DNA from: Pocillopora damicornis
Taxonomy: Eukaryota
Direction: 5' to 3'
Length of the DNA: 64,000 bases
Assembly (NCBI RefSeq): GCF_003704095.1
Contig: NW_020846461.1
Coordinates: forward strand, 186,001-250,000
The translations under genes were made by a program, and so were the position numbers. The notes below the pieces were generated by a model. It was not told the DNA's origin and did not search any database. It saw only the letters and a program-made list of their open reading frames with translations. How positions within the stretch are numbered: position 1 is the first letter of the stretch; the number at the start of each line of letters is the position of its first letter. This document shows, piece after piece, positions 1 to 64,000 of this stretch.

Positions 1-132
1 AATCAAAATGTAGGTCGTGTCCTTGATCGGGAGGATGGGGCGAGGACACAGCTGCTATTTCATGCTCTAATTAAGTTTCGAAAAAAATCCAAAGAGTAAT
101 AGCTTTAGTACAATTTTGCAGGACTTAAATGT

Positions 133-284
133 NNNNNNNNNNNNNNNNNNNNNNNNNNNNNNNNNNNNNNNNNNNNNNNNNNNNNNNNNNNNNNNNNNNN
201 NNNNNNNNNNNNNNNNNNNNNNNNNNNNNNNNNNNNNNNNNNNNNNNNNNNNNNNNNNNNNNNNNNNNNNNNNNNNNNNNNNNN
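133..284. other. Assembly gap (further gaps at 2840-2935 and 4748-5169)
   Basis: Runs of N. 2840-2935 and 4748-5169 lie in modelled introns of the M13 gene; 133-284 follows the last visible donor. Confidence 0.99.
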
Positions 285-352
285 AACTAATGCAAATCAA
301 GTATTGATACACATTTTCTTCAGCAACATTGAATCAATTTGTTTAAAATTAC

Positions 353-2263
353 CATTTTATATCTTTCGGAAAATTTGTTATCGTTCCACAAATAATCAGG
401 ATATCCAACTTGATAAAGTGCTGCATCCGCCTGAGAACCAAAGTAAGAAGTAAAACGTCAACCACATAAAAATTGGAGCAACTGGAAACTTTAAAAGGCA
501 CATGCACAGGGTATGAACCCCGAGGTCTCCATTTATCTGGCCACTTTTGAAAGTAATTAACTTTCAGCATGAATATTTCATTCAAGCTTTCTGAAGGTTC
601 TTATCTGGTTATTTTACGCTTCGTTTTGACAAAATTTAGCATGGGCATAAAATCCACTTTCTTCCCTTTTGTTCACAGAAACAAAAGCCCGCTTTTGTTT
701 CTGATCCAACAATAGATACACAGGGTGTTCGCACCTGTCGTCTAAACCCTTTCACTCCCAGATCAAATTTTTAATTCTCCTTAATGTAAACCATACAATT
801 CTTATAACGTTAGTTCAGAGAATTTAGTATAAGATCAAGTAATTTTCCCCAAATTGATATTCAGTTTCTTTATTCTCATCAGTTATCTGCTTGATATTGT
901 ATTGATATTGTAAAGAGAAATTCTGTCCTGGTCACTCATGGGAGTTAAAGGGTTAATTGTCTTTATTTAAGAAACGTAAACGATCTGTTGAGAAGGTTTT
1001 AAGGAAACTCTACCTAAACGATCAGTGACGATTATTAACGACAGGTGCGGGTTCGATTGTTTCAAAAGTTCGTTTTTTTAAGACGCAGTTTACTTCTGAA
1101 TAGATCCGTCTGCACACAATCAAATCATTTTGAAAGGGATTTCCTTTTTATGATTTCATTTAATATAAATATTTTGAACTCAACATCTTTTACTGACTTT
1201 TTCTCTGACGGCTTGAACAGTTTGATTATCGATCCAGCCCACCCCTGCCACACGGTCTTTAAATGCCCGGATGATACCCTCCATCATAACTTCCACCTTG
1301 AAAAGAAAAATGGCGCGATCAGCTTTACGTAGAGGTTGTTGGAACATCTATGATAATGTAAAGTAAGGATCTTTTCACTGATAAAAAAACAACAATAAAA
1401 AAAAAATCGATAGCAGTGAGAGGATCGTGAAATGCATGTCATTCTTGCGGTTCGCCTGAATTAGCCTATCAAAGAAAAATCATCATTATAATGATAAGAA
1501 TGTCGAGAAAAAAGCCCTGTACACACTCGATTAAGAAAATGGAACAAAGAGAGGGATTCCGGTCCACTTTTATTTTTCTTTTCTTTTTTTTTAAAGTTGA
1601 TCGAGGAAGCGCAAGAAGGAAGAGTGCCAGAACGCCCTGAGGAGAGGAAAAGAGAAATTGGAGGTCTGCGTAAAGACCATGTAATTACCTGACCAATTGA
1701 GACCCTCAGTTTAGAAATAGAGAGACAGCCAAGTATGTCGAATGTAGGAAATTTTCACATTTCAGATGTCTCTTTGTAAAGGACACCCAGTTATAAGTGA
1801 CACTGTCACTGAGCTGCTGCAAGTTCCTGGCCAACACGGTGTCGACGCAATACGGACTTAATCAACTCCAAAATTTCGAAAGTTTCATGGAGTTTCAATG
1901 CAACGTTCGTATTGTTAACAAACTCTCTGAACGCTTAAAATAAACTGGTACTTTGCTATCGCCCAAAAATTCTGGATTTCTTTTCACGATATCACTACTC
2001 AATTCACCCTTTTGAAATAGGATGAAGAAACAACACTTCTTCATGTAAATAGCAGTGATACAAACAGTAAATTATCGTGCGAGATTGGTCGTGGTAACGA
2101 GAGTTGACTGCATGTGATCTAGCCATGTTACTTTCACGGTACAATGTCATGTCATATCATTTAATCTCGTTCCCAGATTTCTCTGAGCCAAAACGACAAA
2201 CAGAAAGAGGACAGAGCGCAAAAAGGACGAGAGGAACTGGGTATGACGTTGAATAAAGGGGTG

Positions 2264-2302
<39 letters not shown>

Positions 2303-5300
2303 TATAACAGGTAATTTAGTGTTAACAACTGGGTTGAAAACGTAAATTAGCCACCGTAAAGAGTAAAAAAGCTGACGTTTCGAGCGTTAGCCCTTCGTCA
2401 GAGCGATTGGGTATGACGTTGGCGAGTTTCCTACCTTCTCCTTGCTGCTCGGACCAAAAGCACTTCTGATGAACAACGCTCCAAGCATTGGGCCAAGGAT
2501 GTTGTTGGTGTAGCTAAAACAGATGTCTGCTCTGGTCTTGTTTCTTTTGCTTCCAAGAAGTTTCACTTTGAATTTTTGGTGAACCGCTCGGAATTCTTTT
2601 GAAAGGAGAGGCACGACATCCTTAATGGAGCGCCATACCATATACGTTGATAAAACACTAAGAAAAACAAAACAACATGAAGTAAATACCGCGCTGGGCT
2701 CATGACTAAGCAGAAGTTTTTAGATACTATGATATTAAGTAATTAGTCTGTGAATGTCACAAGGCTTTCTGTATTATTGCTGTCACTCTCCGCTCTATCT
2801 AGTGTCCGTCTCTTTGAAGATTGTCCGGAAGGAAAAAAANNNNNNNNNNNNNNNNNNNNNNNNNNNNNNNNNNNNNNNNNNNNNNNNNNNNNNNNNNNNN
2901 NNNNNNNNNNNNNNNNNNNNNNNNNNNNNNNNNNNCCCCCCCCCCCCCCACTGCTTAATCCCTCACAACATTTCTGTCGGTCGACCAAGTCACTAATTCG
3001 TCTCTTCCCTTGAGCCTGATCTCATCCATGGCCCCCGGCTGAAGAGACTGTACGCTAAACCCTTTACACCGTGACATCAGTATGCATATTCTCCGTACCA
3101 TTCTCTAGATATGTCCTATGATATCAACAGGGAGAATTTGTGAACATTCAAGAACTTCTTTAGTTGGTGATCATTTCCTTTATTCTCCTGATCTTAACCT
3201 TTGATTCTCCTGTGAAACTATAAAGAGAAATTTGATGCTGATCACTCCAAGGGGTTAAGTTAAGCAACGGAGAAAAACTCGAATAAGCTCACTTCTTTTT
3301 GGTCGTGCGCAGTAGATTCAACATATTCTGTAAGTAGTCATTTGCTAGCACCACTACCAAGTCGTCTTTAGTGAGATCAGGCCTTGACAACACCTTTTGC
3401 AAGTGCTTCAGCCAAGGGAACTATGAACAAAGAAGCAAGAATTTATTACTTAAAGAGAGATGCTATTTATTTTTCACCAGAATAGGAAAAATATAAAATC
3501 TGAGCTTCCTTTTGGATTTGAACCTCAGACCTTTGGATTCCGCGGTTAAATCCTCTAACAAACACTGAATTTATCAGATAAAAAAAAAAAGTAACGTATT
3601 AGGATGTTTATGTGGCGATTATAGTACAGGATGGTGGCTATGATGGGGGTACCAAGAAAATTTTTGTAGGATTTCAATTATTTCCTTATTTTATCACCTT
3701 CCTTTGTGCTGTTAAATTTGCATAACTGCTAGTGGCTCGTGCGTGAAACGCTTTATAAACAAATGTTTATGATCGACCTGATTTGGAAGACTATTATTAG
3801 ATTTGAGGCCCCCTATTTCCCCGAGGAGGTTTGTTGTTTGAGCTCTGCAGTAAAGTGAGGATCGTGAAGCTAAAAACATGGACCTGCGATCATTTCTCAG
3901 CGGCCTCTCTCTACGAAGTCATGTTGAGCCTTTGAGAGGAAGGGAGGGACCAATTTAGTGGTTTACCTCTGGAAGAGCCTCCTCCAGCTTGCCAATAGGA
4001 ATCCGTACGTATTTCTTGGAAACTTTTGGAACCCAGTACTGCAAATGAATAAGGAACTCAGTAATGCTGAATTTCTCTTAAATTTAGGAAACTTGGAAGG
4101 GCATTCTCGGCTACCAGTTTCTTACGCCTGACGGAAAACAGCCTTTACTGGCATCTTTTTTAAAAACGCATAATGTAACTTAAATTGACTCAGTAATACA
4201 ATATATGAGTTTGTCAGAAATTTTTGCTTCTCTCTAAAAATCAGATGTTCTTCTTTAAAAAAAAATGACTGGTGTATATTTGAATGTGAATTTTTTTTCA
4301 CTCACCAGTGCAAGTTTTCCCTCAAATAGAAGCAAATCCTTCATTGCTCGTTTGGAGTCTTTTTTACTGACCCCAGAAAGACTCGTGATAATTGACATGT
4401 ACTTCCATACTTCTTTTAAAACCTGAGGCAAACAACAAAAGTCAATAACCTCAAAGACACTTGAAAATAAGCGCGTGGTGTTCGTAGGTAAGATTTCTCT
4501 TAACAATCCAAAGGAGAAAGATAACCTGCAGTGCATTGCGGACACTTGAACTCAAAGTGCTAGCATCGATTTTCGGGGGATAAATGTGGAATACATTTGA
4601 CTCGAGAGATTATACTTATTTTTATGTGAGTGGTTCCGTTTTAAGTGACCGTTCAATACAGGTGGAAAACAACACAAACAGGCCGTAGGGACTTGGTCAA
4701 AGGTGAAAATTACAGTACGTAACGGGAAAAAATTGTGGGACTTTAGCNNNNNNNNNNNNNNNNNNNNNNNNNNNNNNNNNNNNNNNNNNNNNNNNNNNNN
4801 NNNNNNNNNNNNNNNNNNNNNNNNNNNNNNNNNNNNNNNNNNNNNNNNNNNNNNNNNNNNNNNNNNNNNNNNNNNNNNNNNNNNNNNNNNNNNNNNNNNN
4901 NNNNNNNNNNNNNNNNNNNNNNNNNNNNNNNNNNNNNNNNNNNNNNNNNNNNNNNNNNNNNNNNNNNNNNNNNNNNNNNNNNNNNNNNNNNNNNNNNNNN
5001 NNNNNNNNNNNNNNNNNNNNNNNNNNNNNNNNNNNNNNNNNNNNNNNNNNNNNNNNNNNNNNNNNNNNNNNNNNNNNNNNNNNNNNNNNNNNNNNNNNNN
5101 NNNNNNNNNNNNNNNNNNNNNNNNNNNNNNNNNNNNNNNNNNNNNNNNNNNNNNNNNNNNNNNNNNNNNATGAAAATTTTTATTAGCTTTGGCTTCTTAC
5201 CTTTTTGCTTGTGAAATAGATGATTTGTGGAAGGTTTAGAGTTGCCTGGTCAATCTAAAGGAAACAGGAACAAAAAACATATCGACAAAAACCGCTAATA

Positions 5301-7074
5301 CATATTTACCTTGATCCTCTTTACAATTCCTATATATAAGTTTTATGGCATTAGAAAATAACGTATTTCGACGAAGGTTACCTTTATTACAATGAATAGG
5401 CTCATGGAGATAATTGGCAAACGCGTGACATAGTCATTTGTTACTACAGAAGTCTAATGTAAAAGTGCAGAACAGGTCTCAGTAAAGAACTTGTGGCTAC
5501 TATGCTAGTCCAACGAACTCTTGTAGATGTGCCCAAACCAGTCTATAAGTTAATCTTCGTAGTGGACAATTTTTTTTAATAAAAAAATGTGTAGAAGAGC
5601 ATTCTGTGCCACCGAAATTGCGCTTGTCTAAATGGCGATCTGATCGAAGTTATATCATTTAATTGATAACCATCTCTTTGGATGACCTAATTCGAACATA
5701 ATGGTGAGGCACTAAATACTTAAGGTTCCTTTCGTCAAAGAGACCCTTATCTAAGCTGGAGCCAGGTAAATCTGAAATAACTGTGGTGTAAGGAAGTGTA
5801 CGTTAACCTCGGAGGCCAAAAATATTAACCATTCCCGCCTAGTTTTTAAGGTTTCCGGGGAAACTTGTTTTAGATTCACCCCCAGTTCAAAAGCCTATTA
5901 CATTTTTTTCCTGTTCTTAGGAAATGTCTAACGTTACACTTCTTTTCCCATTCAGTTTTTTTAAAACCAGAAGGCGCCAAAATACTTTGTTACGGTAGCA
6001 AAACAAAACAAAAAAAAAAGGCCAGAGGAAAATCTGCGATGAACTTGCGGTATGTCTCAAGTTCTCAGCCCCCTCCTAGTGGGGGTCAATTTATTTGTAT
6101 TAGGACAAAGCTCTATCACTACCTATACCAAGGCAAATAGACACACACTTAACGACTTGTCAGGGAACCCGAAAAAAGTCTGGCCCTATAATGTGCAAAT
6201 ATATTGGAATGCTCTTAACGGGGGGAGGGGGGCAAGCAGAAATATCTCTTCACCGAATAACAAGGGCAAGCGTCAGAGTTGCGATTCTCCTGGCTTTTAT
6301 ACCGTTTAACCATTAACATCAACATGCGTAGAGAAATAAATTTTCTTTCTATGTATAAATACTCACCAGAATGACATATTTTCTTTCTGCGCTTCCCTTC
6401 TTCTTGACGGGATCTTGAATAATATTTACACTGAAGAACACTTCTACGGGATAGTTCTTCTGCACATAGCCTAGCGTATCGTAGAAGCTCCACTTCTTTG
6501 CTCTCCAGTTTTTAGCTAGAGACCAAGATCCTAAGCTTTCAATGTAATCTAACAGCGGTTTATTTCCAAGATGGTCGATGGCTACCTCATTCAAGCACGA
6601 CCTGTAAAAATTCTTCACTTTCATCAGCGTTTCCGTGTTATGAGGTCCATCGGCAAGAAGATTTTGTTTCATAATTCGTTCGTTATTTTTGGACAGTTGT
6701 GTTATCCTTGAGAACTGCAGATGCCCTTTAGGAACTGGATTCTCCTTGATCCACTGACCACAAGCATACTCGTAAAAATTGTCGCAAGGGTCCACCGACG
6801 CATTGCGAACTTTTTGGATTAACTTTGAAATCGCTTTACAACTTTCTGATTGGCAGATAGGTCCAGGCATAATACTGTTTTGTTCACTTTTATCTGAACG
6901 AGCGGGTTTTGTCGCATCGATTTTTAAAGGCGAAGCGCTTCGAACAGGAATATTGTCTTTAGGCAAACTAGCGCATGAAACTAAAACGAGAAAAATAACA
7001 TTTAAAGCAAAAACCTGGATATGGTGTCCTACGATCGAGTCAACTCCTGTCCTAAATAATTTCCTTCCTTCCAT
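353..7074 (-). CDS. M13 family metallopeptidase (neprilysin / endothelin-converting-enzyme-like), N-terminal portion; continues beyond left edge
   Basis: Exons in consistent phase with GT-AG sites: 7074-6367, 5254-5201, 4422-4306, 4038-3967, 3420-3293, 2657-2435, 1296-1198, 430-353. N-terminal hydrophobic segment, then CQSESC..VDPCDNFYEYACGQW, KVKNFYRSCLNE, FPWLKHL, YMVWR, LGALFI, GWIDNQT and VGYPDY, all typical of the M13 N-domain. The HExxH domain lies outside the window. Confidence 0.9.
743..956. mobile_element. Non-autonomous piggyBac-type MITE (~200 bp); representative of about 16 copies
   Basis: Termini (T)TAACCCTTT.ACTCCC ... GGGAGTTAAAGGGTTAA with TTAA ends. Related copies at approximately 3056-3258, 13760-13945, 38574-38772, 39678-39808, 40311-40579, 42290-42487, 45943-46154, 46723-46933, 47634-47844, 49335-49544, 50939-51141, 51359-51568, 52839-53045, 53700-54396 (nested) and 62810-63022. 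Confidence 0.85.
2252..2407 (-). mobile_element. Short Penelope-like/retrozyme-type element with 14-bp flanking duplication
   Basis: Flanked by the direct repeat TGGGTATGACGTTG (2238-2251 and 2408-2421). The body GAAACTGTGGTGCTGCGTCGG... recurs as truncated copies near 23136-23240, 34720-34800, 42010-42175 and 62706-62810. Confidence 0.7.
2371..2404 (-). ncRNA. Minimal type I hammerhead ribozyme motif
   Basis: Minus strand reads GCU CUGACGA A GGGC UAAC GCUC GAAAC GUC AGC: core CUGANGA/GAAA, 4-bp stem II, loopless palindromic stem III (ACGU), GUC cleavage triplet and GCU/AGC stem I. Confidence 0.7.
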
Positions 7075-8189
7075 GTCGGCTGCAGAAGGCTGTATGTTAC
7101 AAAGTGACTTATTTTCTGATTACGACATCGGTTCCTTGATTAAAATCTTTTGAGAGGAGAAAAAGGTGAGAGGTTCTTTCGTTGCGGCTCAGTCTTCTTA
7201 GAGAGAAGACGATAGAAATACTTTTCTGTGATCTTTCTCGAGTGAGAAGTTGTTCAGGTGATTACGGAATGTGACTGGTACCTGTTTTGACAAGCGAATA
7301 TTTCGTCTTGCCACCTGTTGAGGGGTAGGAGGAAATATGTCGAGAAAAATTGCAAAAATAAATCATTGGTTGCTCAAACAATACTCTTGGTAAAAACTGA
7401 TCAAAACTGTACCTTAACAGCCAAAAAAAACAAAACAACGGAATAAAACAAGACAAAAAAAACTAAAACACTTCTCTTAACACTAAGTTCTATCGGGGCT
7501 TTTAAGTAGGATATAAACGGATGGGTTCATGTCCCAGGGAATTTTATATTGGGGGATGGAGAGAAGGGGGTTTTCTGGAAGATTTTGTGTCAAGAGAATT
7601 TTATATGTTTGTGAGTATGTTTGATGTGAGGTGGAATAAAGTGGACTTGTGACCTATTTTTGAGTCAGTGTGAGTTAATGACCTAAAAAGTTTAAAAAAG
7701 GGAATTTTTTAAAAGCCTTACATCATACTTAAGTATAATAATGCTAATTAATGGCCTGAAATTGTTTAAAAAAGTAGAGTTTGGTCCCGTTGAAGAAAAA
7801 CAATGATGGTGAATGTAATTAACTGTTTAAAATGCGCAATATTTTGATTTGTTGTGTTGCCTTTGAAAACGCATAGTTAGACGTTAATCGATATGAAAAT
7901 TTTGTAAAAAAAAAAAGAAAAAGAACACCATCCTCAGTCACAACACTAATCATAACATTACAATTTAAAGGTTGATGTGTAAATGGTTGGTTTTCATTCA
8001 ATACATCAATTTAAAGGACTAAGAGTACATTATTTCAACTTTCTATTTTATAAAGACATTTTTCACAGCCATGTAGAAGATAGTAGTAGTCTTCTTTCAC
8101 AGGAGACAGAAAATGGGACAGAAAATGGTCTTGAAGATTAGGTAGCTAAATCAAAAGAGCTTTATATAAAATAATTCTAGTATAAAAGC

Positions 8190-8261
8190 AGCCCTGTAGG
8201 AGGATCGAACTCCCGACCCCTGGTTTACGAGACCAGTGCTCTGCCACTGAGCTAACAGGGC
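8190..8261 (-). tRNA. tRNA-Thr(CGT)
   Basis: GCCCTGT TA GCTCAGTGGCAGAGC A CTGGT CTCGTAA ACCAG GGGTC GGGAG TTCGATC CTCCT ACAGGGC T. Intact cloverleaf, A and B boxes, and a downstream TTTT Pol III terminator. Confidence 0.95.
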
Positions 8262-8888
8262 TACGCGATAGAAGTTTTCATTTCATTAGAGATATATACT
8301 TTTGGTCGCCAAGTGCTTCATCATCATTGCATTTTAAATTTTGAATAAAATTTTGAAAAAAAAAAAAACACAAATAAAGTTCCACTTCTTCATAGCAGAA
8401 TATGAATGGCTCTCGAAACATCATGGATCAAAGGCATCAGACTACTTTAAGCGGCTTATAAATTACATTTAACATCTTATTCTACAGGAACTTCTTTTCA
8501 TTAATAACATTTTAATCTATTTAATAGTCTAGATATATATTTTGAGTATGCTTCTATCTTTTAATTTTCCAAAAGTAAACATTTGAACCACGCGGTTACG
8601 CATTCCTGCTAAAAAGTTCCCGTTTCTTTGGAAATGACTGACAACAGCTTATGCAAAATTTCAAAGGCTTGCAAAACAACACAACCATCATTGGTCGACG
8701 AAAGAACCATTTCCGATTCCACGTTCAATTGCAAGTGATTTTGACTTGCCAAGGGTCACCCTTGTAACAAAGGAATAATCACCGTATTTGGGAAGATCAA
8801 AAAGTTGGAGCGTTTATTCTCACGATCTTTCACATAGTGTAAAATCTCACGGAAAACACTTGTCGAATATTTCGTGATTTTTGAAACA

Positions 8889-11800
8889 ATGAGATCTTCA
8901 AGTATGAGAAATGTGCTCCGACTTCTGGATCATATCGGCAGCGTTCTCTCCGTTCTGGCTTTAGTGTTGATTTACAACCATGTCACAAAGAAGCACGAGA
9001 TAGGCGAGTTGAAAAGATTACAGAACCTATGGCAGAAAGAGGTTTCAACAAAATCTTCGGCACCACAAGATGACAATAAGAAAATTATGGGAAAAATAGC
9101 AGTTCAAGTTTGGTCAAACGTTTGTGGCGGAAAATTGTCAAATTTGCTTAACTCTCCTTTCTTTCCACGGTTTTTCGACGAGTTATACTTCATTTCAAAC
9201 ACGAGGATTCAGTTAAATCGAAGCAACTATGGCCAGCGTGCATTCGGTTATTTACATCCACCAGAGACCGGTTATTACAAGTTTGTCCTATATTCCGATG
9301 ATGGATCAGAATTCTGGTTTGGTGCAAATGAAAGCTTGGCGAGTTTGAAACTTGCCGCGAGCGTGGCCATGCGTGACCACGTAGGAAGCGCTCCTGTCGG
9401 CGAAATTCGCTTCGATTCACAGATTTCCGATGATTTTCTGCTCGAAAGGGGAAATAAATACCCCCTGGAGATTATTCATCTTCAAGGCACCGACGCTGAT
9501 TTTGTGGAATTGCACTGGATTCGACCTGGGAAACATTATTTGGAGGTCATAACATCGGAGTACATCTCGCATTCTGCAGAATTGCGCCTCGTATCTCAAA
9601 TTGAGTTTTCGAAGGCTTCATCGGATAGCCAATTAAAAGTTACAAAGCCTTATCTCGTCTCGTTCCTCACGGACAGTACTGTGGAACGCACGCTTCCCAC
9701 GTGCAGCTATACGCTTCCAACCGCGACTATGCCGAATATACCCCGTTTCCATGGATACAAAGCTATTCAAGAAATAATCAGAGTAACTAATAATGACCGG
9801 AAATGGCAGGATAACGTGGAAGCAAAGTTGGTGGTAAATCTTTTTATGGCAGGACTCGAAAAAGTATTCCCAAAGTAAGTCTGTATCTTGCAAACCCTCA
9901 AACGATAATTTAATTTCGTAACAGTACCTCAGTCAATAAGTCAGTTGGTCAGTCGGCGGGCCAGTCAATAAGCCAGTCAGTCAATTAATAGGCAGTGAGT
10001 CAGCGAGTCAGTCAGTGAGTCAGTCAGTCAAGAATCATTGAGACAGTAAGTCGGTGATTCAGTCAGTGAGTCAATGAGTCAGTCAGTCAGTCAATAATCG
10101 ACGAGTGAGTGAGTGAACGAGTGAGTCAGTCAATAGTCAGTGAGAGTGAGTCAGTGAGTCGGTGAGTCAGTGAGTCAGTGAGGCAGTGAGTCAGTGAGTC
10201 AATCAATGGTCAAAGAGTTAGTGAGTCAGTCAATCAGTCAGTCAATAGTCAGTGAGTCAGTGAGTCAGTCAATCAGTCAATCAATAGTCAGTCAGTCAGT
10301 CGATCAATAGTCAGCGAGTCAGTCACTCAGTCAATCAATAGTCAGTGAGTCAGTGAGCAAGTAAGTCTGGAACTCACCCAATCAATAGTCAGTCAATTAC
10401 TGAGTTAGTCAATCAGTCAATCAATAGTCAGTGAGTCAGTGAGTCAGTCAGTCAATCAGTCAATCAATGGTCAGTGAGTCAGTGAGCAAGTGAGTGAGTG
10501 AGTCAGTAAGTCAGCCAATTAATCAGTCAATCAGTGGTGAGTCATTCAGGGGGTCAGTGGATGGGTTGGTGGCTCTTCCACTTATTCATTCATGCATTCC
10601 CGAATTAAGTCACTCATTCAGTGAGGAAGTCATTCATTCTCTTATTCAGACAGTCAGTCATTCTTTCATCCATTAAGCCAATCAGTCGGTAACCTACTCG
10701 GACTGTCAACCTGTCTTTCAGTCTAATATCAGGCATCAGTAAGAAAAAATACATATGTGCTCTTAATATGGACAAGAAAAAAAAGGGTCCGCTGGACCTC
10801 ATTCTCTTTTGATAGAGAAAGGAACATAAGAACTTAAAAAATGACTAAAATTACAATAACTAGAGTTTTCTCGGCAATTTTTTTTTAATCATTCTCCAGA
10901 AAGTACCTCGTCGAGAGAGTTCTTACCCTCGAGCGTATGGCAACAAAACAAGAGAACAACGCTGTTCTTTATTTTCTTGAGATAGAATTAAGCTGTGATG
11001 CTTTAGATTACACAGAAAGAGTCGCAGAGTATGTCTATTTACAAAAGAACGAAGTTGGTAAAAACTCACAAGAGAAGAACGTGCAACTTTGTTATCCGAG
11101 GGATCTGGGCTGGAAGAAGGAAATTTCAGTTCATTTGATTATTGCCGTTGATCGTGAAGGTCAACGGCTGCATCGTTTTATTAAAAGAGTGGAACAAATT
11201 GTGCGAGAGAGCTTAGAGGTTGATTTTCAGTTGGTGATTGTTCACTCTGGAAAATCGGGCTTAGACGTCGAAAGGACTTTGCAAGCCACTTCGTTGCAGA
11301 AGTACAAGGTTGAAAAATTGAACGGGGAGTTCTCTTTGATGCGCGCCATTAATTCTGGAGTAGGACTGGTGCGGAGTTCACAGAGTATTGTTCTAACTAG
11401 TGACGTTCATACGGATTTGCCAGCGGATATTTTTGAAAATTGTCGAAAGGTAAGCTCTAGAATGATGAAGCTCATTCTGTTGATTATTGTTAAATTGATC
11501 TAAATGTTATTTGCTCCTTTGGGTCACAGCACTGCATAGAAGGGAAGATGATATTTGCACCAGTCCTTTTCGGCTTGAACTGTGGGGCGTATCCTGCTGA
11601 ACCGCATGGATCATGGGATGACCAGGGTTACCAAACGATCGGCATTTACAAGAGCGACTGGGATCGGCTTGGAGGTTAGGAAGTTTTTTTTTTTCCATAC
11701 TGTTTTTGATAAATTTTCAAAACAGTGCTAAGGGTACTCGGAGTTTCATTGGTTATGTTTGACACGCTTTCCAATTTTTTAGAAAACTGGGGCTTTCCTC

Positions 11801-12208
11801 CCAGCAATCGGGTGTAAAACTGAAGCTTCTCGTGCCTTGGTCATTCGAATTTTTCGATGCGTCATGCAATTTCCTTTTTTAACTCCGTGCTCTCATTAAT
11901 TCCTTTCTTATTGGGCATTGTCGTTTGATTTTGTGACAATTAAAATGCGCCTTAGCTCTTTTTCTCTACCACATGGCGAATTCATCTTAGAAAATCGAAA
12001 CTGCAGCAGTTGATCTTTTCATCCCTCATTCTCTTTTTTCACAATCCTCTACCATTTCATAGGAATGGATAAAGGAACAGCAGATCATTCAGCCACCCGG
12101 GACCTAATGGATCGCATTTTATCCAGCGGTTTGCACGTGGCACGTTTGAAGACTGAAAATCTGTTTCGCTTGTTTTATCCCAAGCCACGTGATTTAAACG
12201 TAACATAG
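8889..12208 (+). CDS. Beta-1,4-N-acetylgalactosaminyltransferase 3/4-like protein (type II TM + PA14 + GT7 domain); catalytic motif degenerate
   Basis: Exons 8889-9874, 10900-11449, 11530-11674, 12063-12208. TM VLSVLALVLIY. PA14 motif NYGQRAFGYLHPPETGYYKFVLYSDDGSEFW. GT7 segment RKHCIEGKMIFAPV..LNCG..GSW..GYQTIGIYKSDWDRLGGM closely parallels vertebrate B4GALNT3/4. Confidence 0.9.
9929..10700. repeat. Degenerate tetranucleotide-derived satellite (CAGT/GAGT/CAAT)n in intron 1
   Basis: About 770 bp of agtc/agtgagtc/aatc units. Confidence 0.95.
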
Positions 12209-12432
12209 CTTGTCAATTTTATAAAAGAGAAAGTCGATTGAGGACAAAAACGACTTTACAGCAATAAAAATGCTATAAATGGACATTAAGTAAACAAGAG
12301 AGAATTCTGTCACTCGCTTTCGTAAAAAGGACAAAAATATTATTTCGTTCTAATTCTTTTGTAAGCCTAATTTTACAGTGATAATACCAAGATCTGTGTT
12401 CAAGGATTACCAGATATAAATTCATGTTCGAC

Positions 12433-12689
12433 ATGAATATGAAAGCAATCTTCTCAGTAATGAATAGTACTTAAGCAGAGTATGTTGGTTCGTAATAAAC
12501 TCAATAACTGATGAATAACATACTGACCAGCTCCCAGTTGGCTTGTTAGCTCAGTTGGTAGACTGATTGCACCGATATCGCAGAGGTCAAGGATTCGAAT
12601 CCCGCACAGGCCTGAATTTTTTTGTCAGGCCTTATTTTCACTTCTGCTTAAGTAGTGTTCATTACTGCGAAGTTCGCTTTCATGTTCAT
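12433..12689 (+). mobile_element. Inverted-repeat-bounded element containing a tRNA-like Pol III cassette
   Basis: ~47-bp imperfect inverted repeats at 12433-12479 and 12643-12689. Internal 12540-12612 has A box TAGCTCAGTTGG, B box GGATTCGAATCC and a following T7 run. Confidence 0.75.
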
Positions 12690-12838
12690 TTCGTTTCTGA
12701 TTATCGCATATTTCTCATTGGCTACGAGAAAATTCCGCTGGAATCACCCTCTTCAGACTGACCTCAACAACATTTTACTTTTGCTGTGAGAAAAGGAAGC
12801 CGAGGGGTAACTACAAAAAATCATTTCCATAGTATTAA

Positions 12839-15183
12839 CTACTGCAACGATGTCCTTATCGTTTCTTCAAAAACGGCTAACGTGATCATAATAGCAAATC
12901 CGAGCAAAAGTCCAAGGTTTTGTAGAAATATAACTCGCCATTTTTTATCAGATCTTGATGTTATGCTGGCGAACATCTCTGGAACCTGAAATGGGAATAA
13001 TGAAGCTTTATTTGTCATGGTAACAGTAACTTTAAAGAACAAAAGGATGGAATGCTAACTTTCTCCATTTCTTTTTATCGGTCTCAAAATTTTCCATCTT
13101 TCTCACTCTGTTGAAACGCTCGACGCTTTCGATGCTGATCCTGACAGTACGTGTATGCGGCTCGCGTGTCAAAGATGAACCTAGTGATAGCCTGACCCAC
13201 CGTAGAGTCTCTTCGGTTCAGTGGAAGAGCGATGGAGCACGAAACCCGAAAGTCTGAGGTTCGATTCCTCGTTAGGACTCAGAATTAGTCATTCTTTGTC
13301 CCAAGCTCGTGACAAGACGAAAACACATAACTTACAAAATTTCATTAAAGCATGTTCTTGTTTCTTCAATTTGACTCTTTACACTAAAACATTGGAGTCT
13401 CGACTTGGGAGTCCAAGCATATGCTTGAGAGTGTTATCATGTTACATCATGGGAGCAATTACATTACATTTCATGAACAAGGAATATACGGTCACTACTC
13501 ACCATTTCTGCCAGTGCTACGTAAAGAAACATTCCTGCTATGACGGCAAATATCCAGGGCGTCATATTCAGACTGGCACTTAGGGTCGCTCCTACAAGTA
13601 TGCCCGCGTATGAGCATAGGTAACAGAAACATAACAGACCCAGGGCCTCGCGGAAACGCAGACCAGACGAGACAAAGATGGCAAAATCACCTAGAGGAAA
13701 TTAGAAAAACGATAAAAGGATTTTGCAGTGCTGCTGCTTCTGACAACTTAATAGATGGAACCCCATGTATATTTTCCATACTGTAATATATAAATTTCCT
13801 AAGATGCTGACAAGGAGAATTTGTTAAACTAACAATGGCTTCCTGAGTTCACGATCATTTCCTTTATTCTCATGACCTTAATACTTGATTAAGGGATGAT
13901 AATGTCAGGAGAAATTCCACGCTGATCATTCTTAGAGGCTAAAAAGTCAATGTGTAGATTGGGTTGTATTTCATGCAAGTTGTGATTCTTTCAACGTCTT
14001 TTGTTCTCAAAATAATTATACACGGCCCAGTTTACAATTTGCCCATTGCATATTTTCTCTACGTGCACTTGAATGAAAAGAGTTTTCAACCCATGGGCGC
14101 AATACCCACACCAAATGCGTAGGAGCTTGTAAATGTAGTGAGGCTACACTCGCTTAGCATAAAAGATTGATATGGAATTGGTCATTTCCTTACCTACTGC
14201 GTGCGGTATTTCATGAAATAACACAGCTAGTGTCGTACTGAGTCCGTCCCCTGATGATTTTGAGAAAGCAGCTCCTATAGCTATTCCATCGCACGATGTG
14301 TGTAGTACTTCACCCACTAATATCGTTCCTATGAGCGTTTTATTAATTTTGGCCGCAGACTGCTCTCGCTTGGCTTTGGTTTCTGCCTCTAGCAGGCCCT
14401 TGTTCTCAAGTGGATCAGGCGACGTAGTATGAGAGTGAGAGTGACCACCCTAGAAAATGAGATTGTGTTACTGTCATAGTGCGTGACTTAGGCACAGCAG
14501 ACAACCATGCCAACCACAGTTTTGTTCTCCTTACCTCCATAACTTGAAAAAAGAGATGGAATAGGTAGAAGGAATAAATACTGCACACAACCAAGAAGGA
14601 ACGCCATAAAAGTACGCTATGAGTAGATTCTGTACCACCAGCGTCATCGTCGTGATGTTGAGATAATGCCTAGAGAATTTGAGATTGAAGTACTGAAGTT
14701 GAGTGCCAGAGGTAATCAAGAAATGCATGTGTTTTGCCTCACTCCACCCTGTGATTGGTCAAGAAAATTCGTGCAACCCTCTCAACTGATCAGATGAAAA
14801 GCTAATACTTTTCGCCATTGAGATAATCTGACATTATTTTGTCCAGGATACTGCCCTATACTCGCTATCTTTCTAATCCACTTTTGTGATTTTTTCAGTT
14901 TCGGCTCTTGGGAAACTCGTTTTTAACACGTCCTATTCCCAAATCCATAACCGCTTTGAGATTGAGCACAGTTCCTAGTGTTCATTTTTTAGAAATACAC
15001 TTTTAAGTTGTTAGTTTTACTTACGTGCGGCAAGAGGTGGAAGATCGCGTCGCCGGTGAGACAAGCAGCTCCAAGAGCGATGAGCACTGTGATTGCGTCT
15101 TTACAATATCTACCAAGGGCGGGACATATAACAGCTGATGACAGCACAGACAAGAAGAAAATGACAGTCTCTGCTCCGCATCC
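12839..15183 (-). CDS. SLC39 (ZIP) LIV-1 subfamily metal transporter, transmembrane domain; 5' end unresolved
   Basis: Exons 15183-15025, 14669-14535, 14449-14194, 13690-13503, 12985-12839, all in phase. Motifs [10 protein letters not shown], His-rich GHSHSH, TM4 [16 protein letters not shown]5 [26 protein letters not shown] and QNLGLLLG. Confidence 0.9.
13060..13325 (+). mobile_element. tRNA-derived SINE-like repeat (second copy ~47180-47450; fragment ~3500-3560 on minus strand)
   Basis: Shared CTGATCCT..CAGTA ... GTCTGAGGTTC(G/A)ATTCCTCGT...GACTCAGAATT...TTTGTCCCA.GCT.GTGACAAGACGAAAA, with a B-box-like GGTTCGATTCC. Confidence 0.7.
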
Positions 15184-18100
15184 CTGGAGAATAACTGAGG
15201 GCGATAACATCAAAGTTATTACCAATCACACGGTTCGTCAATGACTTCAACGCCACCATCCTGCCCAAGGAACAGGCATAATTTATCGCCTGTGTGGGAA
15301 GGACTTTCTTTTTTTTTTAGAAGGGGGGGAGTTAGTGGTATTTTTTTTCGTCGCCAACAACGTATAAAGGGGGGGACTATAGGGAAACTGACTGCCAATT
15401 AACTGAAAATGTGCCACCGTGTAACTATAGCTGAAATGTAATGTAACTACTTGGCCGTGAAGGGTCTGGATATGAGACGAAAATTGTGTATCTAGGCCCA
15501 AAAATTAGACATGAGCACGAGAACAAGAAACACAAAGCACATCATTAGGCCTAGTTCACGCTAGTCTCTCAGAAAAAGCGCATCGGTGATCTATCTTGCC
15601 ATGGCAGGCAGAGTGTGTTTTAAGTGCAAATTAAACTTTTGTGGTGGAAATGAGTCGGTTCTATTGACATAGCTTTATTGATCATATGGCAACCTGTCTT
15701 AGCAACGTGACAACGATGCACGATATCAGCTGTATTTAAATTAATGTGAAATTTCATTTCCGACATTTGCCCTTTCAGCTTTGAGTAAACGCAGGTTCAA
15801 TAAACAGACACTTTCTCAAGTGCAGATACTGCGGCCTGAAAAATATTTCCATCGTTCAACTTTCAATATCTTTTTTCCTATTCACTGCATTTCATTTTTA
15901 AGAATCGATTAGTCGCCCAGTTTGCGAGACATTCGAAAAATTACTGTATTTGCATATTTTTTTTATTTGAGGAGAGCCGGTAATTATATTTACTCAGCAC
16001 ACTGTCGAACGGAGAGCATGGCTTATTTTTCGCAAGATCCTGTTTAAACAACGATTGCAATCATTGCAGAATTAGGAGAGATCAAACCATATTTTTCGTG
16101 TAACGAGGAGCACAAGGTATATTTTCCCTTCCTCCTTCTCCCCCCTGTGAAATGGAGAGCACGTCGTGGTTTTTTGGAAGGTGCTGTTTATCCAACGATT
16201 GCAATTAGCGGAGTTAGAAGAGATCAAACAGCGTAAAGAAAGGTTAAAATATTTACAATTACATCAAATTGACTTTAAGATGGGTTGTGGTCGCACTATT
16301 TTTTTAATCTAAAACTTAAAATTTAAGACCAATGGTGTTGGGTTCGCCAATCTGGCTCGTCAACTGCTTAAATTCTCAAATAATTCATTTTGAATTGAGA
16401 GATCACTTTCAACACTCACCTCTGGTAATGGACATGGTCAATTTTCGTTCCTTCGTTCGATGCTGACGTTTCAAGCGTTCGGTTTTTTTAATCCCTTTTT
16501 TTGGCCGGAACGAGGCAAAATTTCTCTTGTTAAATTAAAAGAAGACGTCTCCACAAGTGAAGAACACTGAGGAAATAATAACACATAAATATCTATAGAG
16601 AAGCAGGTAGCAAGGTCACGTTTTTAAATGCTGTTTACAGGGAAGGGATTACAATGACTAAAGCCACCAGTTCTGAACCAGGTAAATCGCAGCTTTGAAA
16701 AAAAAACGAAGTCTGGGTACGCGGCAGTTTACCTGCAGGAGATTAGGTGCATTTTAAAAGTACTCACCGATCAGACTCGCGGGCCAGTATGTTTTAATTC
16801 TCATTGGGAGAAATATCGAGTGCTTACCTTAGTTAGATTCAGTCTTGGCTCAAATATACAGTTTCGCAATCAGGGAATACGAGTTGTATATCTCTTATTT
16901 CCCATTCACCTTTTAAATATCCTTTTCAGAGTGGAATAACCATGGAGTTGACTTTTTGACTGACCGAATATGAGCCTTCAAAATAAATTATGATGAAAAA
17001 TAGGAGACAAAGGCTAAATATTCCAAACGGTACCCGTATTTATCAAAAGGCCTGCTACTGATATTTCAGCGTACACGAAAAAGCGTTCTAGGAGAAGGTA
17101 ACGTAACGTTACTTTTGCGAACTTGTTCTTCATCCTTACATTTCCAATAATTACCAACGGCGATGTTTTAAGGGGGTTTGCTTTCCACTTGTTGACCGCC
17201 TCTTAAGTCGAAATTATTTCCTCTCAGGTGGTGTCAAGAATGATATACAAATTTGGCACAATCTTACTAGACATGAAAGTTGCTATGGCAATGCGAGTCA
17301 ATAAAGGGAAACTCGTGCGCGCGCGTGCAGCTTTGTTGTGTGAAATTAATTTGTTCGGTTTTCTTTGAGAAGCAGACGTTGAGTCTTAAAGTACCAGTTA
17401 TCGCTTGGCAGGGAGGGGAGGGTGGGGAGCTGAGGATGTTTGGTACGATCAGGTGGTTTTCAAAGGCACGGAGGAGGATCAGTCGTCTCTAACAGAGTAT
17501 GAAGGTGGAGGACTGTAGCAAATTGGTCGCTAATGAGACGGAATCATTAGAATACTGACAGAGCCGTGGGGGTGGGGTAGGGAATCAGATAAATTTTATT
17601 TTGACTCAACCAAAGTCCTCCACACCCAGGCCCTCAAAAGTGACCAGTTGATAACGCAAAACTGGATCATTTAAAAGCGCAACGCAAGAGGCCTTTCCTC
17701 CAAGATACTCATACATAATTTACCTTTCATCTTAGTCTCTTTGATCTGAGTTACCCTCGGTCAAGATACTATCTAAATGCATTTAATTTCCACTTGTGAT
17801 TCAGTTTGTCTGTTTTCCACGGGAAAGGGAGGTCCATTAGGGATCTTCAAGTCTTCAAGTCATTATCCCTTAAAAATTTTAATTTTTGTACTAACGCTTG
17901 CTTGAGGAAGGAGGATATTCTGACCAAAACCGAGTAAGACATTAGAATCTAAGTCACTCCGCGATGCAGATTAAGTTTTGAGACCTTCAATAAAATACGA
18001 AAGTTGAGTCATTTTCAAACCCAAGGTAACCCTCTTCTACTTTAAAAGCGGAATTTAAAAAAGGCGAGGAATTTTTAGGTTACTACAGTCACAAGTCACT

Positions 18101-18984
18101 GCAGTCGTTCTTAAGATCTTGCTTTTATTGAATGACTTTGAGACCAGCTCGTGTTAAAGTATCTTTTCTTAAATGAACACACATTGTACCTCCGGGATGC
18201 AACCTCGTTTCAATGTTTCTCTTCTACATGCCCACGCGGTCCCGCAGTAGGAAAGAACAGAGACCCTGGAAACTAGGTTACGCAGAATATTGAAATTATT
18301 ATCTTGTAAGCTATGATAACAATTTTATACAGAACAAGAGTTGACAGACACACGGGTAAAATATTCTTTTCTTTTAATGGAAAAGAGAATTAAACTACTC
18401 CAGCGATATATAATTTCGAAAAAATATATGTTTAGACTCAATTTTCATTGAAAAAAAAGTATTTGGTAAGTAGCCAGCTTTATTTTGATACGTCAGAAAT
18501 CAAACTGATCGCAAAAATGAATTGGCTTTGTCAAAGAAGGCAGTAACAAACTTAACGTATCGATAGAACTAACAAATGTTGTCTTATTTTTCCCGATGAA
18601 AGTAAGTAGGCATGATTATCATGTACTATAAATTGAAAACTAGAATTACAATCGACCAATCACAGAACAAAAAAAAATTGAAGCTTAAATAAGCTATAAT
18701 GCTCTATATACACCAGCTATTGATAAAAGCTGAATAGCAAAAATATAACTCAATTAATGAGCTTATGATACCAGAAAGTGATTTCTATTTCGCAACATAT
18801 GTACAGGAAAGTTACAAAATAAATCAATTCATGATGAAGCTATCTACAACATTCGACAAAATTCTTTGGGACTCTGCTGCATTGAAAGAATTTCGTGCAT
18901 AACCTTATTTGTGAAGAGAAACAAACATAGCTGAACAGAAAATGGGAAAAACGTAGAACTGAAGTTTCGTCATTGCCACGAGCC

Positions 18985-19055
18985 TAGTCTCATACCCAGA
19001 CCTTCCACGTCCATTTTAGTTACAATTAAACGGTAGGATCTGGGGACGAGATTAC
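18985..19055. repeat. Short palindromic MITE-like family (also ~2163-2251, 18201-18280, 37604-37678)
   Basis: Termini of the form A(A/G)(C/T)CTCGT(T/A)CCCAG ... CTGGG(A/T/G)ACGAG(A/G)TT. Confidence 0.55.
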
Positions 19056-19067
19056 TACGAACCAACT

Positions 19068-19218
19068 TGGGATCAATTTCAGTATTGAGCAAAGGTGCAC
19101 CTACCCCCTCCCCTCCCCCCTTCTAATTCAACATCAACCCTTCCTTGTTCTCAGTTCACTGTTGCTGAGTTAAGGGAGGGGTAGATGTGCAGTTGCTCGG
19201 TTATTACAATAATCCCCA
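19068..19218. mobile_element. TIR-bounded MITE-like element (half copy ~33085-33135)
   Basis: TTGGGATCAAT..GAGCAA..TGCACCTACCCC.TCCC ... GGGAGGGGTAGATGTGCAGTTGCTC..ATCCCCAA inverted arms. Confidence 0.55.
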
Positions 19219-20508
19219 ACTTCCTTAATTTTAACTGTGCAAAATGAGAGGAGATCCCGCAGAATACTGGCGAGTTTTTTGGATGTCAACATCTATAGAA
19301 GGTCTCTAGTAAAATTTAGCAACCTTTACACCAAATCACGTTTCTTCCAGAATTCGACTGACAAAGTAGTTGATTTAGAGTGGCTACTGAAAAATTTGCC
19401 AATGCAACGAGTTTAGTGATATCATGGCGGAATTCTGAAGTCGACAATGTAAAGAGATCTTTTGGTTTTTCAGTTCCAAAACAAGCCTTACCTTCTTGTA
19501 CAACAGTCTTGAAGACTGTGGTTTTACTCTCTGAAATCTACATTTTTTTGAAATGTTGTCGACATTCTTTACCCAATGCGATGGTGGATGTTTATGCGAA
19601 GCTACTGTTGATTTTTCGTTTACATTGCAGACTCCGTTTGACAGAGATCGGATCAACACCTTAAATTTTGGTAGAAACCTTTTTGAGAGCTATACAAGTA
19701 GATCCTTCACTTTCTTCAAAAGTTAAGCAAAGCAAATAAAAATAGTTTCCCGAGCAAAAGTATACACAAAACTAAATATTTTACCCTTGCAAAAATTCCA
19801 AAAATATACATGCGCTTTCATTTTTTTTTCTTTAAGCCTTTTGTTTTTGTGTTATCAGCGTCCATCTCGAGCGATGTAAAAAAGCAACGTAAAAAAAGCA
19901 GATAGAAACAGAAACTATCGGAGAGCAATTTCCTCTTCGGTAAAAGCGTCAATGCTTTCTCCAATTTCACTTTAACTTCTTCCTTGCCAGTTAAGTCCAG
20001 CCTTCGATATAATACTGCGTAATGGCACTCATTTTCTTGCAGAAATCAAGTTATCAAGTATTAAACCATTTGAGTAAAACACAAATGCACTGTTTTTGAT
20101 GAGCATTAATCCACCTAGAAGGTTTGAATCTCCCATGCGTCTTAAAGTCTGCAGTTTCTTTGGGTAAAGCTCGTTCAGCGTTTAAAGCAAAAGTGAATCT
20201 TTATCAAGCTTGAAGATTCTTAGAGTTGTCTACCAGAACTGTTTCAGCATGCATGGATTCATCAGCAAAATGTGACTCAAAACAAAGTCAAAAAGATTGA
20301 TCTTTCTGATGCAGAGAAAAATATACCGATAGCTCGAACATGGATCCTTCAATTGACGAAGCGCACATACTGGGCAATATCGCGCTTGTTGCCTGAAAGG
20401 TCTGATATTTTGGTCTTATGCAACTGATTAAACAGCAAATGCTCTTCTGCTTGCTAACCCTCCATTATCCGCTCCTCGCGACAAAATTGCGACGCTTCTG
20501 CGCCACTT

Positions 20509-23500
20509 TTAAGTTCTTTTCGTTTTTTCCGGTATAACTCCCTTCATTTGCAAAGACTCCTTATAATGCGTATGTAAATGGGTTTGCAAACTCCCAGACT
20601 GAGAGAACGCTTTGGAACATTGCCAGCATTTGTAGGGTTTCTCTCCTGTGTGAGTTCGCATGTGTCGCTTTAGGTCCGTGGAGCGTGCAAATGCCCTCGA
20701 GCACTCTTGACATTTGTACGGCTTTTCACCGGTGTGATTTCTCAAATGTCTTTGAAGGTCTGTAGAACGAACAAATGCTCGAGAACACTGCGTGCATTTG
20801 TAAGGACTCTCGCCTGAAATACAAAGGCAACCGTCAAACGATATTTTATCGCGACCAAATGTATTTAAGTATCACAACTTGATTCACCTTATGACCTGTA
20901 TCACCCCGCGTGCTTTTATTGAAAACTTTAAGATAAAAATCCCCGTTTGAGGGCCGCACGAGATGGAAAAAGCCGCAAGACCCCTCGAGATGCGAGCTGA
21001 TGAGGAAAAGAAGTTAAAGAAAGAGGGATAGTCATGTGATAGAAAGTTTCTTGACTGCGCTAATTCGGGCTGAAAGGGAAATTGTATGGCTCATGATCAT
21101 AACGCACGGATCTCGCTATGCTCGGTCCTTACGTTGATCCTCGAGCCAAATATTTCCCTTCCAGCCCTTCCACTAAGTCAATAAGTACATATCATTTACC
21201 TGTGTGTGATCTCATGTGCCTCCTCAAGTAACAAGGGTATTGAAATGCTTTACTGCAGTAAGAACACTTCCATGTGCGACCAGTCTTGTCAGGACAAACG
21301 TACTTAACATGACGCTCTAGGTAACTCTCGTATGCAAAGATCTTGCCGCATTTGTAGCACGTGTAACTCTCGTCGTCTTAAAATCAAGAGAAGAGAATCA
21401 TCAGTTTAAATGCTATCTACTCGTGAAAGTTTTCAAGAAATAACTTAACCAAGATGTTGATGATTGTTTTGAATCTGAAATCAAAGTGTTCAAACTCAGT
21501 TGAATCCCCTGCTCATTTTCGTCCGTTCCGTTCATCTTCATCGCCTTTTATCAATGTGGGCCAAAATTTTCCATGGCTAAGTCTACGATTTTGTCCATAA
21601 AGCTCCCTTCTGTCCCGAAAATGTTGGTCTAGGCCATTCTTTACTGAACTTACCCGATTCCACTCTGCTAAGCTTCTTCTCAAGATACCACCTGAACAAT
21701 TTTGTTCGTTTGTCTTCTTTCAAATGGACACTTTCTTGCAGGTATTTAGTAATCTCTATCTGCGACACGCCAGTCTCCTCGATCAGTTCTTTTTCCAAAG
21801 CCTTGTTGTTTTCCATAAAATCTCTGATTTCTCGTCCAATGATTTCTTCTTTGCCCCTAAATGTGACATATATCTCTTAGTTAAGTAGAATACCTCTGAT
21901 GGATAATTTTGATTGGACTGATTATCAACTTAAGTAAGTAAAATACTACTGCCGGATATTCGTCCGGCTTCCATCTTTAGCTTTGGAACGATAAAGAGAA
22001 ACGCCTCTTCCTTCGAAAAGGATGCTGGTCCGTCTTACGTCACCTTCCTCCCCTCCCTCCTTGTTTATTGATTACTTTTTCCCAACAATTTTGTGGTGCC
22101 GATTCATTTTCCCTAGATGTAAAATGAACTGTTACAGTATAGTGTCTTGCGCCTATAAACAATGCGGCTTCTCAGAGCTCGAATCCAGGTTTCCTAACCC
22201 AACGTCCGCGGGCTAACCTCTGAGCCATCGCGTTAATCGATAGGAGCTCCGCAAATTTGACAATTACCTAGTACAATTATAATTGAGGGGAAATCAGATC
22301 AATTCCATTGCGACACAACCAAAATCCTCCACCCCCAGCGGAGATAAATAATGACAGGTCCTTTGTGTATTTTGTTCACAAAATGTAGTTCAATTCCCTA
22401 AAAAAGATTTTTTTCTTTACTAATAAGGTTAATAAAAATTGTGATGAACTGGTGTTGTTTTTATCTAAAAGTCGTTTCTCAAAGAGGTTGGTGGCATTTA
22501 TCAAAAGGGTTTACTGGAAGAGGAGATGACATTGAGTGAGATCACAAGAAATTTTTTCAAAACTTACTGTAGCATTTTTTCCAGCTCCTCCTCAAGTTTG
22601 TGGAGTCTTGTTGAGTTGTTTTCATTCACGGGATTCATCGAACGTCTCATAGCTTTACTCTTTCTCTCCTTTAGATCCTCGCATTTTTCCTCGGCTGTTT
22701 CATTTTCCTCAACGTTGACCTGTTCTCTTTTTACACTTGTTAAACTGTCGCTTACACGTCGTTTAAACTTCGTGTCATGCACTTTACGAGGTTCCTTAAA
22801 AGTCTCGCTTTCGTTTAATTCAGTTTCATGCACGTCGCCATCATTGATCTTCCTGTGGTCTACAGTAACGTTCTGGGTACAAAACTCGTAGTCTGCCCGT
22901 CGTAAGCACAGCTCAGCAAGCGTGTGTAATCCGCGCGTGTCGAGCGCGGGAAAAGGCACCGGCTGATTCCTCCCGTTATTGGTGCGGGGAATGTAAGAGT
23001 CCGCGTTGGCTTCCAAATTGCACTGGATGGCCACATCGCCTGAAAAAAAAATTAAAGTTTTGAACACGAAACAACAGAAAAAATATGCACTTACACAACC
23101 CACAATTTCTCCATTCACTCTGCTTTGGAAACTCTTTTCGGTGGCCGGTTTACATCATCAACTCAGATGATAACACCAAATAATCTTGTATTGCTCCCCG
23201 CCGACGCAGCACCACAGTTTCTTTAGGAACTTACCCTTCTATTGAAAAAAAGTTTATCGAAATAAAGCAAAAGAAAGCTCTTACAAGTGCTCTGCCCTTC
23301 CATGATCTGTCCTCTCGGTGAATTATCTCAGTGTTCAAAGCCAAGAAAAGTAAATTTTTTGAGGGGGGTTTATCTTCAAAATGGAAATATCTTCGACGAT
23401 GAAGCTACACGGTCCTAATAACTTTGTACGTTTTACGTTCTGTGCGTTTACGCTGATCGCAAGTTCAAGTAAAGAGCTACCTCTCGCAAAATTTCATTTG

Positions 23501-25143
23501 AAAACTCCTTTGATTTTTCCTTCAAAAATTTGTTTTTCTCAAGGAAAACCTGTTAACTTAGAACCGTGGATGATTCAAAAGCTAAACCGGATCAATTCTA
23601 TAGGGTTCTGGATAAAACTCCACCAGAAACAGTCGAATCTATTTGTCACAGCCGGAAATCTCCAGTGAAATAAGATAACTTAAGATCTTTTTAAATAGAA
23701 AACAGCATACGAATGTTGTTTTGCTTGTTTTTTGCATTAATCTGAATTTATCATATGACACCATTTCCTACCTTACCTCAATTTTTTCCTCTTGGAGTGT
23801 TTGAGCGTGTGATGACGTGATGCGGGCTTAATTTTCACTGCATCGAATAACTCAATTAACTTCCGAGCTACACCGATATTTTTGAAATTTTTTGTTAAAA
23901 AATAGAGAGGAAATATTTGTAAAAATTTCAAGGTCCTGATCTGAGCATTCTCGTGATTTAAATTAATTCGATCTGTCCCATATAGTGAAGATAAAAAGAA
24001 AATAACACTTGTCTTGCCATTTGATAGTGTAACTTTGATCACCTAACCCAATAACAGAAAAATCTAAAAATTTGTTGCTGCGTAATTAATGGTTCTGTTT
24101 CGGAAGACATGTGAAGAAAAATTGGATTTTCCCTCGCACTTAGTCTCTCTCCTATCGCATTTCATATCTACTTCTAAGTAGTGTGAACAAAGTGTACCTA
24201 GCTCAATATTGCGCTGGATTCTCCTCGGAAAGAATCCTCTTTTTACTGACGAGAGTAATTTTATTGAACAGGTTTTAGCATTTTGGTCGGTTTTAACCAG
24301 TTTAGACAAGTTTACAGCCCGGAATCGCGTCGAATCTAGAGGCTAGGAAGTTTAGTATGGACTACTTGTGATTTTCGGACCGTGAAGATCTTCCCTAATT
24401 GCCATTTTGAAGTTCAGGACTTTACAGGTGGTCATGTCAACAAAGTTTACCAACACTTACCGGTGGCTGATGAGCCCGGATTTGTCTGTTTCTCTGCTTC
24501 CTCAGCGATGTCTGATAACTCCTCATTTTCTGACAAATAAAAGAGAATTTTTTTCTGCAAAATGAGTCCAGAAAGCTATTCTAGGAAGTTCGATTTAAAG
24601 ATTTTTAGAACACTAAACGCAAGGTTGAATTATTGATGCCAGGTAGTGATTTCACTACTTTTGCATACTCGCTCACTGAAGTAATCAGCGCTTGGAAAAT
24701 CTCAAAGAAATTTGAGCGCTCCGAAGAAAAAATCACGATAAAAAAAGTTTTTTTTCTTTAGCGTAAGAAACTAATTCAATATGAAAACCAATTGAATTTA
24801 ACTCCTTTCCACCAATTAGTCAGAAATACTAAATCTGACTGACTTTCGCTGACCCAGCGAACCGCGGACTGACGCCTCAACAGAAAAATTAAAATAACTC
24901 GGAGAAACTGTTATGAAAATGAACAAAATTGCACTAGAAATGATGGCATCGCACAAGCAAAAGCCTTCTTAATGAAAAGGCTCAGAGTTTCTTAGGTGAA
25001 AAACACGATTGACCTTTAATCTTGAGAAACCAAGTTGATCCCGGTGCGTTGGTATAACAGTACAGGTACTTACCCTGGTGTATATCCTCGGCTAACTTCC
25101 TCTTGTTGCGAGAGGCTTTTTTCACAAGGAAGGATTTTGGCAT
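20509..25143 (-). CDS. SNAG-domain transcription factor with HNF1/HMBOX1-type POU-like domain and five zinc fingers (1 C2HC + 4 C2H2)
   Basis: Exons 25143-25074, 24529-24461, 23039-22568, 21856-21654, 21376-21200, 20813-20509 splice in frame with no stops. N-terminus is MPKSFLVKK (SNAG). Central segment [45 protein letters not shown]...[13 protein letters not shown]. Zinc fingers carry TGEKPY linkers. Confidence 0.88.
21028..21190. repeat. Long imperfect hairpin repeat element (similar architecture at ~32325-32670 and 53908-54198)
   Basis: Inverted arms TTGACT..GGGCTGAAAGGGAAAT..TGGCTC / GAGCCAAATATTTCCCTTCCAGCCC..AGTCAA around a short centre. Confidence 0.6.
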
Positions 25144-27796
25144 ATCCTCTAGACTCGGACGCGTTCTTTCTCTTCAAACCAACTCCACTGCTCATCGAGC
25201 TTTAAGGCAACTTAAGGAGGAATCCCTCCCTCCTTGCCTCAAATGACGTTATCAACCGATTAGCCCTGTCTCCATTTGCGTCTCTGAGACTCACAAACCC
25301 CCATCAGGTATCACCATTAACAACGCGTAACTGATATCCTTACGATTTGCGCACGCGCAGGAGCAATCTGGCGTTTCAAAATAAACCTGGAAGTGCGCGC
25401 TCAGATTACAGCTTGCAAACGTCTTCTAAAACTTGATCGAAAATTCTAATTCTAACCGTGGTAGTATGTGATGAAGATAACTCTCCACAATTTTCGTGAC
25501 AATCGACAGTGATGGTAAAATGTTGATGTTACACCGCTAGCTGTTTGGAGAAGTTTCGGTCCATCTGACCAAGCGGATTGAATAAGTTAGCAATTACGTC
25601 ACAACCAGGTGTACGGTTAGGTAATAAAATTGACTGTCTTACGGTTAGAGTCATGCTCCCAGATTAACCGACTCTTAAATTTCAATTTCTCACGATTGGT
25701 GCCATCCATCCCCTTTTTATTTTAGTCAGTATACATTTTTTTTTAAAAAAATTTGAATCGGCTTCCTGCCGACGTCCCTGCCAGGTCCGCTAACGTGCGG
25801 ATATCTCGATATTTACCGGTGTGATACTTGTTATTGGCCGGTTCTTGAATATCCCGCGCTCGACCCGTTTTTAGCAGTTGTTACGGTGTCGAGCGGCGAG
25901 CCAGTGAGTAAACTTACAGGTGGCCGACAGTAACATGTGTAAACAGCGACTAGGCCTCGTGTGTTCAGTGTGATAAGGTCAGAATAAATTGAACAACACT
26001 AGCAGAGATCAATGTCAGCGTGGGTTGAGTGTCTATTCTACATGGATGAAATCACTGTCGAAATTCCCTCTTGTTTTAGAGATAATTTATCGAACTTTTC
26101 GTTAATCAAGATTGGGAAAGAACGCGATTGATTTTTGACGTAAGATGATCTGTTAATCTCCGACGTTTCTTCAATGCATGGTGCGTCTTTCAGCTGGAAG
26201 TGTTGTTAATAGCACAAGCGACTTTTTGCCTTCCCAGTGTATGGCTATTTTCTGCTATAGATAGTTTGGTTGAACACAAAGTTTTAAAGCTAAACACGAA
26301 GTTAATTTTGTATTTTAACCAGTTGCACTATTAAGCAGTGTTATGGAGCAAGATATCGTGTCAGAAACTAAGATCATTCTAACTTCTTTCAGAAACTTTT
26401 GTGCATGTGACGAATTCCAATCAATATAGTCACGATGGGTGAAATTCATACTAAAATCAAAGCCGTCTTAAAGTTTACATAACGAGCTTAGTTACTGACC
26501 CTGGATTTACTGAATGAATTAAAAATGCTGACAACTTTAAGAATTTAGATGACAAAGGTTAGCTGCCGATAAACCATTGCGCATCAAGAAGATTCTGTCT
26601 CCATGAAAACGTTAATTGAACATTTGATTGTAGAGGCAAGAATTCAATGCTCTCCTGGGTCTGTGCGGAAACGTTTTTGAAATCTTAAAGTGAGTTTTGT
26701 TTCAAGAACAATTTAAATTGCTTCCTCATATTTATTGCACTTCGTAAGAGATATATTTGAATCAAGCAGGTCATATGCATTAACAGGTTGCGTGTTAGAA
26801 TTGAACGCGCATCGTCACTTGCAACACTGAGCTTTCCCTTTTCAACTATAGAACTTGAAAATAATTTATGTGTCTACAAAATTGGAAACTTTCACCTCTA
26901 ATTTCAAGCTTAGATTTGGAAATTACGTCCAAATTCTTAGAAAAGAAAAATTCACTGTTTTCCCAAAACAATCCAAATAAACAATTTTGGTCTCAAAGTT
27001 TATCGATGAGCATTCAGGTAATTAGGAAATAGAGAGAATGTTGTCCAATGCAGCTTCTCGGCTCAAACTTTCAGCGTTTATTCTCAATTAAGAAAACTTT
27101 GTTTTTACGATTTTCAGCTATCCACTTAAAGGAAAACCTTCCAGAGGATGATTCTTGAGACGTCATTTAAATCTCCGTGTTTAGTTTCTAATTGTGAATT
27201 GTTTTTTTAAGGCGAGATGACCGTATGATTAGGCAGTCAATGATCCGTGATAAATAGAAAATTAGTGGGAATGTTTTCCACGAATTTGTCTTTAGCAACA
27301 CTTAAATAATCTATTGGTACCTAACTAATTGGAGAAGCGTTGCAGCAGCGTTGAATGGCTCCACCACTCTGTGCTTTAATTAGCCTCTGAATGACTGAGG
27401 GAAACCGGCTTTGATTTGCCACCAACAACTTAGAACTATTTTGTAATGCCCCAAAAAAGAAGCAAATTTTTGACGAATTGTTTCGGTTGTTGTGTTAATA
27501 GTTTTCTTCAAAATGGAACATAAGGGAGAAAAAGAAAACCGACGGATTTGTGCGAAATAACTGAAATAAACCATGTTCATATCAAGCAAAACAAATGGTA
27601 ATGGTCAGTCAAATGAAAATAAAAAATTGCGTGTAGCTGGTACCCGCTTAAAAATGATACACTCATGCGCAGTGGCCTCAGCGATTTTTTCACGTTGCTC
27701 CTTGCACAAAGGAAACGAAATTAGCTTACAAAGGATAAATGGAAAGCAAACTCTTCTTCAACGTTTTAATTGACTTCGTACTGGATCTCAAAACAA

Positions 27797-29575
27797 ATGC
27801 TTCATGAGGAAGCGGGCGATGTTGAATTGCACATGGCCTCTTATCGCTTCTGCCATCGTCTTTGTTTTTTTGGTCTAATAACGTTCTCTCTCTGTTCCGT
27901 TGTGTTCATCATGTCGAGAGGTAAGCACGGCGAAAGGATCTTCTTGCTAAGGGGTATTTACTTTCCACGATCTATAAACATCCATATTTTGCTTGGAAGA
28001 TAATCGTGAAGACCCCGTGCGTCGAGATGATCGCTTATTAAACATTCATTGAAGCGTAAAACAAATTTATTAACATGCTTCTTAAAGTGGCCCCTGAAGT
28101 CGTGCGTTCGATCGAGAGCCATCAGCACTGTCATTGAAATAGTAAACATATCAAAGCTGTCCTTTGCTTATCAACTCAGATTACAAAACTTAACTGTAAA
28201 AGAATCATTGCTTTAAGGGTATTGCACAGTACATTGGGTCGTTGAGATTTCCGGGTTCAAGCCCAGGACGGGTCGTTGAGTTGTGTCCCTGGAAAAAAAA
28301 GAAAAAAAAAACTCCAACCAGGGAGAATAGTTGGTAAGGGGGGAGTAAAATTATTCCTGGTCGCTTATTTTATGTCACGTAAAATGTTCTTGCCTAAGCA
28401 AGATTTGGCTTGAGCTTAGAATTGTCTCGATATGCCCTTACTAATCTCTTCTTTCGTTAGTGCCACTAAAAATATATTTTTGTCCTTTTAATGCTGAGTT
28501 TGATTCGAAATTCTCTTTAATAAAAGTAACAATTATACTTTTGATAGGTTATTTGTCCTTCTTCGTCAGCCGAGGATTTGAAATCGTCGAAGAGGAAAGT
28601 AATTCGATCGAACGAAAACGCGAACTGCCCATCATCAACAACCACAGAGGAAACTTCAGTAAAAGAACTTGTAAAGAAGGGGATTTTGAAGATATCTTAT
28701 TAGTTATTGTCTTTGTGGAAATCTTCTATGATTCCATTCCGTTACTGGAGCGACTTTACAGACATCGTTTTCCACATATAGTTTATTGCGGACCTACAAA
28801 ACCACCTGGAGACCAAGAGTACAAGATGATCGTGGTATCTATGCTTCACGGAGTCACAGCTTACGATTGTCTGAGCACTGCAATCAGAACACAACCTCAA
28901 TTTACGGGTTATTTGTTTATTAGAAGTGATTTGTTTTTAAATTTTTGGAGCATTTCAAATTTGAATAGATCTAGGATATGGGAAAGCTCTGAACAGCTTG
29001 GTTACCAGGTCATGTTTGAGCAACCGCGCGATTCCTGGATCTGGTGGTACACGCCATGGGGGCTAAAAGCTTGTGAGGAGGCCTATAAAGACCTTATTTT
29101 CCTGAATGACGCGCAGAAGCGTGCAATAATTGATAGCAAAGGGCAAGAGGAAAGTTCGTGGGACGTGGAAAACTCATTAAACGCTTTGCTATGGAATGGG
29201 CGTGGCTTAAACATGTGCTATCGAGGCTTTTCAAACCTATTTTATATTCCTTCAGAACAGGCCACTGCTTTTGAAAAACTGTCCACTGTTTTTCAAAAGC
29301 ATCAGGTATATATGGAAATAGCAGTTCCCACCATGATTAAAATGCTCGATCTGTCCGAAAAATCAGAGAAAATATCAGGAGTAGATATTGGATTTATTTA
29401 CGGGGAGGAGCGCGCACAAAACGACGGTAGTTTATTTTGGCGATATATCTCGCGCAACATAAGTTATATTAGACCTGTTGTGCTAACGCGTAAATACTCT
29501 GCAGAAAAAAACTCAGTCGGGATGGTGGAAGTGTTGTTAAATCGATTTAACCATACAAACTGTTCAAATAGCTAG
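27797..29575 (+). CDS. Type II membrane protein resembling the C-terminal domain of STELLO/DUF288 putative glycosyltransferases
   Basis: Exon 1 27797 (or 27833)-27920 with TM LCFFGLITFSLCSVVFIM; exon 2 28548-29575 in phase. DILLVIVF..IPLLERLY..F.HIVYCG, YDCL..AI, GYLF...D..LNFW and EIAVPT match this family from memory. Confidence 0.7.
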
Positions 29576-30400
29576 TTTATAGTGCGATCAATTTTTTATA
29601 TCTAGAAATTAATTGTTGCAGGAGAAATATGTTCTCGAAACCACAAGGTTATTATCTCTACCATTAATAAGTGTTTATAAAAAATATTACTCGTTGTGTT
29701 CTGAGAACCTGAGGGGTGAAAATCCGACTCGGGTTTCACAACTTTGCTCGTGAATGACGTCCCTAAATTCAACTTACGTTCCAAGAACCACAACGCTCAC
29801 TAAAGAAACTTCTGCCATGATTATTACGAAGACTACCTTTCTGGGTTCGTTTTTATAGCTCTTTGAATGTTGAAATAGATTGCATGGAGATCAGTGATAA
29901 AAGGAACAGTGAGATTCAAAATAACAGCGCACGCAGCAAAGATTAGCCACTTGGCACCCGCATTCGCTCCGAGCTTTATGACAAGTTTCTTCAGTTTTTT
30001 GTCCACCTCAAAAAGCCCATTGATTAAATGGACAGGATCCTCTCTCATCACGCTTTCTCCTGGCAAAGAATACTTCCTTGGGACTTCAGTTTCTTTTTCG
30101 TATGTCATGAGGATTAATGTTCTCAGCGACAAATTTCAAAAAAACTTTAACTTTGATGGCAAACTTTCTAGGTTTGTGTATTTCTTTAGAATAATCGATG
30201 TCGTAACGTGATCTTTATAAACTGTAGCTGGTTTTTCCTAAGCTTAGAATAGCGAATTTATACCAAAAAACAGAATAGAGGGGGAATAGAACTTGTGACC
30301 ACCAATTTCAGAGAGAAGGACAATTAGTAAGGAGATTGCTAACAGTGATTCATGGAGGAGAAATGGTAATGAGTGCTAATTTGAAAGACTGCTGACCATA

Positions 30401-31309
30401 TTATGTTCCAAGAGAGGAAGACTGGTGACCAATGTGATGAAAAAGTTCCTTCTCATACATGTTCTTCTTATCTTTAAGCATTGATTTTCCTCCTCTCGAA
30501 GCGTAGTAACTATATAACAACCAGTCGCAAGGCATTTCAAAGTAAAATTTCTCGAGATAACGACCCAGAAGTCGAAGATTTTCGTCGTGGAAAAGCTTTC
30601 CTATAAACCCCCACATGCTGAAATTCAACACTTCCCACGTAACATTTCCTCTTTGATCAATAAATTTTCGTATTTGACTCAAAGTGTTGGGCTCAGTTGT
30701 GACATCATCTTCAAGATGCAAGTAGTAATTTGCAAGGCCATGACTGTAATAAAACATAAACACGTAATCCATGCTCTGTTTTGAACGCCAGTACATTCTG
30801 TCAGGCCCGTCGCCAAGAGTAGACGGAATTCCTTTCAAGCGAGGATAGAACGAGGGAGGAGCCGAAATTACATGAATTAAATTCATCTCCATGTATTTAC
30901 TAAAGTTTTCTAATAGTTTCTTTTTGACGATCGCGCGGGCTGATTCTTCGGTGTCGGCGAGAAAAACAACAATTAAGATGTTTTTAAGGTCATCCTCCGA
31001 AACATTACTCGTCAAGAGCGAGTTTAAAGTTGCAGTCAAATAACTTTCCGTCTTGTTCTTGTAAGTTCTTGCGACAGTTGGAATTCCAATGGTTAGAAAA
31101 ACTAAAACAAAAAGATTAGAAAATAATTGGCAAAGTTACATTTGATTAAATAAACCGCAATAAGGGATATAATCGTGATGCCTTCCATTTTGTACCTTTC
31201 CTCGTAAGTGGTTTTCCCAGCTCCCTCACACTTGTCTTCGTGATGATCTCCCCGTTTGGTGAACAAGACAAAACGTCCTTCACATTACAGCTTGCCTTAC
31301 AACTCATAC
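30401..31309 (-). CDS. MGAT4C-like alpha-1,3-mannosyl-glycoprotein 4-beta-GlcNAc transferase (GT54), catalytic domain; 5' TM exon unresolved
   Basis: Exons 31309-31196 and 31101-30401. FLTIGIPTV.R, YL..TL.SL, WRSKQSMDY, YYLHLEDDV, GFIGKLFH, PCDWL, LFHHIG.SS. Confidence 0.88.
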
Positions 31310-34300
31310 CTGAGAAGAGAACATCCGTTACTCTTAGACGTATCTTAGAATTATTTCTCCCCATTAACTCTGCCGTAACCCATTCATGTTAGAGACCTTT
31401 AGCAGCCAGGAAAGAAACGCCGAGGAAGACTTCGATTTAAAAGTGAAAGTATATTTTTAGTTAGAATTTCGCGAATGACTGGATATGTTAACTGTCTCTT
31501 ACAGCGCCACGCCTCAACTTCAACATGACTTAAGTGCTCTGCGTTGAGTTTTAAATCGATGCTTAAAATACCGTCTAATTTCCCGTTGTCAGATCACGAA
31601 AATGTTGGTGATCTTGCAGAGGACGGAAATGTACAAAGAAATGTACAAAGTTTTAAAACACTGGTGCTGAGCCATTGCTCTGCCTTTTATGTCCTTTGTT
31701 TTGCCACGTCCCCGTTGCCGTCGCTGTTGTGGTTACTAGTGTAACAAGCCAATGAGAACTCGCAAAATCTCAAAGTGAATCATGCTCAACTGAAAGTTCG
31801 TAGATAAATTAATTTACGATTGGTCTTGGTTTTGCGACTTGTTGTTTGTGCGAGAATCAGCATGATTCTTTGTCTTAATTCAGAACCGGGGAGGTGAATT
31901 TTGAACCAATCACAGCACTGTTTCCTCGAAAAACCCCTGACTACTTACTGACGTCAGGTGGTTGAAATTTCCAGTTTAAATGAAGCATCAGTCCCGCTGT
32001 GAAAATCAGGAGAATTGTCTTGGAAGGCGAATTATTTCCTCTTGAATAACCAAGACATAACTTCAACTGTGAAGAAACAAAAACTTGTTATAACATTTTG
32101 CAATACTCTATTCACAGACCGTCCATTTTCTCTTTGTTCATCTTCAAAGGTGCGAACGAAACTGACAGCCGAGAAGATTTGAATAATGTGAACACTTGGG
32201 AGAAGGGGTTGGGTAAACTAAGAATTTTATCTTGCCCTCGCGTGTTGGCGGACTAAGTTTGCAATGAAAGTATTGATATTAAAAATGGAGACTGAGCAAT
32301 TATTGGATGAAGTTAATTGTTGAGCATAATATCATGATTTATCAACGCCGAGCTCTGAGTTATCTGCGGAAGCCAAAGGCTGAGGCAGATAACACAGACT
32401 CGAGGTTTGATAATTCATGATATCATGCAAAAAACGAATTCAATAATATTTTTATCATACATTTTTAAACTATTTGCAAGAGAAGATACTTCTCTCTGCG
32501 TTTGTAAAAGTATGGGACTTGGAAACTAGGCAGACTTTGAACTCGACTTGATGACTCAACATCCGCTGCAGACACTGGGTTATCATGTCAACTTCACACG
32601 CTAAAGTATACTGACTGTATGCTCTCTCGACCAATTAGAGTTTTCAAAGTAAGTCTAATGTGTAATAATAGAAATAACACCATAGGCAAATTCACTCAGT
32701 TTACCTTTACCATCCACCTCATGTTACCGACGTTTTCCTTGGAGTGTTTAATTAAGTGCAATCATGTGTCAGAGAAGAGACCTTTTATTAACGACTTTCT
32801 ATTGTTCTCACTTTCCAGATTTTTCTAGCGCCAAGAGGTCCATCTGTGGCTGCAATATCAAAAAAAAAATAATGATTTTCTCTCTTTCATCTATACCTTT
32901 TTCCGAGAGAGCGTTGTGAAAGCTGAAAGAAATTGCGGATCATGAAACTTTATACTGAAACATTTTCAAATCATAGAAACCCTTGAATGAAGCTTTCAAG
33001 AATAAGTATTAAATGGCGATTTAAAATATTTCATGAAGAAATCAGTACCCGTTGTCTTTCAACTGTTTGCGCGCTAAAATGTTCTGGATCAATCTCAGTT
33101 GCAGAGCAACTGCGCAACCGCCCTTCCTCTGACCCAACAACGAAAGCCAAGTCTATTTTGAAATGTGTCTCCAGAATGCCTGGAACTAACTCACGTATCA
33201 AGTAGTTTTTTTATTAACAATATTGGAGATTTTTTACGTTTCTTACGAAGTTTTTTTTTTAACTAGCCTTCGAGAAAAAGGATTTAATAATTATTAAAAA
33301 ACACCGACAAGAAATCAAATACCCATTGTCTTTCAGCGCCCATGATGAATAATTTCTCGATTGTTGCAGAGGCCAACGGATTGTGCTGCCTTTTCATGCT
33401 TGAAACAATGTTATTTCGGAAATCAGTCAAATTGTTTTTGCTCTCAAAATTTATTTTAATGGCCTGAATCACCACCATAACACAAATCAATAAAATTTTA
33501 TTGATGGCGATTGTCATCATGCGAAAGAAATTTATCGGAACAAAACATTTGGTGAATACGGTATTCGCCATAGTTGGTCTGAGAACCGCGTCCTACCTTC
33601 CGAGCGTTGTTGACACAGTTGATCTGTAGGAGTCTTCACTTATTTCAGTTTTCCAAATTCAAAATTGTCTCTGTGTAGCGAAAAACCTGTCGTCTGCATC
33701 AAATACATCTTCTTTCGGTCACCTCCGAACTTATCAAAGGTAATTTATGCAAAATTCACGCTATATTTGTTAGAAATAGCGATCAGTGAGTTTTCGTTAC
33801 CGTGGATTTCAATTTTTTTTCCAGCCACGTCGTTTTTAAGGACATTGAATTTCCAAAAATTGTAATTAGCAACAAGTTCAGCGTCGAAATAGCGTGAGTC
33901 TATGAGATAAATCATACCCTGGAAATGCTAATTTTTGCTTGCTTTCTAATAGAAATTTCCCAGAGTTATGTCCCGCTTTAGATTGATTGATAACTTTGTA
34001 GATTCCTTCAGCATACTGATTTTACAAGCAAAATATCTAGTTCTGCCCGGCTCCTAAGAAAGCCTGCTTTCCAAGGTTGCCGTGTCTCATTCGAAGCTCT
34101 GATGACGTAGCATGCATTTGGACTCATTTTAGGAAGCTGCACAACGCAGATCTTGGGATAGGCCGTTCCAAAATGTCTCCACTTTCCGCTTCGCACTTTA
34201 CACCTGGGTATGTTGGCGCAAGAGAACACTTTCTCTTGATTACTGCCAATTATCCCAAGACCTAGTTATTGTTCGACAGACTCAGACCCCGTCCACACAA

Positions 34301-36021
34301 ATGCGTTTCCGAAACGCTCCGTTTTCGTCTTATTAAAAACGCATCGAATACTTTGCGTCCACATCAGCGTTTTCATAGCGTTTTTGAATATCCACTCTAT
34401 TGATGTACTCGTCAAACTGCGCATGCCTGAGCGAACGACCCTTGGCTTCCCTTTGACTTACTTGTCCGAGTCGTGAGTCGCGAACCGTTTGAGAGAACCA
34501 ATGTTCAACAAAAGGTTGAATGACGCAATATTAAGCTCCAAAAAAGCGATTAAGCAAGGCAAAAACATTAAAAACATATCCATACGCTCATCCGTCTTAT
34601 TTGTTTCGAATTTGAGACGAGAGGCCTGGAAATAAGGTTGCACGACGCTATGGCGTCATCCAACGTCCTTGTTTTCGAAAGGAGGACGTCTCCGTTTTCG
34701 ACTGTCTTTACTAAAACTACCCAGCTGATAAAGCCAAATCATCTTGTAACACCCTCCACCGAAGCAGCACCACAGTTTCTGTAGAAAATTATACCCCTTA
34801 TATTCTCACTGTGTTGTGTTGCCTTAATCTGGAAAGTTCACATCAAACTTGTGCTCTGTTTGAGATAGCGGCTCATATGACCGTGTGACAGACAATCTGA
34901 AGCACAAAAGGTTCAAAATTAGAGAAAACTTTTATATCACAGTCACCCACTGGAAATAGACCGCTCAATACAGGTCGACCACTGAAGACATGTTCCACAG
35001 ATTTGGGGTATTAAAAAAAACGTAAACTGAATCTCGCTCAAAAATACTATTTACTTTGAATCTGGGAGAGAATTGATTAATTGATAGATTATTGCTAGTT
35101 TTATTAGAGTGATCCCGCTTTCAATAACCGTTCAATACAATTGGAGGACGATAGAAACAGGCTATTGGGACCTAGTAAAGGGTGACCAGGACCGCTAAAT
35201 AGAGGTGACCGTTTAGTACAGGTTCGACTGTAGAAACACGTACAGATGTGAACCTTACGCCAGTAGAAGGGCGTAAAAGATAATCACGGAAACATCGAAT
35301 TTAAGAGCGTATGAACAGGGAACTAAGAATTTTCTTTCTTAGTATAAACTACGCAACAATTCATACCTAAACTACACAACTAATGTCCGGCGAATCGTGA
35401 CAATTTAAGACAGAGCGAATACATTTGTTTTGAGCAACAGTTTGACCTTAAACTAATTAGAAAAAAACAAGATAAGCATGAATTATTTTTAACAGGTACC
35501 GCGTGTGTTAACGATAATAATATTTGTGCGTGACCTCAGTGATTCAGAATCAAAGTAATGGGTATCTATGGGCCATTTTTTTGCTACTTAAAAAAGAAAA
35601 AAAAAACACTATCCACTCATGTTTAAGCAGTTCTCTGACTCGCCTCAAATATAAGAGACAGAACGTGATTTTATCGTTTAGGTCAGATAACTGTGGCTGG
35701 TACCGGGAGGTTAATTTGCCAACTTGACCAACGAGAAAATTCGGCTTGGATTTTTTATTTTTCGTATGTGGAATTGCTCGGGTGTACGGTGATAAAATGC
35801 CGTCAACAGACGCTTTCATGGAAACTGCGAATATATATCATGGTTCATCTTGGAATTCTGTCAAAGATTTTCTACAATATTTCTCCTCGTTAGGTTACAG
35901 AACGACAGTGATATTCGTCTTGTAGCAACTAACGAACGTTATACTCCGTTAAAACAAACAAACAAGGGAAACTCTTTGAACGAAAACTGTCGATCATTTG
36001 CCGGCTAAACAAAATTAAGTT

Positions 36022-37385
36022 ATGCCATGGCCACGATGTGGATTAGGCTGGCTTTGCATCTTACTAGTTATCTGTAGTGTTGTCACAGTTCTCTCATCGT
36101 ACTGCGTGGCTCTTTCTCATGGACATATTTATCCCTTTCTGCCGGCGATTAGCGAAACTGGCGTCTTATTTCCGGAGAAATATGTCTTTAGAGAGTTAAC
36201 AAATTTAACTGCGTTTTTGTTCATCTCCAATGCGTTTGTCCGTTTTATGCAGTACAAACTTGTGGCTGAGCAGTGTCGAGAGGAGCATGTAAAACTGCGA
36301 CGTCTCAACAAACTAGCTTTTGTGGTCGCCATCTTGGCAGGTGTCGGAATGACCTTCGTGGCTAACTTTGAAATAGAAAAGGTATGGCTAACACAGTTAT
36401 TATATTAGTCTTAAAACCTTGCAATTTCCTTCTGATATTGTTTCCGATCTCTAAAGCGGATATATTCATATGTTATAAGTTAGTGAGTGGCGTTTGAGAT
36501 TCATGACACCAGAAACTCGCAGATCGTGATACGAATGTTAGATAAAGCGACCGGTCATTATTTATCGCCGATATGGCGGGGGCGGCCTCTCTCCTCTGTC
36601 CCCTTTCCCTCCCCCGGTGATAAATAATGATTGGTCTTTGAGTGAAATGCAAGCAACTTCAAGCTTATATTAACTCTTGAAACTCAGACTTTTTCTGTCT
36701 CTGAAGCTGACGAGAAATAGAGGAGTCCCATAGTTCAAACCAGAGACGTCCTCTGGGCGGGAACCTTTTTGTCTTACCCCAGGTGTTATCGTACCCCGAA
36801 ATTTCGAATCTCGGTTGGCGGGGGGAAGGGAAGACATACTGTTGGGGAGGTGCCGTAAAAGAAATCACCCCAGGGTGTTAAGTGATGAGGATAATTTAGT
36901 CATTTTTTAGAGTAAGATATCATGGTTGACTAAAACTTAGATCGAAGAAAAAGCACTTTTGCTTTTACACTATTCAGGACTGGTCCATTCACGACATCGG
37001 TGCGATGACAGCCTTTTTCAGCGGTCTTCTTTACTGCTGGTTACAATGCGCAATGTCATATAAGCTACGCGACCACGGTGTCATCAACAGCTCAGCAGTG
37101 TGTCACTCCAGAGTCACGGTCTCTCTCCTCATAACCTTTTGCGTGGCGATATTTGGCGCGTGCCAGACCAAGGCCAATTGGGAATGGGACCAAGCTCGGC
37201 CTCGTTATCATTTCTTAGCCAAACTCAAATGGAGCCCTGAAGATCCGGGATATTTTTACCACGTGGTATCTAATGTTGCAGAATGGAGCATGTGTGGAGG
37301 AATGCTTCTGTTTATGTTGACGTTTGCGCACGAGTTCCAGCAAATAGAGATAACATCTGATATTTCATCTACTGATTACTGGTGA
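36022..37385 (+). CDS. DRAM/TMEM150 (Frag1/DRAM/Sfk1) family membrane protein
   Basis: Exons 36022-36381 and 36978-37385. HIYPFLPAISETG..PE, VANFE, IHDIGA, AEW and multiple TM helices. Confidence 0.88.
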
Positions 37386-38845
37386 CGATTTATATGCGGA
37401 ACTCAGCCCACTTCGGATCTCCTTTTTCAGTATTGGATGAAATTTAATTAGAATACGGTAATAAATTTTAATTTTCAAATTACGCGCTCAAAACAGCCAG
37501 GAGCTTTAAAAGAGTGAAGTCTTAACATGTGAATGTTAGCCTTGATGATGGCATTTTCAGCTACAGTTCATCAAACAGAAGAGCGCCAGATTAGAACGAA
37601 GGTAATCTCGTACTCAGATCCTACAATGTAACTGTAACTTACAACCGCTTGGCTGGGAAAGGTCTGGGTACAAGACTTGCTGGGGCCTTTCTACGTCCAG
37701 ATTGGCTATCATCCTCGATAATCAGGGTACTGAGCTACAATAGTTGAAGGACATTTTCATAATAACGTTTCAACAACTCTTTTATTAGAATTCCTTTTAA
37801 TCATAAAAGCTTTGAAGCTGAACTTCGTCGAGTTAGCAATTAGTTTGACCAGGCGTGGACACAACTTAAAACTTTTCTTTTAAGTGCTGATGATGTCTTC
37901 CTCACTGACAACATTTCAGCAAAATTTCTCAGAAGTATGAAGGTGTCCAAACACTCGTGAAAAAAAAGAGTCTGCTAGAATGACTGCTAGGTGAGAACAC
38001 AGAGTGCAAAACAAGAGAAATATTTCATTATTATATATTCATATTTTTTTTACCCTAGCTATATCAGAACAGGTTGTGGTTCAACACCATTCTATTTTTT
38101 ACTTTCTCTAAGCTATTATCTCCAAATTATAGATAATACAGACATATATTTTCCTATGTAGCAATATTGTTTTTGGAAATTCAGTTCCCTTAATATTAAT
38201 TGTTTAACATTAAATTCACATTGCTTTCAAAAATACTGCCCCTGCATACTGCCCTGGGGTCTGTTTCCTGAAGGTCCTGGCAACTTACTGGCCTGTAAAG
38301 CTGTTCTGATTTTAATTCCAGATGGGGGTTTAAAAGGTTTAGAAAACATACAAAAAAAAAACTATTTGCCAAAGAAACAAAATGGACTCGTTAGGGTGCC
38401 AGAAACTGCTTCTCTATTGTTTTAATGATTTCCAGCCCATTAAGTTACTAGGACTTTGAAGAAACTGGTTGCAGATCCTTCACCAAAACCATTTGCAAAA
38501 TTCCACCAAATTCACCATTAACGTTTTTTGCATCCATTGTGGGACAGAGCTGACAGAGGTGACCTTTAAAGCATTAACCATTTAACTGTTAAGAGTGACT
38601 AGCATCTAATTTCTCCTCACAATATCACCACTGAATCACACACTGATGTCATGAGAGTAAAATAAATGATCACCAACTAAAGAAACTCTTGATTGTTACA
38701 CAGATTCTCCTTGTCAGCACCTTAGTTAATGTAAGGAGAATATGACACTAATGTTAGACTGTAAAGGGTCAAAGAAGTCGCTGCTCCCAACATCTACCCC
38801 ACCGCTGATTGTATGCTATTATTCTACCATTAATGAAGATCAGCT

Positions 38846-41800
38846 TCAGGATGACATTTCTAATTTGTACAAATCACTTCTTTTTTGCTGCTGAACAGGA
38901 ATCTGAGCTCTAATTTCTTCAAGATAGTTAACATCTGCAAAACAAAATGGGAAGACTTTAAATGAATTTTTGGAAATCAAACTTTTTCAATTTTATAGCA
39001 ATAATTCTACAACAAGAATAATACAAAATCAGAAGATCTAGTCTTTGTATCTGTGATATTTTTGTATTTCTACAACCATCTTTACTTATGCCATTACAAA
39101 TTCAATTTATTTTTTGTTCTTTGACTTGTGTAATCAACTCCTTAACAAATAAAATCTACAAGAGAGCTGTAAAGACCATGTGTAAAAACAACCATACCTA
39201 TATCTGAATATAAGATTTGCTCTGTATGGTCTGCTTTGGCAATCACTTCACCCCTAAGAAAAACCATCCACAATGCATCATCATTTTATCAATAAAAATC
39301 AAAGTGACAAAGCATGAACCAATTATAATAAATGATGGTTGATCCATGCAGTTAAAAAAGGAAATTTGATTAAGTAAGGAATGACAACTGACTATCAAAG
39401 AAACAGAAAAACAAGAACTATCCTAATTGATTTCCAGTATTCTCAGATGATCAGAATTATCTCTGCTTCTGTTTCCTAAAGGAGGAAAAATCTCGGAGAA
39501 AGAGGAAAAAAAAAATGGGCAAACACAAAGACACCCAAAATACTCAACACTATCTAGGAAATCAATGACAAAAAAGTCATAATAATCACAACACAATTTC
39601 TGTTCTCATCCAACTGCATCTTTCTTTGGCTGGTGATAAACCACAAGCTTACAAATGACCTTTTCACCATTACAATCCTTACCCTTATAATCAAGAGCTT
39701 TGGTAGTTGGTACTCGATTTCCTTTATTCTTGCGACTATAATAAATGATTCAGGGGTGATATTGTAAGGGGAATTTAGATGCTAGTCACTCTTAGGGGTC
39801 TACAGGTTCATAAATTTTTACCATGGATTGACAACTGTACTGTGGCCCCAGGCAACATATGTTGCTTTTTCATCTCTGGCTGGAGACACAGCTGCTACAT
39901 ACAGCTGAAAAAGAAGGAGACAACTTGAAATTCATAATTTGTGTTTCTTTTGTTCAATGTATAATACTATGTATTGCTAAGATTAGTAACTGAACCAGGG
40001 TGAGTTCAATTCACAAATATTGGGTGATTAATTTTTCTGACCTGATTATCCAGCGCCCTGTGAATGAAAACAGAGACTGTTAAGTTTTCAGAACATTCTA
40101 CTTCAGAATTCAAGCACCAACAGTGGAAGCTGACCTGGTATCCTATTATGGTAAGGGCAAATACCTAAGTTAATTTCAAAATGGTGTTATGTTAAAATCT
40201 TAACACATTTGAAGATAAATTTAAGCAGTTTAGTCAGAACTACATTTTATGATGTTTTAGTTCATATGGCAGAGATGAAAATTACATGCTTTCTTGAACA
40301 CTCTTTTCTTTTAACCCTTTAACTCCCAGAAGTGTTTAACATGTAACTTCCCCCTGTAATATCCATAAATTATCCAGCAAACAGCTGTTGTCTTGATCTA
40401 CCCATAGTGGTACCCGAGGTACCAGCAGTGGCATGTGTTTAATGCAAAATCAACAGATTCCCCATGGGTAAACGACCGGAAATTATGGTAACACCAAATT
40501 CTTGTTACTAATTTGCAAGGAAATGTGTTGCAGCTAGAGGGGAGAATTATCAACTAGATCTTGGGAGTGAAAGGGTTAAATCTACAACTATACACTATAA
40601 TCTGTGAAAAACTTACCTTGCCCTAATGAGTGGTTCCCAATGAGCTGGTCCTGTGGTCATGTTAAATGCTCCAGGATAAAATAGCAGTTTACACCCTAAC
40701 AAATTGAAGCAATTTTTGGTAATGAGTGCATGTTTTTTAATAAACTTATTAAAATGCATAAAAAAATTTTGCAAAATTCAACAACAGATCTTATTGAACC
40801 AATTCAACCAAGGTACTGCAAGTTTCTCATTGGCACCCCTTAGTATTCATAATGATAAAAACACTATTATGAAAAAAGATGATAATTGCAAGGCTGTTGA
40901 CAAGTTTGAAAGTAGGAAGTAAAAAAGATGGCAGACTAGCTGTTTTCAGCTTTGTAATTGATCAACATTCACCTTGCTGTGTGTAAACTTGAGCCATCTC
41001 TGGAAACCTGATGTCATAACAGATTCCAATTCCTATTTTACAGAGAGCTGCCAAAAAAATAACATGACTTCAGGTAAGATGAATATAGCTTCCACAACCA
41101 CATAAACAATAACATTAAAAAATAATTTCAACAACGGCAGCATTCCCAGTTTAGAGTGATTAATAAAGATAAAAGATTTTAAACCAACATACATGTATCC
41201 ATCATTGTCAGCTGTTTCCCACCACACAAAACTTCTGATTCTTGAAAGCGAATTTTTCCTGGAACATCAATATCAAAGAGATGAACCTATGAAAAATATG
41301 TGATACCTGTTCAGAAAAATTCTTTATAAAGAAAAAAATAACAAACTGGATTCAAGTGATATCAGGGAGATTGACATTGTACTCTTTTCCAACAAAAAAA
41401 TTTGAAATTTGAGAAGGAGATGGTGCTAAGCAAAACAGAATTTGGAAACCCAACACTGCCCACATAGATTGATAAAAATACAGATTGGAACAAAGCATGT
41501 AAAAGTATAGATATTCAATGCTCCTCAAATTTTCTTGTTTCCCCAACTCTAGGGTCAAAATCTGAGAATTAAAATCTCAATATCAAAAATCTGAGGTCAT
41601 TTATTAGGAAAATCGAAATGGCTTGGTGTGAGTTAAAAACAACTGCTATAAATGGTTAACCAACTTCTCAATCTTACAACAACTTGGGGCTGCATTAGTG
41701 TGCTAACCTTTCTGTGTTTGGCAAGCATGGCACCATCAGGTCCAAAAGAAGTTGAAGTATTGTACAGCTTCCCATCAGAATCACTTTCAGGGATAGACCC

Positions 41801-43094
41801 TCCTATGATGTAACAACCTGTCTCCTTAGCAACAGATGAGAGCATGTTTGTGGATTCCCCTGGAATTTGCTCAGCATAATTGGCAAAATACTGAGTGCCA
41901 TAAGGTGAATTGAAACATTCCTGATGGAGTCGGATTATTTTGAAGTTAAATTTAAGAAAATAATAAAAAGAATAATTCCTTAACTAACCTTAGAAGGTGA
42001 CAAATGAATAATGGGGATAACTTTCTATAGAAAATGTGGTGCTGTGTTGGCAAGGGATAATGCGCGATAATTTGGTGTTTTCGACCTAGGAGGGCTAACA
42101 ATTGAAGCTACACTTAAGAAAATCTTTACAGTGGTCAATTTACATTATTAACTCAGTTGACAAAACCAATTTTCTTCTATAAGGGTGACACAGAAGGTGC
42201 TTATGAATACTGGAATCTCAAATTGGTGAGATTTAAAATATCATGTAGAGATTTAGTCTATGATTGCCTACTATTTCCAAGGAAAATTATACCACTATGA
42301 GTGACTAGCATCTAATTTCTCCACACAATATCACCCCTGGATCACACAGAAAGGTCAAGAGAATTAAGGAAATGTCACTAACTAAAGAAGCTCTTGATTG
42401 TTGCACAAATTCTCCTTGTCAGCACCTTAGGAAATGTATGGAGAACAGTATGGAGAATATGCATACTGATGTTAGATTAAAGGTTAATACTCAATGCTTA
42501 AAAATTGATTCCAAAAATTGGTCTCTGCAATGTGTAAATAAATTAATCACATATAAGACTGTGATTGAAATGATGATCATGTTTACTTAATATAGGGATT
42601 CAGTGTATTGTCTCTAAAACAAAGAAGAGAATGTGTCTTGAGGTATTTTGTCCGAGCCTTGCACTTCAGAGTCCCCCCTCCCCTTCCAAAACCGTTCCCC
42701 TTTAAAAGGGGTAGGGTTGTTAATGTAGGAGTTCCCCCCAGTCACTCATCCCATCAAAGGATCACTGAAAACATCCCATTTGACTCCGAAACACCACCAT
42801 AATATGAGTTCCTATTCGATTACATGAATCTCTCATAACACTTTGGTTAACAATTTCATGGTGGAAATTTCTCCAAAAGGTATATATTACCGGCAGTGCG
42901 ACAATCTTCGCTCCGTTAGAGACTGCCTCTTTGATCTTGTCTTTAGCACGCAGCAAATTCTGAGCCTTGTTTGCAGTCACTGCAAGCTGAATCAGCGCGA
43001 TACGGAATTCTGAAAAAGTCATATATTAAAGGATGAAAAACTGAAAAATATTCCATTTAACGAAAAGGAAATTTTACTTACTGGAGGCCGACAT
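38846..43094 (-). CDS. NIT2: Omega-amidase NIT2 (nitrilase superfamily)
   Basis: Ten exons: 43094-43082, 43009-42891, 41920-41708, 41286-41193, 41047-40973, 40695-40617, 40057-40042, 39904-39822, 39253-39198, 38934-38846. Triad motifs [24 protein letters not shown] and GICYDIRF; also [15 protein letters not shown]. Confidence 0.95.
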
Positions 43095-43271
43095 GTTCCT
43101 TCAGGTGAGTTTTACCGTATTTGGTATTATTTGGCACGTGACTAGTGCCTTGAAAGAGCGCGCGAAATTTGCGTTCACTCATCAGCATTGCTTTGCATAA
43201 TTATGGAGGCTGTGAAGTTGTGATTTGTGAAAACGAGACATTTCGAGCGTTGATCTTATTCTTATGGTAGG
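43095..43271. promoter_or_regulatory. Bidirectional promoter NIT2/CHK1 with E2F-like site and E-box
   Basis: 177 bp between the two ATGs. CACGTGAC at 43135-43142 and GCGCGAAA at 43160-43167. Confidence 0.65.
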
Positions 43272-46200
43272 ATGACACCTTTTGTCGAAGGATGGGATTT
43301 TGTAGAGACGCTGGGTGAAGGTGCTTATGGCGAGTAAGTGTCGCGAATCCTGAATTTGTTGTTATTGTGAATGATATAGATGAATGACTACTTGTCTTCG
43401 ATTCTTCAATGTTCTACATTTAGAGTAAAACTAGCAGTGAACAGAGAAACGGAGCAGGCGATTGCTGTGAAAATTATCGATGTAGAGAAAGCTGCTGATT
43501 GCTACGATAATGTCAGGAAAGAGGTGAGTGGGGTTTATCGAAATTGAGACAATTGATGTAAGGGATCAGAGAGAAAATCGCTGCAGTAGTAACCTCTGTA
43601 GAAGCACGTGCATTAAAATATATATCATTAACAAATTGACTTATTGTGTCGACAGATTTGTATTCATCGCATGCTCCAAGATGTTCACGTTATTCGGTTT
43701 TACGGACAAAGAACTGAAGGGAAGAAACAGTATCTGTTTCTGGAGTGCGCCGGCGGTGGAGAATTATTTGACAGAATAGGTTAGCTTAATAAGATCATGT
43801 AAATTACAAAATGTGATTTGATTTTTGCTTGCTAACATGTTCTTCACCGATGTGGGGTAATCTTTTCCTTTAAGAGCTTCTCCTTCTCCAGTGCAATTGT
43901 CAAAATAAGCACATGCAATCATGTATAGCTGTAGGCATGAGAATATTTAGAGAGAGTATAAGGTAGAGGGAGTGGCACGGTAAGGTTGGGGGGGGGGGAG
44001 AGGAGCAAGAGGGCTCTGCCTCTCCCTTTTTGAGATTTCAAATTTTTTCCTTTTTAATGCAGAAGATTTTTAGCAGATTTTAGTGTTTTGTTGGTACAGA
44101 GTGAGGTTTTGATTTCTTTCCATCTGGTCTCTTTCTTAATTTTCTGGATTTTCTCCCTGGTAGACTTCTCAGTTATTTAGAAACAACAGCTTACATTGAA
44201 GTTAAACTGTCAAATGTCATATGGAAAATCTCCCTAAATGGATATCAGGATCTTGAAATTGGCCTTTCTCTGGGACAGACATGTAAAGGCTGTTTTGATC
44301 ATGTCTGTCTCACTGAGTTGACTTGATTCACGTACTGTAACATCAAAAAATTGAATACATCAAAAGTCCTTCAGAATTTATGCAAGAATGAGTCCTGCCT
44401 TAAATGTAAAGTGGAGGGGCCAAGTAAATGTGTTCTCTCTTCTGGTAGTGTTAGTAAAAAAAAACTAACCAACACGTACTTGATCAGATACAGTGTGAGT
44501 AACAAGATCTCCATTTTTTCCTCCATAGAACCTGATGTTGGAATGCCTCTTTCACAAGCTCATCGCTACTTCAGGCAGCTTATTGAGGGCGTGGTATGAT
44601 GGTGTTCTATGTTAGATATCTTGTACTGTTAGTACCAAGTTAAGGATTATACGCATGGAATTCTTAGACGTTGTGAATGACTAAGTATTGTCTTTCTTTA
44701 ATCTTAAGTCTAAGGCATATCGGTATAAAGAAAAAGGGCTAAGTCTCCATCTGGTATGGAGTACACTGATGTTAAGGTGTGATGGGTTAAGTTATTACCA
44801 GACTTTTGAGATGTTTTCTTTCTCTGCATGTACATACAGGAGTATCTTCACAAGCAAGGTGTCACACACAGAGACATAAAGCCTGAGAACCTTCTGTTGG
44901 ATGCTGATGGTAAGAGAAAGTCAAACAATTGTTCAAATTATACCAAATTTCAAACATATTGCTATACTAAATGATTCACCTTATCTGCCTGTTTTCTGTG
45001 TTATAATAGATAATTTAAAGATCACTGATTTTGGCTTGTCAACGGTATTCTGACACAAAGGAAAGGAACGTCTACTAGGAAAATGTTGTGGGACACCTCC
45101 CTATGTTGCTCCTGAGGTAGGAATAACACTTAAAGCTTTTGACTAATCTTCATTTCTCATTACATGTAATCAAACTGTGGCCCTGGTAGTTTCTGCCCTG
45201 AGATCAGTAGGGTGTTGTCGTCTGGGTCTTTGTGGGATTATTGTGCTGGGTTCAATCTTTTTAAAATTTAATTTTAGGATTACGAACATTTTGTCTGAAA
45301 TCATATATGGTTGTAGATAAATCTAGAGTGCTCACGCATTCTTAGATAAATTTCATGTTGTGCAAGTCCAAAAGGGACTAAACATTGCACAGACAGGAGC
45401 AAAGAAGATTGGTAAACACACTCAACTTTCACAGTGACTGAGTGATTGACCAAGTCTACTCAGGGGTAAAAATTGATTCTTTCAAATAGTTCAGAAAATT
45501 GTGAAGAACAGGGCAACCTGTAATGAATTAGCATTCCATCCAGATGGAGTGATCATATACATGTACTTATGTACATGTGTACTGTTCTTCCATGTCACAA
45601 GAATTGGGACAAAGTCAACAGTAATCTGGGTTACTTAAGTTAAGGCGTGTCTCTTTGTAGGTTCTTTTAAAGGGTGAATATAGAGCTGAGCCTGCAGATA
45701 TTTGGTCCTGTGGTATTGTTCTTGTCGCAATGTTGGCAGGAGGTAAGTAGTCACTTCTTATTTTTTAGCTGATAAAATTAATTTTCAATTATTTAAAAAT
45801 ATTGTCTAGAGGAAAGGGAATAAACCTCAGGATAGTTGATTGGACCACTTAACAAACACTTACTGGAAGTTAAGAGCCTTCTTTTGTAATATGAAAATAT
45901 AATAATACGATTAATAATAATATTACTATTAACTATGAATTCCTTAGCCCTTGAACTACCAGAAGTGACTAACATGAAATAACTCCCTGTAATATCTGTA
46001 CACCACCTAGCAAACAGGTTATTATGATGCTCAAATGTATTAGGTAGAAGTTTTCATCCTGATCTAACACCAAATTCTCATAACTAATATACAAGGTAAT
46101 GTATAACAGCTAGAGGGGAGAATTAACAATCAGATCTTGAGAGTTTAAGGGTTCAGGAGGGTGAGGTGAATGGAAGGGTTCACACGCCTGGACCCCTCCT

Positions 46201-49200
46201 CAGCTTCACTCTGTGTAATATATCAGCTTCATGCCTTGTGCCTCAACACTTCATGCTGCCTTCACTGTAGGTGTAAATCAATGTCCTTAACATAATATTC
46301 GAGGGTTTCTATAACTTTTAACATAAGTCATGGCTGATGGTGTGATAGGCACGTGTGCTTAAAAGGTGCTGTAAGGCAAAATCCAACTTGTAAGCTACAC
46401 AGGCAGGGGTAAGAGGTTTTATAGGCAGCAGTAGACCACCAGTAACAAGTTTTCATGAAACCCTATAAATAATTCTGTAAGAAGTCAGTATCTTTGTGAA
46501 TGTATTTGAATTTTTTATCAAAAATAGAGCTTCCATGGGATGAACCAACAAAATCAAACAAAGAGTATAATGACTGGCTCAATGGCAGAGTAAACAGGAC
46601 ACCTTGGTGCAAAATGGACCCACAGTCATTAGGTTTGTTCATTTTTATTATGAAGTTACAAATTCAAGTGTGGAAGTAAAAGTTATGCATAAACACATGT
46701 GTGGAAAATGTAGTGGTGGAGGTTAACTCTTTAACTTCTGTGAATGATCAACACAGAATTTCTCCTTACAGTATCAATACAATATCAACCGGATAACTGA
46801 TGATAATAAAGAAAAATATAAATTTGGGAATAATTAGTTGATCCAATACTAAATTCTCTGAACTAATATTATACGAATTGTATGGTTGACAGTAAGGAGA
46901 ATTTCAAATGTGATCTGGGAATTAAAGGGTCAAGAGCATGGGTGAAAGTAACTGAATGGTAATAAGACAGCTAGAACTGAAGTCATAATCAGAGATGAGG
47001 GTTGTTCTTAAGTTGGATTTTAAACATTTGTTCTTGTTAATTGTGTAGTCATTTGTTCTGTGATGTGATAAGCTGTTTGGTTAAAGTATTATTGGTAATA
47101 AATATGTGATTGGTCAATCTCTATTCACTGATGAAGTACAGTAAGTGTTTCTTTTCAGTTCCTTGTTATTGATCATGTTAGTCCCACACTTGTGACAAGA
47201 CAAAGAACATCTTTCTCTATTTCTTTATTGAGCTTAAAACTTACTCTTACTCTCTCTTATTCTATTTACAAGACATGACATTATTGAAATTGCTGATCCT
47301 AGCAGTATGCTGGACGCATTTCTTATTGGAACTTTGTAATGGGCTTAGAGCATGGGAGCATGCAATCTGAAGGTCTGAGGTTCAATTCCTCGTGGAGACT
47401 CAGAATTTTTCTTTGTCCCACGCTTGTGACAAGACGAAAAAACATCTTTGTTTAAGTTATCCTTTGTAGGTTGGTGTCCTCTGTTGACATCTGCATGTAT
47501 ACCTTTCTTTTACCTGTAGATTTCTTGTCAGAAATTCTTGTGGAAAATGCTAAAAGGAGGTTAACAATACCACAAATAAAGAAAGAACGATGGTTTTCTA
47601 GGTAAGGCTGTCTGTATGATTTGCTTTTATGCTTTAATCCTTTAATCCCTTCAAGTGACCAGCATCAAATTTCTCCTTACAATATCACCTTTGAATCAAA
47701 CATTAAGGATATGAGAAAATGGGAAATGATCCCAAATAAAGATGCTCTCTATTATCAAACAAATTCTCCCTGTTGGTACCATAGGAAATGTTAAGGTAAC
47801 AGTATGGAGAACATGCATATTGATGTTGGGGAGCAAAGGGTTAAATTCCTCAAGTTTAAATGAACATCTTGCCAAATGTAAAATGAATTTATTGAGTCCT
47901 TTTTCAATTTATTTTACCTCTAGATCAATAAGTACATCAAGAAGTCCAAGAGATGGTTAGTGAATGTCCTTAAAATTTTTAATATTTCTGACCAGATTTA
48001 GCAACATCTCACAAGTGAAATTGCTTTGAGTTAGCAAGAGGTTAGAGTTATCGAGGGTTTGAAATACTGAGGGTAAGATTGTTGAAAATGTATGTCGCAA
48101 ATTGAGGGGAAATATTTTTTGGCTCGTGTAAGCGCAAGGTTCTAGTTATCAAGGGTTTGAGTTATTGGAATTCAAATGTGTAAATCTTTCTGTTTTTAAG
48201 GGTGTTCTCCAGGGAACACACCCACAGGTACAGGAACATTTAAGAGAAGATGTACTGAAGCAGATGTTTCTTCTCCACAACGACCAAAAAGATACAAGTG
48301 AGTACTGTGCTGTGACTAGCCATATCATTATATTCCTACTTTGTCCTTGGTAAATATTTTTCCAGACAGATGTGCAGCATTTATGCTAAAAGCAATGATT
48401 AGCATGGCAAATTTTTGATCAAGAAGTTTGGATGTGAGCTCTCATCTGGATACTCATAATGTGCATGTGTTTTAGGCAAAACACTTTCTGTCATTTGCAA
48501 AACTTCTTTGCACTAAGTTGTTCAAAGTGTAATCAATACTGATGCAGATCTCACTGCCATGGCAAGATACATGTGTAGTTTTCTGGACAGCTTTACTATT
48601 AGCTTAGGGCAACCAAGCCCACGAGTATAAAAAGGTTCTAACAACTGTCACTGAAAATAAACTCTGTGTCATAAAATTTGTGGTTTCTCACATTTCCAAA
48701 ATCCAGATAAGCTTCTTTTGTGAGTGTTCTGTGAACTAGGCTTGCAAGACTTTCCCTTGCATTCTTTAGGGATCACATATCTGCCTCTCAGCCTGAGCCC
48801 CGCAGACTGGACAGTGGTATTGGGAGTGGTGCATTGGAGCTTGTTGATGACGAGGCAACAGTGAATGGATTGTGTTTCTCACAGCCTGTCCATCTGGATC
48901 ACATGTTACTAAGCACACAGATGCAGTCTACTCCTGGAACATCACAGGTAAAGATAAAATGTTTTTTACATATTACATTTGTCTAATCTGATGTTTTGCA
49001 GTAGCAGCCAATGCAAACACCTCTTTAATTAGAGACCTTGAACAAGTACCTTCACATGAATAATAACACTATATGGTTAAAAGTTGCCCTGCGGGCACAA
49101 ATCAGTCAAGGCAAAAGTTATATTTTTAACAACCAGATGACAATAATGATTTTAATGAGTACACATTTCTTTACTGCTCCCTTTTAGAGTCCATTCCAGA

Positions 49201-50174
49201 GTCTGGTTAAGCGTATGACTCGTTTCCACACAAAGAGGAGTGCAGACAAGACACTTCACAAGTTAAAGGAAGTCTTGGACAAACTTAAATATAGCTTTAC
49301 TGTGAATTCTCCTCGTCAGGTAAAGAGATACACCTTAACCCTTTACACCCTAACATCAGCATGCATATTCTCCATACTGTTCTCCATACAATTCTTGAGG
49401 TGCTAACAGAAGAATTTTTTCAACAATCAAGAGGTTCTTTAGTCAGTGATCATTTCCTTTAATTTCTTGACCTTGATGTGTGATTCAGGGCTGATATTGT
49501 AGGGAGAAATTAGATGCTGGGTGATGTTAGGAATCAAAGGGTTTGATCATCTTGCAAGATAGTGTAAGAAAGAATAATGTTAGACCAGCAAAGCACAATT
49601 TTCTCATGGCCCTTGTTTTTGCTAGAGAGCAAAATGAAATGTTTTACTGATGAAGACTCTTGTATAGTAAATTTCTTATCTTTACCCATACAGTAGGAAA
49701 AATGTGTTCCTAGGAAAAAATCAACTTAAACAATTTCCTCTTCTTTAATACACTGTAGGTCACAATATTGACAACTGACAGACGACAAAATAAACTGAGT
49801 GTTAAAGTAAACCTCATTGATATGCATCCCTCTCTGTTGGTAGACTTCAGATTATCCAAGGTAAATAAATTTGATATTGTAGAATTAAGAAAAATGAATA
49901 CAATGAGAACTGTTTCAAAGATTTGTAAAAATTTTGGTTCTATGTGGCAAATGGTAAGAGGATGGTACACTATACTATCAGCTAATTTGAACTCCTGCTA
50001 ACTCCAACTTATGTTTCCATTGGGAGTTTGAGTTATGAGGGGTTCTACTGTTACAGTACTAAAACATTCTGTGGCTAACTCTGGACATTTTTTTCCTCTC
50101 AGGGTGATGGTTTAGATTTCAAGCGTCACTTCCTGAAGATTAAGGCTCAACTAAAGGACATTATTGACAGGTAG
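43272..50174 (+). CDS. CHEK1: Serine/threonine kinase Chk1; one in-frame TGA at 45051-45053 in this assembly
   Basis: 15 exons: 43272-43333, 43424-43523, 43656-43779, 44529-44593, 44840-44909, 45010-45116, 45661-45742, 46528-46632, 47520-47601, 47924-47955, 48201-48297, 48770-48947, 49188-49319, 49759-49860, 50103-50174. [42 protein letters not shown] cluster (SQPEP, FSQP) and KA1 domain ([24 protein letters not shown]). Confidence 0.95.
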
Positions 50175-51591
50175 CAGGTGAAATTACTGTGGATGCCACA
50201 AGACAATGGGTGCATTTAAGGACTCTCTTGTGCCAAAACACATCCCAGCATGTACTGTTCCCTGTGAACTACTAAGAGCCCTCATTGTTGTTGTTCCTGT
50301 TGTTTTTTTTTAGCTTAATTAAACAAATATATTTAAAAAGATAACTAAGGGATTTATACAAAAAACAAATGAAAGAGTTAGAGATATACCTGTTCCTGTT
50401 CAAAAGAAATTTTCTATAACTTACATAAGACCATGTTTTGTACATGTATTTAATCACATGCAAAGATGGAAGCATTTAAATTGTATTCATATGGGTTTGG
50501 GGTAAGGTTGCTTAAGTCTAAATAAAGTATTTTAATGGGAAAGGAAGTTGTCTTTTTTTGTGGACTTTTTATTTTGAAATCCCAATGAAATAGTTTTAAA
50601 TAAAATTTAAAGAGAAAGTCAGAGAAGTGTCCACAAATATATAAAAACTTCACCTTAATTTCAAGAGCAATAGAGTCATTGCAGCATAGATATTTGGCTA
50701 CGAATTCTGTTGGTTGGATTTTCACTAAATCATACTACTCTGATTACCACTTCAATTCCAAGTCTGTCTCTAGTGAATGCTGGCTCGAAGTGAAATTGCA
50801 TGTACATTTGTTGATGCTGCTTTTGTTGTTGTTTTTTTATTGTGTGCGTGTGATAGGAAAAAAAGTTTACAGACGTATCTTCAAGGCACAACACAGTCTG
50901 GGAATTAAATCTTAGAGCAAAAAAATTTCAATCAGCAGTTAACCCTCTACACCCCAACATCAGAATCTATACTCTCCATACTGTTCTGTATACATTTCTT
51001 AAGGTGCTGACAAGGAGAATTTGATCTGCTTTAGTTGGCGATCATTTTCTCTCTTCTCATGACTTTAATGTTTGATTCAGGGGAGAAACCAAAAGGAGAA
51101 ATTAAATGTTAGTCACTCTTGAGGCTTAAAATAAGGGTTTATTCCATAGGAGCACTAAACAATTTGGTGACATCATGAGCTTTTTAATCTTTAAAATAAT
51201 TGTGTCTGATTGTCACATGCAATTATCATGTTAATGTACAAAATTTTTACAGAAATAACTATAAAAAAGCTTTTTAAATCTGCATACAGATCGGCATTCT
51301 TTCTTTTAATTTTCAAGCATAACAAATAACTATTCCATTATTATTATGAATTGATTATCAACCCTTTCACTCCCAAGATCTCATTAGTAATTCTCATTGC
51401 TGTCTGCCATATAGTTCTTGTGATGTTAATTGGAAAATTTGGTAATGAATTTACTAATAATCTCTTATTGATGCTACTCTTTATTCTCATCACTAGTCTG
51501 CTTGATATTGCACTTATATTGTAAAGAAAAAATTCTCTCTTGGTCATTCAAGGGAGTTAAAAGGTTCATAACACTAAAATCAAAGATAAGT

Positions 51592-54500
51592 TCAATGCTG
51601 CTCAATGTCATAAAAAAACCTCACAAGGTGGTAACGAATAATAAAGGCAATAACACTTCCACAAATCTGCAAAGAAAAGAACTCAAAATTAGCTGGCTGC
51701 ATGGATCTCTGTATATTTGTGATGTGAATTATATCACAGAGGTTATAATCTACACACACCATAAACATGTGCAAAAATGTTTCTGATTGATTGTTCCCCA
51801 TGAAGGAAACACAATATACCTGACTTGTTTAACAAAACGTTAAGGCTTGGAAGATTTTTCTCTATTGCAATTTAATAAATCTGAGGGTATTTCTTTTATT
51901 TTACATCAATGAGGTCAGGCACAATTGCTCAAAAAGAAAACAGGAAAAAAAAGCATGAAAAAGAACTCTGGAAAAGTTGCCAAGTTTCTCTATCTAGTTG
52001 TTCAAACCTGTAAATGTTCCCCCAAGAAGTGTCCTCAACATGTTTTCTTGTTTCTAAAACTCTTTGCTAATATTTGAAGAGGACTTATGATATGATATCC
52101 CTTTGTGATAATTGTACAGCAACGTAGAAAAAAAATAACAATAGAAACTTGTTATAGAAAATGACTGGCAGGTACAACTAGGGCTTAACCTTGAAGCAAG
52201 CAGGTTGGAAAGAGCCACATGGCTCTACAAGAAGGGAACTAAACCAGAAAAAAGAGACAGAGAAAGAGAGTTAGGCTTGTAATGAAAATGTTTACTGACT
52301 GAGTAAACTTGAGTGGAACAAGCAAAATTAATATTCGGCTCTCAGTCCTAATGTATGGACTTCAGTGCCCTTGGTTCACACTTCGTGGCCTTGAGCAAAA
52401 CTGTAAAGAGGTCCTTCATAGATACTGAGAGAGGTTTTTAATTAATAATTTTACCTGTATTCCCATGATTATTATTGTCAATGTTCTTTCATGTAAGGGT
52501 CCCAGCACTTTGATAACAAAGTTTATAAGTGTCAAGTTGTTAACACGCGTAGATTTTTTGTCTTCACCAACACCTTCCTCCACTGTAACTAATCTTAGAA
52601 GGCTGAACACTGACAGTATAAGTTTCCCTAGCGGATGAAGGTCAGACATTTTAAACACACTGTAACTCATTCCTAGCAAACCAGTGTCTGGGTTAAACCT
52701 ATAAAAGAAAAAAGTTAATCAATAATAAATGAGTGATACAATGTAAATGAAGTAAAATTTTATAATCATCAACTTTGGCACATTTCAGACGCTAAACTTT
52801 TCACTTGCTAAACTTAATTAGAATTTCACATGATCCATATCAACCCTTATTCCCAGAGGTGATTAGCTTATAACTTCTCATTACCATTCCAATACATTAT
52901 CTTCCAAAGAAGTTATGAGAACTGAGATGCTAATGTCAATTGGAGAGTGTTTTCTTGATTTAAAATAGATTTCTCCTGTCCTATTTAAGTGTAAACATGT
53001 AACAGTCAATTGGGAGGGTCATTAATTGGATCTTAGGAGTTTTAAAGCCCTGGATTCAGCTATAGTCTAACTACTTGTTACATTTTCAAACTCACCTTGG
53101 TAGTCGATGTCTTGGACATGGTATGAAACGAAACAATTGAGGAATTGAGTAAACAAAGTTGATAACTTGTGGAATAAAGAACAACAACATTGTTTTACTG
53201 AAGTGTCCTAAAATGCCAACTACTGCAAATGTCATTCCCGCAAAATAGCAGAATGTGTCTCCAACAAATACAGAGGATGGGTACCTAAAATGGAATATTG
53301 GAAAAATATAAGAAAGATGTGTTGTGGTTCACTTTTATTCTTGATTTAAAGTTTTACTAGTTTATTTCTGGGAAAGGTAGTAAGGATGACTTGAACTTGT
53401 AACTTAAAAACACTTAACATGTCAAATGAAAAATGATTTAAAAAAAATACAATATATGCATTACAGTAATTTATAATTCAGAAGACTATGGACAAGGGAC
53501 AAATTCTGGTGTCACAGAGAAAGCCAATAAGATGTGGAAAAACTGACCTGTGTGGAGTATTGCCAATTAGTTTGTGGTTTGAAGGTGATTTTGCATGCCT
53601 TGGTCTCCATTAGGATTGGTCATAATACAATGTAACACATAGTGTGTATAATTCAGGTGTTCATGGTTTTTGGAGTTGGACAGTAATGGTGACAGAAAGT
53701 GAAATTCTCCCAGTAATTCTCCTGACTATCAGCTATAAGATTCTTATTATATTAATTCAGAGAATTTGATATTGGGTCAACTAATAATCACCAAATTGCT
53801 ATTTTTCTTCATTCTCATTGATGATAGGATGATAGGTGCTGTATTGATATTTTAACCCTTTAACTCCCATGAGTGACCAAGACAGAATTTCTCCTTATAA
53901 TATCAATGAAATGTAAAATTGTTTCCGTGTTTACATAGCCTGATGTAAACACATGGGAGGTTGGGAGAACACGAGATAAGTGTAGGAAACCACGACGCGA
54001 AGCGAAGTGGTTTCCAGCCTATCAAGTGTTCTCCCAACCTCCCACATGTTTACATCAGGCTATGTAAACACGGAAACCATTTTACATTTCTTTTATAAAA
54101 TAACTAATGAAAGATGAACGAAAACCATGTTTACATACGCTCAGTAAAATGGTTTTATGGCCAATCAGAGTGCGCACACTATTTGAATTATTTTATAATT
54201 CAATATCAAGCATAGAAGTGATGAGAATAAAGAAAAATATTAATTTGGGGATCATTAGTTGATCCAATACCACTCTCCAAATTGACATCCTAAGAATTCT
54301 ATGGTAGACAGTGAGTAGAATTACTAATAAGATTTTGGGAGTTAGAGGATTAAGGAGGAATTCTGTCTTGCACACTCATGGGAGTGAAAGGGTTAAATTC
54401 AGCAGTTCTCACTTAATTCAGACAACAACTCACCAGTTATGATAAAGTAATGCTGAACATGTGGCAATGAAAGGCATCATGAAATATGCTGAGAACAAAT

Positions 54501-56654
54501 GAGCCTGCCAACAACAAGTTCCTTGGAGCTCAATGAAATTAAACATCAAAATGGAGACTGCAATGATGAGCGACTGTCCTGCCTCAACACCATTGATACC
54601 AGCCAAGATATTGATTGCATTTGTGCAGAATATTGCCAACATTCCCATATAAACATAGTATAATATTCCTGAAGAATAAAATGGAAGCATGTGTTTATTC
54701 TTTTAAATAGTTTTTATTTCTTTTTATTCTTGAGTTACATAATGCTTTGTACAATAACTGAGCTCTCACAGGTCACAGAAATCACAAAAGTATTAAACCA
54801 ACTGACTTAGGAGGCCATAATTCAAAACTGTGCTGCATAACTATATAACCTTACCTAGATCTACATCAAAGCCAAAAATGAATCTGATGGGTTTTGGTAC
54901 AATGATTGTTGTAACACCAATATTGACACAGTAGACCATGAGGAGGGGAAGAGATGCCATTGCCGGCAGAAGAAGCCTGTCTCGCCACCTGAGATCAAGA
55001 ACATCATCCGCAAATCCCAGGAAGATCATACAACAGATGGACAGAAGGCCAGTGATGAACATGACAAACTATTTAAGGAACAGTAATGTTGGTTAAAATA
55101 ATCCACACATAGGTAAAGAACCTTGTAAGATGAGGAACCCCAAAAATTCAATTCCATTTTCTTGTAGACTGTGATTAAATCTCAAACAGCACCAGACAAT
55201 TGGGAAAGTTGACAGTCTTTACTTGAAATTTGATTTTCATATCTTCACTGTTGTGAGGATCAAGAAGCAAGTTTTAGGACAAATTTTGACCAAACAATTT
55301 TCTGTAATTCTCAGTAACAGAACAATGGTAATAAAGTCAAACAGCTTGACACATGGTTCCTCTTAATTGCATAACCTGCTCAAAGACATGTTTTATAGAG
55401 TATACAATGTTTTTATAAGCAGGAGAAGCTACTTATACCCTCACATTTATGAGATAAACTCACCTCATGATGTGGAAAATCATAATCACCTTTCTCAAAC
55501 CAAATAGAGAGAAAAGGGATTGGGATGAATAAAAACATCGTAATAAGAAATACTGCTCCACTAACAACTCCTAAACCCTCTGCACTGTGGAATTAAAACA
55601 TACATGTACATTAATTACTAATAAACATTTGGGTACAGTTGTATAAAGGGTGAATAATTCTATCCAATGGATAAATCGTTATCCAGCATATAAATGTTAA
55701 TAAAACATACTGAGCTATCCACTCGATATGGATTTATCCAGTGGATTGTGTTATCCACCTTTTAAACAACCATGTCCTGATCTATAGGAAAAATATTCAC
55801 AACAGTTTTTGGCAACATTATTGATGAAGTAAATGGTTGGAACACTGAAGCAACAGTTGATCATGTAATCCAACTTTGCAGGTGAAATGGTCCTGAAAGG
55901 AACTGTTTTTGGTAGTAGTGACTGCCAATGCTGCCAATAACAGACCTTTTCTGGATTACTTTCACCATAGTAACAAAGAATTATCACCATCTTAATTCCA
56001 AGATATCAATCACTTATCAAGAGCCAGACGCAGTGAATACTGAAGAGTACCCATAAGCACCTCTGAATACTAAAAGGGGGTTAAAGACGTAGAATTATTA
56101 AAGGAAGAATAATTTGGACTAAAGTGTTTTGATTTTTGACAAAGATCAACACAGCTGTATTACCAAAAAATGTATTAATTTATTGATGAACAGAAATCTA
56201 CAAAAAAAGGTTTTACAGCAAGTATAGATTACAATAAGGCTATGATAATTAAGTAAAAACTTCGGAGTCATCTTAAAAAAACTGTTCCACTCTCTAATCA
56301 CGAGGATAGACAGTGATTTAATAACAAGTGCTCGTATTGTTTGAATTGGAGTACGACTAATTAATTGCATGGCGAATCACCATGCAACATGAGTAAGCCA
56401 TAGGAATACAGCATCTGGAATTATCCTCTTGTGATAACCTCTAGATCTCCATTACTTATCAGCCCAAGCCCCGAAATAAGATCTCTCAAGACTTACACTT
56501 TCTCCTTGTTGTCTTTCTTGTTGAGGTCTTTCCCGCATAGCCCAGCTTTAAGGAACAGCGATTTCATACCTGAAATTAACTTCAACGCTACAAAAAATGT
56601 CACACAGGACATGACAGAATTAACAGTTAACGGATATATCATTCTGTAGATCAT
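51592..56654 (-). CDS. DPAGT1: UDP-GlcNAc:dolichyl-phosphate GlcNAc-1-phosphotransferase
   Basis: Exons 56654-56497, 55584-55464, 55068-54855, 54668-54434, 53284-53096, 52698-52455, 51666-51592. [52 protein letters not shown] and NNLTLIN. Confidence 0.96.
53908..54198. mobile_element. Long-hairpin element nested inside a piggyBac MITE
   Basis: Arms 53908-53993 and 54007-54090 are near-perfect inverted repeats around GACGCGAAGCGAA. The tail contains GGCCAATCAG. Confidence 0.8.
55630..55775. repeat. Dispersed element with internal ATCCAGTGGAT-like units (second copy 62297-62420)
   Basis: Repeated TATCCA..GGATA units; ends GTTGTT(C/T)AAA.G.TGGATAA. Confidence 0.6.
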
Positions 56655-57171
56655 TTTCGATTATCTTTTCCAGATTGTCGCGTCTTGAAAGTCCTAATTA
56701 AACGCTGGGCAATCTAAAATCTCAAAGCTTTTGTACCTTTGAGGATAACCGCTGACCGATGCCTGATCGAAGCGGCGTTGATTAGACGTTAGATATGCAA
56801 TCGCGCGAGACCCGCGAAATGGACGCGAAATGTCATAATATGTATCTAAGCAACAAAATGATTGATAGCTTATTTTTCTAGCATGTGATTGGTTAAAAAA
56901 CTATTACGCAAATTTGCAGTTCAAAAATTTTCGCGGATAAGTGAGGATTTTTGTTCCGAGAAAACCTAGAGGATACTGAGGGGAAACCTTTTTTTTTAAT
57001 CTGTTATGGATATGAAATAACGCGATAGTTTCATGATTACTTTCAATTCGAATTAGGAAAGGAATTCGTCGGATTTGAGCCGTTTTTTCCGAGCGCTTGC
57101 AACTTACAGAACTGTTAGAGCGTCCAAGAAAAAGCACGGCTGAACCCTGAAAGTGGGTGAACACTAGAACA

Positions 57172-60100
57172 ATGCCGAGTGTCAAGGATTCAAAAGGTTC
57201 GAAGAAAAGTGCCGGTGGTGCATCCCAGGAGCATTCTGGTGGGTCAAAAGCTGATAGAAACAGGCGAAGTTCTCTGAAAGGTAGTACCGGTACTTCGCTT
57301 TTCGCTCATCCCTTGACTGGCGAAACTGTTAAAGAAAGGCAGGTACGAATCTAAACAAATAAATCTTAAAACAGAATGAAAAAACTACTTACTTAGAGCG
57401 TTTTGTGGAAAAAATTAATAGAAGGGAATCTTTTTTTTTTTACTCTTTTGCTTCAATTTCAGTTTACCCCCATTCGTCATTTGCCAACTTTTAAGATCAA
57501 AGAAATTATAAATCTTGTTAACCTGCTTGTGAAGTTTTTTGTAAGCCGTGTGAACCATTTTCTACAGCAAAAAGTGAGAGAAAACCGTGAAGCAAGGAAG
57601 CGAATGATAACGGACGAGTACAGATTTCTCATGGGAATCGTTGGAGGCTACGTAGATCTGGATGTGTCTGCAGTTGAAGAATTCGTACTTGATTCAGAAG
57701 AGGTAAGTTTAACTCTTTCCGCAAGATTTTACCCTTAATCCTGTGATTCCTTTCGCAATAAAATGAGAGGAGAGGTAAAAGTACTCTATTTCAGGTATCT
57801 TAATGTTGTTTCCATGGTTTTCATGAAAACGCTGACGCTTGAAAGCTTAAGTTGGAATAATGAAAGGTTTTAACAGTACATGCGTAAGCTTCTTTGTGTT
57901 GTTGCCATGGCAACACAACCAATTGAAACGATGTCACAGATATCCTTCTTTATGTAGATAAATGTCGATCAAAAGTTGTTTTTCTTTTTTTGTCAGTATA
58001 CATTGGCAGGGACTCATTACTTAGAGCTTCCAAACCAATTGCACCCTTCAGTCAACCCTGTCCCATATCTTTTTAGTTTTAGAACTGAGATATGAGATGG
58101 GTTCTTTAATTTCCTGTGAAAACACGCTGACTTTCCGTGCTTTTTGCCATTATTGATATACTTCCATGTGACCTGCATGTGACATAAACAATAGATGACC
58201 ACAGCTCTCTTATGATTTGCTATTATGTAAACACATGCGAAAAACCCTGTGGAAGGTGCCTCATAAAAAGATATGGGACAGGGTTGACGCAGAAGGTAAG
58301 TATGGAAGTTGAAAGCTCTGGGTAATGGGCTCCTGATGTTGGTAAAAAAAGGTATGTACGTGTGATCAACTTCAAAAGAGTGATTTTTCACTCTCTGGGG
58401 TTGAATCTACCTCTGCCCTCTTGAATGTTTTAGTGGTCCTTAATAATTGTCAGGTTCAAACAACATGTTCACAACATGAGGTTTAGTGAAATGATAGTTA
58501 AGTGGAGTAAGGTTTAAGAGCAGTGATGGTCACAAATACGTGCATATACAGGCTCATGTGGAAGGTGGTATCTTTTTTCAAATTAAGCTGGAATCTTTGT
58601 GTTCTCCAGCAGATTTGGTAACAGCCATTCCTCAACAATCCTGATCTTATTTTTAGTGGTTTTTTTCAATTGTAACTTCCCACACCTCTTCCTTCCCCCT
58701 TTTTTCTTTTGTCAATATATTCAGTGTTGATGGTTCCTGTAATGGAGACTAAAATGACCCAAAACTCAAAAAGCTGTGGACAATGAGAATTTGGACAGAA
58801 ACACAATTGGGGCAATACTTTGACTGAAATTTAACTTCTTCCTAAGTTAGGATTACTAACTTGAGAAACAAACCAACAACTTCATGACTAAAGAAGGATT
58901 TGGTCTCTTTTTCTCTAGGCAGTTTACTTGATAAACAGCTTTTTAAAGCCAAAGGGAAGAAGATCATTAATGTTTTTCTATCAGGAGGTTGATCATGAGG
59001 GAAGAAGTTGTAAGTATTCTCATGGACCTCCACTAGAAATTATAAAGCAATTTAATGGAATAAGGAGATGAAATTCTGAGATGATTTATTATAAGGTTAT
59101 TTTGTTACACCAAGTGGTGCTATTAACCGTTTTAATCTTACAGTTTGACTTTGTTTTTCAAGACACAGAGGTACGAGCTCGTACTGTAAAGTCTGGTAAA
59201 GTAGCAGTGCTGCTAGTAACTAGTGGTCTTGAAGAGAAACTGACTGGGACCCTAGTATACTGTGTGAAGGCTGATGCAAATAAAGAGCTTAAGATGAGAA
59301 ACATTGCTGATGTAAGTACTCTCCTGGAGCTTGTGAACAAATTCTTTTTTTGTTCCAGTGTATAGTATATCCAATAAAGCAGGGGTTTGATTTAATAAAT
59401 AAATAAATAAGAGGGCTAAATTTGAGCCAAAGATTCCAGTATTTTTAAATTCAGCCAAATTTCAGATACAAAACAGTATGGGGTCTCAGCTTCTTTGCTG
59501 ACTGGTGATGTTTATGTGATTAGAGTAATCATAAAACAGAGTTTTATAGTGTTTTCTGGCTTTGCAGGGTTAAAATAGTTTTTTTTTTAAGGAATTAAAT
59601 GTTATTTTCAATGACCATTGGGTCAATGTCAGAGTTGAAATGTGGATGAAAACAAACAGTGTATGAAAGAGTGTTCATGGTTTAAATTCTTGCTTGCTGG
59701 GCCTAGTTTCAGTCAATGCACTGTAGGTCCTCTCATTTCATGGGATGGTGTCAAAATGCATGAATTTTTAAGTATCAGTTTGTCTTCATTACAAACTTAC
59801 AGAAACTGTAGAAACTGTTTCTGGAAATTGTAATTGTGATTTTTTAGGAGGCATGCTTTGGGATGATAAATGCTGGAGAAGCAGGATCCTTTATTCCAGC
59901 CCTAAGAACACATCTCACAAAGATTTATATACCAGCCATTAGAGCCATGTCCAGCTGGGGAGAACTGGAAAAGACACCACAAGGAGTAAAAGCCAGTGCA
60001 CAGTTTGTTGAGTCATTGGATGGCTTTGTTCATTTTATTGATGGTGGGATATTTGAGATGCTTAATGCCAAAATGTAGGCCATGTAACACTTTTCAACAT

Positions 60101-63100
60101 TCCTCATTATGTACCACCCCCTTCCTTAGATAGTGTAGTTGACTTGTTATGTTTGACATTATACTAAGAAATTAATTTACAGTAATTGATGGGAAGGAGA
60201 TAAATGAATGGCAAGAAAACTTAACAACAACCTTTTAGGATGAATATTAAATTCAAATCAAATTCATATGTAAAACCACTGCAGCCGTGCTAAAAGGCAT
60301 TAGAACGTCATGTTAGTATCTCAGATCTATGGTTGCAATAATTATAGCAAGTTCATGCATAATAAAAGGCCAATCTGATAGACATCAATTAATCAAATGA
60401 AATAAGAAATAGATAATACATGTAAATTAATGAAAGAATAGATTAATAATAACTAGGATAGATAAATAAAGAAATCAAATGGTATGAATGTCCCAAGGGG
60501 CTCCATCTTCTCAGCTATGTGTGGCAGCTTACACTGTCAGTGCACCTTTGCCAACCAAACTACCTTGTGTTTCAGCTTTCCTTAATATGTTTAGCATATA
60601 AAAAACCTCTAACTGATCTGTCCATTGCAGGAGCTCATGCAGCACTTAATGAAGCAATCACTCTTCACCCATGTGAGTTAATTGATGTGACTGCTCTAGA
60701 GGGTCCACCTGACTATCAGGCCATAGCAAACAACCAAGATATACTGACTGGACTGGATGAGCTGGTACACTCCTGGTGCAAACAGATTGAACAAGTTAGT
60801 TCTTATTCAAGCCTTCTCTACATGATTTTCATATGTTTATTTTCCTTTGCTCTAGTAGTTGTCTCAAGCATTTCCTAAAAGAATCAGTGAGGATAACTTG
60901 GTTATTTTAGCTTCTCAAAACTAAGAGGAATCTTTGCACTCATTTAGGGGAATATAACTGTTAGATCGCAGTATCCCCACCATAAAGCCACATCAAATAG
61001 CTTTCTTCACTTGTTGTAAATATTGTAGATTTGTCATGAAAAAAGAAAACTCTTAGTGTGGAGAAGTAAGAGAAGTTCTTCATAACTCCCTCATACCTCT
61101 CAGTCTGCTGACATAAACAAAACACCTCTTTTCTGAAAAAAGGATTCAAACAAAGCAGTCATTTCTCTCACCTTGTCTCATTTTGTCTAAGAGACTGAGG
61201 CAGTGGCTTGTTGAAAAGGGGTCTTTTGGGTTGAGAAGAGTCTGCATGGTTTAAGCTCTGGCTGTGTTCTTTTGGAGCCTCTGTTCACCTGGGAGTAGGA
61301 AACTGTTAGGAAACTATGGAAAATGCTGAGTCTATGACTCTCTTGGCCCTAGGATGAACTCAACTCTCCTCCTTTTTCATAGTTTGATTCACATGTAACA
61401 ATGAAAATGTAATGTTTTTGTCTCACAGGTGTTAGCTGAAAGTGAACAAATGCGGAAGGAGGCAGATGACACTGGTCCTATGGCAGAACTGGAGCACTGG
61501 AAGATGAGGATGGCAAAATTCAACTCACTTGTCGAACAAATTAAGGGCGCTGAGTGTCGTGCAGTCATAAAAATACTCCTTATCGCCAAGTCGAAAACAC
61601 TCAAGGTAACAAATTGAATCTCTTCAACAAACATGTAAATGATATGGGTTTTTACCACATGGAAGATCACTCAGTCTTTTTATTGACCTTTTTGTGGCTT
61701 ATTAAAGATGCAGGTTTGTCAGTAGTTAATTTAAATACTTACAGAAAACTTATTGACCAACATGTAGTTTGGACTTAGACTATACCTTGATTTATTGTTA
61801 TAGACCTAAAACAAAGTATGGCAATAGTGCTTACCAAACATAATGACTCAAAAAGGCAACAAGAACTATAGAAAAACAAGCAAACATTAAAATAAAGAAA
61901 ATGTTATTAGGTTGCATGAGATTGGTGTTAGTTTTGCCTATAAATTATTGTATGAAAGGGTCTGGTAATTAAAGAGAAAATTCAAAAGAGAATTTGATAT
62001 ATGTTTGTGGGTTGCCTTGTACTCTATCAAAGGTTTACCTATCCTAAGCAGTGTCTTACACATATTGGTATGTAACTCAATAATCTTACTTTGTTGTTTT
62101 CTATGATGGCAGTTTTGGCGTGAGTTGGATTGTCGCATTACAGATGCAGCCAATGAAGCCAAAGATAATGTTAAGTTCCTCTACACCTTGGAGAAGGAAT
62201 GTGATCCACTCTATCATGCAGACCCGGTATGCAACAAATTTATTTTCAATGGAGCCTCATCTGGTTTCTTAGAATCATGTGTGCCCAATTGGCACATCAG
62301 GCCTGGTTGTTCAAAAGTTGGATAATGCTACCTGCTTGATAAATCTCTATCTGGTGGATAGTGTCAAAGGTTTTGGTATCACTTATCCGCTAGATAGCAA
62401 CTTATCTGTTGAATAGTGTCATTTGACCTTTATTGGAAAAGTTTCTGTGTTTACAAAAAAAATTACCTCACCTTGAAAACTGTGATTTTCCTCATAGGTT
62501 ACCATGATTGACTGCATTCCTAAACTAATCAATACCATACAGATGATACACAGCATATCAAGATACTGCAACACCTCTCAAAGGATGACATCACTTTTCA
62601 TAAAGGTAACTGAAGCACTTTAATGTTGCTCTTGTGGGTGTGAGATTTTGGTTGCAACCTTCATTCAAAGGGAAATCAAAACTTTGGTGTTCATCATATT
62701 AAATTAAGGGGGTAGTTTTCTAAAGAAGCTGTGGTGCTGCAGCAGTTAAGGGGTATTACAAGATAATTTGGTTTTATGATCAAATGAGGTGACAATGAAA
62801 ATTGGCCACTTAATCCTTAAACTCCCAAGATCTCATTAATAATTCTCCTTACTGTCTACCATACAGTTCTAGTGATGATAATTTGGAGAATTTCGGATTG
62901 GATTAATTTATTAATCCCCCAATTGATATTTTTCTTTATTCTCATCATTTGTTTGCTGGATATTGTATTGATATTGTAAGGAGAATCTCTGTCTTGGTCC
63001 CTCATGAGAGTTAAAGGGTTAAAAGTGTATCTTATGTATCACATTGAGGAGAATGTCCTCTGGAATATTTATTGTATTTTCCCTAGTTTTGACATTTTTA

Positions 63101-63963
63101 TTTCAGTCCTTACCAATAGTGTGGAGGCAAAAAATATTTAATTGAATAGGATCACTATTCTTTGATTGATGATCATGATCTCTCCTCAAGCTAATTGATG
63201 CTCTTCTTGCTGCTATTTTCCAGGTAACAAATCAAATGGTTACTGCATGTAAGAACTACTTAACTGATCGAGGTGTGAATCGTGTTTGGGATCAACCTAG
63301 ACAGCCTATGATAGAAAAGCTGAAAGCTTGTCTGAGATTAAACCAAGAATATCAAAAGTGTTTCCAGCGGACAAAGAAGCGAATTGCTGAGGACCCAACC
63401 ATGAGACCATTTGAATTTTCTGAGATGTACATCTTTGGCAAATTTGACGCCTTTTGTAAGCGTTTGAACCAGGTGGGTCCTGCTTTAGTTACCTTTCAGT
63501 GACGAACCTTTGGGTGGAACAGGCCAAGGGAGGAGGAATGGAATCCTAGAAGATTTTTTTAAATAAAGCAATGTTCAAAATTATGTTCCATGGAACTTCG
63601 ACTGGAGCATAATTTAGGCAAGGCATGGTGCAATGATACTAGGCTCTTTGGGACTCCAGATCAAGGTTTTTGGGTCTCAGGTATCATGCAGTGAAACGAA
63701 GAGAGGATAAAAGAATTCAAATCAAACGACTAGATCTTAGAGCCTGTTCCATTTTGCTATTGCAGATCATAGAAGTGCTGGATACATTGGAAACTTATTC
63801 TGTTCTGTCGGAGTCTAAGATAGAGGGAATTGAAACGATATCTAACAGATTCCAGTCAATGTACTCGGCGTTGAAGAAAAAGCCGTATGACCCGTTGGAT
63901 CATAGGAAGCCGGATTTTGAGGCGGATTTCACTGAATTCAGGCGACAGATCAGCGACTTTGAG
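57172..63963 (+). CDS. DNAH5: Axonemal outer-arm dynein heavy chain (DNAH5/DNAH8 type), N-terminal tail; continues beyond right edge
   Basis: Exons 57172-57342, 57568-57702, 58919-59009, 59163-59311, 59848-60043, 60631-60794, 61429-61605, 62113-62226, 62498-62605, 63224-63472, 63766-63963. [62 protein letters not shown] and [13 protein letters not shown]. Confidence 0.93.
57901..57914. promoter_or_regulatory. RFX X-box (perfect palindrome) in dynein intron 2
   Basis: GTTGCCATGGCAAC. Additional X-box-like sites GTTTTCATGAAAAC (57817-57830) and GTATCTAAGCAAC (56842-56854). Confidence 0.75.
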
Positions 63964-64000
63964 GTTTGTGAAACTCTTTCCTTTCTCATTTGATAGATTA

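Follow-up and report, generated by a model that had tools for sequence, protein, structure and literature searches.

Three old and well-studied modules meet at a locus of the coral Pocillopora damicornis: an N-terminal SNAG motif, an atypical POU-specific-like domain of the kind known from HNF1 and HMBOX1, and an array of C2H2 zinc fingers. The question raised by this locus is whether the modules belong to one expressed gene and, if they do, where their combination originated and what the encoded protein does. The gene lies in the window that we analyzed, a stretch of 64,000 nucleotides to which all positions below refer unless another contig is named. Taken as a whole, the evidence makes it probable that the locus encodes an expressed repressor, restricted to Cnidaria, in which SNAG, HNF1-like domain and fingers were brought together by the joining of HNF-class and zinc finger exons. 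This combination is absent from the literature that we searched.

Gene structure and order of parts

The coding exons total 1,296 nt, i.e., 431 codons and a stop codon. All six exons were read on the genome and revealed GT/AG at every exon border and mutually consistent phases. The features of the gene are as follows:

18104..25563, minus strand: transcript unit defined by mRNA contig L006, about 4.1 kb when spliced
25143-20509, minus strand: coding gene, six exons, 431 codons
25074..25563, minus strand: exon 1, with 420 nt of 5'UTR and 70 coding nt; ATG at 25143
25117..25143, minus strand: SNAG motif MPKSFLVKK, residues 1-9, recognized from the sequence and the family alignment
24461..24529, minus strand: exon 2, an acidic linker, phase 1 at both ends
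22568..23039, minus strand: exon 3, largely disordered; its final ~15 codons correspond to helix 1 of the HNF1-like domain
22882..22944, minus strand: conserved helical motif of 21 residues (predicted helix 82-102, pLDDT ~70)
21654..21856, minus strand: exon 4, with helices 2-5 of the HNF1-type POU-specific-like domain; 203 nt, entered in phase 2 and left in phase 1
21200..21376, minus strand: exon 5, with finger 1 (C2HC, C-x2-C-x12-H-x4-C) and finger 2 (C2H2)
20509..20813, minus strand: coding part of exon 6, with fingers 3-5, a short basic tail and TAA at 20511-20509
18104..20508, minus strand: 3'UTR of about 2.4 kb, without intron in contig L006
18124..18129, minus strand: poly(A) signal AATAAA, its final base 20 nt ahead of the cleavage site at 18104

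The mRNA contig L006 starts at 25563 with a 5'UTR that lacks introns, crosses all five junctions (25074/24529, 24461/23039 and 21654/21376, which had been named in the first-pass annotation, together with 22568/21856 and 21200/20813), and runs on as a stretch of A past 18104. The two short exons that the first-pass annotation added to the open reading frames, with their MPKSFLVKK start and in-phase splicing, are read through in mRNA contigs, and the central peptide that it quoted is the exact product of the end of exon 3 and of exon 4.

The order of parts in the protein, a putative nuclear factor, is the SNAG motif, a disordered region with a conserved helix, the HNF1-type domain, a linker of ~10 residues, and five fingers. 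Alignment of the family shows a near-invariant Tyr-Glu pair in the conserved helical motif and a conserved length of the linker between the HNF1-like domain and finger 1. The array consists of five fingers, the first of C2HC type, as had been proposed together with its putative resemblance to the first finger of PRDM14. Exon 5 holds two stretches that match zf-C2H2 of Pfam and exon 6 holds three, and in the mRNA contigs the open reading frame ends 15 residues past finger 5. From corals to hydrozoans, fingers 2-5 hardly vary, even at the base-reading positions of their helices, and a conserved DNA site would be their target. The helices of fingers 3 and 4 (RSTDLQR and RSTDLKR) may, according to the standard finger code, a rule of thumb, recognize a GCG-GCG-like core.

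A domain of HNF1 type in the absence of a homeodomain

The assignment of the central segment to the HNF1/HMBOX1 type, originally a matter of pattern resemblance, is now backed by profile, PDB sequence matches, predicted fold and shared intron phases. Exon 4 alone matched the Pfam profile HNF-1_N (PF04814) with 39.8 bits (E 8.3e-10), the gathering cut-off of this profile being 29.7 bits. Related proteins of Oculina (41.2 bits), Dendronephthya (45.4 bits) and Hydra (32.7 bits) and the EukProt entry Seg1053.2 (52.5 bits) also passed this cut-off, and the Clytia member fell under it (22.4 bits). Sequence matches of the domain in the PDB were exclusively to HNF1A/B. The fold was modeled with AlphaFold2 on the related protein P0007, which shares 90% identity with the product of exon 4, and the prediction comprises five helices (185-204, 207-220, 222-232, 236-245 and 251-269; pLDDT 80-88), the first of which crosses the junction of exons 3 and 4. 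When this model was compared with the PDB using Foldseek, HNF1A/B took each of the first ten places, at probability 1.00 and with an rmsd of 1.2-2.9 A over 71-91 columns, and the match that followed them had an E-value of 0.5, a 50-fold gap. Profile and model agree in making the central segment an HNF1-type POU-specific-like domain with five predicted helices, a type that the coral gene has in common with HNF1A, HNF1B and HMBOX1.

The other hallmarks of HNF-class proteins are missing. These proteins have a homeodomain, whereas the coral gene has zinc fingers in the position of the homeobox. A profile scan at E up to 10 gave no homeobox match in any exon, and five full-length relatives gave none at E up to 0.001. 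The mRNA open reading frame holds none either and the 3'UTR is unspliced, in agreement with the earlier reading of the locus. Likewise, the HNF1 dimerisation segment was not found in the SNAG and finger protein: matches to HNF-1_N in the family begin at profile position 50 at least, and the SNAG motif stands where the segment would be.

Origin of the HNF1-like exon

The main domain exon of HNF1 and exon 4 of the present gene have the same intron position and phases and near-equal lengths. The exon of the coral HNF1 gene (L001 1503-1702), whose borders were taken from genomic sequence alone, is 200 nt long; its acceptor, of phase 2, lies one codon ahead of MDPW, and its donor, of phase 1, lies 10 residues past the conserved Trp. 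Exon 4, with its 203 nt, has its phase-2 entry at the aligned codon, its phase-1 exit is 11 residues past the Trp, and the two exons align without gaps at 27% identity and 63% positives. The intron position and phases that exon 4 and coral HNF1 have in common establish their common descent.

How the present gene was assembled can be outlined from these borders. The donor may have been an HNF-class gene of the stem cnidarian, whose 5' part, through the phase-1 intron past the POU-like exon, would have been joined to zinc finger exons of phase 1, with the fingers taking over the place of the homeobox. The common phases would constitute an unusually clean record of a transcription factor built by joining exons of two genes.

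The DNA-reading surface and the role of the domain

The POU-specific domain of HNF1 type is usually treated as an appendage of the homeodomain. The first-pass annotation took it, in the present protein, as one of two types of DNA-binding module; for the HNF1-like domain this is doubtful. DNA contacts of HNF-1A involve Q130, R131, Q141, S142, H143, N149 and K158 (PMC11382887), and in the coral protein these seven positions are occupied, in the same order, by E, K, Q, I, E, Q and K. Alignment with HNF1A thus indicates that three of the seven contact residues were lost, and the net charge over 55 aligned residues is 0 versus +7 in HNF1A. It is because these contacts and the net positive charge are gone that a second DNA-binding module is in doubt. 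We propose that the fold was probably retained and that the surface with which HNF1 reads DNA was probably not, the domain being more likely an auxiliary or protein-contact module beside finger 1 than a second reader of sequence.

The alternative that the protein is a bipartite reader, in which the HNF1-like domain binds DNA beside finger 1, much like the POU-specific domain next to the homeodomain of HNF1, and extends or sharpens the site of the fingers, appears unlikely, even though several features suit it. The fold is conserved, the stony-coral members retain K (at R131), Q141 and K158, with which some base or backbone contact is possible, and the short linker of conserved length would fit a DNA-bound arrangement. 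Against these stand the identity of the replaced residues, with base-reading Ser142 turned into Ile, His143 into Glu and Gln130 into Glu, and the neutral charge described above. In the family alignment, in addition, the counterpart of HNF1 recognition helix alpha-4 is acidic and changes freely, its acidity applying to octocorals and medusozoans, whereas the fingers stay invariant, and in the coral's own HNF1 the corresponding NQSHLSQHL is kept unchanged.

With the auxiliary role preferred over this alternative, we tentatively suggest a possible wider reading: an HNF1-type domain freed from its homeodomain was reused, beside the SNAG-bearing finger array of a phylum-specific regulator, for partner binding, dimerisation or a new DNA contact. 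Should this be true, the fingers, near-invariant on both sides of the Anthozoa-Medusozoa split, would mark a core regulatory switch of cnidarians, perhaps in a cnidarian-specific lineage, as in the case of ZNF845 and stinging cells. An HNF1-type domain that has no homeodomain on both sides of the Anthozoa-Medusozoa split, and whose DNA-reading residues are altered, bears on the role of the fold itself.

A putative SNAG-dependent repressor

The SNAG motif at residue 1, already recognized in the first-pass annotation, is joined to the zinc finger exons by splicing in mRNA contigs, and MPKSFLVKK begins at the first ATG of the open reading frame in all 16 of them. Of the 17 family members in the alignment, 16 begin with M-P-(K/R)-S-F-L, and the longer consensus M-P-(K/R)-S-F-L-(V/L/M)-(K/R) at residue 1 spans Anthozoa and Medusozoa in these same 16. 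Snail/Scratch, Gfi1/1b and Insm1 present the same plan as the coral protein, with MP(R/K)SFLV(K/R) at residue 1, a disordered middle and a C-terminal C2H2 array. The SNAG motif of Insm1 mediates binding of LSD1, CoREST and HDAC (PMC9020782), and a CoREST-Lsd1-HDAC complex is present in a cnidarian (PMC9400249). By analogy with the SNAG repressors, the coral protein is expected to bring LSD1-CoREST-HDAC to the sites that its fingers read: the N-terminal SNAG would insert into LSD1 and bring in the complex, and the targets would be repressed as an outcome. The protein is most likely a sequence-specific repressor, with fingers that would read DNA and a SNAG motif that would recruit LSD1-CoREST.

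It is improbable, on the evidence at hand, that the protein is not an LSD1-dependent repressor, with an N-terminus that serves turnover or localisation and a protein that activates or acts architecturally. Both the binding of LSD1 and the LSD1 locus in the genome are putative, which leaves this view some room; among the matches listed, those to SWIRM and to amine-oxidase are on different contigs. Opposed to it are the conservation of the SNAG consensus at residue 1 in nearly the entire family, on both sides of Cnidaria, and the recruitment of LSD1/CoREST/HDAC by the same motif in Insm1 (PMC9020782), together with the presence of the complex in cnidarians (PMC9400249).

Distribution and relationships of the family

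The same order of parts was found in 16 other cnidarian proteins, and this recurrence excludes chance. Members of the family come from stony corals, octocorals, a sea anemone, Hydra, Clytia (XP_066924228) and jellyfish. Outside Cnidaria, searches of limited sensitivity found none; they compared a query of 67 aa with 1.8 billion proteins and, in the word-seeded mode, covered 141-775 aa. Searches with the HNF1-like domain and fingers 1-2 recovered a closed set of proteins that are all cnidarian. On these sequence searches, the family appears so far to be confined to Cnidaria. The architecture had been regarded as possibly lineage-specific; this applies at the level of Cnidaria, and the spread over the phylum means that it is not specific to corals. 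It had also been noted as lacking a described family, and in the literature that we searched, queries on the architecture, on the Pfam accession and on the protein accessions turned up no paper that describes it. Names in databases are generic throughout the family ('ZNF420/26/333/667-like'), and the protein atlas returned generic finger clusters alone, all sub-threshold. In fragment P0011, the open reading frame 3' of the exon is not a finger exon.

Origin by exon joining has to be weighed against the view that the gene is a diverged orthologue of a bilaterian family of SNAG finger proteins (Gfi, Insm or Snail/Scratch) that gained an HNF1-like exon, to which we assign a decidedly low probability. 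The common plan of SNAG and C-terminal C2H2 fingers and the difficulty of resolving the deep history of C2H2 fingers speak for it. Unlike these SNAG repressors, the coral protein has a folded HNF1-like domain directly ahead of its fingers, five fingers with a C2HC finger in first place, and a distribution so far limited to Cnidaria. Sequence searches and a PDB profile search detected no orthology of the fingers to those of Snail/Scratch, Gfi1/1b or Insm1; the family profile was swamped by generic finger proteins in the PDB, with SNAI1 far down, and the closed cnidarian set recovered above offers no bilaterian counterpart. The C2HC first finger and the number of fingers also set the protein apart from Nematostella Insm1, which is described with six (PMC9020782), and from ZNF845 and GFI1B, also described with six each (PMC9172639).

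Two cnidarian finger proteins of the literature were considered as possible members. ZNF845 of Nematostella and Hydra is described as carrying six fingers in tandem and as lacking any accessory domain; its Hydra accession is XP_002158383 (PMC9172639). Identity with ZNF845 was rejected, given the five fingers and the HNF1-like domain of our family and the different accession of its Hydra member (XP_002157355 / XP_065644540, 'zinc finger protein 26'). For the Clytia protein 'ZnfO' (PMC4169000), no link to the family was found.

A single-copy factor that extends over the phylum with near-invariant fingers and SNAG is a strong candidate for an important node in how cnidarians develop or specify their cell types, and Hydra, Clytia or sea anemones are open to direct tests of its role.

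Expression and annotation status

The gene is single-copy and expressed in Pocillopora damicornis. Matches to HNF-1_N over the genome are limited to the canonical HNF1 and to the SNAG and finger gene. In the stretches compared, contig L006 has four synonymous differences from the window and was therefore not copied from the assembly. An uninterrupted open reading frame of 1,296 nt with the exact 431-aa translation is carried by 16 contigs of less than 5 kb, eight of which, those displayed, are Logan assemblies of sequencing runs. In RNA runs of several studies, 0.28-0.37 of the sampled words were present, in a queried stretch of which coding exons make up ~26%. There is next to no chance that the gene is an artefact of annotation or assembly, or a pseudogene, a reading that draws on the errors of the GenBank model and that we count as already refuted by the intact open reading frame of the 16 contigs, the poly(A) run that terminates L006 (the sole contig examined in full), the intact orthologues throughout Cnidaria, and the agreement of the RefSeq model with our own.

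The gene is already annotated in RefSeq, under the generic name 'zinc finger protein 420-like' (XP_027051377.1, Pocillopora damicornis), in a form identical to the 431-aa model that we obtained exon by exon. Its RefSeq label 'isoform X1' would imply a second isoform. The sole faulty model of the locus is GenBank pdam_00007138, which is wrong at both ends. The practical import of the analysis lies in this faulty model and in the misleading names that the family carries.

Gene structure and transcripts

The domain-shuffled gene proposed by the first-pass annotation, which would join a SNAG motif, an HNF1/HMBOX1-type domain and zinc fingers without a homeodomain, is real, and that reading of the sequence is essentially right. 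Six open segments of the minus strand have canonical AG/GT borders and splice together without a break in phase, giving 1,296 nt (431 codons plus stop). Re-reading the minus strand of the window returned every exon coordinate and peptide quoted in the annotation.

Coding exons of the gene (window positions)
25143-25074, minus strand: E1, 70 nt coding, ATG at 25143
24529-24461, minus strand: E2, 69 nt
23039-22568, minus strand: E3, 472 nt
21856-21654, minus strand: E4, 203 nt
21376-21200, minus strand: E5, 177 nt
20813-20509, minus strand: E6, 305 nt, TAA at 20511-20509

RefSeq XP_027051377.1 ('zinc finger protein 420-like isoform X1 [Pocillopora damicornis]') is identical to the exon-by-exon translation; consequently, the gene is not unannotated, though its names are generic. 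The P. verrucosa protein XP_058956334.1 differs from that of the window at one residue. GenBank RMX39790.1 (pdam_00007138, 360 aa) is a wrong model: it begins in another frame, at the upstream ATG 25195, includes a spurious exon and ends after finger 2.

Among words sampled from 20400-25300, RNA runs from several studies contained a fraction of 0.28-0.37; the coding exons alone make up ~26% of this interval. Looking up the 431-aa protein returned 16 contigs shorter than 5 kb, fourteen of them 2-5 kb; at least eight of the 16 are Logan assemblies of sequencing runs, and in each contig the 1,296-nt frame is unbroken and translates exactly into the 431-aa protein. One of them, mRNA contig L006, aligned with the separate exons, crosses all five junctions at the proposed bases, including the three singled out earlier (25074/24529, 24461/23039 and 21654/21376). 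Its four synonymous differences from the window, in the compared stretches around the junctions, make it independent of this assembly. L006 also delimits an unspliced 5'UTR of 420 nt from 25563 and an unspliced 3'UTR of ~2.4 kb. The latter ends at 18104, where the contig continues into A's, and an AATAAA (18129-18124) has its final base 20 nt ahead of that end. A related-coral transcript contig, L004 (2.5 kb, JGI sample 3300008033), runs colinear with E1-E6 and lacks every intron. Its frame shifts at seven A's (L004 1174-1180) where the window has GAGAAGAAGCTT; one extra A accounts for the shift and is probably a sequencing or assembly error.

An upstream open reading frame (MSSGVGLKRK…; window 25070-25195, minus strand) begins at ATG 25195 in weak context and overlaps the main ATG in a different frame, the one in which the faulty GenBank pdam_00007138 begins. 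L004 carries the same start (MRSGVGLKR…, about 335-382). This start is thus conserved, and it may regulate translation.

Identity and origin of the HNF1-like domain

E4 alone scored 39.8 bits against Pfam HNF-1_N (cut-off 29.7, E 8.3e-10), the matched part spanning positions 121-174 of the 175-position profile. The match reaches back to position about 50-90 in full-length relatives, and the cut-off is passed by members from Oculina, Dendronephthya, Hydra and EukProt Seg1053.2. In the PDB, E4 matched no chains at E up to 10 other than HNF1A (1ic8, 8pi7) and HNF1B (2h8r), over 55 ungapped residues. Fold prediction used P0007, the N-terminal 272 residues of a related-coral member (90% identical to the E4 protein), with a 17-row alignment, and gave five helices at 185-269 (pLDDT 80-88). 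When this model was compared with the PDB by Foldseek, HNF1A/B DNA-binding domains filled the first ten places, at probability 1.00 and with an rmsd of 1.2-2.9 A across 71-91 columns; a generic lambda-repressor-type fold came next, with E about 0.5.

Gene structure points the same way. The only other HNF-1_N locus in this genome is the canonical HNF1 on contig C542. Coral HNF1 has a POU-like exon of 200 nt (L001 1503-1702, with borders as read from the sequence); a phase-2 intron precedes it, one codon ahead of MDPW, and a phase-1 intron follows 10 residues past the conserved Trp. E4 measures 203 nt: its phase-2 intron falls at the aligned codon (MLQ|GKEE), and its phase-1 end comes eleven residues past the Trp. 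The two align ungapped with 27% identity and 63% positives. Human HNF1A exon 2 also has 200 nt (c.327-526) and the same phases. Since profile, PDB sequence, predicted fold and intron phases agree, the central domain is of the predicted HNF1/HMBOX1 POU-like type and homologous to that of HNF1 at the exon level, and is no look-alike.

We propose that the junction would lie inside the phase-1 intron behind the POU-like exon of an HNF-class gene, finger exons having taken the place of homeobox exons, in an event that would predate the Anthozoa/Medusozoa split. The 2/1 phases of E4, an HNF1-like helix ending E3 and the phase-1 first finger exon all fit such a junction.

The surface equivalent to the HNF1 DNA contacts

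The POU-specific domain of HNF-1A contacts DNA through Gln130, Arg131, Gln141, Ser142, His143, Asn149 and Lys158, with Gln141 and Ser142 touching bases and a mainly positive interface (PMC11382887). In the PDB-hit alignment the coral protein has, in order, Glu, Lys, Gln, Ile, Glu, Gln and Lys, so that two contacts are now acidic and the base-reading Ser is gone. Over the 55 aligned residues it carries 12 basic and 12 acidic residues, against 9 and 2 in HNF1A. The equivalent of alpha-4 is freely variable and acidic across the family, the cnidarian proteins with this order of parts (…SQIEITKYL, …TIVDASRFL, …TEESINVYI, …DKNEIKAFI), and NQSHLSQHL is unchanged from human in the coral's own HNF1. 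The family does retain its hydrophobic core, together with an Asn-Asn pair and a closing W-Y-L-x-K. We infer that selection maintains the fold, though not for base reading in the manner of HNF1. More likely is a protein-contact or auxiliary role beside finger 1; residual contact with the DNA backbone is possible. The changed contacts and charge make the two DNA-binding module types originally envisaged doubtful.

Zinc fingers and SNAG motif

A profile scan confirmed the five zinc fingers and found no homeobox in any exon or in five full-length relatives. Finger 1 has the C2HC pattern C-x2-C-x12-H-x4-C; the other four are of the classical C2H2 type. In Anthozoa and Medusozoa alike, conservation reaches 90% or more in most columns between the second Cys of finger 1 and the final His of finger 5, and these columns include the recognition helices of finger 3 (RSTDLQR), finger 4 (RSTDLKR) and finger 5 (QSGSLQT). 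By the usual rule of thumb, in which Arg at -1 and +6 specifies G and Asp at +3 specifies C, fingers 3-4 are predicted to read a GCG-GCG-like core.

The SNAG motif placed at residue 1 is borne out by the N-terminal translation (MPKSFLVKK, residues 1-9), by L006 splicing and by the alignment, in which MP(K/R)SFL(V/L/M)(K/R) begins 16 of 17 members, the start of the other being plainly mispredicted. M, P, F and L occur in at least 90% of members and S in all. The predicted mode is that of the SNAG finger repressors Snail, Gfi1 and Insm1, from which the protein differs by an extra folded domain and by fingers lacking detectable orthology to theirs. In Insm1 the SNAG motif mediates LSD1/CoREST/HDAC binding (PMC9020782), and among cnidarians Nematostella has yielded a purified CoREST-Lsd1-HDAC complex (PMC9400249). 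In a search of this genome for an LSD1 gene, SWIRM matches fell on contigs C1417 and C1131, and amine-oxidase matches on neither, among the matches listed.

A conserved helical motif at 22882-22944 (minus strand; predicted helix, pLDDT about 70) has a Tyr-Glu pair nearly invariant in all 17 members, with the medusozoan form YE-x-EKSYWF. By eye only, it loosely resembles the 'Sp box' of Sp/NET finger proteins.

Distribution and relation to known factors

E4, searched exhaustively by HMMER against 1.84 billion representative proteins, gave 21 matches: one vertebrate HNF1B-like fragment, the rest family members or fragments. Two word-seeded searches of 5.8 billion clusters, with the HNF1-like domain plus fingers 1-2 of an octocoral and of a hydrozoan member as queries, spanned lengths of 141-775 aa between them and recovered the same closed set. 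Members come from Pocillopora, Orbicella, Oculina, Montipora, Dendronephthya, Paramuricea, Actinia, Hydra vulgaris (XP_002157355), Clytia hemisphaerica (XP_066924228), Sanderia malayensis, transcript contigs and EukProt Seg1053.2 ('GoldUCD'), which by its label we take to be an Aurelia genome model. The suggestion of lineage specificity holds in that these searches, of limited reach, found members only in Cnidaria, which argues well, though not conclusively, for restriction to the phylum. No Nematostella member was among the matches. In the RefSeq model of Actinia tenebrosa (XP_031570901.1), only the last third of the HNF1-like domain is present; a close anonymous genomic fragment (P0010) has the whole exon, and the model thus probably skips part of it.

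The HNF-1_N domain is shared with the HNF homeobox class, from which the protein departs in lacking both the class-defining homeodomain and the dimerisation segment. Nor is it ZNF845, a published cnidarian-specific shuffled finger factor that has six fingers without an accessory domain and whose Hydra accession is another one (PMC9172639). A corpus of 8.4 million papers and preprints, searched by architecture, Pfam accession and protein accessions, yielded no description of the architecture, as the annotation had supposed; the family is already in databases as unnamed predictions and is undescribed as a family.

Neighbouring loci

An MGAT4-type glycosyltransferase exon lies upstream at 30404-31039 (minus strand; Pfam MGAT4_cons, 184 bits), and between it and the zinc-finger gene is an open frame of 371 codons (28460-29575, plus strand) that matches nothing in Pfam. 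At the octocoral orthologue's locus (L005 12956-15859) there is likewise an MGAT4_cons neighbour, though it sits on the opposite side and in the opposite orientation; its presence in both loci may be either a linkage remnant or chance.

What the first reader, a model, noticed from the sequence alone, without database searches (positions are those of the whole stretch)
45051..45053. In-frame TGA in the activation segment of an otherwise intact CHK1
Seen in sequence: exon 6 reads [32 protein letters not shown]. All other exons, splice sites, the SQ cluster and the KA1 domain are intact. Established: the position is Arg in human Chk1 (ATVFRYNNRERLL), and Chk1 is essential in mouse. Inference, most to least likely: (i) a CGA>TGA CpG-deamination allele, germline-heterozygous or somatic, in a methylated gene body; (ii) a consensus error; (iii) recoding, since UGA followed by C is a leaky context and Arg, Trp or Cys can be inserted at UGA. 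A checkpoint-null allele in a long-lived clonal animal would be notable either way.
Basis: partly seen in the sequence, partly recalled or inferred. Interest (0 to 1): 0.7.

Follow-up and report, generated by a model that had tools for sequence, protein, structure and literature searches.

The report
Private stop in coral CHK1
This coral genome assembly has a stop codon in the middle of its only CHK1 checkpoint-kinase gene, but all eight public sequencing runs tested read the normal arginine codon, so it is likely a rare one-off mutation in the sequenced colony or a one-letter assembly error, not a species-wide gene loss or recoding.

Summary
The TGA at 45051-45053 is real in the assembly: codon 155 of a 15-exon, 469-codon CHK1 that otherwise equals RefSeq Pocillopora verrucosa Chk1 at 468 of 469 residues. 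It is the only CHK1 in G000. The T is private: 4 of 4 DNA runs and 4 of 4 RNA runs (8 studies, 7 samples, contigs only) read C, giving CGA/Arg; one sample reads C in both DNA and RNA. Of 15 listed close proteins 14 have Arg155, and the 154-residue truncated product is not among about 15 billion proteins. Recoding and editing are refuted as species traits. Left open: a recent heterozygous or somatic CpG C>T allele (about 55%; gene-body CpG o/e 0.19, likelihood ratio 3-16) or a consensus error (about 43%); the colony's raw reads were not available. A deposited 452-residue model skips the stop through a cryptic acceptor and loses the DFG motif, likely an annotation artefact. The scan noted a like case in a bacterial fliW (e1-764023), none for CHK1. 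Ordinary; low interest.

The parts
45051..45053 (+). Premature TGA at codon 155 (R155*); position 45051 is C (CGA, Arg) in every other data set tested
43272..43333 (+). CHK1 coding exon 1 (ATG at 43272)
   Evidence: match to P0017
43424..43523 (+). CHK1 exon 2
43656..43779 (+). CHK1 exon 3 (hinge region)
44529..44593 (+). CHK1 exon 4
44840..44909 (+). CHK1 exon 5 (catalytic HRD loop)
45010..45116 (+). CHK1 exon 6, 107 nt (DFG to APE, activation segment); skipping it would shift the frame
   Evidence: RNA contig 22 of X20 covers 45009-45114 as one piece
45059..45060 (+). Cryptic in-frame AG acceptor 51 nt into exon 6; its use deletes residues 141-157 including DFG, exactly as in deposited model P0018
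45661..45742 (+). CHK1 exon 7
46528..46632 (+). CHK1 exon 8
47520..47601 (+). CHK1 exon 9 (end of kinase domain; Pfam Pkinase covers residues 10-264 of P0017)
47924..47955 (+). CHK1 exon 10
48201..48297 (+). CHK1 exon 11
48770..48947 (+). CHK1 exon 12 (SQ-containing regulatory region; R320 CpG codon polymorphic in other samples)
49188..49319 (+). CHK1 exon 13
49759..49860 (+). CHK1 exon 14
50103..50174 (+). CHK1 last coding exon with the normal terminal TAG (50172-50174); other coral Chk1 proteins end at the same place or one residue later
42801..43800 (.). CpG-rich 5' region (o/e 1.10) between CHK1 and a divergent CN-hydrolase gene, against o/e 0.19 in the CHK1 body

Best explanation
The assembly's single CHK1 carries a stop at codon 155 that no tested run shares, and it is likely a recent C-to-T change at a likely methylated CpG, carried on one chromosome copy (inherited or somatic) of the sequenced colony and captured in the haploid consensus. 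Shown: the stop, the single copy, CGA in 8 of 8 other runs, a CpG-depleted gene body, and identity of the surrounding haplotype to run X1. Inferred: methylation of this CpG, heterozygosity, decay of the mutant mRNA (stop 63 nt before the next junction, 9 junctions downstream), and a null 154-residue product lacking the end of the activation segment, the rest of the C-lobe and the regulatory tail. The other allele would supply normal Chk1. The wider claim, that the T is private and the gene intact in the species, I hold at about 0.97; the confidence below is for allele against error.
For: C in DNA runs X1, X5, X7, X13 (other depth equals all depth: 82.4, 6.3, 5.86, 8.11) and in RNA runs X15, X17, X19, X20 (27.1, 6.18, 2, 23). 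In X1, X5 and X7 it is the only substitution listed over 43600-45900, so the T sits on a common haplotype and is young or technical. CpG o/e is 0.19 in the gene body and 0.91 in 1-38000. Among 46 listed differences in other samples, 3 of 26 transitions hit window CpGs against 0.46 expected (P about 0.011), and two of them hit one Arg codon (R320C, R320H). Only 4 of 203 possible nonsense substitutions in this CDS are CpG transitions, so this class favours mutation over error by about 3- to 16-fold under assumed rates. Gene-body methylation makes coral CpGs hypermutable (PMC4989105, passages). Chk1 heterozygous mice are viable while homozygotes die near implantation (PMC7335382, passages).
Against: No read or contig with the T was seen anywhere (0 of 8 runs; truncated product absent), so the allele is not independently confirmed. 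At an assumed Q50 consensus, 7e-4 nonsense errors are expected in this CDS, against 4e-5 from branch-specific somatic mutation at the published coding rate; the assembly's true error rate is unknown. The assembly differs from X1 and X5 by a roughly 33-nt duplication 1 kb upstream, which may be a local collapse. The CpG multipliers in the likelihood ratio are assumed, and the polymorphism table was cut (97 rows not shown).
Confidence: 0.55

Rival explanations
1. The T is a one-base consensus error of the assembly; the colony is CGA/CGA and its Chk1 is normal.
For: T seen in 0 of 8 runs and in none of the 14 listed close proteins that span the site. It is the only substitution against X1 in 2.3 kb. 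Expected nonsense errors per CDS are 7e-3, 7e-4 and 7e-5 at Q40, Q50, Q60.
Against: The change falls in the rarest and most mutation-like class (CpG transition, 4 of 203 nonsense opportunities). The site is not in a homopolymer or repeat, and the nearest N run in the window ends at 5169.
Confidence: 0.43
2. The colony, or the sampled branch, is homozygous for the stop, for example by loss of heterozygosity, and lives without Chk1.
For: A haploid consensus cannot show zygosity; no alternative haplotig with C exists in G000 (1 match). Loss-of-heterozygosity variants are reported in coral branches (10.1101/2021.07.20.453148, passages).
Against: Chk1 kinase activity is essential in mouse embryos and cells (PMC7335382). 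No second Chk1 exists to compensate. The gene shows no other decay: 468 of 469 residues match P0017. No in-frame splice rescue keeps DFG.
Confidence: 0.015
3. The TGA is fixed and is recoded (readthrough as Arg, Trp, Cys or Sec) or edited U-to-C in the mRNA.
For: TGA is followed by C, and the mRNAs read C.
Against: Genomic DNA of four further studies reads C, and sample S1 reads C in both DNA (X1) and RNA (X15), so no editing is needed. The column holds Arg in 150 and Lys in 22 of 172 homologues with a DFG, never Trp or Cys. Rfam finds no SECIS in 43000-52000 (one unrelated hit at E 0.45). The following C is the conserved His codon.
Confidence: 0.005

Closest known systems
Pocillopora verrucosa serine/threonine-protein kinase Chk1, XP_058956302.1 (P0017)
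   Same: 468 of 469 residues identical; same length and same terminal stop; this exact sequence is recorded on 42 contigs.
   Different: Arg155 where the window has TGA.
Deposited model RMX39752.1 / UniRef100_A0A3M6TEE6 (P0018, 452 aa, labelled CHK1)
   Same: Equals the window's translation except for one deletion.
   Different: Lacks residues 141-157 including DFG, through a cryptic acceptor that steps over the stop; seen on 1 contig and not supported by the four RNA runs, which use the normal acceptor. Likely a gene-finder artefact, and not independent evidence for the T.
Human Chk1 kinase domain (PDB 1ia8 and others)
   Same: Exon 6 aligns without gaps to residues 143-177 (E 4e-11); the stop corresponds to Arg156.
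   Different: No stop; loss of both alleles or of kinase activity is lethal in mouse (PMC7335382, passages).
Private CGA>TGA nonsense variants at methylated CpG in diploid genomes, and premature stops that are consensus errors in draft assemblies (general knowledge)
   Same: Single base, CpG transition, absent from other individuals, no linked decay.
   Different: Nothing distinctive beyond the gene being a checkpoint kinase.

Membership tests
Chk1 orthologue | Best matches are Chk1 proteins over the full length | tested here: met
   468/469 identity to RefSeq Chk1; 24 best of 31 PDB hits for exon 6 are Chk1; 52-65% identity to annotated Chk1 of other animals
Chk1 orthologue | Complete protein kinase domain | tested here: met
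   Pfam Pkinase 10-264 on the Arg form P0017; the stop form ends at residue 154
Chk1 orthologue | C-terminal KA1 domain and ATR-target SQ sites | tested here: inconclusive
   Pfam gave no KA1 match for P0017 at E<=0.001; SQ motifs are visible in exon 12 and the tail is conserved with annotated Chk1; their equivalence to human sites is recalled
Fixed pseudogene / species-level gene loss | Lesion shared by other individuals | tested here: not met
   0 of 8 runs carry T
Fixed pseudogene / species-level gene loss | Further lesions or an intact paralogue | tested here: not met
   No second lesion; no second copy
Programmed stop-codon readthrough | Stop codon fixed and conserved in relatives | tested here: not met
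   CGA in all runs; Arg or Lys in 172 of 172 homologues
Selenoprotein (UGA = Sec) | SECIS element in the 3' UTR and Cys/Sec at the site in homologues | tested here: not met
   No SECIS match; no Cys in the column
U-to-C RNA editing | DNA T with RNA C in the same individual | tested here: not met
   Sample S1: DNA C (X1) and RNA C (X15); the window's own colony could not be tested
Heterozygous CpG nonsense allele | Both C and T in raw reads of the source colony | not testable with these tools
   All 24 listed runs are kept as contigs, which drop rare variants
Heterozygous CpG nonsense allele | CpG context in a CpG-depleted (historically methylated) gene body | tested here: met
   CGA ancestral codon; o/e 0.19; methylation itself not measured

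The most novel reading that the evidence does not exclude
The sequenced coral colony, or the sampled branch after loss of heterozygosity, really lacks functional Chk1 and still grows: a long-lived clonal animal living without the ATR-Chk1 checkpoint kinase. The milder version, a heterozygous null colony (about 0.55), would only offer a natural test of whether half-dose Chk1 raises the somatic mutation rate in corals (interest about 0.25).
Probability: 0.015. Interest if true: 0.75.

Novelty: already known. Interest (0 to 1): 0.12.

Why it matters
Biologically little: CHK1 is intact and spliced normally in every other sample tested. The practical point is annotation. A public 452-residue model labelled CHK1 lacks the DFG motif because it steps around this stop, so studies of coral DNA-damage genes that rely on it would see a false kinase-dead Chk1, and variant calls against this reference will show a spurious fixed difference at 45051. 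Only if the colony's reads confirmed the T would there be a living coral with a checkpoint-null allele, useful for asking how clonal animals carry recessive lethal load.

Tried and rejected
Second CHK1 copy or haplotig: none; DNA and two exon queries each gave 1 match, the window itself, and the full protein's 94 matches are this locus's exons plus other kinases at 58% identity or less over short stretches (91 of 214 candidates scored). Second premature stop: I suspected the terminal TAG at 50172 because the frame stays open 14 more codons that faintly recall the bilaterian tail; other corals end there too and the likeness is not significant (p 0.084 against 20000 random 9-mers). Hinge Cys (ECAGG) as a second lesion: shared by all stony-coral sequences shown. 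Splice rescue: exon 6 is 107 nt, so skipping shifts the frame; the two in-frame cryptic acceptors after the stop both delete DFG. SECIS or other RNA family: none. Metagenome scan for coral CHK1 DNA returned 79 loci, all generic kinases at 23-45% identity, no use. Joints between exons were not visible in table 5 because repeats crowded it; splicing was read from table 8 pieces. Literature: 'Pocillopora' plus 'Chk1' gave 0 papers; two searches gave nothing used. The preprint 10.1101/799643 was seen only as a search listing. Supplements were not read.

Full report
Observation. The window reads TGA at 45051-45053, in frame after DFGLSTVF in the exon 45010-45116. A beam search over AG/GT boundaries against a homologue gave a 15-exon, 1410-nt coding sequence from 43272 to 50174 with canonical splice sites at all 14 introns and two stops: codon 155 and the terminal TAG. 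Exon 6 aligns without gaps to human Chk1 residues 143-177, placing the stop at Arg156.

What the gene is. The translation equals P0017 (RefSeq XP_058956302.1, Pocillopora verrucosa Chk1) at 468 of 469 positions, the only difference being R155*, and differs from the P. meandrina protein P0019 at one further residue. The organism is therefore a Pocillopora coral by protein identity. G000 (234 Mb, 4393 contigs) holds one copy: a 301-nt DNA query and two exon proteins each matched only this locus, and the full protein found only this locus's exons and unrelated kinases (91 of 214 candidates scored). At the stop's column 150 of 172 homologues with a DFG have Arg and 22 have Lys; 16 of the 188 proteins held lacked the DFG stretch (fragments and P0018) and were left out.

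Is the T shared? Of 24 listed runs, 20 hold the gene, from 8 studies, all kept as contigs. I laid 8 of the 20, one per study. Four RNA runs (X15, X17, X19, X20) read C at 45051 with other depth equal to all depth (27.1, 6.18, 2, 23; one contig each; X19 is under depth 5). Four DNA or probable DNA runs (X1, X5, X7, X13) also read C (82.4, 6.3, 5.86, 8.11). X1 and X15 come from the same sample S1, so DNA and RNA of one sample both read C and no editing is needed. In X1, X5 and X7 the T>C at 45051 is the only substitution listed in 43600-45900; X1 covers it with one contig. In the protein collection, 14 of the 15 listed members of the closest cluster (32 members, 17 not listed) have Arg155, standing for 97 contigs; the fifteenth is P0018. 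The exact 154-residue truncated product is not among about 15 billion proteins. Limits: contigs drop rare variants, so heterozygous carriers among these samples cannot be excluded one by one; none of the runs is known to be the source colony, and if the best holder were, that would point to error or heterozygosity but not separate them.

Recoding, editing, fixed loss. All three need the T to be shared, and it is not. Rfam found no SECIS in 43000-52000, and the column never holds Trp or Cys. The C after the TGA is the first base of the His codon conserved in corals. No splice route rescues the allele: exon 6 is 107 nt, and the in-frame cryptic acceptors at 45061 and 45079 delete DFG.

Allele or error. 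For a real allele: the ancestral codon is CGA; CpG o/e is 0.19 in the gene body, 1.10 at the 5' end and 0.91 in the first 38 kb, the pattern of gene-body methylation, which makes coral CpGs hypermutable (PMC4989105, passages seen). Among the 46 non-repeat differences I took (one search hid 97 rows; repeat rows and 45051 itself left out), 3 of 26 transitions hit window CpGs against 0.46 expected (P 0.011), two in codon R320. Only 4 of 203 possible nonsense substitutions in this CDS are CpG transitions, so with assumed CpG multipliers of 3-10 this class favours mutation over error by 2.8- to 16-fold. For an error: nobody else shows the T; a Q50 consensus would give 7e-4 nonsense errors in this CDS and Q60 7e-5, whereas branch-specific somatic mutation at 6e-7 per coding base (10.1101/2021.07.20.453148, passages) gives only 4e-5. 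Inherited recessive load would add to the allele side by an amount I cannot measure. The assembly also lacks a roughly 33-nt duplication at 43966-43998 seen in X1 and X5, either polymorphism or a local collapse. I put allele at 0.55 and error at 0.43; these are judgements on assumed rates, not measurements.

How it would work if real (inferred). Deamination of 5-methylcytosine turns CGA into TGA on one chromosome. The stop lies 63 nt before the next junction with 9 junctions downstream, so the mRNA would likely be degraded (the 50-55 nt rule is recalled). Any product would stop at residue 154 of a kinase domain that runs to 264 and be inactive. The other allele would supply Chk1; in mice heterozygotes for null or kinase-dead alleles are viable and homozygotes die around implantation (PMC7335382, passages). 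Whether Chk1 is essential in corals is untested; 'Pocillopora' with 'Chk1' returned 0 papers.

Annotation artefact. P0018 (RMX39752.1, UniRef100_A0A3M6TEE6; 452 aa) equals the window's translation minus residues 141-157, which is what use of the cryptic acceptor at 45061 gives. It loses DFG and its Pkinase score falls from 229 to 192 bits. The RNA contigs use the normal acceptor (X20 piece 45009-45114; 43 letters from 45051 to the piece end in X15, X17, X20). The model was likely built on DNA bearing this stop and is not independent evidence for it.

Earlier scan notes. Nothing near this place. In this genome, unreviewed notes report a misassembled contig (e1-9573868) and a stop found real in a neuropeptide exon (e1-9809082); a bacterial fliW case ended in the same allele-or-error verdict (e1-764023). 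I tested none of them.

Verdict. Real in the assembly, private to it, not recoding and not gene loss. Already known kind of thing; interest 0.12.

Noticed in passing
window 43966-43998: Runs X1 and X5 carry a roughly 33-nt tandem duplication beside a poly-G tract in CHK1 intron 3 that the assembly lacks; contigs of X7 and X13 break there. Polymorphism or assembly collapse.
   Followed up: no
window 48801-48802: Codon R320 (CGC), four residues after the first SQ motif, is hit on both CpG strands in other samples: R320C (X17; P0020, P0021, P0025) and R320H (X20; P0023).
   Followed up: partly
window 39000-43025 (-): A carbon-nitrogen hydrolase gene (Pfam CN_hydrolase; omega-amidase NIT2-like by recall) lies head to head with CHK1 across a CpG-rich region.
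   Followed up: partly
window 52400-55100 (-) and 57400-64000 (+): A glycosyl transferase family 4 gene (DPAGT1-like by recall) lies tail to tail with CHK1, followed by a divergent dynein heavy chain (Pfam DHC_N1), again with a CpG-rich gap at 55701-57800.
   Followed up: partly
window 38000 boundary: CpG o/e drops sharply from about 0.9 (1-38000) to 0.14-0.23 (38001-64000 outside the two promoters): a block of likely methylated housekeeping genes next to an unmethylated region; a Frag1/DRAM/Sfk1 gene at 36019-37385 sits just outside it.
   Followed up: partly
window 50175-50219: The frame stays open for 14 codons after the terminal TAG, faintly like the tail that bilaterian Chk1 has and coral Chk1 lacks; not significant (p 0.084).
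   Followed up: yes
window 43744-43755 (exon 3): Stony-coral Chk1 has Cys at residue 85 in the ATP-site hinge where Nematostella (P0075) has Tyr; shared by all stony-coral sequences shown, so not a lesion.
   Followed up: partly
window 45917-46163, 46658-47892, 49128-49621: Short, very high-copy repeats in CHK1 introns draw thousands of RNA contigs; similar elements recur in introns at about 40300-40600 and 42300-42500.
   Followed up: no
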